Position numbers and translations under genes: made by a program
Shown here: one piece after another, positions 1 to 21,088 of the stretch
How positions within the stretch are numbered: position 1 is the stretch's first letter
How the letters are laid out: each line of letters starts with the position of its first letter
The notes under the pieces: generated by a model
What the model saw: the letters and a program-made list of their open reading frames with translations, nothing else
Told to the model about the DNA's origin: nothing
Databases searched by the model: none
IMG/VR virus record: IMGVR_UViG_2740892231_000001
Length of the DNA: 21,088 nucleotides
Origin: a virus
Lineage: Duplodnaviria; Heunggongvirae; Uroviricota; Caudoviricetes
Reading direction: 5' to 3' (one strand)

Positions 1-777
1 GCATCCGGCCCTCCCGGCTCGCCTTTTTCGCCCTTCTCTCCCCGTTCACCTTTCACACCCTGAAGCCCCTGTGGTCCTGTCTCACCACGCTCACCCTTTG
101 GCCCACGCTCGCCGGTATCGCCTTTTGGCCCGGGAATACCCTGTGGCCCGGTGTCCCCCTTATCCCCCTTCGGTCCCCGCGCATTCTCTGCCCGTTTTTT
201 TGCCTCCTCCGCACTGGCTGCGGACGCTTCCGCACGTTTCAGGATTTCCGCTGCCACCGCTTCCAGCTCTGCAAGGGCTTTCGGGTAATANNNNNNNNNN
301 CCGCTCGCCGGTATCGCCTTTTGGCCCGGGAATACCCTGTGGCCCGGTGTCTCCCTTATCCCCCTTCGGTCCCCGCGCATTCTCTGCCCGTTTCTTCGCT
401 TCCTCTGCACTCGCCGCTGACGCTTCCGCACGTTTCAGGATTTCCGCTGCCACCGCTTCCAGCTCTGCAAGGGCTTTCGGGTAATACTGTGCGTCTTCCA
501 GGTCCATCAGAAATTTATTCAGCGTTCCCGGTGCAGAATCCGCCTTCACCAGAATGTCACCCACATATGACGGCGCGTACCCTTCCGTGTTCAGCGTCAC
601 CCGGTACAACCCCGGCTCAACATCCATACTGTAACTGCCGGTTTCCCCCGGCTGACCATACGCCACCGTGGTGACAATCACCGTCTCCGTTGTGCGGCGC
701 GCTTTCAGCTCTATCGTGCATCCCGGTACCGCTTTTCCCGTACCATCCTTCAGCACACCCGATATTCTGACTGTCAT
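1..777 (-). CDS. stf: Side tail fibre protein, N-terminal part (partial; gene continues beyond the window start; reading frame broken by the 10-N gap at 291-300)
   Basis: ATG at 777-775 preceded by GGGGGA RBS. N-terminus [15 protein letters not shown]... resembles lambda Stf N-terminus [15 protein letters not shown] (recalled). Collagen-like [24 protein letters not shown] repeats; translating the minus strand of 1-290 continues Gly-X-Y repeats to base 1. Confidence 0.8.
291..300. other. 10-N assembly gap inside stf, flanked by a ~185-bp imperfect direct duplication (106-290 and 302-486)
   Basis: Run of n. The flanks are near-identical; all differences I checked are synonymous in the stf frame. 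Confidence 0.9.
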
Positions 778-790
778 GGATTTCCCCCAT

Positions 791-824
791 AAAAAAACCG
801 CAGTACCGGTTTCCCGGCCTGCGG
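791..824 (-). terminator. Rho-independent terminator immediately upstream of the stf RBS
   Basis: Minus strand reads CCGCAG-g-CCGG-gaaa-CCGG-ta-CUGCGG followed by U7 (plus-strand A-run 791-797). The stf start follows about 14 nt downstream. Confidence 0.55.
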
Positions 825-919
825 TAAAATTTGTGGTTTGTTGGTGCTAAAACGGTGCCGTCCGGCTGACCACCCTCAGCAACCGGTCGGCGGGGGATAT
901 TCTCCCCCGCCACGGTTTC

Positions 920-1060
920 TTACTGCTTACACTGTAAGAACGCCGCAATCTCCGCGCCCGCTATCCGGAACCGGAACTCGCACAGTGAAGTGTGGGTGAT
1001 CCAGATAATGAGCACTACCGTGATACAAATCACGGTGGTTTTTAACGGTTTTTGCGACAT
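920..1060 (-). CDS. Hok/Gef-family type I toxin-like small membrane protein (46 aa: MSQKPLKTTVICITVVLIIWITHTSLCEFRFRIAGAEIAAFLQCKQ)
   Basis: Hand-translated; below the 60-aa cutoff of the ORF track. ATG at 1060 with AAGGAG RBS 8 nt upstream, TAA at 922-920. Hydrophobic helix VICITVVLIIW resembles Gef IVICITAVV; SLCEFRFR and EIAAFLQCK resemble Hok/Gef/HokA motifs (DLCEVHIR, EVAAF, AAFLACK), recalled from memory. Confidence 0.6.
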   Translation of the reverse strand: MSQKPLKTTVICITVVLIIWITHTSLCEFRFRIAGAEIAAFLQCKQ

Positions 1061-1184
1061 AAACGCTTGCTCCTTTTACGGAGAGGCGCTAACCTTTCAC
1101 TTGCTTAGGATGAATGGTCAGGCCTCGGGTTAAACATGAATGTTTGTCCGGGGCCTTTTCACATCCGGCCTTCAGGTGTTCCCT

Positions 1185-1194
1185 NNNNNNNNNN
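1185..1194. other. 10-N gap in the J/hok intergenic region, flanked by a 66-bp duplication (1119-1184 and 1217-1282)
   Basis: Run of n with the same sequence on both sides. Confidence 0.9.
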
Positions 1195-1356
1195 CAATTT
1201 GCTGAAGATCGAAAGTCAGGCCTCGGGTTAAACATGAATGTTTGTCCGGGGCCTTTTCACATCCGGCCTTCAGGTGTTCCCTCCGGCCATCAGCCAAAGG
1301 CACCCGCGCATACTGTACGGTTTTTGTCTCCTTCCGGCAATCCCGGGGCGCGATGT

Positions 1357-4300
1357 TCAGCGGATACTGATCCCCGCGCTGTTTTTCTTCACCACTATCG
1401 CCTGAAGGTTACTGATACGTGAACTGCCAAAACTCCCGTTCTGACGTCGTGAACTTACGGTAAAACTCAGGGTGATATGACCATGACCGGCTGGCATATC
1501 GATGATCCCGCTGAAAATTCCCGGCTCTGTCACTGACCTGCCTGAATAAATCCGGCGTCCGTTCTGATCAACATGCAGGAAGCACTCTGTCCAGATGTCA
1601 TTACTGGTGCGGGATTCCTGTTTTGACCCGACATAGATTATCGGCGGGATTATAATCTGCCGGTCAAAGCTGTGATCGTCATACACCGTCAGCGTTCGTG
1701 TACCGTTCGCAAGGTAACTACCATCCACCGGAAAAGCCACCCCTGCACATTTCACAAGATCACCAATAATGTTCTCCGCTTTCAGCGTGCCATTTATCGT
1801 ACAGTTCTCCGCTATCACGACATTATTGAGCGTGCCCGAGTTCGCACTGATATGTCCGCTGATGTCCGCATTGCGGGCCGTCAGCCTGCCCTCCGGCGTC
1901 AGGGAGAACGTCGGGGGATTGCCGGACGAGGTGATGCTCACTGCAAACAGTCGCTTCAGGAACACGTCGTTCATGAACAGCTGATTCCCCTGCGCCACAA
2001 ACAGCGGCGTGGTGTTGCCGTTCTCCGGGTTAATCATCGCGATACGGTCCGCCTGCAGCAGTATATTGCTCAGGGGCTGGCCATCAGCATCCTCAATCCC
2101 CGCACCAATACCGGCAACATACGGAATGCCGTTTTTTGTTTTCTGCACCTTCAGCATGTACAGCGCAGCCAGGTCGTTATTTGTGTCTGTCTGCACCCGC
2201 TGTATNNNNNNNNNNAATATTGCTCAGGGGCTGGCCATCAGCATCCTCAATCCCCGCACCTATACCGGCAACATACGGAATGCCGTTTTTCGTTTTCTGC
2301 ACCTTCAGCATGTACAGCGCAGCCAGGTCGTTATTTGTGTCTGTCTGCACCCGCTGTATCTGCTGTATGGTGGCACTCTGGTCTTCCAGGGTTTTACTGA
2401 CCGTCTGTGTGATTTCATTGCGGGTTTCTGTGATGGTGGTCTTCATCTCCGCCATCTCATCATCAAGCTGGCTGTTATCAATCAGCTCCCACATCCCCTG
2501 TGCCAGATGTGTCTTCCCGATTTCTCCTCTGAAAAAGTCCAGATACCCTTCCGCATCATTGCTCGCCCGGCCACTGGCTTCCACAAACGCAGATTTCCCC
2601 ACCAGATTGACGCTGCGCACATAAAACCAGAAATCCTTCCCCGGCTTAATGTGCGGGCCGGAGACACTCCACTGGCTGCCTGTCCCCAGATAACGGGCAA
2701 AGGTTTCCACCTGTGCCATGTCCGTGATGCGTTTTTCTGAGAACCAGAATTCAGACTGTACCGTCGGGTCATACACCGCCAGCACCGGTACTGCTGTTAT
2801 CTGATAATACCCCGGCGTCAGCTCAATGCTGGCCGGTGCTGCAGGCGCATTAATCCGGAACGCGGTGGTGGCAGGTTCGCCCTGCTGGCCGTAGCTGTTT
2901 ATCGCCCTGACCGTCAGGGTGTATTCCCCCAGAGGCAGGCCACTGAAACGGTGCTCCGTGTCGGCAGTGATGGCGGTGGTCACCAGGCGGCTGTTTTCAC
3001 CACTGCCACTGGTCAGGCGCAGACTGAAGCGCACGCCCTTCACCACCCGCGGCGTGTCCCATTTCGCCAGCGCCAGATACTGGCCGTCTGAGGCACTCAC
3101 CTCCACCGTGAGGTGCTGCACTGCCGGCGGGATGACGCTGTTCAGTGAACCGGTGAGCGGCTCAAAGGTGGCCCCGTTATCCACGATGGCTTCTTTTTCC
3201 GGTACGTGCTGCACTGCCGTGATGGCAAAGGTGCCGTCCGTGTTTTCCCGGATGGAAACACAGCGGAACAGGCGACGACGCAGTGACGGCAGGGAGAGTC
3301 CCCACACACCGTATGTCTCCACGCCATCAGGCAGGACGCTGACCTGTATCCGGTCAGGGGCGGGGTGTGCAGTGATGTCCACGCGCACCGGCTTACCGCT
3401 GCCGTTAATCAGGTTCACCGTCGANNNNNNNNNNGACACAGCGGAACAGGCGACGGCGCAGTGACGGCAGGGAGAGTCCCCACACCCCGTATGTCTCCAC
3501 ACCATCAGGCAGGGTACTGACCTGTATCCGGTCCGGGGCGGGGTGTGCAGTGATGTCCACGCGCACCGGCTTACCGCTGCCGTTAATCAGGTTCACCGTC
3601 GATGTCCCTGCTTCCGGCAGTGTCACCTCACGGTCCAGCGTCAGGGTACGGCTGGCGGCATCGATGGACAGGATGCGTCCGCCGGTCAGGGTCCCTGCGT
3701 AGTCGTTATCACAGATTTCAATAATGTCACCGGGCGTGTGCCGCAGCCCCTGTGACCCGAGCGTGAAATCCACCGTCTGCGTTTCCAGCAGTTCTGTCTT
3801 TATCACCCACAGTCCGGCACGGTGGGCCTGACCGCGGCTGGTACAGCCGAACGCATCCATCTTCAGCAGATTGCGCCCGTAGCGCAGGATGGCGTCCGGG
3901 TCTTCCACCAGTTCCGTGGAAGTCTGCCAGCCGTTCTGCGGGTCGGTGTAATTCACCTCCACCGCCGTGTGCCGGTCCTTCAGGGCACTGAAGCTGTAGC
4001 GGAACCCCACGCCGTTATCATCCACCACCACATCGCTGTTGGTGTACGGCCACACCACATCCGACGGGCGGTCCTGAACGAACGTCAGCGTCTGGCCGTT
4101 CCATACCGGCATACAGCGCATCGCCGAGCAGAAATCCCCCAGGACATCCCACACCTTACGCTGCTGTGACAGGTACGCATTGAAAGTCATCCGCGGCTCT
4201 GTTCCCCCGAAACCATCCGGGACCGTCTGGTCACAGTACTGCCCGATGGCATACAGTGCCCACTTGTCCACGTCCGGGGCCCCCAGGCGTTTTCCCATGC

Positions 4301-5352
4301 CGTAGCGCGGGTGGGTCAGCATGTCCCACAGGCACCAGGCCGGGTTATTGCTGTATGCCGGTTTCAGNNNNNNNNNNAAAGGTCATCCGCGGCTCTGTGC
4401 CCCCGAAACCATCCGGGACCGTCTGGTCGCAGTACTGCCCGATGGCATACAGTGCCCACTTGTCCACATCCGCGGCCCCCAGGCGTTTTCCCATCCCGTA
4501 GCGCGGGTGGGTCAGCATGTCCCACAGGCACCAGGCCGGGTTATTGCTGTATGCCGGTTTCAGACTCCCGTCCCAGATACCGCTGTAGGTGCGTTTTTCC
4601 GGGTCATAGTTTGACGGCACCTGAATGATGCGACCACGGATATGGTAGTTCACCGTCAGCTGCTGGCCACCAAACTGCTCCGCATCCACCTGCAGCCCCA
4701 CAATGGCCGTGTTCGGGTAGCACTGTTTCACATCGATGATTTCGGTGTATGACGACCACAGCGTTCTGTTCTGCAGCTGGTCCGTGGTGCTGTCCGCCGT
4801 CACCCTGACCATCCGGATGTTAAAGGGGCGCTCAGGGAGATTATTCAGAATCACCGACGTCAGATACTGCGAGGTGGTCTTGCCGTTAATGGTGACATCC
4901 TTCTCCGTCACCCAGTGCCCGTTACGCTCAAGCTGAATCAGCAGGCGGACAGAAGAGGGATTACGGTCACCCTTTGAGGTGGTCTCCACCAGTGACTGTA
5001 CCCCGAAGGTGACCCGCAGACGGTCAATGTTCGCTGACGTGATGGTGCGCGTCACCGGCTTTGCCTTCGTCACCTCCACGCCCAGTGCGGTTTCTGCCCC
5101 GGAGGACTCAAAGCCTTCCGGCGGTGTCTGCTCCTGCTCCCCGGCACGCCAGACGGCGGTCACACCGTGTATCACGGGATTACCGTCCGTGTCCGTCAGC
5201 GGGGTTTTGTTCACCAGAATACTCTGCAGTCCCTTCACCGGACCTTCCACCGGTCCCTCACCAATGGCATCAATCACGCTCATCATCTGCGTGGATTTGA
5301 GATTGTCCTTCGCCTCACGCGGTGTGTGCCCCTTGCCGCCCCCTTTACCCAC
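1357..5352 (-). CDS. J: Tail tip / host specificity protein J (central tail fibre); reading frame apparently broken three times by 10-N gaps with duplicated flanks
   Basis: GTG start at 5352 with AGGAG RBS. N-terminus [22 protein letters not shown] and C-terminus ...[17 protein letters not shown]...[10 protein letters not shown] match lambda gpJ (recalled) across the four ORF fragments 4345-5352, 3405-4322, 2177-3505 and 1357-2196. Net length after removing duplications is about 1150 aa, against 1132 aa for lambda J. Confidence 0.95.
2206..2215. other. 10-N gap inside J, flanked by a ~144-bp imperfect duplication (2062-2205 and 2216-2359)
   Basis: Run of n with near-identical flanks (2 mismatches seen). 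Confidence 0.9.
3425..3434. other. 10-N gap inside J, flanked by a ~168-bp imperfect duplication (3257-3424 and 3435-3602)
   Basis: Run of n with near-identical flanks carrying several mismatches. Confidence 0.9.
4368..4377. other. 10-N gap inside J, flanked by a ~185-bp imperfect duplication (4183-4367 and 4378-4563)
   Basis: Run of n with near-identical flanks carrying several mismatches. Confidence 0.9.
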
Positions 5353-5392
5353 TCTGTCCCCCTCTCCTGTCTGATGTCTGAATCTGTTTATG

Positions 5393-5426
5393 CCAGAAAA
5401 CGACAGGCACCCCGGAGGGTGCCTGT
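5393..5426 (-). promoter_or_regulatory. Stable hairpin followed by U-rich tract about 40 nt upstream of the J start (terminator- or attenuator-like)
   Basis: 10-bp perfect stem ACAGGCACCC / GGGUGCCUGU (5403-5412 and 5417-5426) with a 4-nt loop. On the minus strand it is followed by CGUUUUCUGG. Confidence 0.3.
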
Positions 5427-5440
5427 GTCATGACGGAATA

Positions 5441-5556
5441 AAATTTCTGAAATTCTTCACATTTCCGGCAATTGCCTGTAGCCACTATAATGACGCAGCG
5501 TTACAGTTTTTTTGCTCAATAAAAGCAATAATTATCAGACCTCCTTAAGGTGACTA
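5441..5556 (+). repeat. Unit A of a tandem pair of paralogous ~115-bp non-coding units in the I-J intergenic insert
   Basis: Shares with unit B the blocks tctgaa(a)tttcttcacattt, gcgttacagtttttt, tcaataaaa and ctcctt in the same order and spacing. Confidence 0.6.
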
Positions 5557-5600
5557 TTCGTCTCCCGTCAGTATCCGGCGATATTACGGGAGATTTTTTT
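5498..5600 (+). ncRNA. Candidate small RNA A, antisense in orientation to the tail operon
   Basis: Perfect -10 hexamer TATAAT at 5486-5491, weak -35. Conserved body. Ends at an intrinsic terminator: bulged hairpin 5561-5593 then T7 at 5594-5600. No conserved ORF. Confidence 0.3.
5561..5600 (+). terminator. Rho-independent terminator (plus strand)
   Basis: Stem tctcccgt / acgggaga, extended by an inner 5-bp helix around loop ccggcg, followed by ttttttt. Confidence 0.6.
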
Positions 5601-5678
5601 GCTTCAGCCACACCACAACATCCTGCTCATTTACGCCACTGGTACCCTGGCGGTCATCCGTTCTGTAAACCTGCGACA

Positions 5679-5790
5679 GAAAAAGTCTGAATTTCTTCAC
5701 ATTTTCTGTACGTTCCCGTGGCAGATATCATTCCGGGGCGTTACAGTTTTTTCGGGTCAATAAAAACAAAACTCCTTGAACGTTAATCTT
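5679..5790 (+). repeat. Unit B of the tandem pair of paralogous non-coding units in the I-J intergenic insert
   Basis: Aligns with unit A block by block; diverged between the conserved blocks. Confidence 0.6.
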
Positions 5791-5840
5791 CATCGGTTCT
5801 GTCCCGCAGCTCCGCTAACTCTGCGGGATTTTTTTTTATT
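5738..5840 (+). ncRNA. Candidate small RNA B, paralogue of A
   Basis: -10-like TATCAT at 5726-5731, at the position aligned to the TATAAT of unit A. Conserved blocks. Ends at hairpin 5803-5827 then T9 at 5829-5837. Confidence 0.3.
5801..5837 (+). terminator. Rho-independent terminator (plus strand), abutting the stop codon of gene I
   Basis: Stem cccgcag / ctgcggg (5803-5809 and 5821-5827) with an 11-nt loop, followed by nine T. Confidence 0.6.
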
Positions 5841-5841
5841 T

Positions 5842-6522
5842 TTATCCCCGCCCGATAACCACCACTTTCCCGTCTCCGCCCTCATCACGGGTGCTGATAT
5901 CCTGGGATATCCGTCGTGAACCAACCAGCATTTCACCGTAAGGCACCGGCATCGGGTTACCCTGGGCAATCATGTTGTCCAGTGACGAAAAATACGTGTT
6001 CTGTTTACCGTTATCCGTACTTTTATACTCCGGCGTCTTTGCCTTCGGGGCCAGCATCTGAGCCACACCACCCAGTATCATGCTGGCACCCAGTGAGAAC
6101 AGCATCGTGGTGGCAGTCAGCCCTCCGGCACTCAGGGCTGCGCCCCATGCCGCCAGTGTTGCACCACCAGTGAAAAATGACCCGACAATCGCTGCAACCC
6201 CCAGCACCACCTGAAAAACACCATTTCCCCCGGCTCCGGCCAGTCGCGGCACAATGTGGATGACCGCTCCCTCACCCAGTTGTTCGTGAAGACGGGCGTA
6301 CACCGCCTCCGGTGCGGTATCCTCACCGGCAATACGTATCTGATACCAGCCTTCGTTCATCTGACCGCGGAATCCCGGCACCTGCAGCGACAGGGCACGG
6401 ATGGCCTCCGCTGCCGTGTTCACATACAGGCTGATGCGGCGACCAAATCGTTGTAAATCCCCGTGAAGGCAGATGCGGACCAGTGGCGGTGACGCCAGAC
6501 AGAATGCGTTCGTCGTTGCCAT
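5842..6522 (-). CDS. I: Tail assembly protein I
   Basis: 226 aa. Resembles lambda gpI (223 aa, recalled): ...RICLYGDLQRFGRRI...WYQIRIAG...YFSSLDNM.AQGN. Position between K and J. Confidence 0.9.
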   Translation of the reverse strand: MATTNAFCLASPPLVRICLHGDLQRFGRRISLYVNTAAEAIRALSLQVPGFRGQMNEGWYQIRIAGEDTAPEAVYARLHEQLGEGAVIHIVPRLAGAGGNGVFQVVLGVAAIVGSFFTGGATLAAWGAALSAGGLTATTMLFSLGASMILGGVAQMLAPKAKTPEYKSTDNGKQNTYFSSLDNMIAQGNPMPVPYGEMLVGSRRISQDISTRDEGGDGKVVVIGRG

Positions 6523-7266
6523 TTTTCAGAATACCTCTCCCGTTTACTCAGTTGTTCAGGTATATGGTGAAGCAGTTCACCGTTGCCACAGTAAATGGCG
6601 GCATGATTCGGCACCGATGAACCAAAGCAGCACAGCAGGATATCGCCCGCCTGTGCACAGGACGGAGACACCCGGTAAAAGCCGTTGTCTGCCAGGTTGT
6701 CCAGGTACAGGTTCTGACCGTTGCGCCACCAGTCATCCTCACGCACAAAATCCGGCAGCGTTATCCCCGCCAGATGGTATGCATCCCGGAACAGGGTGTA
6801 ACAGTCCGTCACACCGTGTTCAAAGCGCCGTCCGGTCAGGTGCGGCACACAGCGGAACCGGTGAATGTCACCCCGGCAGACCAGCCACCAGGGCAGGGCA
6901 CTCTTTATCTGCAGCCGCCGGTCCGCCTCGCTCAGCCAGGGCAGTCCACCGGGATGACTGTGGACCAGCGCCACAATCTCCCCCTGCATCTGTGCCTGCA
7001 GCCAGTCTTCCGGTGCAATACGAAAATACGCCTCCGGCTCTGCGGAGATATTCACGCAGGACTGGTACCGTTCGCCCTCCGGNNNNNNNNNNCTGTGCCT
7101 GCAGCCAGTCTTCCGGCGCAATACGAAAATACGCCTCCGGCTCTGCGGAGATATTCACGCAGGACTGGTACCGTTCGCCCTCCGGGGTGCTTATCACGAA
7201 GCCGCACGACTCCGCAGGCGCACACCGCCGGGCATGCGCCAGAATCACTGATTCAGTCTGTGTCAT
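6420..7266 (-). CDS. K: Tail tip assembly protein K (NlpC/P60 plus JAMM/MPN domain); interrupted by the 10-N gap at 7083-7092 with duplicated flanks
   Basis: ATG at 7266. MTQTESVILAHARRCAPAESCGFV... matches the lambda gpK N-terminus (recalled). HSHPGG metal-binding motif. C-terminal part ...LLCCFGSSVPNHAAIYCG... Overlaps the I start by about 100 bp, as in lambda. Confidence 0.9.
7083..7092. other. 10-N gap inside K, flanked by a ~94-bp duplication (6989-7082 and 7093-7186)
   Basis: Run of n with near-identical flanks (1 mismatch). Confidence 0.9.
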
Positions 7267-7276
7267 AAAACGGGAT

Positions 7277-7975
7277 TTACTGCGAAAGTTTATTAATGGA
7301 AAGGAAACCGCCGAAATTAGCCACCATGCCGCGCATCTCACACCCGCGCATGCATTTACTGCATCTGTCCTTCCGGATATCCGTGGTAGGGTTGTCGAAC
7401 TCATCCGCCACTGCCGGACCGTTATACCCGCACTCATCGCCCCGGTAATCCCACATACAGGTGTTCGCCAGCATGATGCGACCGGGAAACAGCGCCCCGT
7501 CCGTCTCCGTCGGTGTCGCCAGCACAAACGAGGCCGTCATGGCCGTCAGCGATGACATCTGCTCCACCACCCACCGGTCCGTCAGCTCCTGCTCCGGGTC
7601 GGCCTCAGGATTGCCTGCCACAAAATTCACCGCATCCAGAAAACGCGCATACACCCGGCGACGGACCACCGTGGCACCCACCAGGCTCTGCAAATCCTCC
7701 GCCATCCCGGTGACAAGGCCAAACAGATTGGACACCGTCAGCGACGGGCGGGCACTGCTGCCCTTTCCGTTCATCTCAAAGCCGCTGCCCTCAATCGGGT
7801 ACGCCTGATATTCACGCCCCTGCCAGGTCACCGGCTCCCCTTTTTCATTCAGCTCATTGCAGAAAAAATACCGCTCACCGCCCTGCACCGTCAGGTCGAT
7901 TTCCCAGAGCACCACCCGCGGTGACTGCTCTGATTTAACCGACTCGTTCAGGCTTTCTTCGTGAATATCCTGCAT
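7277..7975 (-). CDS. L: Minor tail protein L
   Basis: 232 aa, the same length as lambda gpL. MQDIHEESLNE...VVLWEIDLT...GGERYFFCNE matches the recalled lambda sequence. C-terminal Cys cluster CSKCMRGC. Confidence 0.92.
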   Translation of the reverse strand: MQDIHEESLNESVKSEQSPRVVLWEIDLTVQGGERYFFCNELNEKGEPVTWQGREYQAYPIEGSGFEMNGKGSSARPSLTVSNLFGLVTGMAEDLQSLVGATVVRRRVYARFLDAVNFVAGNPEADPEQELTDRWVVEQMSSLTAMTASFVLATPTETDGALFPGRIMLANTCMWDYRGDECGYNGPAVADEFDNPTTDIRKDRCSKCMRGCEMRGMVANFGGFLSINKLSQ

Positions 7976-8304
7976 CAGTTCACCACCTGCTTAAACTCCG
8001 CGCTGAACTCAACGCGCAACATCCCGACCCGCGCAGACCACCCGGCACAGGTCACCTTTATCTGCCGGTATGCATAGGGTGGCTTCCACAAAAATGCCTT
8101 CCAGCCCCCGTGCTCTGCCAGGAACGCTTCCAGATGCCGGGCCTCCTCCCGGGTCACGGAAAGCGTCACCCGGTATGTTTTCAGGTCAGCATTCAGCCCT
8201 GCCGCCATACGCTGTGAGTACCCGTCACCAAAACGCACTTCACGCACCGACGGCTGCGAGTTCACCTCCATATCCGGCTTCACTTTCCAGCGAAAGGTTT
8301 TCAT
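7975..8304 (-). CDS. M: Minor tail protein M
   Basis: 109 aa. MKTFRWKVKP...VRFGDGYSQR...LRVEFSAEFKQVVN is near-identical in architecture to lambda gpM (recalled). Confidence 0.92.
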   Translation of the reverse strand: MKTFRWKVKPDMEVNSQPSVREVRFGDGYSQRMAAGLNADLKTYRVTLSVTREEARHLEAFLAEHGGWKAFLWKPPYAYRQIKVTCAGWSARVGMLRVEFSAEFKQVVN

Positions 8305-10922
8305 CGCCCGCTCCCTGATAACATACCGCCATCACGCAACTGCAGCCGGAGTTCATCCTGCGCCCCCTTACGGGCCATGTCATACACCGCCTTCATCAGC
8401 TGCGGCCCCGCCTGTCCGTTGATACCGTCGTTCTGAATCACCACGTGATTGTTCTGATTAAAATTAATACCTTCCGCCCGCCGCATCTGCGCCGGACTTC
8501 CGGCACCACCCACATAACCCCCTTCCGCATAGCCGCGCATCAGGCGGTAAAGATTCCCCACACCTATCCGGCTGGTTGCCTCCTTCGTGAAGACAAACTC
8601 CCCGCGGTGAACTATCCCCGCAGGCTCATATTTGCCGCCCGTCCCCGTAAATCCTCCGGTCGCGAAATGGAAGTTCGCCGCCGCAGCCTCAATGGCCGTC
8701 CCCGTGGAGGCAGACGCCCCACCACCGAAAGCACCACCAATGGCGCTGCCGATACGCCCGACAATGCCCACCATGGCCTGTTTAAGCAGGATTTCTGTCA
8801 TCATGGACAGCACCGAACGGGTGAATCCCCGCCAGTTCTGTTCGCTGCCGGTCAGCATCGCCGCCATATTCTGTGCAATACCGTCAAAGGTCTGCGTGGC
8901 CACACTTTTAACCTGCGAAAAACTGTCCGTCGCACTTTCCGCCCACTCCCCCCAGCCGGACTTCAGCCCGGCCAGCCAGTCACCGCGCAGCATGTCTTCA
9001 TCCGCCCATGTCTGTTTCAGTGCCCCGGTGACCCGGGCCAGCGCCTGCGGATTATCGCCATACACGTCACGAAGACGCTGCGCTTCAGACTCCCGCTGCG
9101 CCTGACGGTCAGTGAGACCACGGGCTTTTGCGCTGATGGCGGCCTGCTTCGCGCTCTGCTGCTCTTCAAACCGTGCCGCCTGCTGTGCCAGCTCATTCAG
9201 GCGTTTCTGGTATTCAACCTTGTCGCCCAGCTCAGCCAGCTGGCGTTTGTACTCCAGCGTCTCTTTCTCATGGGCCAGCAGGGATTTTTCCTGCCCGGAT
9301 AACTGTCGTTTCGTGGCGGCCTCTTTCAGGACCGCATACTGACTTTCCGCTTTCCATAAATCACGGCGCTGCTGGCTGATTTTCTCATTCGCACCGCTGT
9401 GCTTCTCCAGCGTCCGGAGCTCAGTTTCAAGCGCCAGCAGGGCTGCATGCGCCCGGTCTTCCTGACGCTCCCCGGCTGACACTCTGACACCTGACGACTT
9501 CGGTTTTTTCTGCGTTGATTCATAATCCTTTTTCGCCGACGCCATCAGCGTGTTGTAATCTGCCTGCAGGATTTTCCCGTCTTTCAGGGCCTGATTCAGC
9601 TCTTTCTGCCGGGCGGTATATTTATCCAGCGGCGACAACAGGCGTTCATACGCTTTCTGCGCCTCTCCGGTATACTTCAGCTGTGACGCCTCACGCTCAG
9701 CCCTGTCCCTTGCCGCCAGTTCACCGGCTTTTTCCATATCCGACTGCAGCGTTGCCGCCGCCAGCCCCAGACGGGCATTTTCCCGGTCATCCCATGCACC
9801 CTGAAGGTTGGCCCGGAAAGAGGAGGTTTTACCGCGGCGCTGGCTCCGGCTCTGGTACCACTGCCATTTTTTATCCGCCTCATCAAATGCCTTCTGCGCA
9901 CTGGCGAGCATATCCGCTGAGGATTCAGGACGACCGATATCCAGAATGGCATCCCACATCGATTTGAACGCCTTCCCTGTTTTATCTGCCCAGGTTTCCA
10001 GCGTCCCCATGTTCTCTTTCAGGCGGCGGGTCTGGTCATCAAAGCCTTTCGTGGCAATATCGTTCGCCGCCTGTAAGGCACCGGCCTCGTCTCCGGAACG
10101 CTGCAGCTGTGCAACATACGCAATCTGCTCTGCCGTCACGTTACGGAACTGGCGCGCCATCGCCATCAGTCCCGACGTCGGGTCGGTGGTCAGCTTTCCG
10201 AAAGCCTCTGCAACCCTGTCCACTTCCACACCGGAGGCAGACGCAAAACGCGCCACACTCTGGTTAATGGCATCAAACTGCTCACCACCACGCACACCGG
10301 CACTGACCAGGGCTGCCAGTGACTCTCCCGCCTGGTTAAACGTCAGCCCTGCTGCCTGTCCGGCTCTGGAGAGCGCCAGCATGCGATCGGCAGTCAGTCC
10401 GGACTGATTACCGGAAAGAACCAGGTTTTTATTAAACGCTGAAAGCGTGGAATCCCCCTGGTACCAGGCATACGCCAGCGCACCTGTCGCGGCGACCAGT
10501 GATGTGATCCCGACGGCAGGTAGCGAGACGGCTCCCGCCAGTCCCCGGAACATCGGGATAAGACCACCGAACGAGTCTTTCACCTGACCGCCCTGTTGCA
10601 GCAGGATGAGCCAGGGATTCTGACCACCGGCAAGCTGCGTGGCAACGTCGGTGAACTGCATGGGTAGCATACGCATGGCGGCTTTATACTGCCCGACGGA
10701 CATCCCGGCTTTTTGTGCAGCCAGCGCCTGGCGGCTCAGCCCCTGCTCAACGGCAGAGGCCTGTTTCTTAAAAGACTGGCTGACACGCCCGGCCATCAAA
10801 TCCGCAAGGTCACTGGTTTCACCCAGTTCTTTCTTTACCCGTGCAGCCTCTTCAGAAAAACGGGTTGAATCCAGTGTAAGAACAGCTGTCAGATCGGCAA
10901 AATTACCCGCCATAGCGTACAC
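8301..10922 (-). CDS. H: Tail tape measure protein H
   Basis: 873 aa. Long matching stretches with lambda gpH (recalled), e.g. SRQALAAQKAGMSVGQYKAAMRMLP and C-terminal HFATGGFTGTGGKYEPAGIVHRGEFVFTKEATSRIG. The true start may be the Met 3 codons downstream (MAGNF...). Confidence 0.95.
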   Translation of the reverse strand: MYAMAGNFADLTAVLTLDSTRFSEEAARVKKELGETSDLADLMAGRVSQSFKKQASAVEQGLSRQALAAQKAGMSVGQYKAAMRMLPMQFTDVATQLAGGQNPWLILLQQGGQVKDSFGGLIPMFRGLAGAVSLPAVGITSLVAATGALAYAWYQGDSTLSAFNKNLVLSGNQSGLTADRMLALSRAGQAAGLTFNQAGESLAALVSAGVRGGEQFDAINQSVARFASASGVEVDRVAEAFGKLTTDPTSGLMAMARQFRNVTAEQIAYVAQLQRSGDEAGALQAANDIATKGFDDQTRRLKENMGTLETWADKTGKAFKSMWDAILDIGRPESSADMLASAQKAFDEADKKWQWYQSRSQRRGKTSSFRANLQGAWDDRENARLGLAAATLQSDMEKAGELAARDRAEREASQLKYTGEAQKAYERLLSPLDKYTARQKELNQALKDGKILQADYNTLMASAKKDYESTQKKPKSSGVRVSAGERQEDRAHAALLALETELRTLEKHSGANEKISQQRRDLWKAESQYAVLKEAATKRQLSGQEKSLLAHEKETLEYKRQLAELGDKVEYQKRLNELAQQAARFEEQQSAKQAAISAKARGLTDRQAQRESEAQRLRDVYGDNPQALARVTGALKQTWADEDMLRGDWLAGLKSGWGEWAESATDSFSQVKSVATQTFDGIAQNMAAMLTGSEQNWRGFTRSVLSMMTEILLKQAMVGIVGRIGSAIGGAFGGGASASTGTAIEAAAANFHFATGGFTGTGGKYEPAGIVHRGEFVFTKEATSRIGVGNLYRLMRGYAEGGYVGGAGSPAQMRRAEGINFNQNNHVVIQNDGINGQAGPQLMKAVYDMARKGAQDELRLQLRDGGMLSGSGR

Positions 10923-11358
10923 CTCCTGGAATTCCCTCAGACACCATCATCAGCATGGCTTCATCCTCTGTACTGCTCCGCATGTCATCACTGACCGTAA
11001 CGATTTCCTTCCCGTCAGCCCCAAAGCGGACACCACCAGAAAGTCCTGCCGCTTTCCGCATCAGCATATCGTCCTCATCCGGCATCTCCGTCTGCTCATC
11101 ATCACGTCGGGGTGCCAGCAGACTGAAATCAGAGGGATGCATATCCGGATCGCAAAAAAACAGGCTGAGTACAGCGTACGTCAGCCCGGAAAAATGCATA
11201 TCCAGCTGGGTATCATGAAAATAATGCGTGCGGTAAAAACGTCGCCAGTCGGCATATTCGGTGGATGTCATCCCGGCAAGCATGGCGCGCCAGTCGGGTC
11301 TCCCCATCTCACGCGCCAGTCTGAGGGCAAAGTTCAGCTCGCCGTCGAAGACTTTCCC
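10903..11358 (-). CDS. T: T portion of the tail assembly chaperone G-T fusion, reached from G by programmed -1 ribosomal frameshift
   Basis: The -1 frame relative to G stays open from the slippery site down to a stop at 10903. I verified by hand that the frame of ORF 10903-11307 is -1 relative to G. Confidence 0.8.
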   Translation of the reverse strand, partial: GKVFDGELNFALRLAREMGRPDWRAMLAGMTSTEYADWRRFYRTHYFHDTQLDMHFSGLTYAVLSLFFCDPDMHPSDFSLLAPRRDDEQTEMPDEDDMLMRKAAGLSGGVRFGADGKEIVTVSDDMRSSTEDEAMLMMVSEGIPGGVRYGG

Positions 11359-11765
11359 GCAGAAAAATCATCATCAGTCAGCGCGTTATTTTTCGCCACT
11401 TCAGTAATATCAGTATCCGGACGAACAGCTTCGATCATACCGGACAGGCACAACACCACGTCTTCCGCCCGGGCAATGGCATCGGCAGGCCAGGTGGTGA
11501 GCACTTCCTGCTCTATCTTCATCACGGCCTCATTCATTGACGGTGACTGCGTTTTCTGTGGATGGTTATGCCACAGGGACATCGCCACCAGAAACGCGCC
11601 GGTTCTGACAAGATCTTCCACACTCACCTGCAGGTTGCCGCTGGCTTCAGCCTCTTCTGCCCGCCGTTTCAGGAGGGCAAGATGCTCAATACGCTGCAGC
11701 GCAGACAGCTCAGAAAGCGTGACAGACACCCCGTTATATTCAAATTGTTCTGTTTTCAGAAACAT
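11334..11765 (-). CDS. G: Tail assembly chaperone G
   Basis: 143 aa. MFLKTEQFEYNGVSVTLSELSALQRIEHLALLKR matches the lambda gpG N-terminus (recalled). Confidence 0.92.
   Translation of the reverse strand: MFLKTEQFEYNGVSVTLSELSALQRIEHLALLKRRAEEAEASGNLQVSVEDLVRTGAFLVAMSLWHNHPQKTQSPSMNEAVMKIEQEVLTTWPADAIARAEDVVLCLSGMIEAVRPDTDITEVAKNNALTDDDFSAGKSSTAS
11352..11358 (-). promoter_or_regulatory. Slippery heptamer G GGA AAG for the G/G-T -1 frameshift
   Basis: Plus strand ctttccc; on the minus strand GGGAAAG sits in the G frame as G_GGA_AAG, 6 codons before the G stop, the same arrangement as in lambda. Confidence 0.85.
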
Positions 11766-11784
11766 GCTTTATCACTCCCTCAGC

Positions 11785-12534
11785 TTAACCCGCTGCACCA
11801 TCCGTGACGGTAATTTCCGCCACTGCCGCAAACTCACCATTGCCGGTAACCACAGGGATCTGCGCTTTACCTGCCGCAACACCTTTCACGGTGATCGTGT
11901 TCCCTTTCACGGTAATGGTGGCGAAATTCTGATTCGCCGACGTGGCACGGAAGGTTTTATCCGTCGCCCCTTCCGGCTGAACAGCCACGGTCAGGGTGAT
12001 ATTCTGACCTTTTGCCACATTGCCCGTTGGTGGCGTCACGGTAATACCGGTGACCGGTGTGATGTCCCCCTGATCTTCCGCCAGCGACGGACGACCGATA
12101 TTGGTGATTTTTACCGTACGGGTGATCACCTCTTTGGCGGTCACCGCTTTACCAATGGCGCTCACCCAGCCACGGAACACATCCACCGTACCGTTCGGGA
12201 AGCGAATTTTGTAGGCCCGGCTCTCACTGCTGTCAAACCAGGCAATCAAATCGCGCTGCCCTTTCTCACCCGGCTTCCAGGCCAGCGTAAAACTGGTGTC
12301 ACCGGCAGATTTCTGCCCCTGCCCGGTGGATACCCAGTCAGCATCCTCATCATCCAGATAGTTATCATCGTAGGATTCTGCCGTCATCTCGCCGGGGGTC
12401 AGATCCTTCACCTTCGCCAGTCGCTGCCAGTCATCGTCTGACAACGGGTTTGCATAAGCATCACCAGTGCCGGTGTACACCCACAGTGTGGTACCGGAAC
12501 CTTTCACCGGCTCAAGAGGATTTGGTGTTGCCAT
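11785..12534 (-). CDS. V: Major tail protein V (with C-terminal Ig-like domain)
   Basis: 249 aa. ...[48 protein letters not shown]... and C-terminal [19 protein letters not shown] match lambda gpV (recalled). Confidence 0.95.
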
Positions 12535-12541
12535 ATCGTCC

Positions 12542-12940
12542 TCACATCTCGTAGGTAATTTTCCACAGGAGATCTGCCGATCCCCACATCATAAACTCAT
12601 CATCCCGGCGGTAGTCATACCCCTGAAGATTCATTTTCAGCAGTAATGCACTGAGCCCGGGAACTGCCTCCAGCGCAGGAAGAATTTTTTCTTCCATCCA
12701 CATATCCAGTGCCGAGTCCGGTTCTTTTGCCCTGAGAAAAACCTCAATATGCAGTGTCGCCTCCCAGGTTCCCTCATCAACGAACTCGTCAGCAGCAGAC
12801 GCATCTGTCAGGTAAACAGCAACAGCAGGCAGTTCCTGTTCATCAATAAAAACCGGGCGACCGTCAAACCAGCTCACCCTCTCAGAAATATTTTCTTTCA
12901 GGGCAGACAGAACTGCCGCCCGTATTTCACGGTGTCTCAT
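12542..12940 (-). CDS. U: Tail terminator protein U
   Basis: 132 aa. ...LHIEVFL.A...SGYDYRRDD...ITYEM matches lambda gpU (recalled). Confidence 0.93.
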
Positions 12941-12952
12941 ACACCCTCCCAG

Positions 12953-13582
12953 TCATTTTCTTTTCAGCACCAGGCGTAACTGATGCGTCATGGCTTTCAT
13001 CATCTGCGCCGGTAATTTTTCCCGGTACATCCGGTCCCGTTCACGTTCAAAGGTTTCTGCCAGCGGTCCGGCAGTCGGAATCTTCACCACTTCGATCGGC
13101 AGACGGTGGCGTTTCGGCCTCCCTTTGCTGTCAGCGCCGGTGGACGATGATGCCCACGGCATACGCTGCATCACATGCCAGCGTCCGTTAGCCAGCCGGG
13201 TGATAAAGGCATCCGGGATCCGTCTTTTCCCCACAATCAGCACGCTGCCACCGCCTTTCGTGACCGAACGCTCGCCTTTCTTTCGTCGCTTTCTGCGGGA
13301 AAGCAGCACGCTGGCCGTCCCCAGTTTTATGGCGGGCAGATTACCGGTGTTGATGATGACCTTCGCATAAACCCTGTCTGCGCTGGCCCGTTGCAGGCGG
13401 ATACGCTCACGGATGAGACGGCGCGGAACCGCCAGCTCCCTGGCAACCGAAGAGGCCGTTTTCGCGATGATGGACTCCGCCACACGGTTAAGTGTCGTGG
13501 CGGCAGCCCGGGGAACGGCACGGCGGTCAATTGCATCCAGATTTTTCATGGCCTGCGCCAGACCTTTTATTGCCATACTCAT
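12953..13582 (-). CDS. Z: Tail completion protein Z
   Basis: 209 aa. MAIKGL.QA..NL...AVP.AAA...NRVA.S.I...VLLSRRKRRKKG.RS..KGGGSVL.VG.RRIP.AFI..L.NGRWHVMQR matches lambda gpZ (recalled). Confidence 0.92.
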   Translation of the reverse strand: MSMAIKGLAQAMKNLDAIDRRAVPRAAATTLNRVAESIIAKTASSVARELAVPRRLIRERIRLQRASADRVYAKVIINTGNLPAIKLGTASVLLSRRKRRKKGERSVTKGGGSVLIVGKRRIPDAFITRLANGRWHVMQRMPWASSSTGADSKGRPKRHRLPIEVVKIPTAGPLAETFERERDRMYREKLPAQMMKAMTHQLRLVLKRK

Positions 13583-13860
13583 TCCTGTTCGACAAAAATC
13601 CGGGGTTTACCGTTGTACGTGTCATAACGGGTCACCGTCAGTGTGCGCCCCGCAAACACAACAACATCATGACGGGCCGGACGGTACCGGGCTGAAAACA
13701 CCACCAGTGACAACTGGCTGCCCGAAAGCGCCCCCATCTCCGCGGACTCTTCCTCCGGCATCACGTCGTACACGACGCCGTTAATCTCCGCCTGTTTGCC
13801 CATCATCCGAACGGTCGCCACGTCCATCCGGCAACACATTCGCGTAAACAGATCAGACAT
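13579..13860 (-). CDS. Head-tail joining / head completion protein (FII position; prophage ATP-binding-sugar-transporter-like family)
   Basis: 93-aa ORF translationally coupled to Z (4-bp overlap). Sits where lambda has FII; only weak resemblance to lambda FII. Confidence 0.5.
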   Translation of the reverse strand: MSDLFTRMCCRMDVATVRMMGKQAEINGVVYDVMPEEESAEMGALSGSQLSLVVFSARYRPARHDVVVFAGRTLTVTRYDTYNGKPRIFVEQE

Positions 13861-14179
13861 TGATTTTTACCGCCACAGCGGCGCTGTTTGCAGGAGCATT
13901 TTCCCAGGCTACTCCCGCTGCCACCGCACCGTCTGCAGCCAGCTGCACAACCCCGTCCTTCAGATAAACCACCGCGCCGGACTGAATATCGTCAGCAGAC
14001 TGTTTGGGCAGCAGGAACACGCCTTCGGCAAAACCGTCACCGGCCTCACCGGCAGGAATATCGGTAATGGCCACGGCCACCATACTGCCGACCACCACCG
14101 CAGCACCGCTCAGGATGGTCTGATCTCCGGCATTCACCAGTTCAATGGTGGTACCGTCCTGTACAAAATTTTTCGCCAT
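13853..14179 (-). CDS. Small head-associated protein of unknown function (possible decoration or head-completion protein)
   Basis: 108-aa Ala/Gly/Val-rich ORF with GGAG RBS, directly downstream of the capsid gene. No convincing similarity to lambda D or FI. Confidence 0.45.
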   Translation of the reverse strand: MAKNFVQDGTTIELVNAGDQTILSGAAVVVGSMVAVAITDIPAGEAGDGFAEGVFLLPKQSADDIQSGAVVYLKDGVVQLAADGAVAAGVAWENAPANSAAVAVKINV

Positions 14180-14195
14180 AATGCTGTTTCTCCGG

Positions 14196-14244
14196 ACAGC
14201 CCCTGTGGGGCTGTTTTTCAGGCATAAAAAAAGCCCTTTCGGGC
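14196..14244 (-). promoter_or_regulatory. Two adjacent hairpins between the capsid gene and the next gene (partial terminator or mRNA-stability element)
   Basis: Minus strand: GCCC-GAAA-GGGC followed by U7 (14226-14244), then ACAGCCCC-aca-GGGGCUGU (14196-14214) directly upstream of the RBS of the 108-aa gene. Confidence 0.35.
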
Positions 14245-14266
14245 AGTGATTGTGATAACGCGGTTA

Positions 14267-16246
14267 TCAGGCCACCGACGAACGCACCAGCCCGCGCCAG
14301 TCAAGTGGTGCCACTCCGGCATCAATACGGATTTTTGTGGCAATACCGTCAGTGGTGAAACCTTCCTGCTGATCAATGTATGGCGTGTCCACACCATCCA
14401 GCCAGGCCACTTCAATGGTGTCAGTGCCCTGTGCCGCCGCCAGATACCAGGTTTTCGGATCTGCCGCATCAAGACGCGCTTCTGCAATCACCTCAGCAAA
14501 GTTCTGGATGGGGTTAATGACACCGGCGTTTGCATCCGCCCCTTTCACGCTGGCCGATTTGATGGTCTGGTTCGCCACCGTCTCCAGTGCCACCGGTACC
14601 AGCATAAAGGCCGGACGGATATTCAGGGCGCGATCGCCTTCTTTCTGCAGGCGCATCATCTGACGGGCCGCATCCAGTCCGGAAACAGAGATCCCCCCGG
14701 TGGCAATATTTTTGTGATCGGCATGGAACAGCGACTTACCGTCGGACAGTTTCGGGTTATCCGTCAGCACCTTGTAAACCAGGTCACCAATCGTTGCCTT
14801 CGCCGCACGCCCCATCTTCATCGGCACGTCCACCAGCATATTCAGATCATCATTGATAATGGCCTGGCGGGTGATGGAGAAAATCTCCCCGTAGGTGGCC
14901 AGAGCAATGGTCTCCTTGCGATCTGAGGTGGTAATGTATTTATACTCCGCCCCCTCACGAACCTGACGCAGAGAACCAAAACCGCCCATCCCCACGCGAT
15001 ACGCTGTTTTGAAGTCTGACAGGCGTCCCTTACGGGTCCACTTCTGGAAGGTTTCTTCTGATTCCTCCCAGCCCTGGATCAGCCCCTTGTTCGACACATC
15101 CAGCAGGATATTGCCAAAATCAGAGGTGCTGTGCGTAAGCGCCAGCCCGACCATCTGCATGGGGTTATAACTGGCCACCCCAATACCGCGCTCCGTCAGT
15201 GACATACGAGCCCATTCACGCAGGGTCATCCCGTTATAGGCGTTATCCTTCTCGACATTTTCAAATCCGGCACGGGCCAGCATCGCCTGGCGGATCCCGT
15301 CTCCCACAAAATTGCCGTTTCCGGCATAAATATGGGCCGGTGTGTTTTTGTTGGTCGGCGAGGACTCCTTGCCCATTTCATTCAGCAGACGTTCACGGGC
15401 CATTTCCAGCGAACAGTCAGGATCAGCCACGCACTGTGCCTGAAGCGTCTGATAGCGACCGCCGAACATGGCAAACAGATCGTTAATGCCTGACATGCGG
15501 GCTTTCTGCTCAGCCATAACGCGGGCGCGAATGGTCGCCTCATCAGACACTGCCGGTACCGGTGATGGTTCTGTTACCGCCGGTGCAGGGATTGTCACTG
15601 TGGTATCACGCGGGGCACTGTTGCGTGGTGGAGTAATCATGTTTCGGATGGATTCCGGCATCTTTTTAAATTCCTCTGTACGTTTTGACTGAATACATGC
15701 CATTGCCTCAACAGCGGGTGTCACCTGGTCAGCAAATCCGTGTGCCAGACATTCGGCACCGGACATCCAGGTTTCATCCGCCAGCATGGCGGCAATTTCA
15801 TCGGTGGTTTTTCCGGTTTTCTGCGCATAGGCTGGCAACAGTACCGATTCGACTTTATCCAGCAAATCAGCATAACTGCGCATATCCTCAGCATCCCCGC
15901 CACTGAATCCCCATGGCTTATGGATCATCATGAAGGCATTTTCCGGCATAATGACCGTATCACCGGCCATCGCAATCACAGATGCCATCGAGGCGGCAAC
16001 GCCATCCACATACACGGTAATGGTCGCCCCCTGATTTTTCAGGGAATTAAAAATGGCGATGCCTTCAAAGACATCGCCACCCGGTGAGTTGATGTGGAGA
16101 TTAATGTGGGTGATATCACCCAGAGCATTCAGTTCGCTGACAAACTGCTTCGCGGTAACTCCCCAGAAACCAATCTCGTCATAAATATAAATATCCGCGT
16201 CACCCGGCCCCCCAGCCTGCATCCTGAACCAGGATTTATTCTTCAT
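14267..16246 (-). CDS. Fused prohead protease (ClpP/S14-like) and HK97-type major capsid protein
   Basis: ORF 14267-16438. Probable true start is MKNKSWF at 16246, which overlaps the portal stop. N-terminal region has ClpP-like motifs (INSPGGDVFEG..., MASVIAMAGD, MIHKPWG); the C-terminal ~300 aa is capsid-like. Confidence 0.7.
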   Translation of the reverse strand: MKNKSWFRMQAGGPGDADIYIYDEIGFWGVTAKQFVSELNALGDITHINLHINSPGGDVFEGIAIFNSLKNQGATITVYVDGVAASMASVIAMAGDTVIMPENAFMMIHKPWGFSGGDAEDMRSYADLLDKVESVLLPAYAQKTGKTTDEIAAMLADETWMSGAECLAHGFADQVTPAVEAMACIQSKRTEEFKKMPESIRNMITPPRNSAPRDTTVTIPAPAVTEPSPVPAVSDEATIRARVMAEQKARMSGINDLFAMFGGRYQTLQAQCVADPDCSLEMARERLLNEMGKESSPTNKNTPAHIYAGNGNFVGDGIRQAMLARAGFENVEKDNAYNGMTLREWARMSLTERGIGVASYNPMQMVGLALTHSTSDFGNILLDVSNKGLIQGWEESEETFQKWTRKGRLSDFKTAYRVGMGGFGSLRQVREGAEYKYITTSDRKETIALATYGEIFSITRQAIINDDLNMLVDVPMKMGRAAKATIGDLVYKVLTDNPKLSDGKSLFHADHKNIATGGISVSGLDAARQMMRLQKEGDRALNIRPAFMLVPVALETVANQTIKSASVKGADANAGVINPIQNFAEVIAEARLDAADPKTWYLAAAQGTDTIEVAWLDGVDTPYIDQQEGFTTDGIATKIRIDAGVAPLDWRGLVRSSVA

Positions 16247-17738
16247 GCTGGCTTTCGGTGTCACGCTGATACTGTCGTTCAGTTCCGGCACTGTTGCCTC
16301 CTTTGTCGTTGACGGGGTCAGTATCAAAGACCAGCCCCAGTCTGCTGTTTTCATCAATTTCAGCCTTGCGGCGACGTTTGACCTCATCCGGATTGCGCCC
16401 GCCGGCACGCACCCAGTCAGATTCTGTCGCTGCACCACCCCGGATCTGAATTCTCCAGGCTTCAGCTTCCTTAACCGGGTCGATCCACGGCATCACCGGA
16501 CCGGAATACGTCGCGTTATATAGCGTTTTCATCTCCACATCCGCCGGAATTTTCAGCAGACCTGCCGCAACCACCATATTCAGCCATGTCCGGTACACCG
16601 GGCGGGTTACCGCGCCAATAAAACAGTCCTGCAGGATCAGGTAACCATCCGTGGACTCGACCAGCTCCTGCCGCTGGGCGCTGTAGGTGCCGTTATAGTT
16701 ACGCGCCGCACTGGAAAAACTCAGACGACTGCCAGCTGCCACTGCACGCAACTGGCCGTTGCGGAAAGTTTCAAGGTTGGGATTGGGACGGTCAGATTTG
16801 ACCATGCCGATATCCTCGCCCTTGCGCAAATCGTCATAAATAATACCCGGGGTGATATGGACTTCCCGCTCGGTTTCTTTGATCCCCGGATCTTCATAGT
16901 CCTGTCCGTCACCTTTACGGATATACAGTCCCAGCGCCGCAGCAATACGCGCCGCTGTCAGTTCCGCATCCTCATACTCTTTAAGGGCACTGATCCGCAT
17001 CAGCACCCCCGATAACATGGATGAGCCTCGCGTCTGATGCAGACGACGAGTGAACTTCAGGTGGATCATTTTTCCGGCAGCGATTTCTTTCGTATCACTC
17101 TGCCGGCCGCTGACCGGATAATTTTTATAAACCAGATATTTTTTCGGTCTTCCCCACTCATCAAGAAAAACCCCCTGATTCAGCCCGGCGGATTCATCAG
17201 TGCGCATGGGAACAAAATCCGGCTCCATCGCCTCAAGCCAGAATGGCACTCCCGCCGTCCGTTCCAGACCGTTTCCCGCACCACTGACCATCTGCGCAAA
17301 CACTTCACCATCCCGCAGCCAGGTCCGCAGCAGTAAACGTTCAAGCACGGGACGGGTATACTGCCCTGTCACATCCGGACTCACGGACCATTCAGCCCAC
17401 AACCGGCGGATATCCGCAGCCAGCTCTGCCGCCATTTCCCCGTTTTTTCGTAATGGCTGAGGCTCCACAATAATTCCCCTGGCACCAATCACCCGCTCTT
17501 CCAGCTTGTCAAACACACCAATCACCAGGTCATGATTGATATCCAGAAAACGGGCCTGCTCCCGCAGGGAAACCGCACCGTATTTACTGAGCTGATCAGC
17601 AGAGCGATTTTCCCGCCGGGCTTTATGTGTCCGGGTCGGTTTCACCGCCTCATAGGCCATGATTAACGCCCTTGAACGCAGTCTGGCTGCTTTCCATCCG
17701 GGGGAAAACACGCCTATCACATCATCAATAATTGCCAT
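16236..17738 (-). CDS. Portal protein (lambda gpB family)
   Basis: 500-aa ORF between the gpW-like gene and the protease/capsid gene; size and position match the lambda-family portal. Confidence 0.8.
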   Translation of the reverse strand: MAIIDDVIGVFSPGWKAARLRSRALIMAYEAVKPTRTHKARRENRSADQLSKYGAVSLREQARFLDINHDLVIGVFDKLEERVIGARGIIVEPQPLRKNGEMAAELAADIRRLWAEWSVSPDVTGQYTRPVLERLLLRTWLRDGEVFAQMVSGAGNGLERTAGVPFWLEAMEPDFVPMRTDESAGLNQGVFLDEWGRPKKYLVYKNYPVSGRQSDTKEIAAGKMIHLKFTRRLHQTRGSSMLSGVLMRISALKEYEDAELTAARIAAALGLYIRKGDGQDYEDPGIKETEREVHITPGIIYDDLRKGEDIGMVKSDRPNPNLETFRNGQLRAVAAGSRLSFSSAARNYNGTYSAQRQELVESTDGYLILQDCFIGAVTRPVYRTWLNMVVAAGLLKIPADVEMKTLYNATYSGPVMPWIDPVKEAEAWRIQIRGGAATESDWVRAGGRNPDEVKRRRKAEIDENSRLGLVFDTDPVNDKGGNSAGTERQYQRDTESQHEE

Positions 17739-17974
17739 TAAAACCTCGCCAGTTTAAATCCCGGTTTTCCCCGCCTGCGGCTCACCATCGCGGCAAGCCT
17801 GCGTTCCCACTCCTGACGTCCGGCGCGGATCTGAGAAAGGCTTTCCAGCGTCAGTTGCTGCCCGTTGAAGGTGACAGACTTCCCCTCCAGTACAGCCATT
17901 TCCGCTTCACGGTACCGCTGTATCATTTCTCTGGCTTCTTCTGTGCTCACAACCAGCCTCCTGATGTTATCCAT
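17738..17974 (-). CDS. Head-tail joining protein, gpW-like
   Basis: 78 aa, between terminase and portal. C-terminal RRRGKPGF resembles lambda gpW ...RRRGPAGF (recalled). Confidence 0.7.
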   Translation of the reverse strand: MDNIRRLVVSTEEAREMIQRYREAEMAVLEGKSVTFNGQQLTLESLSQIRAGRQEWERRLAAMVSRRRGKPGFKLARF

Positions 17975-20070
17975 GGATTATCTTCCGCACGCTCCGTCCG
18001 CAGTTTTTTCTTCCGGCGACGGCGTTTTTCTGCCCCGGCCGTCAGTTCCGGGGATACCGTTTCACCAGAACGCTCCTGCGGGAAGACGAGCCACGTTTCC
18101 CGCTGTGCCCAGTCCGGTGCGGAGGGCCAGCGGATCTTTTCATAACCATGCAGAACAGCAAGCGCATCCGCATAAACCAGCAGGTCAAACGCCTCGTTAG
18201 CGCCCCTGCCCGGTTTTCGCCATTTTCCGTCACTGCCGCGCTCTTCATAGGTCAGCTCATCGTAAAACCACCGCCCCAGCCAGTCGGGAAAGTGGATATA
18301 ATTCGGCCCTGGTGTGTCACGCCACAGGGCATTATTTACACGGTCCTTAAACGCATCCGTCTGAACCAGCCACAGCGCAACATCGCCACTGGCTCTGGCA
18401 CGGCGGGCACTTCTGCCGGTATTATCCGGGAAGGTACGGTTAATCAGCCTGTCACGGCGAAGACCATCCCCCTTGAACAGAAACACCCTGTTGCCCAGTC
18501 CGTCACTCCGGCAACGACGCCAGAAACGATAGGCGTTATCTGTCACTCCGGCTTCCCCTCCCGTATCCACCGCCATGGCCATCAGACGCATGCGCACATC
18601 CGGATCAGAAGCCAGCGGCCATGTTTTATGGAACACATCCGTCAGCAACAAATCCCAGTCCTCCGGATATGCCGCCGGATCAACCGGCAGACTTTCACCG
18701 TTGGGACTGCAGCGCAGTGAATGCCGGATGTTGTAGCGATCAACAATCCAGCGTTCCCCCTGCTCTCCGTATCCGGTGATCTGCACAACAAAACGGCGAT
18801 TTTTACCGCCCTGTACGTCAACCGTTGCCTCAATAAAACGCACACCATCCGGCACAGATCGCCGGGGAAACGGCTCGGCACGCTGTTCAAGCAGTTCACT
18901 TTTACGCTGTTCCGTGGCTGAACGGGGCAGATAGGGTCGTCCGATATCGGTGTTCACCACCGCTTTCAGGGTCTCTTCACTGCCGGTTCGCTCATACTCT
19001 TCTTCTGCCGCCAGCAGTTTAAAAATCAGTTGTTCCCAGGTCTGAAACGCCGCAGCCGGCCCCTCCATCCAAAATGACGCAATCCGGGAATTTCGTGGCG
19101 TTCCGGTGATACTGCCGTCCGCCGCCGCCCGTTCACCTTCACGAAGCCAGATCCCCTGGTTATTCAGTTCACGCTTCTGTTCCGGAGCAATCAGGCCGCG
19201 ACAGTGCGGACACATCAGGCGGGCCGCCTGCCCGGCAGCCACAAAATCAGGGTTATTCCGGTAACCGGTCATGTTATCCATCACCGGCTGAAAATATTCC
19301 CCGCAGTGCGGACACGGCCAGTACCACCGGCGGCGGTCTCCCCGGTTATACAGTGACAGGATCCCCGTTGTTGGCGGTGCCTCATGTGCGCCGCCACAGC
19401 GCCATTTGGTGTCAGTGATATCCCGCCCGGGCGAACTTTCGACCAGGGTCATCCCCGAGGACATAAAGGTGGTGGTACGCTTTGAGGCCAGGGTGAAGGC
19501 ATCCCCTTCACCGTCGACGTTCTCAGGAAAACGGTCATAATCCGTCAGCGCCACACGACGGTAATCCGAAGAGGAAAATACAGTGATCGACGGCCAGCCA
19601 ATTTTCAGGAATGAGCCGTCAAGAAACATTTTGTCGTGGACGTTGTTGTCATTACGGGAAGGGCTGAGGCGCTTACTGACCTCCGGACTGTGGCGAAACG
19701 TCCTGGAAAGACGCGTTCTGGAATGCTCACGCGCCTTTGTCTCGGTCATCTGCACCACCAGCATATCCGCCGGATCACAGATGATGCCGTACACAATCCA
19801 GCCATCAATCAGCCCTTCGGTTTTCCCGGTTCGCGCAGGTCCCACAAACACCACCGCGTCATATTCACGGGCTGATAATGTATTAATGGGGTCAATCATA
19901 TAGGGCGTCAGCGATGACTCCCACGGACCGGAAGTATTGGCTCCCCGTGGTACCCGCATATAACGCCTGATGGCTTCCGCTACTGGTAACCGGCCAGGTG
20001 GGCGAAACAGCGAGGCCACTTCGCGCCAGATATCGGATGCGCGGCTATGGCTCTCGTTCACCTGATTCAC
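17947..20070 (-). CDS. Terminase large subunit (GpA family)
   Basis: 707 aa. Walker A-like VFVGPARTGKTE. Zinc-finger-like CPHCGEYF...CPHCRG. Overlaps the small subunit stop by 4 bp (translational coupling). Confidence 0.85.
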   Translation of the reverse strand: MNQVNESHSRASDIWREVASLFRPPGRLPVAEAIRRYMRVPRGANTSGPWESSLTPYMIDPINTLSAREYDAVVFVGPARTGKTEGLIDGWIVYGIICDPADMLVVQMTETKAREHSRTRLSRTFRHSPEVSKRLSPSRNDNNVHDKMFLDGSFLKIGWPSITVFSSSDYRRVALTDYDRFPENVDGEGDAFTLASKRTTTFMSSGMTLVESSPGRDITDTKWRCGGAHEAPPTTGILSLYNRGDRRRWYWPCPHCGEYFQPVMDNMTGYRNNPDFVAAGQAARLMCPHCRGLIAPEQKRELNNQGIWLREGERAAADGSITGTPRNSRIASFWMEGPAAAFQTWEQLIFKLLAAEEEYERTGSEETLKAVVNTDIGRPYLPRSATEQRKSELLEQRAEPFPRRSVPDGVRFIEATVDVQGGKNRRFVVQITGYGEQGERWIVDRYNIRHSLRCSPNGESLPVDPAAYPEDWDLLLTDVFHKTWPLASDPDVRMRLMAMAVDTGGEAGVTDNAYRFWRRCRSDGLGNRVFLFKGDGLRRDRLINRTFPDNTGRSARRARASGDVALWLVQTDAFKDRVNNALWRDTPGPNYIHFPDWLGRWFYDELTYEERGSDGKWRKPGRGANEAFDLLVYADALAVLHGYEKIRWPSAPDWAQRETWLVFPQERSGETVSPELTAGAEKRRRRKKKLRTERAEDNPWITSGGWL

Positions 20071-20543
20071 ATATCGGCCTCATCACAACAGTCAATGACT
20101 GCCTTTTCCAGTGTGTCGCGGATCTCATCAACCACAATCTGTACTTCATTCAGTTGTGATGCGGTCCACCCCCTGTCCCTCTCCAGCCGGTCAGGCCAGG
20201 TTTCCAGTACCTGAACTATCGCTTTCACCACGACAGAAAAGGACCGCCTGACATCACTGACTGACACGAGCAGACCGGTTTCCTGCTCAAATTTCAGTCG
20301 GTCACGTTCTGACTGGTACCATGCTTTACGCGCATGAGGATCCATTTCCTCGTTATCTACAGGCAGAGGAGCTTTCATCAGCTCGGCAAGGATATCTGTC
20401 AGTCGGTACAGTTTGAGATTGCTCTCATGACCACCGGCTGGGCTTATGTTTTTTACCCGAGCCGCGACAGTCTGTCGATGAGCACCGGATAATGCAGCCA
20501 GTTGGGAAATATTCAGATGCAGATTTTTTAATTCACGATCCAT
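20067..20543 (-). CDS. Terminase small subunit (Nu1-like, N-terminal HTH)
   Basis: 158 aa directly upstream of and overlapping the large terminase. N-terminal HTH-like LNISQLAALSGAHRQTVAARV. Confidence 0.6.
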   Translation of the reverse strand: MDRELKNLHLNISQLAALSGAHRQTVAARVKNISPAGGHESNLKLYRLTDILAELMKAPLPVDNEEMDPHARKAWYQSERDRLKFEQETGLLVSVSDVRRSFSVVVKAIVQVLETWPDRLERDRGWTASQLNEVQIVVDEIRDTLEKAVIDCCDEADM

Positions 20544-20679
20544 AACTTCCCCTGAAAATTATGTAAATACACGCCAGTGATGAACAAAAAACAATCAACT
20601 TCGACACTAAAAATTTTTATTATGATATATATCAATGATTTACACTGGTGGTAATGGTGCCATAAAAATCAAAAAATGC

Positions 20680-20720
20680 GCCTTTTTCCGCGCCGCCCGC
20701 CCCGTGTTCAGGCCCATCCC
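20680..20720. other. Candidate cos region (cohesive-end site) upstream of the terminase genes
   Basis: Minus strand GGGGCGGGCGGCGCGG resembles the lambda left end GGGCGGCGACCTCGCGG (recalled), about 160 bp upstream of the small terminase start. Followed by an AT-rich, possibly bent tract at 20590-20680. Confidence 0.3.
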
Positions 20721-21088
20721 ACCAGGAGGACCCGCAAAATAATAATGATTATCATTTTTAATGTAGTCCGGTTTCTTCCACCATCGCACCGGACAGGCGA
20801 CTATGAGGGGACAACGCCGCGCTCCGTTAACGCGGTAAACCCCGGTGTGTATCGTTTTTGATTATCCCCGCACACTCGCGCAGAGGAGTCTCCCTGTCGG
20901 GCTGCGGTCTCTGTTAATGCAGGAATACAGCGACAATACCGCGCATGGATAATAAGGTCGCTCAACACACTGGCTGTAATGCAGCAGATACCATGCGGCA
21001 TTTAGCGGCATTCATCGTACACTCAACGGTTAGCTCTTCATTCGTGGCATTCACCTGAAAGGTCCGGGAGTGTAATTGCGTACATTTA

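Follow-up and report, generated by a model that had tools for sequence, protein, structure and literature searches.

Introduction

The closest described counterparts of the DNA studied here are the lambda-type tail-tip modules with hok/sok carried by STEC prophages. The window, by which we mean the whole stretch of 21,088 nucleotides that was analyzed, has the same gene order and Pfam content as these modules. On the side of sequence assembly, the closest described case is the Velvet scaffold. The Pebble paper reports that Velvet joins neighboring nodes with a buffer of N's if no path between them is found and that many of these buffers are very short (PMC2793427).

The window is also the entire public record CCPU01000131.1 (GCA_000752815.1). 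A preliminary description had claimed six 10-N gaps in it, each flanked by near-identical direct duplications, and had read them as unmerged contig overlaps. Here, we define the geometry of these sites, identify the two versions of the sequence that meet there, and propose how they came to stand side by side.

Results

We scanned the whole 21-kb window and found exactly six runs of N, all six with the same minimal length of 10 nt, and no N elsewhere. By local alignment at the six sites, the left copy of each duplication terminated on the base directly before the gap, and the right copy began 0 to 20 nt past it. When read in register from the first post-gap base, the copies overlapped by 186, 88, 144, 168, 186, and 93 nt at gaps 1 to 6, with 9, 9, 3, 8, 7, and 1 differences between them (37 in total). 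All six pairs are therefore in-register direct duplications of 88 to 186 nt. An independent repeat finder recovered the same six pairs and, across the 21 kb, just one further direct repeat of 40 nt or longer, an intergenic pair with 74% identity. The gaps with their near-identical flanks were thus borne out. The flank sizes given earlier (66 to 185 bp) need correction; the flanks are indeed duplicated, but the shortest identical stretch is 68 rather than 66 nt, and the in-register overlaps are 88 to 186 nt.

The identical stretch that ends at the gap was exactly 68 nt in each of the six pairs. At gaps 1 to 5, the first base after the gap was also the first difference between the copies (5 of 6 sites), and this base is a natural polymorphism among relatives. 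In the hok pair (gap 2), 20 diverged nt come first and the 68 identical nt follow. The K pair (gap 6), with its single differing base, has a right copy that starts 24 nt ahead of that difference. As previously described, the gaps lie in the stf N terminus, the hok/sok leader, J (three times), and K. They are confined to this tail-tip module, and the remaining 14 kb is without any.

Table 1. Positions of gaps, flanking copies, and genes in the window. Arms are the copies to the left and right of each gap, numbered after the bubbles of the k = 69 model; L numbers denote related loci.
Feature	Position	Strand	Description
N-run 1	291..300		10 N, inside stf
Left arm, bubble 1	105..290		186 nt, first difference to 68 nt past last; exact in L007, L090-L094
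Right arm, bubble 1	301..486		186 nt, 9 differences, all synonymous; haplotype of L001 at 8/9 sites
N-run 2	1185..1194		10 N, hok mRNA leader/sok region
Left arm, bubble 2	1097..1184		88 nt (20 diverged + 68 identical); exact in 7 loci
Right arm, bubble 2	1195..1282		88 nt; exact in L003; 20-nt variant in 5 relatives
N-run 3	2206..2215		10 N, in J
Left arm, bubble 3	2062..2205		144 nt
Right arm, bubble 3	2216..2359		144 nt, 3 differences
N-run 4	3425..3434		10 N, in J
Left arm, bubble 4	3257..3424		168 nt
Right arm, bubble 4	3435..3602		168 nt, 8 differences, one amino acid change; exact in L001
N-run 5	4368..4377		10 N, in J
Left arm, bubble 5	4182..4367		186 nt
Right arm, bubble 5	4378..4563		186 nt, 7 differences, one amino acid change
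N-run 6	7083..7092		10 N, in K
Left copy, gap 6	6990..7082		93 nt, lone difference at 7014; exact in L091
Right copy, gap 6	7093..7185		93 nt; starts 24 nt before the two-haplotype bubble prediction; exact in L090, L092-L094
stf (side tail fiber), N-terminal part	1..777	-	PF08400 + collagen repeats; cut by record end, split by gap 1
hok (46 aa, Hok/Gef toxin)	920..1060	-	PF01848, 42.2 bits; annotated in L001
hok leader/sok RNA region	1058..1305	-	Rfam RF01794 match with 101-nt insertion
J (tail tip attachment protein)	1357..5352	-	Four ORF pieces; one 1155-aa ORF once collapsed
I (tail assembly protein)	5842..6522	-	Intact, PF06805
K (JAB + NlpC/P60 peptidase)	6420..7266	-	Split by gap 6; 247 aa once collapsed

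The genes of the module are those of lambda in lambda order, which agrees with annotated prophages, and the closest relatives reside as prophages in STEC and other E. coli. K, I, J, and the stf N-terminal domain all gave Pfam matches above the cutoff; for J, these were FNIII-A_GpJ, Phage-tail_3, Ig_J, Ig_J_second, Phage_Tail_Tip, and Ig_GpJ_C. Both parts of a hok/sok type I toxin-antitoxin system were found, i.e., the Hok/Gef peptide and the sok/hok-leader RNA. At the gathering threshold, Rfam returned no match within positions 1 to 7300. The hok-leader family RF01794 has a gathering score of 59 but scored only 42.2 bits in the window, owing to the 101 nt that the duplication and gap 2 add; the uninterrupted relative L001 scored 62.3 bits. 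The I-J intergenic repeat matched no Rfam family.

We collapsed the sequence by removing one copy and the gap at each of the six sites, 925 nt altogether. In the collapsed sequence, J was uninterrupted over 1155 aa, K had 247 aa, and the stf N terminus was continuous. The collapsed sequence aligned to the natural contig L090 without a gap over 19,988 nt at 99.63% identity, so that colinearity with natural prophages was regained with no indel at any junction. With the STEC1585 prophage as the reference, successive segments of the window mapped colinearly, each overlapping the next. The interruptions of J, K, and stf are assembly artifacts and not real truncations. The preliminary description had said as much, and the check that it proposed, taking out one copy per site, gave the continuous frames and the colinearity reported here.

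The two copies at each site differ in a manner expected of natural sequences. Of 28 coding differences, 25 fell at codon position 3, and only two amino acids change. The stf pair, in which those differences that had been checked were called synonymous, indeed differed at codon position 3 in 9 of 9 cases with no amino acid change. A diversity-generating or phase-variation mechanism was ruled out, since nearly every difference is synonymous. Gaps 1 to 5 comprise 36 differing sites; of these, L007 has the left allele at 34 and L009 at 32, and L001 has the right allele at 34. The complete genome CP027328.1 (L091) contains all six left arms exactly. As judged from these sequence comparisons, the 37 differences are real evolved alleles, and the left arms and right arms represent two separate natural haplotypes. 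The earlier suggestion that two diverged versions of one sequence had been joined is supported by these coherent haplotypes and mostly synonymous differences. Searches of viral contigs gave no match for the gap 1 junction or for the exact gap 1 right arm, and metagenome contigs gave none for the latter; genome contigs searched with J returned distant or contaminant contigs only.

We built a generative model in which two haplotypes enter a de Bruijn graph with k = 69 and each bubble is written in series as arm, 10 N's, and arm. Differences within an arm were at most 51 nt apart, so each patch makes one bubble. As far as position 7093, the output of the model was identical to the window at every base. 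With k set to 55, 61, 63, 65, 67, 68, 70, 71, or 77, it failed in each case already at the first gap.

Discussion

We believe, with a probability of about 0.9, that the six sites are bubbles left unresolved in a k = 69 de Bruijn graph of two tail-tip versions, both arms of which were written serially around a gap. The sequenced DNA would have held two near-identical lambdoid prophage tail-tip modules (K, I, J, hok/sok, and stf) that differed in a few short patches. At six patches, an assembler working with k = 69 would have failed to merge the two paths, and the scaffolder would have put both between the same shared flanks as first arm, 10-N minimum buffer, and second arm. We propose that an estimated distance of zero or less gave the buffer its minimum length. 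Each arm would extend from the first differing base through 68 nt (k-1) past the last one, as predicted for a k-mer path whose node is stored minus its first k-1 bases. The previous reading as unmerged contig overlaps was right about the artifact; in place of arbitrary untrimmed overlaps, however, the model has k = 69 bubble arms in series.

We infer that the assembler was Velvet or Velvet-like. Storage of nodes without their first k-1 bases is what we take to be Velvet's convention, and its gap floor is presumably 10 N's; a literature search found no text confirming either the floor or the node storage. With Velvet's default bubble limit, which we take to be 100 bp, simple bubbles of 88 and 93 nt should have merged. 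Gap 6 misfits the simple two-arm model; to explain it, either a third allele must have been present or one short shared node must have been written two times. Position 6990 varies among relatives, and two co-resident copies of the module in E. coli strain 48 have different bases there, which is only suggestive as an account of the gap 6 offset.

An artifact of another kind would be independent contigs that were lined up along a reference and joined through 10-N spacers, their overlaps left untrimmed. Such spacers are also used in hand-made or reference-guided joins, and all segments do map colinear and overlapping on the reference. However, six arbitrary ends would not all be preceded by exactly 68 identical nt, and in contigs from a graph the shared k-1 bases would be found at either end of the overlap, whereas the right copy starts on the first difference at five of six sites. 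We therefore regard contig pasting as very improbable. Genuine tandem duplications in the prophage, with N-runs standing for short unsequenced stretches between the copies, have only the appearance of the sequence to speak for them, and we give them practically no chance. Each breaks a reading frame that its removal restores exactly, none is present in any of 96 related loci, and the E. coli genomes L001, L088, and L089 have the matching regions once. Tandem duplication offers no biological reason for the 68-nt regularity, and the junctions are N-runs rather than contiguous sequence. Moreover, the copies differ by old synonymous polymorphisms common to other prophages, unlike recent duplicates.

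If the sites are k = 69 bubbles, the second version probably stems from a paralogous prophage that the same genome carries, as the number of module copies per genome suggests. The tail-tip module occurs at a median of 3 and a maximum of 13 places per E. coli genome, and the stf type of the window occurs at a median of 2. The two copies in strain 48 are 97.4 to 97.9% identical and would produce k = 69 bubbles of 69 to 321 nt. The same graph artifact could arise from two strains or variants, or from a contaminant in the culture, with allelic forms of one prophage. From the letters alone, this looks the same as paralogues; both yield two coherent haplotypes and identical bubble geometry. We nevertheless consider a mixture unlikely. 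The record is a 21-kb scaffold of an isolate-type WGS assembly, it ends inside stf, as it should if several prophage copies have sequence in common, and multiple co-resident module copies are the rule in E. coli. A mixture should also scatter variants more widely, whereas the gaps keep to the tail-tip module and leave the rest of the window free.

The stretches that the two versions share are themselves mosaic. The window agrees with L001 at approximately 75 sites where L091 differs, and the switches fall between sites 2 to 30 nt apart. A bubble-popping consensus of two copies, one like L091 and one like L001, may have contributed to these stretches but would not account for all of them. Switches over 2 to 30 nt cannot result from popping at k = 69, which would also need to have merged predicted bubbles of 165 to 345 nt yet spared shorter ones. 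The mosaic is natural at least in part. A tentative and rather doubtful extension of the paralogue reading is that gene conversion has kept two co-resident prophages almost identical over ~6.5 kb, the six patches being unconverted remnants. If so, the isolate would be a snapshot of concerted evolution in tail-tip genes, and its trace would be the patchy a-type/b-type mosaic seen in comparison with L091 and L001.

The importance of these findings for CCPU01000131.1 is purely practical. False duplications and gaps make up 925 nt of the record, and among its gene calls are four fragments of J (one of 282 aa), a shortened K, and a split stf. Artifactual fragments of this kind pass into protein databases as though they were genuine truncated proteins. 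A literature search found no paper mentioning CCPU01. For other drafts, a repair rule would be to look for 10-N runs in which the left flank is found again right behind the gap and is identical over a fixed k-1 bases. Such sites also mark genomes in which a prophage module is present in two or more copies.

Compared with Velvet/Pebble scaffolds, the value of k-1 = 68 with an odd k of 69 and the one-sided k-1 offset fit the way in which Velvet represents nodes, while gap 6 and two arms of <100 nt would not be expected from default Velvet. False duplications in assemblies of heterozygous diploids likewise place alleles in tandem beside a gap, break genes, inflate the length, and are cured by removal of one copy. 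Here, in contrast, the "alleles" are most likely paralogous prophages, the genome is haploid and bacterial, and the duplications span 88 to 186 nt per site. Once the artifact is removed, the window is ~99.6% identical to known prophages, and nothing notable differs from the STEC-type tail-tip modules.

Gaps and duplicated flanks

The N content of the window is confined to six runs, each of exactly 10 nt. Every run is bordered by a direct duplication in register, and at all six sites the left copy ends on the base immediately before the gap. An independent repeat finder applied to the 21 kb (direct repeats of at least 40 nt) recovered the same six pairs plus one intergenic pair of 74% identity, and no more. 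Chance is not an issue for the six duplications. The preliminary description had reported six such gaps with duplicated flanks in stf, J, K, and the hok leader, and both this observation and the gene context are confirmed.

Features of the window; overlap lengths are measured from the first post-gap base, and differences are those between the two copies
Feature	Window position	Strand	Overlap (nt)	Differences	Location or content
Gap 1 (10 N)	291-300		186	9	stf
Gap 2 (10 N)	1185-1194		88	9	hok leader
Gap 3 (10 N)	2206-2215		144	3	J
Gap 4 (10 N)	3425-3434		168	8	J
Gap 5 (10 N)	4368-4377		186	7	J
Gap 6 (10 N)	7083-7092		93	1	K
stf N terminus		minus			PF08400 and collagen repeats; cut by record end
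hok		minus			PF01848; with leader/sok RNA
J, I, K (JAB + NlpC/P60), L, M, tape measure protein		minus			rest of tail module
I-J intergenic region	5353-5841				about 490 nt
Tandem units in I-J region	5440-5512, 5680-5752				74% identical, ~240 nt apart

Removal of one copy per site

Deleting one copy together with its gap at all six sites removed 925 nt. In this collapsed sequence, the four pieces of J became a single ORF of 1155 aa with the domains expected of J (FNIII-A_GpJ, Phage-tail_3, Ig_J, Ig_J_second, Phage_Tail_Tip, and Ig_GpJ_C), K became a 247-aa protein, and the stf N terminus was continuous. The truncations of J, K, and stf are artefacts, as had been proposed together with this very check. 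In the coordinates of the annotated STEC1585 prophage (L001), neighboring window segments overlap by the duplication length, and the collapsed sequence is colinear with that prophage at every junction. It also aligns with a natural contig (L090) over 19,988 nt without gaps at 99.63% identity. None of the duplications was present among 96 related loci or in the genome regions compared. We conclude that they are not real but an assembly artefact.

The Rfam sok model crosses gap 2 with a 101-nt insertion; its score there, 42 bits, falls short of the threshold of 59, whereas an uninterrupted relative reaches 62 bits. The window is the whole of record CCPU01000131.1 (21,088 bp; assembly GCA_000752815.1), and locus L097 is the reverse complement of window 1-12205. 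The gene calls of CCPU01000131.1 break J into pieces of 335, 311, 413, and 282 aa and stf into pieces of 205 and 97 aa, and they list K at 233 aa; artefactual fragments of all three genes are thus carried in public annotation.

The two copies as alleles

The copies differ at 37 positions, 28 of them coding. Third codon positions hold 25 of these 28, only two amino acids change, and all nine differences in stf are synonymous, as the preliminary description had stated. The two copies are real alleles, and the arms make up two coherent haplotypes, in keeping with the proposal that two diverged versions had been joined. Over gaps 1 to 5, the left allele occurs at 34 of the 36 differing sites in an IMG/VR contig (L007) and at 32 of 36 in locus L009, and the right allele at 34 of 36 in the STEC1585 prophage. 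Complete genome CP027328.1 (L091) has all six left arms exactly and, outside the tail-tip region, 7 mismatches to the window in 13,239 bases. Exact right arms exist in nature for gap 2 (L003), gap 4 (STEC1585 prophage), and gap 6 (L090 and L092 to L094).

Between the gaps, blocks with CP027328.1 alleles alternate with blocks with STEC1585 alleles. This mosaic could reflect either natural mosaicism or consensus chimerism, and allele switches only 2 to 30 nt apart show it to be natural at least in part. CP027328.1, the closest complete relative, has the six left arms, yet in the shared stretches between arms 3 and 5 (roughly window 2062-4930, or 1768-4110 of the collapsed sequence), the window is of the STEC1585 (right-arm) type at ~60 sites.

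Origin of the duplications

In every one of the six pairs, the identical stretch that ends at the gap measures exactly 68 nt. At gaps 1 to 5, the first post-gap base differs between copies, and the same base is polymorphic in relatives. Each copy therefore extends from the first difference to 68 nt past the last; that is, it comprises all 69-mers holding a difference, each written as its last base. We built a generative model in which the differences between two collapsed haplotypes were clustered into bubbles at a given k and written as left arm, 10 N, and right arm. At a k of 69, the model matched the window base for base up to position 7093, a span with five full sites and the sixth N-run. 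Models with a k of 55, 61, 63, 65, 67, 68, 70, 71, or 77 all failed at the first gap.

Such duplications might come from pasting complete contigs together. However, the offset is one-sided, with k-1 common bases closing the overlap and zero opening it, which argues against contig pasting and favors internal scaffolding by an assembler in which the first k-1 bases of a node are not stored with it. Velvet represents nodes in this way and writes a minimum of 10 N per buffer. Where Velvet finds no path, neighboring nodes are joined by an N buffer, and many buffers are very short (PMC2793427, the Pebble paper). The sole misfit to the model is gap 6, where the right copy begins 24 nt ahead of its single difference. 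Position 6990, the start of the gap 6 copy, varies among relatives, and the two copies in Escherichia coli strain 48 have different bases there; the misfit could therefore be due to a third allele present in the sample.

A mixed culture is a possible source of the second version; paralogous prophages are the likely one. E. coli genomes hold the tail module at a median of 3 places (maximum, 13); for the stf type of the window, the median is 2 per genome. The copies in strain 48 are coresident, are 97.4 to 97.9% identical from stf through the tape measure gene, and would yield k=69 bubbles of 69 to 321 nt. A short scaffold ending inside stf, such as this record, is as expected where copies have sequence in common. 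The preliminary description was correct in its observations and, for the most part, in its explanation. The record terminates within the stf collagen-like repeats (window 1-120), likely at a graph branch point between prophage copies differing in fiber C termini.

The tail module and its relatives

The two diverged tandem units between I and J contain terminator-like hairpins and T runs, and an Rfam search of this region returned no family. Its length varies, with J starting at 15352 in CP027328.1, 15459 in L090, and 15685 in L092. In CP027328.1, minor tail gene L (12939-13373) is called as 144 aa, not 232, and K starts ~107 nt earlier than in other loci, which suggests a deletion in L. Two ~3.4-kb contigs in species-representative assemblies, from Streptomyces flavalbus (NZ_JBHTEB010000006.1) and a Clostridiales MAG (SFGJ01000116.1), each carry a gene for a J protein that has 95% identity with the E. 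coli-type prophage J of the window and are most likely contamination. All genes of the window lie on one strand and together make up a lambda-type tail module; once repaired, the region is that of an ordinary lambdoid prophage.

What the first reader, a model, noticed from the sequence alone, without database searches (positions are those of the whole stretch)
920..1060. Hok/Gef-family type I toxin-like gene in the lom position between J and stf
A 46-codon ORF, below the 60-aa cutoff of the ORF track, has a strong AAGGAG RBS and encodes a single transmembrane helix followed by the Hok/Gef-like motifs SLCEFRFR and EIAAFLQCK. It lies between the J stop (1357) and the stf start (777), where lambda carries lom, and is bracketed by strong hairpins (889-911 and terminator 791-824). 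A type I toxin module carried as a moron in a tail operon could contribute to prophage maintenance, abortive infection or host killing on induction.
Basis: partly seen in the sequence, partly recalled or inferred. Interest (0 to 1): 0.7.

Follow-up and report, generated by a model that had tools for sequence, protein, structure and literature searches.

The report
Hok/Sok toxin cassette in prophage tail operon
The small gene is a genuine Hok-family membrane toxin with its own antisense-RNA antidote, sitting between two tail genes of an E. coli prophage, but this gene family, this exact subfamily and its prophage location are already catalogued, so it is an ordinary, correctly recognised feature.

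Summary
The 46-codon ORF at 920-1060 (-) is real. It passes the Pfam Hok/Gef model (42.2 bits, cut-off 22) and PHROG 251. RefSeq already annotates it as "Hok/Gef family protein" between gpJ and the tail-fibre gene in 117 complete E. coli genomes.

A protein identical at 44 of 46 residues represents "cluster 79" in a 2026 Hok survey. It is not among the three homologs that survey found non-toxic.

The N gap at 1185-1194 is a scaffolding artefact with a 68-nt duplicated overlap. Collapsing it gives the 483-nt J-stf spacer seen in complete genomes.

The spacer holds a full hok/sok-type cassette:
- its own promoter;
- a 417-nt mRNA whose 5' end pairs with a 3' element, supported by compensatory changes in 23 divergent relatives;
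- a sequestered ribosome site and start codon;
- a conserved antisense promoter and a 58-nt Sok-like RNA;
- a terminator.

One departure from the plasmid R1 paradigm: no mok reading frame enters hok in this allele. The Sok-target hairpin is also hypervariable between otherwise identical cassettes.

Interest is low. The biological role (addiction, exclusion or lysis help) is untested.

The parts
920..1060 (-). hok CDS: 46 aa, with an N-terminal transmembrane helix and the SLCE and AAFLQC motifs
   Evidence: alignment of relatives
1070..1075 (-). Shine-Dalgarno AAGGAG, 9 nt before the ATG. GGAG is predicted to pair with CUCC (mRNA nt 125-128) in every fold tried
1312..1340 (-). Putative hok promoter TTGCCG-17 nt-TACAGT (8/12 to consensus). 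A TAnnnT -10 box at this distance from GGGTGCC is kept in nearly all of 27 representatives, although their upstream flanks are unrelated
   Evidence: The strict scanner did not report it
791..1305 (-). Predicted full-length hok mRNA. It is 417 nt after removing the 98-nt scaffold artefact made of N10 1185-1194, the foreign 20-nt tail 1195-1214 and one 68-nt duplicate copy (1215-1282 = 1117-1184)
1289..1305 (-). 5' end element (tac-like) GGGUGCCUUUGGCUGAU. It pairs with the 3' fbi-like element
854..870 (-). fbi-like fold-back element GUCAGCCGGACGGCACC. It pairs with mRNA nt 2-17
   Evidence: MFE. RNAalifold on 23 relatives shows both-sided changes in 7-10 sequences at four pairs
1083..1126 (-). 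Sok-target hairpin (mRNA nt 82-125). Its sequence is hypervariable but it folds as a hairpin in all 23 representatives
   Evidence: also the structured core of the Rfam RF01794 match
1067..1095 (+). Antisense (Sok-like) promoter TTGCTC-17 nt-TAACCT. The -10 box is TAACCT in 21 of 22 divergent loci (TATCCT in L057)
   Evidence: It is only 6/12 to the sigma-70 consensus, so the evidence is conservation and positional homology to sokC
1103..1160 (+). Predicted Sok-like antisense RNA of about 58 nt: a single-stranded 5' tail, a stem-loop and UUUUC. The 5' end is uncertain by about 4 nt
   Evidence: -21.5 kcal/mol, z = -2.85
940..949 (-). dcb-like box (AUUGCGGCGU, the EIAAF codons), paired with the hok start region AUGUCGCAA
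   Evidence: The pairs are invariant, so there is no covariation evidence
889..911 (-). Conserved stem-loop just after the hok stop codon
   Evidence: compensatory changes at 5 pairs
791..824 (-). Intrinsic terminator of the cassette (hairpin plus T7), 13 nt before the stf start codon
1185..1282 (.). Scaffold artefact: N10, a 20-nt tail from another hok allele (TTTCGATCTTCAGCAAATTG) and a 68-nt duplicated overlap

Best explanation
The J-stf spacer carries a self-contained hok/sok-type type I toxin-antitoxin cassette. It is a 'moron', with its own promoter and terminator inside the late operon.

Shown here in silico:
- a Hok-family pore-forming peptide gene;
- a roughly 417-nt mRNA whose 5' end folds back onto a 3' element, with its ribosome-binding site and start codon base-paired;
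- a conserved antisense promoter giving a roughly 58-nt Sok-like RNA, complementary to a leader hairpin 43-100 nt upstream of the hok start.

Inferred from the plasmid R1 hok/sok and Sp5 hokW-sokW paradigms:
- the full-length mRNA is stable and inert;
- slow 3' trimming removes the fold-back element and refolds the leader;
- abundant, short-lived Sok pairs with that hairpin and the duplex is destroyed by RNase III, so no Hok is made in the lysogen;
- when Sok supply stops or is outnumbered, Hok is translated, inserts in the inner membrane and collapses the membrane potential.

Sok supply could fail through prophage loss, host transcription shut-off by an infecting phage, or prophage induction. 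On induction, anti-terminated late transcripts read through J into hok, opposing the Sok promoter.

This allele has no mok frame, unlike R1. Sok must therefore act through mRNA decay or refolding rather than by blocking a leader peptide.
For: - Protein family: Pfam Hok/Gef above its cut-off, PHROG 251 full-length, NCBIfam HokA/Hok similarity.
- Annotation: RefSeq labels it 'Hok/Gef family protein' at the same junction in 117 complete genomes.
- Leader RNA: Rfam RF01794 hit with E = 2.4e-11 once the gap is collapsed.
- mRNA fold: MFE -183.6 kcal/mol, z = -7.3, with 5' nt 2-17 paired to nt 338-354.
- Covariation: the same long-range helix is predicted from 23 divergent relatives, with compensatory changes.
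- Refolding: in-silico 3' truncation gives a 5' hairpin and an exposed Sok-target hairpin.
- Antisense RNA: the -10 box (TAACCT in 21 of 22 loci) and the terminator-like hairpin are conserved.
- Toxicity: the 44/46-identical protein 79_1563 was among the tested homologs and is not one of the three non-toxic ones.
- Precedent: hokW-sokW of prophage Sp5 is a functional type I TA that needs RNase III and Hfq and is derepressed on induction.
Against: - No RNA, protein or toxicity data exist for this exact allele.
- The Rfam score of 55 bits is below the gathering score of 59, and the gathering-level scan found nothing.
- Both promoters match the consensus weakly, and the strict scanner found none.
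- No mok frame is present, although R1 needs one for hok translation.
- The SD and AUG stay paired in every predicted fold, so how translation is ever activated is unexplained.
- A frameshifted allele is widespread (P0046, 241 contigs), so some copies decay.
Confidence: 0.85

Rival explanations
1. The cassette acts mainly as a late-lysis helper rather than a classical addiction module. Hok would be made chiefly from Q-antiterminated late transcripts that run from J through hok into stf. It would depolarise the membrane and advance or enhance lysis and phage release, as reported for HokW in Sp5.
For: hok lies in the same orientation as J and stf, with no terminator between J and hok. The cassette terminator sits 13 nt before stf, so stf expression itself requires read-through. 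HokW is induced by mitomycin C, sokW falls, and deleting the locus halves phage release.
Against: The cassette keeps its own conserved promoter, its fold-back lock and its antisense RNA. The same cassette also occurs at prophage ends outside late operons in Salmonella, Serratia and Yersinia. HokW belongs to a different Hok cluster, the HokD-like cluster 35. This role does not exclude the TA mechanism.
Confidence: 0.3
2. The cassette is an inert or decaying hok remnant. Without mok, and with its ribosome site permanently sequestered, the ORF is never translated and the cassette simply hitch-hikes with the tail-fibre module.
For: No mok frame is present. The SD and AUG are paired in all predicted folds. 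Frameshifted and truncated alleles exist. Chromosomal hok loci are often degenerate (PMC2887945).
Against: The ORF is intact and nearly invariant across 32 cluster-79 loci, while the Sok-target hairpin diversifies with its structure kept. Compensatory changes maintain the RNA helices across genera. The near-identical peptide is toxic when expressed.
Confidence: 0.1
3. The ORF is a chance open frame or a Lom-type surface protein gene.
For: The ORF is short (46 codons), and this position is where lambda carries lom.
Against: The HMM hits are significant and orthologues are conserved across genera. There is no Lom similarity in J-hok-stf loci. Where present, Lom is a separate roughly 245-aa gene upstream of hok.
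Confidence: 0.01

Closest known systems
Hok 'cluster 79' (representative 79_1563) of Escalera-Maurer et al., bioRxiv 10.1101/2025.08.07.668861; RefSeq WP_000078858.1 'Hok/Gef family protein'; PHROG 251
   Same: Identical at 44/46 residues to 79_1563 and 45/46 to WP_000078858.1. The gene sits at the same gpJ-hok-tail fibre junction. The survey already reports that hok is enriched in prophages and that tested representatives are toxic.
   Different: Only point differences (T24 vs S, Q46 vs R; I11 vs M). The survey did not analyse mok, Sok or the position within prophages.
hok/mok/sok (parB) of plasmid R1 and the chromosomal hokB/mokB/sokB and hokC/mokC/sokC loci of E. coli K-12
   Same: Shared features: toxin fold family; the leader beginning GGGUGC; 5'-3' fold-back; the GAGGC...GCCUC target hairpin; an AAGGAG site 9 nt before the hok AUG; an antisense promoter between the target hairpin and the hok start; a post-stop hairpin and a terminator.
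   Different: No mok frame reads into hok in the window allele. mokC (in frame, ATG at -57) and mokB (+2 frame, ATG at -58) are found by the same test. The peptide is shorter (46 vs 49-52 aa) and has a distinctive MSQK...AAFLQCK sequence. The host is a prophage rather than a plasmid or core chromosome.
hokW-sokW of Stx2 prophage Sp5 (Takada et al., Toxins 2021, PMC8621323)
   Same: A prophage-borne hok/sok locus in a lambdoid Stx phage. It is experimentally a type I TA and is derepressed on induction.
   Different: HokW is 51 aa, begins MKQQKAM and belongs to the HokD-like cluster 35. Its primer sequence is absent from all fetched loci. It is a paralogue, not the same gene.
Cluster-72 Hok (MSQKSLITVTICMTV...) of 933W-like Stx2a phages
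   Same: About 65% identical peptide and about 77% identical cassette DNA. The RNA architecture is the same and it lies in the same tail-distal moron region.
   Different: It sits directly after lom in 31 of 32 loci rather than directly after J.

Membership tests
Hok/Gef toxin family (Pfam PF01848) | Score above the curated gathering threshold of the family HMM | tested here: met
   42.2 bits against a cut-off of 22, E = 6.1e-11, residues 10-44. PHROG 251 gives E = 4e-21.
Hok/Gef toxin family (Pfam PF01848) | A peptide of about 50 aa with one N-terminal transmembrane helix and the residues conserved in >80% of Hok peptides (M1, C16, T18, L30, C31, E32, E41 of the survey logo) | tested here: met
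   By inspection M1, C12, T14, L26, C27, E28 and E37 are all present, offset by 4 from the logo. S25, C27, E28, E37 and the AAFLQCK motif are invariant in the subfamily alignment.
Hok/Gef toxin family (Pfam PF01848) | Toxic to the cell when expressed | not testable with these tools
   The 44/46-identical 79_1563 was in the tested set, and only 19_179, 60_1482 and 69_1540 were non-toxic. This exact allele is untested.
NCBIfam HokA equivalog / Hok family subfamily models | Score above the curated cut-off | tested here: not met
   37.9 against 89 bits and 37.1 against 73 bits. It is not an orthologue of HokA-E or R1 Hok, but a separate subfamily.
[quoted passage not shown] | A cis-encoded antisense RNA gene in the hok leader, with a promoter, a target-complementary 5' tail and a terminator hairpin | tested here: met
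   TTGCTC-17-TAACCT lies at 1067-1095 (+), and the -10 box is TAACCT in 21 of 22 divergent loci. The 58-nt RNA folds as a tail, a hairpin and UUUUC. This is in silico only, and the consensus match is weak (6/12).
[quoted passage not shown] | Rfam RF01794 (sok / hok leader) at the gathering score | tested here: inconclusive
   55.0 bits against 59 in the gap-free homologue (E = 2.4e-11). The window scores 42.2 bits because of the artefact. Nothing appears at gathering level.
[quoted passage not shown] | mRNA end-pairing: the 5' tac element paired with the 3' fbi element locks the full-length mRNA | tested here: met
   MFE pairs nt 2-17 with nt 338-354. In the alifold consensus, columns 10-13/371-374 changed on both sides in 7, 8, 10 and 8 of 23 sequences.
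[quoted passage not shown] | A mok reading frame that starts in the Sok-target region and overlaps hok (translational coupling) | tested here: not met
   In the window allele all three frames are closed by stops at -18, -47 and -31, with no ATG/GTG/TTG after them. The same holds in 16 of 23 representatives. In five others long +2-frame ORFs use two different, non-conserved ATGs. In two others a short +1-frame GTG at -5 is present. The leader-to-ATG distance varies by 1 nt between near-identical alleles. The controls mokC and mokB are detected.
[quoted passage not shown] | 3' processing of the hok mRNA, RNase III cleavage of the Sok-hok duplex, and unstable Sok against stable hok mRNA | not testable with these tools
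   Only in-silico truncation was possible.
Phage moron (autonomous promoter-gene-terminator unit between late genes) | Own promoter and terminator, inserted between two conserved late genes, and absent from related phages at the same junction | tested here: met
   The promoter is at 1312-1340 and the terminator at 791-824. The cassette is found next to J C-termini of 46-100% identity, after lom, or at prophage ends in other genera. PHROG category 'moron, auxiliary metabolic gene and host takeover'.
PADLOC anti-phage defence systems | Match to any defence-system protein model | tested here: not met
   No hit at E <= 0.01.

The most novel reading that the evidence does not exclude
The MSQK...AAFLQCK Hok subfamilies (clusters 79 and 72) may be a mok-less variant of hok/sok. 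In that reading Sok controls hok without a leader peptide. The Sok-recognition hairpin would be a swappable, hypervariable specificity module that lets several near-identical cassettes coexist in one multi-prophage STEC genome without cross-talk. The fixed placement at the J/lom-stf junction would couple Hok release to late-operon read-through.
Probability: 0.35. Interest if true: 0.45.

Novelty: already known. Interest (0 to 1): 0.2.

Why it matters
The result confirms that a sequence-only reader can pick a 46-codon toxin gene out of raw DNA. The gene itself adds little. Hok genes in EHEC prophages have been counted since 2010 (14 Hok/Gef genes in the Sakai strain, PMC2887945). This subfamily is annotated by RefSeq and PHROGs and was toxicity-tested in a 2026 survey.

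Two details are modestly useful to specialists. The cassette seems to lack mok, and its Sok-target hairpin is the only strongly variable stretch among otherwise identical copies. Both bear on how type I antitoxin specificity and translation control evolve.

For annotators, the repeated hok leader is an assembly breakpoint. It produces scaffold artefacts and many 'partial' Hok entries.

Tried and rejected
- The Rfam scan at gathering level found nothing. The permissive scan gave the sub-threshold sok hit plus a chance Clostridiales-2 match to the post-stop hairpin, which I rejected.
- The consensus promoter/terminator scanner found no promoter. Its only hit was the post-stop hairpin read on the opposite strand. 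The promoters were therefore argued from conservation instead.
- PADLOC gave no hit.
The subfamily alignment worked.
- The genome-contig scan gave only 5 loci.
- RNAalifold on the antisense alignment that included promoter DNA gave a meaningless structure. It was replaced by a single-sequence fold and per-sequence hairpin folds.
- Short leader ORFs were considered as mok substitutes: MFNPRPDHSS from the ATG at mRNA nt 70, GUG-AAA-GGU-UAG, and AUU after the GAGG motif. All were rejected because none is conserved among relatives.
- A pairing of the 5' GGAGG with the anti-SD CCUCUCC, as a translational activator, was inspected by eye. It has one supporting and one contradicting substitution, so it stays unresolved.
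- HokW identity was rejected: the primer is absent and the cluster differs.

Full report
**Observation**

Window 920-1060 on the minus strand is an ATG-initiated 46-codon ORF: MSQKPLKTTVICITVVLIIWITHTSLCEFRFRIAGAEIAAFLQCKQ. AAGGAG sits 9 nt upstream of the ATG. A perfect 9-bp GC-rich hairpin (889-911) follows the stop codon. A hairpin plus T7 terminator (791-824) ends 13 nt before the next ATG at 777. Both hairpins lie downstream of the ORF rather than bracketing it.

**Is it a Hok?**

- The Pfam Hok/Gef model scores 42.2 bits against a curated cut-off of 22, E = 6e-11.
- PHROG 251 ('MokW-like host killing', category moron/host takeover) matches over the full length at E = 4e-21.
- The NCBIfam HokA and Hok-family models match at 1e-9 but far below their cut-offs. 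The peptide is therefore a family member but not an orthologue of HokA-E or R1 Hok.
- All seven residues that a recent survey found conserved in more than 80% of Hok peptides are present, with a 4-residue offset.

**Already annotated**

The same DNA (96-99% identical) occurs in 117 of 5,426 complete E. coli genomes and in Stx phage 1720a-02. RefSeq annotates gpJ, 'Hok/Gef family protein' (WP_000078858.1) and a prophage tail fibre in that order.

The survey by Escalera-Maurer et al. (bioRxiv 10.1101/2025.08.07.668861) lists 79_1563 as the tested representative of a high-abundance cluster. That protein is identical to the window protein at 44 of 46 residues. Forty-two of the 45 tested homologs were toxic, and 79_1563 is not one of the three exceptions. 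The same paper reports that hok is about four-fold enriched in prophages. Fozo et al. counted 14 Hok/Gef genes in O157 Sakai in 2010.

**The gap**

The window has six N10 runs, and each has a 68-nt suffix of one flank repeated in the other flank. At 1185-1194, collapsing the overlap removes 98 nt. This gives a 483-nt J-stop-to-stf-start spacer that aligns along its full length with the gap-free genomes.

Beyond the overlap, the J-side contig continues for 20 nt with TTTCGATCTTCAGCAAATTG. That is a different allele of the leader, found in eight other loci. The source genome probably holds at least two such cassettes. In this window the J-hok join is therefore scaffolded rather than assembled. 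Many database Hok entries of this subfamily are 'partial' proteins at contig ends, which fits the leader being an assembly breakpoint.

**Anatomy of the cassette (collapsed sequence)**

*Promoter.* TTGCCG-17-TACAGT lies at 1340-1312, 6 nt upstream of GGGUGCC. A TAnnnT box at this spacing is kept in nearly all of 27 representatives, although the DNA further upstream is unrelated.

*The hok mRNA.* From about 1305 to the terminator the mRNA is 417 nt. It folds at -183.6 kcal/mol, z = -7.3.
- Nucleotides 2-17 pair with 338-354. This is the tac/fbi 'end-pairing' that locks R1 hok mRNA.
- RNAalifold predicts the same helix on a plain MAFFT alignment of 23 relatives spanning E. coli, Salmonella, Serratia and Yersinia. 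Four of its pairs changed on both sides in 7, 8, 10 and 8 sequences.
- The hok start (AUGUCGCAA) pairs with the EIAAF codons, a dcb-like box. The SD GGAG pairs with CUCC. These pairs are invariant.
- The post-stop hairpin covaries at five pairs.
- The gap-free leader matches Rfam RF01794 at 55 bits, E = 2.4e-11, just under the gathering score of 59.

*The antisense RNA.* On the opposite strand TTGCTC-17-TAACCT (1067-1095) is conserved. The -10 box is TAACCT in 21 of 22 loci and TATCCT in L057. It lies in the position homologous to the sokC promoter region of K-12. The RNA starting about 7 nt downstream (1103-1160) is 58 nt: a roughly 17-nt open tail, a 15-bp interrupted stem-loop and UUUUC, at -21.5 kcal/mol, z = -2.85.

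*Refolding.* In-silico 3' truncation makes the 5' end fold locally (nt 1-58). It also forms the GAGGC...GCCUC hairpin (nt 82-125), whose loop is then exposed. This matches the refolding logic described for R1 (background in PMC1635323).

**What differs from the paradigm**

In R1, Sok acts by blocking translation of mok, whose frame overlaps hok. I applied one test to all loci: the last stop before the hok ATG in each frame, and any ATG/GTG/TTG after it.
- The test recovers mokC (in frame, ATG -57) and mokB (+2 frame, ATG -58) in K-12.
- In the window allele all three frames are closed at -18, -47 and -31, with no start after the stop. The same holds in 16 of 23 representatives.
- Five others have long +2-frame ORFs, but from two different ATGs (-76 or -103). 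Two others have only a short +1-frame GTG at -5.
- The distance between the leader and the ATG varies by 1 nt between near-identical alleles.

A conserved mok is therefore not present. How the sequestered SD is ever opened is unexplained.

**Hypervariable target hairpin**

Among 32 cluster-79 cassettes nucleotide diversity is about 0 almost everywhere. The main exception is the Sok-target hairpin, with 0.14-0.31 per 10-nt bin and five distinct versions. Two further short stretches vary: mRNA nt 41-50, and the loop of the post-stop hairpin. Every representative still folds the target region into a hairpin of -16 to -22 kcal/mol, z = -2.8 to -5.0.

**Context**

- Cluster-79 cassettes lie between a J C-terminus (46-100% identical) and the stf N-terminus in 29 of 32 loci.
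- The sister cluster-72 cassette lies directly after lom in 31 of 32 loci of 933W-like phages.
- More distant members sit at prophage ends. In Salmonella the cassette is next to hicAB. In Serratia it follows ogr of a P2-like prophage. In Yersinia it is next to com/mom-like genes.

This is typical moron behaviour.

**Mechanism and role**

The molecular identity is secure: a hok/sok-type type I TA cassette. The steps involving RNA stability, 3' trimming, RNase III and membrane depolarisation are inferred from R1 and from hokW-sokW of Sp5.

The biological role is not shown. The candidates are addiction or anti-curing, abortive infection, and help with lysis on induction. Orientation in the late operon favours the last, because anti-terminated transcripts from J would run through hok, against the Sok promoter. 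HokW also behaves this way. However, HokW belongs to another cluster, and the same cassette works outside late operons.

**Verdict**

The feature is already known, so interest is low. The apparent loss of mok and the hypervariable Sok-target hairpin are the only points that go beyond existing annotation.

Noticed in passing
window 291-300, 1185-1194, 2206-2215, 3425-3434, 4368-4377, 7083-7092: There are six N10 joins, each with a 68-nt suffix of the left flank repeated in the right flank. These are unresolved contig overlaps, not missing sequence. They break J into several apparent ORFs (1357-2196, 2177-3505, 3405-4322, 4345-5352) and duplicate part of stf (223-290 = 419-486).
   Followed up: partly
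window 1195-1214: The J-side contig ends with a different allele of the hok leader (TTTCGATCTTCAGCAAATTG), which is also found in L016, L018, L021, L023, L030, L031, L033 and L045. The source genome probably carries two or more cluster-79 cassettes, and the true partner of this J gene is uncertain.
   Followed up: partly
window 1083-1126 (-) and the homologous region of 32 loci (L014-L045): The Sok-target hairpin is the main variable stretch among otherwise identical cassettes, with 5 versions and diversity up to 0.31 against about 0 elsewhere. The hairpin fold is kept throughout. This is a possible antitoxin-specificity module that would avoid cross-talk between paralogues.
   Followed up: partly
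P0046: A frameshifted allele, MSQKPLKTTVICITVVLIIWITHMFTVRVPVPDSGRGDCGVLTV, is recorded on 241 contigs. Its tail is the +2 frame of hok. At least one widespread lineage therefore carries an inactivated copy.
   Followed up: no
L012 2156-3266 and L061-L092: In 933W-like Stx2a phages a sister 46-aa Hok (cluster 72) always follows lom by about 235 nt, although Lom identity ranges from 64 to 100%. This gene is not HokW. Some phage records leave it unannotated ('none' under the match).
   Followed up: partly
window 940-949 and 1052-1060 (-): The invariant N-terminal MSQK codons and the invariant EIAAF codons base-pair with each other in the mRNA. Part of the peptide conservation may reflect RNA-structure constraint rather than protein function.
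   Followed up: no
L013 (pMTY1886_IncFII) 540-760: In this R1-type hok locus the upstream ATG is in frame with hok (MSDNIRIASYRALRKEKKAMKLPR...), as in mokC. RefSeq annotates only a 33-aa C-terminal Hok CDS there. The mok arrangement varies even among plasmid Hok genes that are 100% identical.
   Followed up: no
L093, L094: Hok relatives with enterobacterial-type leaders lie on contigs labelled Planococcaceae MAG UBA3378 and Vagococcus sp. WN89Y (Firmicutes). This most likely reflects contamination or mis-binning.
   Followed up: no
L003-L005 3339-4224: In Salmonella the cassette sits back-to-back with a hicA/hicB type II toxin-antitoxin pair at a prophage end, giving two TA systems side by side.
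   Followed up: no
window 160-777 (-): The N-terminal part of stf carries collagen-like G-x-x repeats ([23 protein letters not shown]) next to a repeat-prone coiled segment. This region is another assembly breakpoint.
   Followed up: no

What the first reader, a model, noticed from the sequence alone, without database searches (positions are those of the whole stretch)
1061..1356. Highly structured, repeat-containing leader upstream of the hok-like ORF
The region between the J stop and the hok-like start contains nested palindromes (aaacat-ga-atgttt, ccggggcc, ggcc...ggcc) within a 66-bp element that appears on both sides of the 10-N gap with different upstream contexts. Hok-family mRNAs are regulated by long-range folding and a short antisense RNA against the leader, so this is where a Sok-like antisense gene would sit. 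The gap prevents a firm model.
Basis: inference. Interest (0 to 1): 0.4.

Follow-up and report, generated by a model that had tools for sequence, protein, structure and literature searches.

The report
Prophage hok/sok leader, duplicated by assembly
The region is the regulatory leader of an ordinary hok/sok-type toxin–antitoxin module sitting between the tail genes of an E. coli lambdoid prophage; the "repeat" across the N-gap is an assembly artefact, and the nested palindromes are the hairpin of the predicted Sok-like antisense RNA.

Summary
The repeat is in the text: 68 identical bases (not 66) at 1117-1184 and 1215-1282. It is an assembly artefact. All six 10-N gaps in the window repeat exactly 68 bases of the left contig's end. 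The collapsed single-copy sequence matches complete E. coli genomes 622/622 at 99.5% in one piece.

With the gap closed, the leader is a hok-type mRNA leader. Rfam RF01794 matches full length at 55 bits (gathering score 59, E 2e-11), and sister alleles score 59.6-63.5. The ORF at 920-1060(-) is Pfam Hok/Gef.

A Sok-like antisense gene is predicted on the + strand: -35 TTGCTC, 17 nt, -10 TAACCT, start about 1103, hairpin 1121-1155, then UUUU. The -10 hexamer is the same as the one apparently mutated in the published sokW promoter-less mutant. The start maps onto the annotated 5' ends of sokC and sokW.

The two "upstream contexts" are two alleles of a 25-27-nt hypervariable block, the Sok 5' tail and its target hairpin. 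There are 20 versions among 75 phage loci; all are predicted to fold as hairpins.

No mok frame exists in this allele. Transcripts and toxicity are untested. Verdict: a new member of a known kind; modest interest.

The parts
1357..1359 (-). Stop codon of the tail-tip gene J, the upstream boundary of the intergenic leader.
   Evidence: The ORF at 1357-2196(-) matches Pfam Ig_GpJ_C and Phage_Tail_Tip. It is annotated gpJ in closed genomes.
1312..1340 (-). Candidate hok promoter: -35 TTGCCG (1340-1335), 17-nt spacer, -10 TACAGT (1317-1312), then 6 nt to the GGGUGCC 5' end.
   Evidence: Read from the sequence. The -10 position holds TACAGT, TACATT or TAGAAT in all relatives. K-12 hokC has the same layout, TATAAT + 6 nt + GGGUGC. 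It was not flagged by the simple consensus scan, so it is inferred.
1285..1305 (-). 5' end of the hok mRNA (GGGUGCCUUUGGCUGAUGGCC), a tac-like element. It pairs with the 3' fbi-like element in the full-length RNA and with GGCCCC locally in the truncated RNA.
   Evidence: Rfam RF01794 model position 1 aligns here.
1185..1282 (.). Assembly artefact to be deleted: 10 N (1185-1194), a 20-nt allele-B fragment from a paralogous prophage (1195-1214), and a redundant copy of the 68-mer (1215-1282 = 1117-1184).
   Evidence: The same 68-nt overlap occurs at all six gaps, and closed genomes hold a single copy.
1121..1155 (+). The nested palindrome. On the + strand it is the Sok-like terminator hairpin GGCCUCGGG-UU-AAACAU-GA-AUGUUU-G-UCCGGGGCC, followed by UUUU (1156-1159). 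On the - strand it forms hairpin 2 of the hok leader.
   Evidence: Fold -21.5 kcal/mol, z -3.1. It aligns to the RF01794 hairpin and is homologous to the sokC and sokW 3' hairpins.
1103..1160 (+). Predicted Sok-like antisense RNA of about 58 nt: a largely single-stranded 5' tail of about 18 nt (the fold predicts one weak 3-bp stem at 1109-1119), then the hairpin and U-tract. The ends are inferred to within a few nt.
   Evidence: The annotated 5' end of K-12 sokC maps to RF01794 model position 106, which is window 1103. The annotated 933W sokW start lies 6 nt after the same -10 hexamer.
1067..1095 (+). Candidate Sok promoter: -35 TTGCTC (1067-1072), 17-nt spacer, -10 TAACCT (1090-1095).
   Evidence: 933W sokW has TTGCCT-N17-TAACCT at the homologous place. 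Comparing Takada et al. primer YO-421 with the 933W sequence indicates that TAACCT was changed to GAGCCG in their promoter-less mutant, which lost antitoxin activity (PMC8621323). The hexamers are near-invariant across alleles: -10 is TATCCT in L036, and -35 differs in one tandem copy. It was not flagged by the consensus scan, matching only 6 of 12 positions.
1083..1126 (-). Sok-target (sokT-like) hairpin of the hok leader. Its upper stem and 9-nt loop (1095-1119) form the hypervariable specificity block.
   Evidence: Hairpin folds for every allele. Compensatory changes occur in 3 upper-stem pairs. Diversity is 0.241 in the block against 0.025 in the rest of the transcript. There are 20 versions among 75 loci.
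1070..1075 (-). hok Shine-Dalgarno AAGGAG, 9 nt before the ATG. It is sequestered in the local hairpin CUCC-GUAAAA-GGAG.
   Evidence: Read from the sequence. Folds. RF01794 3' hairpin.
920..1060 (-). hok-like toxin gene, 46 aa (MSQKPLKTTVICITVVLIIWITHTSLCEFRFRIAGAEIAAFLQCKQ).
   Evidence: Pfam PF01848 HOK_GEF, 42.2 bits against a cutoff of 22. Annotated 'Hok/Gef family protein' in RefSeq.
889..911 (-). G+C-rich hairpin directly after the hok stop codon (GGCGGGGGAGAAUAUCCCCCGCC).
   Evidence: The loop varies and the stem is kept in relatives.
854..871 (-). fbi-like 3' element (GGUCAGCCGGACGGCACC), predicted to pair with mRNA nt 2-23.
   Evidence: MFE and centroid of the 419-nt transcript. GGCACC(C) is kept in distant relatives. 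My reading of the alignment suggests one compensatory G-C to A-U change.
791..824 (-). Intrinsic terminator of the hok transcript (CCGCAGGCCGGGAAACCGGUACUGCGG + U7), just before the tail-fibre start at 777.
   Evidence: Read from the sequence. Fold.

Best explanation
Window 1061-1356, once the artefactual 98 bases (1185-1282) are removed, is the 5' leader of a hok/sok-family type I toxin-antitoxin transcript. It sits between gene J and the tail-fibre gene of an E. coli lambdoid prophage.

Shown here.
- The duplication is a contig-overlap artefact.
- The ORF is a Hok/Gef toxin.
- The leader is homologous, in sequence and structure, to hok leaders (Rfam RF01794).
- The nested palindrome is the hairpin shared by the leader and its antisense strand.
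- The two contexts on either side of the gap are alleles of a hypervariable 25-27-nt block.

Inferred.
- A transcript of about 419 nt starts at about 1305 and ends at the terminator 791-824.
- As full-length RNA, its 5' end is locked to an fbi-like 3' element, as in R1 hok mRNA. This state should be inert.
- After 3' trimming it refolds into four hairpins that expose the target hairpin (1083-1126).
- A Sok-like RNA of about 58 nt is made from the + strand (promoter 1067-1095, start about 1103, hairpin 1121-1155 plus UUUU). Its largely single-stranded 5' tail pairs with the loop and 5' arm of that hairpin.
- The duplex then probably triggers RNase III cleavage and decay of the hok mRNA.
- This allele has no mok reading frame, and the Sok site ends about 30 nt upstream of the hok ribosome-binding site. 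Repression is therefore probably through mRNA decay or refolding, not through blocking mok translation.
- The hypervariable block would set which Sok recognises which hok mRNA.
For: Artefact.
- Exactly 68 nt are repeated at all six gaps, each preceded by a diverged paralogous prefix.
- The collapsed sequence matches complete genomes 622/622 at 99.5%.

Family membership.
- PF01848 scores 42.2 bits.
- RF01794 scores 55 bits, full length, E 2e-11 on the gap-closed sequence. It scores 42 bits with a 101-nt insertion on the window as given.
- Sister alleles score 63.5, 63.5 and 59.6 bits, at or above the gathering score of 59.
- The locus is 78% identical at the nucleotide level to a 46-aa hok locus downstream of lom in 933W-type Stx phages.

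Sok gene.
- The -10 TAACCT and the 17-nt spacing are the same as in 933W sokW. Primer comparison indicates this hexamer was mutated in the published promoter-less mutant (PMC8621323).
- The annotated 5' ends of sokC and sokW map to window 1102-1103.
- The fold gives a mostly unpaired tail plus a hairpin, z -3.1.

mRNA folding.
- The full-length MFE is -183 kcal/mol, z -6.9, with a helix of about 22 bp between the 5' and 3' ends.
- The 1-330 truncation folds into the Rfam-like four-hairpin leader.

Specificity block.
- 9 of the 13 differences between alleles A and B fall in 25 nt (Fisher p 1e-9). Diversity is 0.241 there, against 0.025 in the rest of the transcript and 0.009 in hok.
- There are 20 versions among 75 loci with identical flanks, and every version is predicted to fold as a hairpin.
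- Both-sided compensatory changes occur in 3 upper-stem pairs.
- Cognate tail/target duplexes are -31 to -35 kcal/mol. Non-cognate duplexes are mostly -7 to -19.
Against: - No expression data exist. Neither transcript, nor toxicity, nor antitoxin activity was tested.
- This allele falls 4 bits short of the Rfam gathering score.
- The simple sigma-70 scan flagged neither promoter; the Sok promoter matches only 6 of 12 consensus positions. It also did not flag the Sok hairpin as a terminator, since only 4 U follow the stem.
- The mok frame, a defining part of the classical mechanism, is absent.
- In a crude constraint fold, Sok binding does not change accessibility of the hok ribosome-binding site. 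How Sok would repress is therefore open.
- One non-cognate pair (E tail on C target) still gives -26.9 kcal/mol.
- Same-genome allele pairs differ no more often than chance predicts: 9 of 11 differ, and about 88% would be expected to differ.
Confidence: 0.85

Rival explanations
1. The 68-bp element is truly duplicated in the genome. This would give two Sok-like hairpins, or two antisense genes, in one leader.
For: The window text contains two identical copies with different left contexts. Some distant relatives do carry two or three tandem hok/sok leaders (L036, L038).
Against: The same exact 68-nt repeat occurs at all six N-gaps, including those inside the J and tail-fibre coding sequence. 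Complete genomes align to the single-copy version without a gap. The tandem leaders in L036 and L038 are whole modules about 500 nt apart, not a 98-nt repeat.
Confidence: 0.03
2. The locus is a decaying hok remnant. mok has been lost, the leader is no longer regulated by an antisense RNA, and the palindromes are leftover structure.
For: No ORF overlaps the hok start in alleles A, B or the 933W-like allele. The Rfam score is below the gathering score. The promoter matches are weak.
Against: hok is intact and nearly invariant, with diversity 0.009. The promoter hexamers, the ribosome-binding-site hairpin, and the tac and fbi elements are conserved, while the target hairpin changes by compensatory substitutions. 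That pattern indicates selection, not decay. Matches to at least part of the locus occur in 1530 of 5426 complete E. coli genomes; 116 cover at least 80% of it.
Confidence: 0.08
3. The hairpin is mainly a transcription terminator or attenuator for convergent or late-operon transcription between J and the tail-fibre gene, not part of an antisense RNA gene.
For: On the + strand the G+C-rich stem is followed by UUUU. The site lies between two late genes.
Against: On the - strand, which is the direction of J and the tail fibre, no U-tract follows the hairpin. The hairpin aligns to a conserved element of hok leaders. On the + strand it sits where sokC and sokW end.
Confidence: 0.04

Closest known systems
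hokW/mokW/sokW of Stx phage 933W / Sakai prophage Sp5 (experimentally shown type I TA; Takada et al. 2021, PMC8621323)
   Same: It is a prophage-borne hok/sok module. The leader is of the RF01794 type. The Sok promoter has the same -10 (TAACCT) and the same 17-nt spacer. The Sok start lies 6-7 nt downstream of the -10. The antisense RNA ends in a hairpin plus U-tract.
   Different: HokW is 51 aa and lies elsewhere in the phage, not between J/lom and the tail fibre. It has a mok frame whose AUG sits in the Sok target hairpin; the locus studied here has none. Its leader scores 113.5 bits on RF01794, against 55 here. Hairpin 2 is longer in sokW.
The 46-aa hok locus downstream of lom in 933W-type Stx phages (e.g. 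Shigella phage 75/02 Stx gp62, labelled 'MokW-like host killing'; 933W L0129 region)
   Same: It is the closest relative found: 78% nucleotide identity over the whole transcript, a 46-aa Hok with the same N- and C-termini, the same tac, fbi, ribosome-binding-site hairpin and Sok promoter hexamers, and the same position after the tail genes.
   Different: Its target block is a different version (CUAACACUUCGUACCUUAAGCAAGUAGA). Hairpin 2 lacks the AAACAU/AUGUUU palindrome. The upstream neighbour is lom rather than J.
hokC/mokC/sokC (gef) of E. coli K-12 and hok/sok (parB) of plasmid R1
   Same: The overall leader architecture is shared, and the position of the antisense gene matches. From established knowledge of R1, these systems have 5'-3' fold-back inhibition and recognition of a target hairpin loop by the Sok 5' tail. 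A 5'-3' helix and a mostly unpaired 5' tail are also predicted here.
   Different: Those systems use mok, and Sok blocks mok translation. mokC was found as a control. No such frame exists here. hokC scores 118 bits on RF01794, against 55 here.
Antisense-RNA specificity loops that define plasmid incompatibility or paralogue insulation (CopA/CopT of IncFII, RNAI/RNAII of ColE1, Sib/Ibs). This is an analogy from general knowledge, not tested here.
   Same: A short recognition loop or stem varies between otherwise near-identical copies, while its structure is kept by compensatory change.
   Different: The molecules are different and there is no homology. Orthogonality here is only predicted from duplex energies.

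Membership tests
[quoted passage not shown] | Small hydrophobic Hok/Gef toxin ORF (Pfam PF01848) | tested here: met
   The ORF at 920-1060(-) scores 42.2 bits against a cutoff of 22, E 6e-11.
[quoted passage not shown] | Leader RNA matches the hok-leader/sok covariance model (Rfam RF01794) at its gathering score | tested here: inconclusive
   The gap-closed allele A scores 55 bits against a gathering score of 59. The match is full length (1-157) with E 2e-11. The window as given scores 42.2 bits. Sister alleles of the same locus score 63.5, 63.5 and 59.6 bits.
[quoted passage not shown] | Cis-encoded antisense Sok gene inside the leader, with its own promoter and terminator | tested here: met
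   This holds at the sequence level only. The elements are TTGCTC-N17-TAACCT, a start at about 1103, the hairpin 1121-1155 and UUUU. Their positions are homologous to the annotated sokC and sokW. The consensus scan did not flag them.
[quoted passage not shown] | Sok RNA is actually transcribed and neutralises Hok | not testable with these tools
   This needs Northern blot, RACE and toxicity assays.
[quoted passage not shown] | A mok reading frame that starts in the Sok target and overlaps hok (translational coupling) | tested here: not met
   The control scans recover mokC and mokW. Alleles A, B and the 933W-like allele have no ATG/GTG/TTG ORF crossing the hok start. 73 of 107 leaders have none, and the rest are inconsistent in position.
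[quoted passage not shown] | Long-range 5' (tac) to 3' (fbi) pairing in the full-length mRNA | tested here: met
   This is a prediction only. The MFE and centroid folds pair nt 2-23 with the element at 854-871; z is -6.9. GGGUGCC and GGCACC are conserved in distant relatives.
[quoted passage not shown] | Target hairpin with an exposed loop, complementary to the Sok 5' tail | tested here: met
   Every version of the block is predicted to fold as a hairpin; the loop is 9 nt in the common alleles. Compensatory pairs are present. The hairpin forms in the truncated RNA but not in the full-length RNA. The loops contain YUNR-like CUAA or UUCA, read directly from the sequence.
Genuine tandem or dispersed DNA repeat | Both copies present and contiguous in finished assemblies | tested here: not met
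   Complete genomes hold a single copy. The same 68-nt overlap occurs at all six gaps.

The most novel reading that the evidence does not exclude
This J/lom-downstream hok/sok lineage may work without mok. Its 25-27-nt Sok-tail/target-hairpin block may be a fast-evolving specificity cassette that sorts otherwise near-identical prophage modules into mutually orthogonal groups. Each co-resident lambdoid prophage would then keep its own private killer/antidote pair, the antisense-RNA equivalent of plasmid incompatibility groups. Twenty or more versions were seen, and structure is kept by compensatory change.
Probability: 0.35. Interest if true: 0.5.

Novelty: new member of a known kind. Interest (0 to 1): 0.3.

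Why it matters
There are two practical points. First, the N-gaps in this scaffold are not missing sequence. They are unmerged 68-nt contig overlaps at sites where paralogous prophages differ. Every feature that spans a gap, such as repeats, ORFs and frames, should therefore be re-read after collapsing. Second, the Sok-like RNA of this common prophage module goes unannotated, because this allele scores just under the Rfam gathering score. Matches to at least part of the locus occur in 1530 of 5426 complete E. coli genomes.

Biologically, the module belongs to a well-known family. Two side observations could be followed up: mok is missing, and variation is concentrated about ten-fold in the Sok recognition hairpin. 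Together they make a tidy natural test set for how type I antitoxin specificity evolves among co-resident prophages.

Tried and rejected
- An Rfam gathering-threshold scan of the whole window found nothing. The cause is the artefact together with a near-threshold allele, not absence of the family.
- The simple promoter/terminator scan flagged neither promoter nor the Sok or hok terminators. Its only hit was the complement of the post-hok hairpin. Promoter assignment therefore rests on homology to sokW, sokC and hokC.
It worked with a 3-sequence alignment.
- The 10-codon uORF starting at the ATG inside the palindrome (AUGUUUAACCC...) was considered as a mok substitute and rejected. Its length changes with the allele, and the ATG is absent in distant relatives.
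- I tested whether Sok binding would unmask or mask the hok ribosome-binding site. The constraint folds showed no change, so no structural switch is claimed.
- I tested whether co-resident prophages avoid sharing an allele. 9 of 11 same-genome pairs differ, which is about what allele frequencies predict (P same about 0.12). There is no evidence for avoidance.
- Identity with hokW/sokW was considered and rejected: the protein differs (51 aa, MKQQKAM...) and so does the genomic position.
- Weak Rfam hits to Clostridiales-2 and isrK (E 0.2-1.5) over the post-hok hairpin were dismissed as chance.

Full report
**1. The observation**

The region 1061-1356 lies on the minus strand. It runs from the stop codon of a tail-tip gene J (ORF 1357-2196, Pfam Ig_GpJ_C and Phage_Tail_Tip) to the start of a 46-aa ORF (920-1060) that matches Pfam HOK_GEF at 42.2 bits against a cutoff of 22. 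A tail-fibre gene starts at 777.

It is 68 nt, not 66: 1117-1184 equals 1215-1282, extendable to 84 nt at 93%. The aaacat-ga-atgttt palindrome (1132-1145) is nested inside GGCCTCGG/CCGGGGCC (1121-1155).

**2. The repeat is an assembly artefact**

The window has six 10-N gaps. At every one, exactly 68 nt of the left contig's end recur on the right side of the gap. In each case the right contig first carries 20-118 nt that are a 65-96% identical paralogue of the left contig's preceding bases. This is what is expected when contigs from a repeat-rich (multi-prophage) genome overlap by a fixed length and are joined with Ns instead of being merged. A 68-nt overlap would be k-1 for an assembler k of 69; that is inference.

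I removed 1185-1282 and searched the resulting 622-nt sequence against complete E. coli genomes. It aligns end to end in one ungapped piece at 99.5%, and 116 genomes cover at least 80% of it (alignment). RefSeq annotates gpJ, 'Hok/Gef family protein' and a tail-fibre gene there. So the leader is single-copy.

The 'different upstream context' on the right of the gap (CAATTTGCTGAAGATCGAAAG) is an allele of the same 20 nt. It occurs single-copy in another genome, where the right contig matches at 99.7%. The source genome therefore holds at least two paralogous copies of this module, and the scaffold may join parts of two prophages.

**3. What the leader is**

On the gap-closed sequence (L001), Rfam RF01794 matches full length (model 1-157) at 55 bits, E 2e-11. 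This family is named 'sok', but its model lies on the hok-mRNA strand, from the mRNA 5' end to the hok AUG. The score is just under the gathering score of 59.

On the window as given, the same hit drops to 42 bits, with the artefact modelled as a 101-nt insertion. That is why the gathering-threshold scan found nothing. Sister alleles of the same locus, differing mainly in the variable blocks, score 63.5, 63.5 and 59.6 bits. K-12 hokC and 933W hokW score 118 and 113.5 bits.

The closest relative in phage records is a 46-aa hok locus downstream of lom in 933W-type Stx phages. It is 78% identical over the whole transcript. It is distinct from the hokW/sokW module of those same phages, which has been characterised experimentally.

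**4. Anatomy (coordinates)**

On the minus strand:
- Candidate hok promoter: TTGCCG (1340-1335), 17-nt spacer, TACAGT (1317-1312), then 6 nt to GGGUGCC at 1305. K-12 hokC has the same layout, TATAAT + 6 nt + GGGUGC.
- Leader hairpins.
- Ribosome-binding site AAGGAG (1075-1070), held in a CUCC/GGAG hairpin.
- hok.
- A G+C-rich hairpin (889-911).
- An fbi-like element (854-871).
- A terminator with U7 (791-824).

The 419-nt transcript folds at -183 kcal/mol, z -6.9. A helix of about 22 bp joins nt 2-23 to the fbi-like element. A 1-330 truncation refolds into the four-hairpin Rfam-type leader, and the target hairpin is formed. This mirrors the established R1 model, in which the full-length mRNA is inert and the 3'-processed form is active. 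Here it is prediction only.

On the plus strand:
- TTGCTC (1067-1072), 17-nt spacer, TAACCT (1090-1095).
- A start at about 1103.
- A 5' tail of about 18 nt, mostly unpaired (the fold predicts one weak 3-bp stem at 1109-1119).
- The hairpin 1121-1155 and UUUU (-21.5 kcal/mol, z -3.1).

The 933W sokW promoter is TTGCCT-N17-TAACCT, and the annotated sokW start lies 6 nt downstream of it. I compared primer YO-421 of Takada et al. with this sequence. The comparison indicates that their promoter-less mutant, which lost antitoxin activity, changed TAACCT to GAGCCG (PMC8621323). The annotated 5' end of K-12 sokC falls on RF01794 model position 106, which is window 1103.

**5. The variable block**

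Alleles A and B are 98% identical over 512 nt, yet 9 of their 13 differences fall in 25 nt (Fisher p 1e-9). Among 34 close loci from IMG/VR, diversity is 0.241 in the block, 0.025 in the rest of the transcript and 0.009 in hok.

A pattern scan required identical flanks of 16 and 13 nt. It found 75 viral loci carrying 20 different 25-27-nt blocks. Every version is predicted to fold as a hairpin. Three upper-stem pairs show changes on both sides.

The block is the predicted Sok 5' tail and its target. Cognate tail/target duplexes are -31 to -35 kcal/mol. Non-cognate duplexes are mostly -7 to -19, with one at -26.9. This block is exactly where the assembly graph forks, which explains why a contig ends there.

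Co-resident copies often differ: 9 of 11 same-genome pairs do. Allele frequencies alone predict about that many, so active avoidance is not shown.

**6. What does not fit the classical family**

The control scans recover mokC and mokW. In contrast, the three most common versions (A, B and a 933W-like one) have no ATG/GTG/TTG ORF that crosses the hok start. 73 of 107 leaders have none, and in the rest the overlapping ORFs differ in start and end. One allele (L017) has a 69-aa mok-like ORF that starts at the ATG inside the palindrome.

The Sok site ends about 30 nt upstream of the hok ribosome-binding site. Constraining the Sok site as bound does not change predicted accessibility of that binding site. 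Repression by duplex-triggered RNase III decay is the most likely mechanism; the hokW-sokW system is partly dependent on RNase III and Hfq. That assignment is inferred.

**7. Literature and novelty**

hok genes are known to be enriched in prophages and have been catalogued at scale. That study explicitly did not analyse Sok or mok (bioRxiv 10.1101/2025.08.07.668861). hokW-sokW has been shown to aid Sp5 phage release (PMC8621323). I found no description of this hypervariable block or of a mok-less lineage in the searched library, but absence from that library is weak evidence.

**Verdict**

The locus is a member of a known family. The repeat is an artefact. The specificity block and the missing mok are modest side findings.

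Noticed in passing
window gaps 291-300, 2206-2215, 3425-3434, 4368-4377, 7083-7092: Each N-gap is flanked by the same kind of 68-nt contig overlap, preceded by a diverged paralogous prefix of 25-118 nt. ORFs called across them (the tail fibre at 160-777, and the J fragments at 1357-2196, 2177-3505 and 3405-4322) contain duplicated and possibly chimeric segments from different prophages.
   Followed up: partly
window 1160-1169 (mRNA GGAUGUGAAAAG): A second, biallelic block lies just 3' of the Sok hairpin: ATGTGAAAAG versus AAAGACGAAG in mRNA sense. It changes the Sok U-tract from CUUUUCACAU to CUUCGUCUUU and combines freely with the target-block alleles. Its meaning is unknown.
   Followed up: no
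L036 62-219, 556-713, 1061-1189; L038 1054-1189, 1551-1710: Two distant relatives on IMG/VR contigs carry two or three tandem hok/sok leaders about 500 nt apart. Each has a different target block.
   Followed up: no
L045 670-810 (Shigella phage 75/02 Stx) and the 933W L0129 region: 933W-type Stx phages carry a second hok module of the type studied here downstream of lom, in addition to the characterised hokW/sokW. It is labelled 'hypothetical' or 'MokW-like host killing' in the records.
   Followed up: partly
window 927-1028 (-), and L017: The alternative frame across hok is open. It gives a 33-aa TTG ORF here, and in allele D (L017) it extends to a 69-aa mok-like ORF starting at the ATG in the palindrome. 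It may be a remnant of an ancestral mok.
   Followed up: partly
window 160-480 (-): The tail-fibre N-terminal region continues into collagen-like Gly-X-Y repeats ([23 protein letters not shown]). Gap 291-300 falls inside them, so repeat number there is unreliable.
   Followed up: no

What the first reader, a model, noticed from the sequence alone, without database searches (positions are those of the whole stretch)
5353..5841. Non-lambda ~490 bp insert between tail genes I and J carrying two tandem paralogous small-RNA-like units
In lambda the stop of I and the start of J are essentially adjacent. Here 489 bp of non-coding DNA separates them. It holds two ~115-bp units (5441-5556 and 5679-5790) that share ordered conserved blocks. 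Each has a -10-like hexamer at the aligned position (TATAAT 5486-5491; TATCAT 5726-5731) and each ends in a strong plus-strand intrinsic terminator (hairpin plus T7 at 5561-5600; hairpin plus T9 at 5801-5837). These terminators point against the direction of the late operon. No ORF is conserved between the units. The simplest reading is a moron carrying two paralogous antisense small RNAs inside the tail operon. The -35 elements are weak, so the promoter assignment is tentative. A minus-strand alternative (TGTAAC-like box, hairpin 5403-5426 as terminator) cannot be excluded.
Basis: seen in the sequence. Interest (0 to 1): 0.75.

Follow-up and report, generated by a model that had tools for sequence, protein, structure and literature searches.

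The report
Tandem PasB-family prophage small RNA genes
The 489-bp spacer between tail genes I and J holds two diverged, back-to-back copies of a prophage small-RNA gene already detected experimentally in pathogenic E. coli (PasB / EcOnc22-24), so the finding is real, but it adds members to a known family whose function is still unknown.

Summary
Window 5353-5841 separates lambda-type tail genes I and J, both on the minus strand. It holds two about 240-bp units, each ending in a plus-strand hairpin and T-run.

Both units are homologous to the single 240-bp I-J spacer of EPEC E2348/69 prophage PP6. That spacer encodes PasB, an 83-nt, Northern-validated, Hfq-dependent sRNA antisense to I and J. 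They also match Sakai prophages Sp11, Sp14 and Sp15. There, published hybrid reads for EcOnc22-24 map exactly onto the equivalent RNA and start at my predicted 5' end.

Refinements:
- The working -10 is probably TACAGT (5502-5507 and 5742-5747), not TATAAT/TATCAT.
- This predicts RNAs at 5514-5600 and 5754-5837.
- An invariant upstream block matches a CRP site, centred near -60.5. This is inference only.
- Arrays of one, two or three units occur. The window's unit-1 type is rare: 21 of 5426 E. coli genomes and no phage record.

Verdict: new members and a tandem arrangement of a known sRNA family. Interest is moderate.

The parts
5353..5841 (.). The whole I-J spacer: a moron holding two tandem sRNA gene units.
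   Evidence: It is 489 bp, against about 57-60 bp in lambda-type loci and about 240 bp (one unit) in most EHEC/EPEC-type prophages.
5393..5426 (-). Hairpin ACAGGCACCC/GGGTGCCTGT followed by CGUUUUCUGG on the late-operon strand. It looks like a terminator just upstream of J. It occurs only in the J-proximal unit and its role is unknown.
   Evidence: inverted repeat I4. It is conserved in single-unit spacers and absent from the second and third units of arrays.
5446..5461 (+). CRP-like site of unit 1, TCTGAAATTCTTCACA. It matches 9 of 10 positions of TGTGA-N6-TCACA and is centred about -60.5 from the predicted start.
   Evidence: The block is invariant in every unit examined, and variation is confined to the middle of N6.
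5479..5507 (+). Predicted promoter of sRNA 1: -35 TAGCCA (5479-5484), a 17-bp spacer, and -10 TACAGT (5502-5507).
   Evidence: Only T1/A2/T6 of the -10 and T1/G3 of the -35 are (near-)invariant across 64 units. Spacing to the CRP-like site is constant. 5' ends of homologues map 6-7 nt downstream.
5514..5600 (+). Predicted sRNA 1, about 87 nt, a divergent subfamily. It has an (ARN)5 run at 5518-5532, CCUCCUU at 5540-5546, a 15-bp terminator hairpin at 5561-5593 and U7 at 5594-5600.
   Evidence: It is 66% identical to PasB. The fold gives -24.3 kcal/mol, z = -3.6. The stem carries compensatory changes relative to the canonical stem. This unit and the following spacer occur in only 21 of 5426 E. 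coli genomes.
5601..5685 (.). Inter-unit spacer of unknown origin. It contains the CA-rich stretch CCACACCACAACAUC.
   Evidence: It is found only in L047, L049 and the window among the fetched loci. No phage DNA or protein match was found.
5686..5701 (+). CRP-like site of unit 2, TCTGAATTTCTTCACA.
5719..5747 (+). Predicted promoter of sRNA 2: -35 TGGCAG (5719-5724) and -10 TACAGT (5742-5747). TATCAT (5726-5731) lies inside the spacer.
5754..5837 (+). Predicted sRNA 2, about 84 nt, of canonical PasB/EcOnc22 type. It has an (ARN)4 run at 5759-5770, ACUCCUU at 5771-5777, AAUCUUCAU at 5785-5793, a terminator stem at 5802-5809 / 5821-5828 and U9 at 5829-5837. Its 3' end lies 5 nt from the I stop codon.
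   Evidence: It is 77% identical to PasB and 81% to the Sakai Sp15 form. See also alignments A1-A3 and the fold.
5842..6522 (-). Tail assembly gene I, the flank convergent with the sRNA genes.
   Evidence: Pfam Lambda_tail_I.
4345..5352 (-). 5' part of tail-tip gene J, the other flank. The ORF is cut only by a 10-N run at 4368-4377.

Best explanation
The spacer is a moron made of two tandem, diverged genes for Hfq-dependent small RNAs of the PasB / EcOnc22-24 family.

Each unit carries its own promoter on the plus strand, antisense to the late operon. The promoter has a weak -35 (TAGCCA or TGGCAG) and a -10 of TACAGT. Upstream is an invariant TCTGA-N6-TCACA block that I infer to be a class-I-type CRP activator site.

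Transcription should start near G5514 (unit 1) and G5754 (unit 2). It should stop at the intrinsic terminators ending at 5600 and 5837. This gives RNAs of about 87 and 84 nt.

Each RNA has an unstructured 5' half followed by a terminator hairpin and U-tail. The 5' half holds A-R-N repeats and a pyrimidine-rich pairing region: CUCCUU in both, plus AAUCUUCAU in unit 2. This is the usual build of an Hfq-binding, trans-acting sRNA.

The prophage would make these RNAs in the lysogen, independently of late transcription. They would pair with host and virulence mRNAs. Because the two units have different pairing regions, they should have partly different targets.

Shown for homologues: expression, size, strand, Hfq dependence and physical RNA-RNA contacts. 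Inferred here: that these two copies are expressed, their exact ends, CRP control and the pairing regions.
For: **Position and strand in EPEC**
- PasB (NC_011601.1, 1466343->1466261, 83 nt, Northern-validated, Hfq-dependent; Table S6 of PMC8550237) lies in the 240-bp I-J spacer of prophage PP6, antisense to I and gpJ.

**Position and strand in EHEC**
- The Hfq-CRAC peaks EcOnc22/23/24 fall in the I-J spacers of Sakai Sp15, Sp14 and Sp11, on the strand opposite I and J. EcOnc22 gave a Northern band of about 85 nt and was destabilised without hfq.
- RNase E-CLASH hybrid reads for EcOnc22-24 are printed as GCCTGAAAAATAACTCCATAACGTTAATCTTCA.... That 33-mer sits exactly in those spacers. This fixes the coordinate offset between Sakai genome versions at +135 to +137.
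- All three hybrids shown start at the G that I had predicted as the start, 7 nt after the TACTTT box.

**Homology of the window units**
- Alignments A1-A3.
- Identity to PasB is 77% (unit 2) and 66% (unit 1).
- Profile E-values are 1e-39 and 1e-30.

**RNA-type constraint**
- There are 24 distinct terminator hairpins with a near-invariant stem and free loops.
- Compensated stem changes occur: C-G -> U.G -> U-A, G-C -> A-U, and CCCACAG/CTGTGGG.
- No ORF is conserved.

**Promoter**
- Conservation across 64 units follows the classic pattern: T1/A2/T6 in the -10, T1/G3 in the -35.
- The upstream block is invariant, with variation only in the centre of N6.
- No indel occurs between the block and the -10 in any unit.
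- PasB is higher in LB than in glucose-containing DMEM, which fits CRP activation.

**Trans action**
- RIL-seq partners of PasB include ler, perB, bfpB, bfpI, ftsZ and galE.
- PasB AUCUUCAUUU pairs 10/10 with the bfpI fragment (shuffle p about 0.02) and 8/8 with the ler fragment (p about 0.07).
Against: - No expression data exist for this window or for any strain carrying the unit-1 type.
- Unit 1 has a different terminator and pairing region. In the related L050/L052 arrays its counterpart lacks TATAAT, so it could be weaker or inactive.
- The promoter scan finds no good sigma-70 match.
- The -35 is poor, and the conserved TATAAT/TATCAT box inside the spacer is unexplained. It could be a second promoter.
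- The CRP idea rests on sequence and on one growth-condition contrast that also differs in temperature and medium. The centre at -60.5 is 1 bp off the textbook -61.5.
- Two matches to the CRP core in 21 kb are not by themselves significant: 12 of 100 shuffles reach two.
- The Northern size of EcOnc22 (about 85 nt) is longer than the 75 nt predicted for that variant.
- Target pairing is weakly supported: ftsZ and galE fragments show nothing, and CLASH hybrid counts are 1-2.
- No regulatory effect of any family member has been demonstrated.
Confidence: 0.85

Rival explanations
1. Cis-antisense regulator. The RNAs act mainly on the late I-J polycistronic mRNA, to which they are perfectly complementary. 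Pairing would trigger processing or reduce J expression, so they would not be trans regulators.
For: The position right at the I-J junction is conserved in hundreds of prophages. The RNAs are fully complementary to the late transcript. The 3' end lies 5 nt from the I stop codon.
Against: - The same junction accepts an unrelated moron (sodC) in Sakai Sp4 and a Citrobacter prophage, so the site looks simply permissive.
- Homologues are abundant on Hfq in uninduced lysogens and form hybrids with unlinked mRNAs.
- The number of units varies from 1 to 3.
- Both roles could coexist.
Confidence: 0.12
2. Only unit 2 is a working gene. Unit 1 is a decaying duplicate with a drifted body, transcribed weakly or not at all.
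For: - Unit 1 is the most divergent member: 60-66% identity.
- Its counterparts in L050/L052 lack the TATAAT box.
- It is rare.
Against: - Unit 1 keeps the invariant upstream block, both boxes and exact spacing.
- It keeps an (ARN)5 run and a CCUCCUU motif.
- It has the strongest terminator of the family, maintained by compensatory changes.
- The same subtype is kept in several different arrays (L047-L052).
Confidence: 0.15
3. The RNAs are sponges (anti-sRNAs) for core sRNAs, like AgvB and AsxR, rather than mRNA regulators.
For: [quoted passage not shown]
- PasB forms a RIL-seq chimera with the pasA region.
- The CA-rich stretch at 5609-5622 resembles the GcvB target consensus CACAACA.
Against: - There is no similarity to AgvB or AsxR and no Rfam hit.
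- The CA-rich stretch lies outside the predicted RNAs, downstream of a strong terminator.
- Most recorded partners are mRNAs.
Confidence: 0.08
4. No RNA product matters. The region is only a set of terminators or insulators, or a structured leader of J.
For: Hairpins exist on both strands, and the region lies immediately upstream of J.
Against: - Discrete antisense RNAs have been detected in two pathotypes by four methods: CRAC, Northern, RIL-seq and CLASH.
- The promoter-like block is more conserved than any hairpin loop.
Confidence: 0.03
5. A small protein (MKINV...) is encoded on the late-operon strand, opposite the AAUCUUCAU motif.
For: An ATG-initiated ORF of 21-38 codons exists in 15 of 29 units, including unit 2.
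Against: The ATG is missing in 14 of 29 units. Frame and length change with indels. There is no Shine-Dalgarno sequence. Unit 1 has no such ORF.
Confidence: 0.02

Closest known systems
PasB sRNA of EPEC E2348/69 (Pearl Mizrahi et al. 2021, PMC8550237; Zhu, Shabalina and Storz 2026 preprint)
   Same: - Same locus (I-J spacer), same strand relation and same promoter block.
- Same terminator stem (unit 2) and same overall build.
- Identity is 77% (unit 2) and 66% (unit 1).
   Different: - PasB is a single copy per prophage. Here there are two tandem, diverged copies.
- Unit 1 has a different pairing region and a longer terminator.
- The longest shared exact words are 15 and 9 nt. The published word-size-28 BLAST survey would therefore not have counted either unit.
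EcOnc22/EcOnc23/EcOnc24 of E. coli O157:H7 Sakai (Tree et al. 2014, PMC4104026; Waters et al. 2017, PMC5286369)
   Same: - Same locus in Sp15, Sp14 and Sp11.
- 81% identical to unit 2, with an identical terminator loop.
- The promoter half of unit 1 is nearly identical to the Sp15 spacer.
   Different: - Single units, with a 9-nt shorter 5' region.
- In the texts and tables I read, PasB and EcOnc22-24 are not linked to each other.
AgvB and AsxR prophage anti-sRNAs (Rfam RF02702, RF02703)
   Same: They are short prophage-encoded Hfq-binding RNAs with A-R-N motifs, transcribed convergently with late genes.
   Different: They occupy a different site, downstream of PR'. They share no sequence similarity and give no Rfam hit here. 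They are 51-60 nt long.
sodC moron at the I-J junction (Sakai Sp4 ECs_1120)
   Same: It uses the same insertion point and orientation. It is followed by the 3' half of an sRNA unit: -10 box, body and CCCGCAG terminator.
   Different: It is protein-coding and lacks the CRP-like block.
Tandem duplicated sRNAs OmrA/OmrB and PrrF1/PrrF2 (from my own knowledge and refs 64-65 of the preprint)
   Same: Adjacent paralogous sRNA genes with conserved and diverged segments, each with its own promoter and terminator.
   Different: Those are core-genome genes with demonstrated regulators and targets. These are prophage cassettes with variable copy number.

Membership tests
PasB / EcOnc22-24 prophage sRNA family | Encoded in the spacer between tail genes I and J, on the strand opposite the late operon. 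| tested here: met
   Window: I at 5842-6522(-), J from 5352(-), units on the plus strand. Reference loci.
PasB / EcOnc22-24 prophage sRNA family | Sequence homology across promoter block, RNA body and terminator. | tested here: met
   The nhmmer profile search gives E = 2.5e-39 (unit 2) and 3.7e-30 (unit 1). Identities are 77% and 66%.
PasB / EcOnc22-24 prophage sRNA family | Intrinsic terminator with stem (U)CCCGCAG/CUGCGGG(A) and a U-run next to the I stop codon. | tested here: met
   Unit 2 has the exact stem. Unit 1 has a variant stem, CUCCCGU.../...ACGGGAG, with compensatory changes.
PasB / EcOnc22-24 prophage sRNA family | Expressed as a discrete Hfq-dependent RNA of about 75-85 nt. | not testable with these tools
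   This is shown only for homologues. No data exist for this window.
Moron (extra gene unit in a lambdoid late operon; Juhala et al. 2000, cited) | Extra DNA between genes that are adjacent in related phages, with its own promoter and terminator. | tested here: met
   489 bp against about 57-60 bp in lambda-type loci. Terminators. The promoter is predicted from conservation.
Hfq-dependent trans-acting sRNA | Single-stranded pairing region, intrinsic terminator with U-tail, A-R-N or U-rich Hfq-binding motifs. | tested here: met
   Folds and (ARN)4-5 runs. Actual Hfq binding was not tested for these copies.
Hfq-dependent trans-acting sRNA | Demonstrated regulation of a target by base pairing. 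| not testable with these tools
   Only contact data exist for homologues, plus short complementarities.
Class I CRP-dependent promoter | A TGTGA-N6-TCACA site. | tested here: met
   9 of 10 core positions at 5446-5461 and 5686-5701. The block is invariant across units.
Class I CRP-dependent promoter | Site centred near -61.5 (or one or more helical turns further upstream) from the start. | tested here: inconclusive
   The centre is -60.5 if the start is 7 nt after the -10, and -59.5 to -61.5 within the uncertainty of the start.
Class I CRP-dependent promoter | Activity depends on cAMP-CRP. | not testable with these tools
   The only hint is indirect: PasB is higher in LB than in DMEM.
AgvB/AsxR anti-sRNA family | Match to Rfam RF02702/RF02703 and location downstream of PR'. 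| tested here: not met
   No Rfam match even at E <= 10. The same tool finds AgvB in Sakai. The locus is different.

The most novel reading that the evidence does not exclude
The I-J junction of EHEC/EPEC-type lambdoid prophages may be a cassette site. Modular sRNA genes would be stacked there (one to three per prophage) and reshuffled by recombination. Each cassette would comprise one invariant CRP-responsive promoter, an exchangeable pairing region and a terminator. Lysogens would gain a carbon-source-sensing input onto virulence and host genes such as ler, bfp and yjbJ, with a target range that depends on which cassettes are present.
Probability: 0.3. Interest if true: 0.6.

Novelty: new member of a known kind. 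Interest (0 to 1): 0.4.

Why it matters
- It links two separately named sets of experimentally detected sRNAs, PasB in EPEC and EcOnc22-24 in EHEC. Both belong to one family sitting at a fixed prophage position.
- The family is broader than the published BLAST survey could see. It includes a divergent subtype and tandem arrays of up to three genes.
- It gives a concrete, cheap-to-test hypothesis for their control (cAMP-CRP) and for their pairing regions.
- These RNAs contact virulence regulators such as ler and per/bfp in EPEC. Copy-number and seed variation between STEC strains could therefore contribute to strain differences in virulence regulation.
- For annotation, it identifies a recurrent unannotated gene in about 14% of complete E. 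coli genomes (781 of 5426).

Tried and rejected
1. Rfam at the gathering threshold on the whole window, and at E <= 10 on the region, gave only noise. PasB and EcOnc22 loci also give no Rfam hit, so the family is simply not in Rfam.
2. My first guess was AgvB, prompted by the CA-rich motif at 5609-5622. I rejected it: AgvB lies downstream of PR' and is unrelated in sequence.
3. The minus-strand small ORF MKINV... was rejected. The ATG is absent in 14 of 29 units and the frames shift.
4. The minus-strand sRNA ending at hairpin 5403-5426 has no conserved -10 on that strand. The hairpin is missing from inner units, and no published signal lies on that strand.
5. TATAAT as the -10 was disfavoured by the mapped 5' ends, though it is not excluded as a second promoter.
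6. The origin of the inter-unit spacer was not found. It has no DNA match in phages. Its translation has no meaningful match, so the idea that it is a remnant of an I gene 3' end is unsupported.
7. RNAduplex on RIL-seq target fragments gave non-significant energies with huge loops. Only a contiguous-helix search was informative.
8. I looked for start-site tables in PMC7547250, but no supplements are held.
9. The apparent fragmentation of J is an artefact of 10-N runs.
10. The promoter block was searched for in other contexts. Of 124 instances in viral contigs, 120 precede a canonical unit. The other four are two variant units, one unit cut by an IS, and one unrelated chance match. It is not a portable promoter.
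Full report
**1. What is in the sequence**

The window is the late (morphogenesis) region of a lambda-like prophage, read on the minus strand.
- The ORF at 5842-6522(-) is tail assembly protein I (Pfam Lambda_tail_I).
- The ORF starting at 5352(-) is the N-terminus of tail-tip protein J.
- They are separated by 489 bp. Lambda-type loci fetched for comparison have about 57-60 bp at this junction.

The spacer holds two units about 240 bp apart. A 73-nt block is 74% identical between them, and shorter blocks lie in register. Each unit ends in a plus-strand hairpin and T-run: 5561-5593 + T7 and 5802-5828 + T9.

**2. Relatives and the link to published RNAs**

Similar DNA occurs in 781 of 5426 complete E. 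coli genomes, with a median of three places per genome, and in many Stx-converting phages. Nearly all of these have a single 240-bp unit. None is annotated.

Three lines tie the unit to known RNAs.

(a) *EPEC.* Table S6 of Pearl Mizrahi et al. 2021 places PasB at NC_011601.1 1466343->1466261 on the minus strand. PasB is 83 nt, Northern-validated, Hfq-dependent and ranked high in RIL-seq. That interval lies inside the 240-bp spacer between the I-like gene and gpJ of prophage PP6, antisense to both. Its 3' end is 6 nt from the I stop codon. The PasB Northern probe is the reverse complement of the terminator hairpin that unit 2 shares.

(b) *EHEC, Hfq crosslinking.* Table S2 of Tree et al. 2014 lists Hfq-CRAC peaks EcOnc22, EcOnc23 and EcOnc24. 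EcOnc22 gave a Northern band of about 85 nt and was destabilised without hfq. All three peaks fall in the I-J spacers of Sakai prophages Sp15, Sp14 and Sp11, on the strand opposite I and J.

(c) *EHEC, RNase E crosslinking.* The CLASH tables of Waters et al. 2017 print the hybrid reads. The EcOnc22-24 part reads GCCTGAAAAATAACTCCATAACGTTAATCTTCA. This 33-mer sits in exactly those three spacers. That fixes the coordinate offset between the old and current Sakai records at +135 to +137. Rfam hits to AgvB and Esr41 independently suggested an offset of about +140.

Alignments A1-A3 show both window units to be homologous to these spacers over promoter, body and terminator. In the texts and tables I read, PasB and EcOnc22-24 are not connected to each other, and only two papers mention PasB at all. 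The family is not in Rfam.

**3. Anatomy from comparison**

I fetched I-J junctions using the I protein as query. Their spacer contents fall into classes:
- Lambda-type short gap.
- One unit, about 240 bp (the majority).
- One unit plus an extra left module, about 344 bp.
- Two units, about 424 bp, and 489 bp as in the window.
- Three units, 715 bp (L047 and L049, whose first two units match the window's).
- sodC moron plus only the 3' half of a unit, 854 bp (Sakai Sp4 type).

Over all fetched loci with units, 178 have one, 9 have two and 3 have three.

Aligning 29 and then 64 distinct units gives a clear conservation profile.
- An upstream block A.AAAA.TTCTGAAwwTCTTCACATTT is invariant.
- About 17 variable bases follow.
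- Then comes T.GC.., with T and G invariant.
- Then the TATAAT/TATCAT/AATAAT box.
- Then G.GTTA...T, in which only T, A and the last T are (near-)invariant.
- Then a T-run, the RNA body and the terminator.

The distance from the block to the TA...T box never changes.

**4. Where transcription starts**

Consider TA...T as the -10 (TACAGT in both window units) with T.GC.. as a weak -35 at 17-bp spacing. This predicts a start 7 nt downstream.
- In EPEC this gives 82 nt, against the reported 83 nt, with a start 1 nt away.
- In the Sakai type it predicts a start at the G of GCCTG. All three CLASH hybrids shown begin exactly there.
- The L050/L052 first units have no TATAAT but keep a TAGATT at the TA...T position.

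So I place the starts near G5514 and G5754, giving RNAs at 5514-5600 (87 nt) and 5754-5837 (84 nt). It is conserved and I cannot explain it. It may be a second promoter giving RNAs about 16 nt longer. The EcOnc22 Northern size of about 85 nt lies between the two predictions, 75 and 91 nt.

**5. The invariant block as a CRP site (inference)**

TCTGA-N6-TCACA matches 9 of 10 positions of the CRP core TGTGA-N6-TCACA (established consensus), with A/T-rich flanks.
- These are the only two such matches in the 21-kb window. That count alone is not significant: 12 of 100 shuffles reach two.
- The weight comes from invariance across all units and from variation confined to the two central bases of N6, where CRP makes no base contacts.
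- It also comes from the fixed spacing, which puts the centre at -60.5. This is 1 bp off the classic class I position of -61.5 and within the uncertainty of the start.
- A poor -35 and a non-consensus -10 are what an activator-dependent promoter looks like. The plain sigma-70 scan finds nothing.
- PasB was reported to be higher in LB than in DMEM, which contains glucose. Those conditions also differ in temperature.
- In viral contigs the block is found essentially only in front of this sRNA.

I rate CRP control at about 0.5.

**6. The RNA**

Both predicted RNAs have an open 5' half and a terminator hairpin with a U-tail.
- Next comes CUCCUU (anti-Shine-Dalgarno-like).
- In unit 2 and most relatives, AAUCUUCAU follows.

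Terminator stems are nearly invariant while loops differ: 24 hairpin variants were seen. The few stem changes are compensated. Examples are C-G -> U.G -> U-A and G-C -> A-U in the unit-1 subtype, and CCCACAG/CTGTGGG in L134.

No ORF is conserved. The minus-strand MKINV... frame lacks its ATG in 14 of 29 units and shifts frame. This is how an RNA gene evolves, not a coding one.

**7. What it probably does**

For homologues, physical contacts are published.
- RIL-seq chimeras link PasB with ler, perB, bfpB, bfpI, ftsZ, galE and rplX.
- CLASH hybrids link EcOnc22/23 with yjbJ (ECs5028, identified) and EcOnc24 with ECs5349. Counts are low.
- PasB AUCUUCAUUU forms a perfect 10-bp helix with the bfpI fragment (shuffle p about 0.02). 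The same motif forms 8 bp with the ler fragment (p about 0.07). ftsZ and galE show nothing.
- In the yjbJ hybrid, CCAUAACGUU is matched 10/10 by the mRNA part (read text).

So the pairing region is the stretch from CUCCUU to AAUCUUCAU. Unit 2 keeps it and forms a 9-bp helix with bfpI. Unit 1 replaces it with CCUCCUUAAGGUGACUAUUCG and should see other targets. No regulatory outcome has been shown for any member.

**8. Rarity and mosaic structure**

Unit 1's RNA plus the inter-unit spacer occurs in only 21 of 5426 complete E. coli genomes, all at 95% identity or more, and in no phage record. The listed carriers are mostly human isolates, several with STEC strain names.

Units are mosaics. Unit 1 has the Sp15-type promoter half and a private body. 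Unit 2 has the BP-4795-type promoter half and the Sp15-type terminator loop. This suggests recombination within the conserved blocks.

The published PasB survey used word size 28 and over 75% coverage. It reported that genomes typically carry a single PasB variant and does not discuss tandem PasB copies. The longest exact words shared with PasB here are 15 and 9 nt.

**9. Verdict**

It is two new members, one of them a divergent subtype, of a known and experimentally detected but functionally uncharacterised prophage sRNA family. They sit in a tandem arrangement not described before. The CRP site and the pairing regions are new, testable inferences.

Noticed in passing
window 291-300, 1185-1194, 2206-2215, 3425-3434, 4368-4377, 7083-7092: There are six runs of exactly 10 N. 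Three of them coincide with the apparent frame changes that split J into four ORFs, so J is probably intact and the fragmentation is an artefact of masking or gaps.
   Followed up: yes
window 920-1305 (minus strand): A hok/gef-like toxin ORF lies between J and the tail-fibre gene. It is 46 aa (MSQKPLKTTVICITVVLIIW...) at 920-1060. A sub-threshold Rfam sok match lies at 1058-1305 (42 bits against a gathering score of 59) and is interrupted by an N-run. Together they suggest a second moron, a type I toxin-antitoxin. The matching position in strain 2013C-3181 is annotated Hok/Gef.
   Followed up: partly
window 5486-5491 and 5726-5731: The TATAAT/TATCAT box is conserved across units (A2 is invariant) yet lies at -28 to -23 of the promoter supported by mapped 5' ends. 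It could be a second, upstream promoter or another protein's site. This is unexplained.
   Followed up: partly
window 5393-5426 (minus strand): A terminator-like hairpin and U-tract point along the late operon just before J. It is conserved in single-unit spacers but present only once per array. It might stop non-antiterminated transcription into J in lysogens.
   Followed up: partly
window 5609-5622: The CA-rich stretch CCACACCACAACAUC in the inter-unit spacer resembles the GcvB R1 target consensus CACAACA used by AgvB. It lies downstream of the unit 1 terminator, so it would be transcribed only by read-through.
   Followed up: no
L047 3181-3897 and L049 (IMG/VR contigs 3300029741_000087 and 2698536657_000013): These loci hold three-unit arrays (715-bp spacer). 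The first two units match the window's, and a third unit of another subtype lies next to I.
   Followed up: partly
L099, L100, L082, L079 (I-J spacers of about 344 bp): An extra module of about 100 bp on the J side has its own hairpin and T-run on the sRNA strand (AAACCCCGGTATCAGCAGATACCGGGGTTTTCTTTC). It may be yet another small transcript.
   Followed up: no
L003 41396-42246 (Sakai Sp4) and L034 (Citrobacter): The sodC moron occupies the same I-J junction in the same orientation. In Sp4 it is followed by the -10 box, body and terminator of an sRNA unit without the CRP-like block. The sRNA there might be made from the sodC transcript's 3' end.
   Followed up: partly
L175; L127 7483-10252 (strain 2013C-3181): Insertion sequences hit this spacer. 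An IS element interrupts a unit just after the promoter block in L175. An IS66 sits between the two-unit array and gene I in 2013C-3181.
   Followed up: no
L013-L027, L037-L044 and L011 (genome-contig hits): Lambda I-J sequence appears on short or low-coverage contigs of many unrelated assemblies, including Pseudomonas, Shewanella, Bradyrhizobium and Enterococcus. An E. coli-type unit appears in a 'Streptomyces flavalbus' contig. These look like lambda or E. coli DNA contamination of the assemblies.
   Followed up: no

Follow-up and report, generated by a model that had tools for sequence, protein, structure and literature searches.

The late operon in the virus record IMGVR_UViG_2740892231_000001 joins a head region built around a fused protease and capsid gene to tail genes resembling those of phage lambda, which raises the question of what kind of head this is and where the two halves were joined. 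We analysed the whole 21,088-nucleotide stretch (the window). All features of the original prediction were found where it had placed them on the minus strand, in the order fused open reading frame (ORF), two small genes, and lambda-like Z to J. The features, with the matches that define them, are as follows.

20067..20543, minus: small terminase subunit of the Gifsy-2/mEp460 type, 158 aa (Pfam DUF1441, E=5e-47; PHROG 141 "terminase small subunit")
17947..20070, minus: large terminase subunit, a distant member of the lambda gpA family, 707 aa (Pfam GpA_ATPase 1.8e-81, GpA_nuclease 6.2e-84)
17738..17974, minus: head-tail adaptor at the lambda W position, 78 aa (PHROG 118 "head-tail adaptor" 4.5e-33)
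16236..17738, minus: portal protein of the lambda family by profile match, 500 aa (Pfam Phage_portal_2 "lambda family" 2.8e-80)
14267..16246, minus: tripartite capsid gene (ClpP-like prohead protease, presumed scaffold, and major capsid protein), 659 aa (NF045540, PHROG 133)
15719..16156, minus: ClpP/S14 protease domain, residues 31-176 (Pfam CLP_protease 3.3e-36)
15155..15718, minus: central region, residues 177-364, a presumed scaffold or delta-like domain removed at maturation (without a family match)
14279..15154, minus: major capsid protein domain, residues 365-656 (Pfam Phage_capsid_4 1.2e-55, Mu-like_gpT 5.2e-10)
13853..14179, minus: head decoration (cement) protein, 108 aa (Pfam Phage_cement_2 2.7e-18; PHROG 122 "head decoration" 1.3e-38)
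13579..13860, minus: FII-position head-tail connector of the Gifsy-2 STM1035 family, 93 aa (Pfam Gifsy-2 PF13856 1.7e-13)
12953..13582 (start 13582 or 13576), minus: tail completion protein Z (Pfam Minor_tail_Z 5.6e-56)
12542..12940, minus: tail terminator U (Pfam Phage_tail_U 4.2e-52)
12535..12560, no strand: recurrent recombination joint at the U 3' end and the U-V spacer (match ends, jump in sliding identity)
11785..12534, minus: major tail protein V, the first gene of the block common to lambda-head phages (Pfam Phage_TTP_12 2.1e-67, Big_2)

Gene content and relatives of the late operon

The region very probably forms part of a late operon, its head-and-connector half, in a Gifsy-2-type lambdoid E. 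coli prophage from the group that includes VT1-Sakai, CP-1639, 1720a-02, cdtI, and mEp460. Gifsy-2 has the same order (small and large terminase, adaptor, portal, ClpP-scaffold-capsid fusion, decoration, STM1035-type connector, and Z-U-V-G-T-H-M-L-K-I-J), and the gene order of mEp460 is identical to that of the window. The likeness to Gifsy-2 extends to the window connector, which is homologous to PDB 2PP6. The two differ in that the window comes from an E. coli lineage and Gifsy-2 from Salmonella, in that the V-to-M block of the window is far nearer to lambda (67-80%) than to Gifsy-2 (27-60%), and in that Gifsy-2 carries lom-like and sodC morons between M and L that the window lacks. The phages 1720a-02, CP-1639, VT1-Sakai, ASU11, and Stx2a phages share 97-98.5% nucleotide identity with the window across 13579-20543 and carry the same annotation, so that these Stx/lambdoid phages show allelic differences only; 1720a-02 matches the whole window with 96% identity over 94% of its length. 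As late operons go, that of the window is ordinary and has been described before; it comes from a type of lambdoid (Stx-phage-like) prophage that is very common in E. coli.

The stops and starts of neighbouring genes overlap or abut, and the late genes would form one minus-strand transcription unit. Read from the sequence, the portal stop and the start of the fused ORF overlap by 11 nt, the decoration and FII-like genes overlap by 8 nt (ATGTCTGA), and the first ATG of Z shares bases with the FII-like stop (ATGA). The second ATG of Z (13576) lies 2 nt after the FII-like stop, aligns with residue 1 of lambda Z, and is the start chosen by PGAP. PGAP likewise chose ATG 17950 for the W-position adaptor, giving 70 aa and a 213-nt coding sequence (CDS) in the complete genome.

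The window contains six 10-N gaps and unmerged contig ends, and its low-coordinate third is an unmerged draft scaffold. The stretch 7093-21088 has zero assembly gaps, and 9907-21088 is collinear with a complete genome at 98.2% identity, so the observed arrangement is unaffected by the draft state. Identity to the best complete genome dips to ~91% within the tape-measure gene.

STEC genomes carry many defective lambdoid prophages, and the operon could come from a decayed cryptic prophage, its arrangement being without current function. The internal stop in the tape-measure gene of the closest complete genome and the apparent fragmentation of J in the window are consistent with decay. The J fragments, however, fall exactly at the N gaps and at duplicated ends of contigs, and the fragmentation is therefore an assembly artefact. 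All genes from the small terminase to L, the part of this draft scaffold for which intactness was judged, are intact ORFs of expected length, including H with 873 aa, and inducible phages (1720a-02 and Stx phages) have the same module. We consider decay unlikely.

Relation to lambda and the joint between U and V

The tail genes Z through J are lambda-like, as originally proposed: they have 52-86% amino acid identity to lambda in tblastn and follow the lambda order (Z 54%, U 55%, V 76%, G 67%, T 74%, H 74%, M 80%, L 77%, K 86%, I 70%, and J 80-52%). Judged by these alignments, the tail is of the lambda type, with collinear homologues of all lambda tail genes. A programmed G-T -1 frameshift site, GGGAAAG, lies 18 nt upstream of the G stop (11358-11352, minus strand), and the alignment to lambda T begins at this site; the motif by itself is as frequent in the window as chance would predict, and it is the position that carries the weight.

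The head is nearest to mEp460 (50-78%) and Gifsy-2 (39-67%) in the identity matrix, and the V-to-I tail is nearest to lambda (67-80%). The head had been called non-lambda, and this holds for most of its genes: tblastn at E<=0.01 returned no hit for Nu1, W, C, Nu3, D, E, FI, or FII of lambda, and a lambda-type head module (an S49 protease C that contains Nu3, D and E as separate genes, FI, and FII) was not found. Profile alignment with hhalign gave a marginal match between the S49 domain of lambda C and the ClpP domain (E=0.027) and a non-significant one to lambda E (0.4), and the clear C or E homology that would speak against a non-lambda head is absent in both searches. The head is nevertheless not wholly non-lambda, since its large terminase and portal belong, as distant members, to the families of lambda A and B. 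The large terminase has 24% identity to lambda A (71% to mEp460, 67% to Gifsy-2) and the portal 21% to lambda B (78% to mEp460); the small terminase has 62% identity to mEp460 and 42% to Gifsy-2.

The window also shares with lambda the order of head functions, Nu1-A-W-B-protease/scaffold being retained, and the use of a cement protein. It differs in that its protease is S14 and lambda's S49, in that its capsid protein is fused to protease and scaffold, and in that its decoration gene follows the capsid gene whereas lambda's precedes it. True lambda-type heads (PhiR12_2 and RM9245) look unlike that of the window. Lambda also fuses functions, the Nu3 scaffold being nested inside the protease gene C.

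The boundary between the two halves had been placed between the FII-position gene and Z, as if a single recombination event had joined a foreign head to a lambda tail exactly there. Protein similarity to lambda does start at residue 1 of Z (54%) and is absent in the FII-like gene, nucleotide identity to lambda rises at 13,580 from ~0.44, the random level, to ~0.55, and blastn similarity to mEp460 ends at 13,694, within the FII-like gene. Yet in Gifsy-2 and mEp460, too, this head type is followed by Z and U, so the FII-like|Z transition is a property of the whole group; this junction is only where protein-level homology to lambda becomes detectable. Z and U, moreover, are only 54-55% identical to lambda, compared with 67-86% for V to K; elsewhere, Z has 42% identity to mEp460 and 29% to Gifsy-2, and U has 50% and 53%, respectively.

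The jump in the sliding identity profile is instead at ~12,560, where nucleotide identity to lambda rises from ~0.49 to ~0.75 and identity to PhiR12_2, which has a lambda-type head, rises from ~0.55 to 0.92. At window position 12559, all lambda-type phages as well as PhiR12_2 and PhiR5_1 cease matching. The stretch 12100-14200 is matched in 1717 E. coli genomes, 533 of which have the whole block. Among a spread sample of 60 such matches, the best 19 contain the whole block, 40 of the remaining 41 partial matches stop at 12559-12560, and none ends at FII-like|Z; this megablast test detects alleles of at least ~80% identity, and older FII-like|Z joints are invisible to it. H201 and PhiR12_2 carry a near-identical V (its 5' part is 93% and ~90% identical to the window, respectively) joined to a lambda-type head with its own Z and U. 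The recurrent joint is thus at U|V (about 12,540-12,560) and not at FII-like|Z, and the genes for the decoration protein, the FII-like protein, Z, and U move together with the head. We regard a single event at FII-like|Z as improbable.

The fused capsid gene and its small neighbours

The fused ORF is one uninterrupted frame of 659 codons plus stop, with a possible upstream extension to a GTG at 16438, and its assignment as a protease/capsid fusion was confirmed. NCBIfam NF045540 (ClpP-like prohead protease/major capsid protein fusion) matches with 1002.5 bits (cutoff 475), residues 17-657 covering profile positions 2-651 of 652, and PHROG 133 matches end to end. A public collection holds an identical 659-aa protein (P0002). 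Of 5426 complete E. coli genomes, 2070 contain a nucleotide match to the gene, and relatives of the protein fall into at least 4325 protein clusters at E<=1e-20; it has 78% identity to mEp460 and 62% to the Gifsy-2 gene over the full length. That two genes, protease/scaffold and capsid, were merged by a sequencing or assembly frameshift is next to impossible, for although the draft scaffold of the window has gaps and contig ends that were left unmerged, PGAP calls the identical unbroken 1980-nt CDS in complete genomes with no need of a frameshift, at least 80% of the length is matched in 1811 complete E. coli genomes, the family profiles span the full length, and homologues with 58-78% identity (from Pseudomonas, Salmonella, and E. 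coli phages) likewise are single ORFs.

The protease domain matches the ClpP structure 6hwm_A in the PDB (3.2e-19), with GVAASMAS aligned to GMAASMAA and MMIHKPWG to VMIHQPWG. Residues S86 (within GVAASMAS) and H109 (within MMIHKP) correspond in the alignment to the catalytic Ser and His motifs of ClpP, D157 or E158 is a candidate for the third, acidic catalytic residue, and all four are invariant in 26 homologues. Residues 177-364 are covered by neither Pfam domain (CLP_protease, Phage_capsid_4), had no match in the family search, and are in part a variable Pro-rich linker (many x positions in the homologue consensus). This segment is presumed to be the scaffold by analogy with Effantin et al. 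(2010) as cited in PMC12315714. The C-terminal domain has weak matches to solved capsid proteins (9jod_A, 8.5e-6; Mu GpT-domain 8rkx/8rkc, ~8e-4), and these, together with its family membership, suggest an HK97 fold; the AlphaFold model, with a mean pLDDT of 35.8, was not usable here.

The "tripartite capsid gene" of Gifsy-2 was described by Effantin et al. (2010, Virology 402:355), and papers that cite this work (PMC12315714 and PMC8538268) refer to a fused protease/coat gene and a trimeric cement protein. The window ORF is a genuine fusion of this type, already known and not new. Sequence similarity between the fused protein and HK97 gp5 was not found with hhalign (E=0.25). HK97 resembles the window in that its capsid protein gp5 carries a scaffold segment, the N-terminal delta domain, which a phage protease (gp4) cuts off. 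The HK97 protease is separate and of a different family, and HK97 is without a decoration protein, whereas the window has both the fusion and a decoration protein.

The two small genes (14179-13853 and 13860-13579), predicted to replace FI and FII, are both real ORFs, but only the second fits that description. Based on its Phage_cement_2 and PHROG "head decoration" matches, the 108-aa protein, encoded directly downstream of the fused ORF, is the predicted functional counterpart of lambda D, not of FI, placed after the capsid gene, and Gifsy-2, mEp460, and a Pseudomonas phage each have a syntenic decoration gene. The 93-aa protein, which matches PDB 2PP6 over 92 residues (E=1.7e-13) and Phage_attach (FII) below threshold (E=0.007), is the only predicted FII-position connector of the two. 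No counterpart of FI was found by tblastn of the lambda genes (E<=0.01).

Proposed working of the operon

The transcription unit would yield the small and large terminase, the W-position adaptor, the portal, and one 659-aa polyprotein whose N-terminal part is a ClpP-like serine protease, whose centre is scaffold-like, and whose C-terminal part is a major capsid domain of the HK97/Mu-gpT kind. By analogy with the published Gifsy-2 work, the polyprotein would assemble into a procapsid, and the protease would then cut away itself and the scaffold segment, an autoproteolysis that would leave the mature capsid protein. DNA packaging would expand the shell, to which the 108-aa cement protein would bind in the manner of lambda D. 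The 93-aa FII-like protein would probably close the portal vertex and dock the finished tail via terminator U.

The unit exchanged among E. coli lambdoid phages covers the head genes, the decoration and FII-like genes, and Z and U, and meets the lambda-type V-to-J tail block at U|V. This site may be a preferred crossover point because, as we propose, the FII-like protein, Z, and U have to evolve in step with the head. A separate proposal concerns Met196 of the fused protein, which is invariant, lies just after the ClpP domain, and has a GAGG ~11 nt upstream; an internal start here might yield a protease-less scaffold-capsid protein, as Nu3 is made from inside lambda C. We hold the combination of an internal start and a preferred crossover at U|V to be a doubtful, speculative reading. 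If the Met196 start is true, translation would set the ratio of protease to shell subunit, and not every subunit would carry its own protease.

The late operon and its fused protease/capsid gene

The genes discussed here are all encoded on the minus strand and run from high to low coordinates, beginning with the head genes.

Head genes of the window
20543-20067, minus strand, small terminase, 158 aa
20070-17947, minus strand, large terminase, 707 aa
17974-17738, minus strand, adaptor in the W position, 78 aa
17738-16236, minus strand, portal, 500 aa
16246-14267, minus strand, fused protease/capsid ORF, 659 aa
14179-13853, minus strand, decoration gene, 108 aa
13860-13579, minus strand, FII-like gene, 93 aa

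After the FII-like gene come Z, U, V, G, T, H, M, L, K, I, and J. Direct reading of the sequence and its ORFs confirmed the features of the original prediction at their coordinates, with adjacent gene ends overlapping or abutting. Portal and fused ORF share 11 nt, the 108-aa and 93-aa genes share 8 nt, and an ATGA holds both the first ATG of Z and the stop codon of the 93-aa gene. The second ATG of Z, 2 nt past that stop, aligns with the lambda Z start and is the start used by PGAP. The spacer between the fusion and the decoration gene (14197-14244, minus strand) carries a GCCC-GAAA-GGGC hairpin followed by seven T and a 7-bp hairpin (CAGCCCC-ACA-GGGGCTG), and mEp460 has an annotated rho-independent terminator at the equivalent position. 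The scanning tool requires at least 5 pairs in a stem and did not list the first hairpin, whose stem has 4 bp. GGGAAAG, the heptamer of the lambda G-T -1 frameshift, is conserved at 11352-11358 (minus strand), 18 nt ahead of the G stop, which is where the lambda T alignment starts.

The predicted fusion of a ClpP-type protease to a capsid protein in one ORF is genuine. Pfam places CLP_protease at residues 31-176 (E=3.3e-36) and Phage_capsid_4 at residues 365-656 (E=1.2e-55), PHROG 133 matches end to end, and NCBIfam NF045540 scores 1002.5 bits against a cutoff of 475. In an alignment with solved ClpP structures (6hwm_A, E=3.2e-19), the nucleophile motif GVAASMAS and histidine motif MMIHKPWG of the N-terminal domain are in register, and 26 homologues all have S86, H109, D157, and E158. 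The C-terminal 360 residues match solved capsid proteins (9jod_A, 8.5e-6) and the Mu GpT-domain proteins 8rkx and 8rkc (about 8e-4). The capsid domain is thus a putative HK97 fold, as suggested by family membership, these weak matches, and the published Gifsy-2 reconstruction. The central region of about 190 residues, which includes a variable proline-rich linker, had no family match. AlphaFold2 run on the 26-sequence alignment of the fusion protein gave an unusable model (mean pLDDT 35.8, pTM 0.23) because all homologues in it are at least 75% identical.

A frameshift artefact, by which two genes would only seem to be fused, was rejected. We saw no sign of a hidden frameshift, and PGAP annotates a 1980-nt CDS of identical extent in complete genomes. 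Matches to at least 80% of the ORF length are present in 1811 complete genomes of E. coli. The homologues in mEp460 (78%), Gifsy-2 (62%), and a Pseudomonas phage (58%) are likewise single ORFs, homologues 30-60% identical are found in phages of Pseudomonas, Ralstonia, and Vibrio, and the public collection already contains an identical 659-aa protein.

An invariant K-M-P lies right after the ClpP domain, with the Met196 codon at 15659-15661 and a GAGG about 11 nt upstream. By analogy with lambda Nu3 inside C, Met196 is a possible candidate for an internal start.

Head proteins compared with lambda and Gifsy-2

Searching the window with all lambda late proteins (tblastn, E<=0.01) found none of Nu1, W, C, Nu3, D, E, FI, or FII. 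Lambda A (24%) and B (21%) were matched, which fits the Pfam assignments to GpA and to the lambda-family portal. Clear homology to lambda C or E would have spoken for a lambda-type head, and we found only a marginal match of the S49 domain of C to the fusion profile (hhalign, E=0.027), in which the PGG and AAS motifs are aligned. Single sequences of lambda E and HK97 gp5 did not match this profile, whose shallowness (Neff 1.4) limits the negative result. The head is a distant relative of that of lambda in layout and in two proteins, whereas the protease, scaffold, capsid, and decoration solution are all different.

The two small genes had been predicted to stand in place of FI and FII, which holds for the second but not for the first. 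The 108-aa protein belongs to Phage_cement_2 (Pfam, 2.7e-18) and to the PHROG "head decoration" (1.3e-38), and had no sequence resemblance among solved structures. It is the counterpart of lambda D, but placed after the capsid gene; the tblastn search with the lambda late proteins found no counterpart of FI in the window. The 93-aa protein is the FII-position connector: it belongs to the Pfam family "Gifsy-2" (PF13856) and matches the solved Gifsy-2 protein 2PP6 over its whole length (1.7e-13), while the FII family Phage_attach is sub-threshold (0.007).

Lambda cosN (GGGCGGCGACCT, up to 2 mismatches) had only a chance-level match in the window, in H. A candidate cosN, GGGCGGCGCGGA, was then seen by eye at 20687-20698 (minus strand), some 150 nt ahead of the small terminase gene. 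Its sequence is similar to the lambda cohesive end and to that reported for mEp213/LLS (GGGCGGCGCGCT, 12 nt).

At 97-98.5% identity, the head region (13579-20543) matches Escherichia phages 1720a-02, ASU11, CP-1639, VT1-Sakai, and a series of Stx2 phages, and the gene order from small terminase through J is exactly that of the Salmonella phage Gifsy-2. Over a third of complete E. coli genomes contain the fused protease-scaffold-capsid gene; it is an already known and very common feature with a curated NCBI family. In Gifsy-2, it has reportedly been the subject of a published cryo-EM study by Effantin. Papers citing that study (PMC12315714, PMC8538268) and general knowledge of HK97 and lambda suggest that the fused polyprotein would assemble into a shell, that the protease would then cut out itself and the scaffold, and that the shell would then expand and bind the cement protein. 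A 2021 cryo-EM paper lists Gifsy-2 and lambda among phages with a trimeric cement protein at each three-fold axis.

Draft state and other patches

The window has six runs of exactly 10 N (291-300, 1185-1194, 2206-2215, 3425-3434, 4368-4377, and 7083-7092), each flanked by direct repeats of 84-185 nt with 93-99% identity. They mark contig ends of a draft scaffold that overlap but were left unmerged; several similar prophage tails in one genome are the probable cause. The lambda J homologue (1363-5352, minus strand) appears for this reason as four overlapping ORFs, covering lambda-J coordinates 1-324, 264-574, 515-895, and 854-1131, whose breaks coincide with the N gaps; J is a single 3468-nt CDS in the best complete genome (NZ_CP075632). 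K (7121-6420) likewise spans a gap. A decayed prophage was considered and set aside as unlikely. Since 7093-21088 is gap-free and the region of the fused ORF and the joint is collinear with complete genomes, the finding is unaffected by the draft state.

Between I and J, the best complete genome lacks a 250-nt segment of the window (5513-5762). The end of this segment is a repeat, 74% identical, of the 73 nt before the segment (5440-5512); both copies end in CGTTACAGTTTTTT, and the segment may be a small duplication or an insertion. The tape-measure gene H is 91% identical to that genome over 7093-9689, against about 98% elsewhere, and 217 nt within H (9690-9906) are unaligned by megablast; 7093-9906 is another mosaic patch. 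H is intact in the window and has an internal stop in the best complete genome. A gene for a Hok/Gef family toxin is also annotated there between the side tail fibre gene and J (2224-2364 of the stretch compared), corresponding to about 920-1060 of the window.

Position of the mosaic joint

Amino acid identity of window proteins to phage homologues
Head block (small terminase to FII-like): mEp460 50-78%, Gifsy-2 39-67%
Z: lambda 54%, mEp460 42%, Gifsy-2 29%
U: lambda 55%, mEp460 50%, Gifsy-2 53%
V to I: lambda 67-80% (K 86%); V through M clearly nearer lambda than mEp460 or Gifsy-2

These identities uphold the prediction of a lambda-type tail. The joint had been placed between the FII-position gene and Z, where sliding-window identity to lambda rises only from about 0.44, the random level, to about 0.55. 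The sharp rise comes at about 12,560, from 0.49 to 0.75 for lambda and from about 0.55 to 0.92 for PhiR12_2. By blastn, continuous lambda similarity starts at 12,622; on the head side of this point there is just an island, inside Z. PhiR12_2 and a prophage of E. coli RM9245 each combine a complete lambda-type head (S49 protease, D, E, FI, FII) with a Z and U of their own, and the 5' part of the window's V is about 90% identical to V of the former and 93% to V of the latter. The match ends at 12559 in all lambda-type phages of the phage collection.

The whole stretch from V through U, Z, and the FII-like gene to the decoration gene is present in 533 of the 1717 complete E. coli genomes that match 12100-14200. 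In a spread sample of 60 matches, the 19 best contain it, 40 of the 41 others end at 12559-12560, and none ends at the FII-like|Z border. The original placement therefore does not hold, and the sequence comparisons put the joint of E. coli prophages at the U|V junction. The identity jumps, the match ends, and the separate Z and U of lambda-head prophages point to an exchangeable unit of the head plus the decoration gene, the FII-like gene, Z, and U. The FII-like|Z border, common to the whole Gifsy-2 group, is only where lambda homology becomes detectable. The tail is itself a patchwork relative to PhiR12_2, with G 98%, M 99%, L 95%, and V only 70% identical.

Head-tail joining in lambda depends physically on contact between FII and U. 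If the FII-like connector must likewise fit the terminator U, a joint at U|V would make functional sense. A paper on co-transfer in lambdoid phages (PMC9836094) contains nothing specific to FII, Z, or U.

Mosaicism of heads and tails is a textbook property of lambdoid phages, and the finding adds little to what is known of it or of the fused gene. The position of the joint is the one useful refinement: in E. coli prophages the exchangeable head unit ends at U|V, a point of practical caution when prophages of STEC genomes are typed by module.
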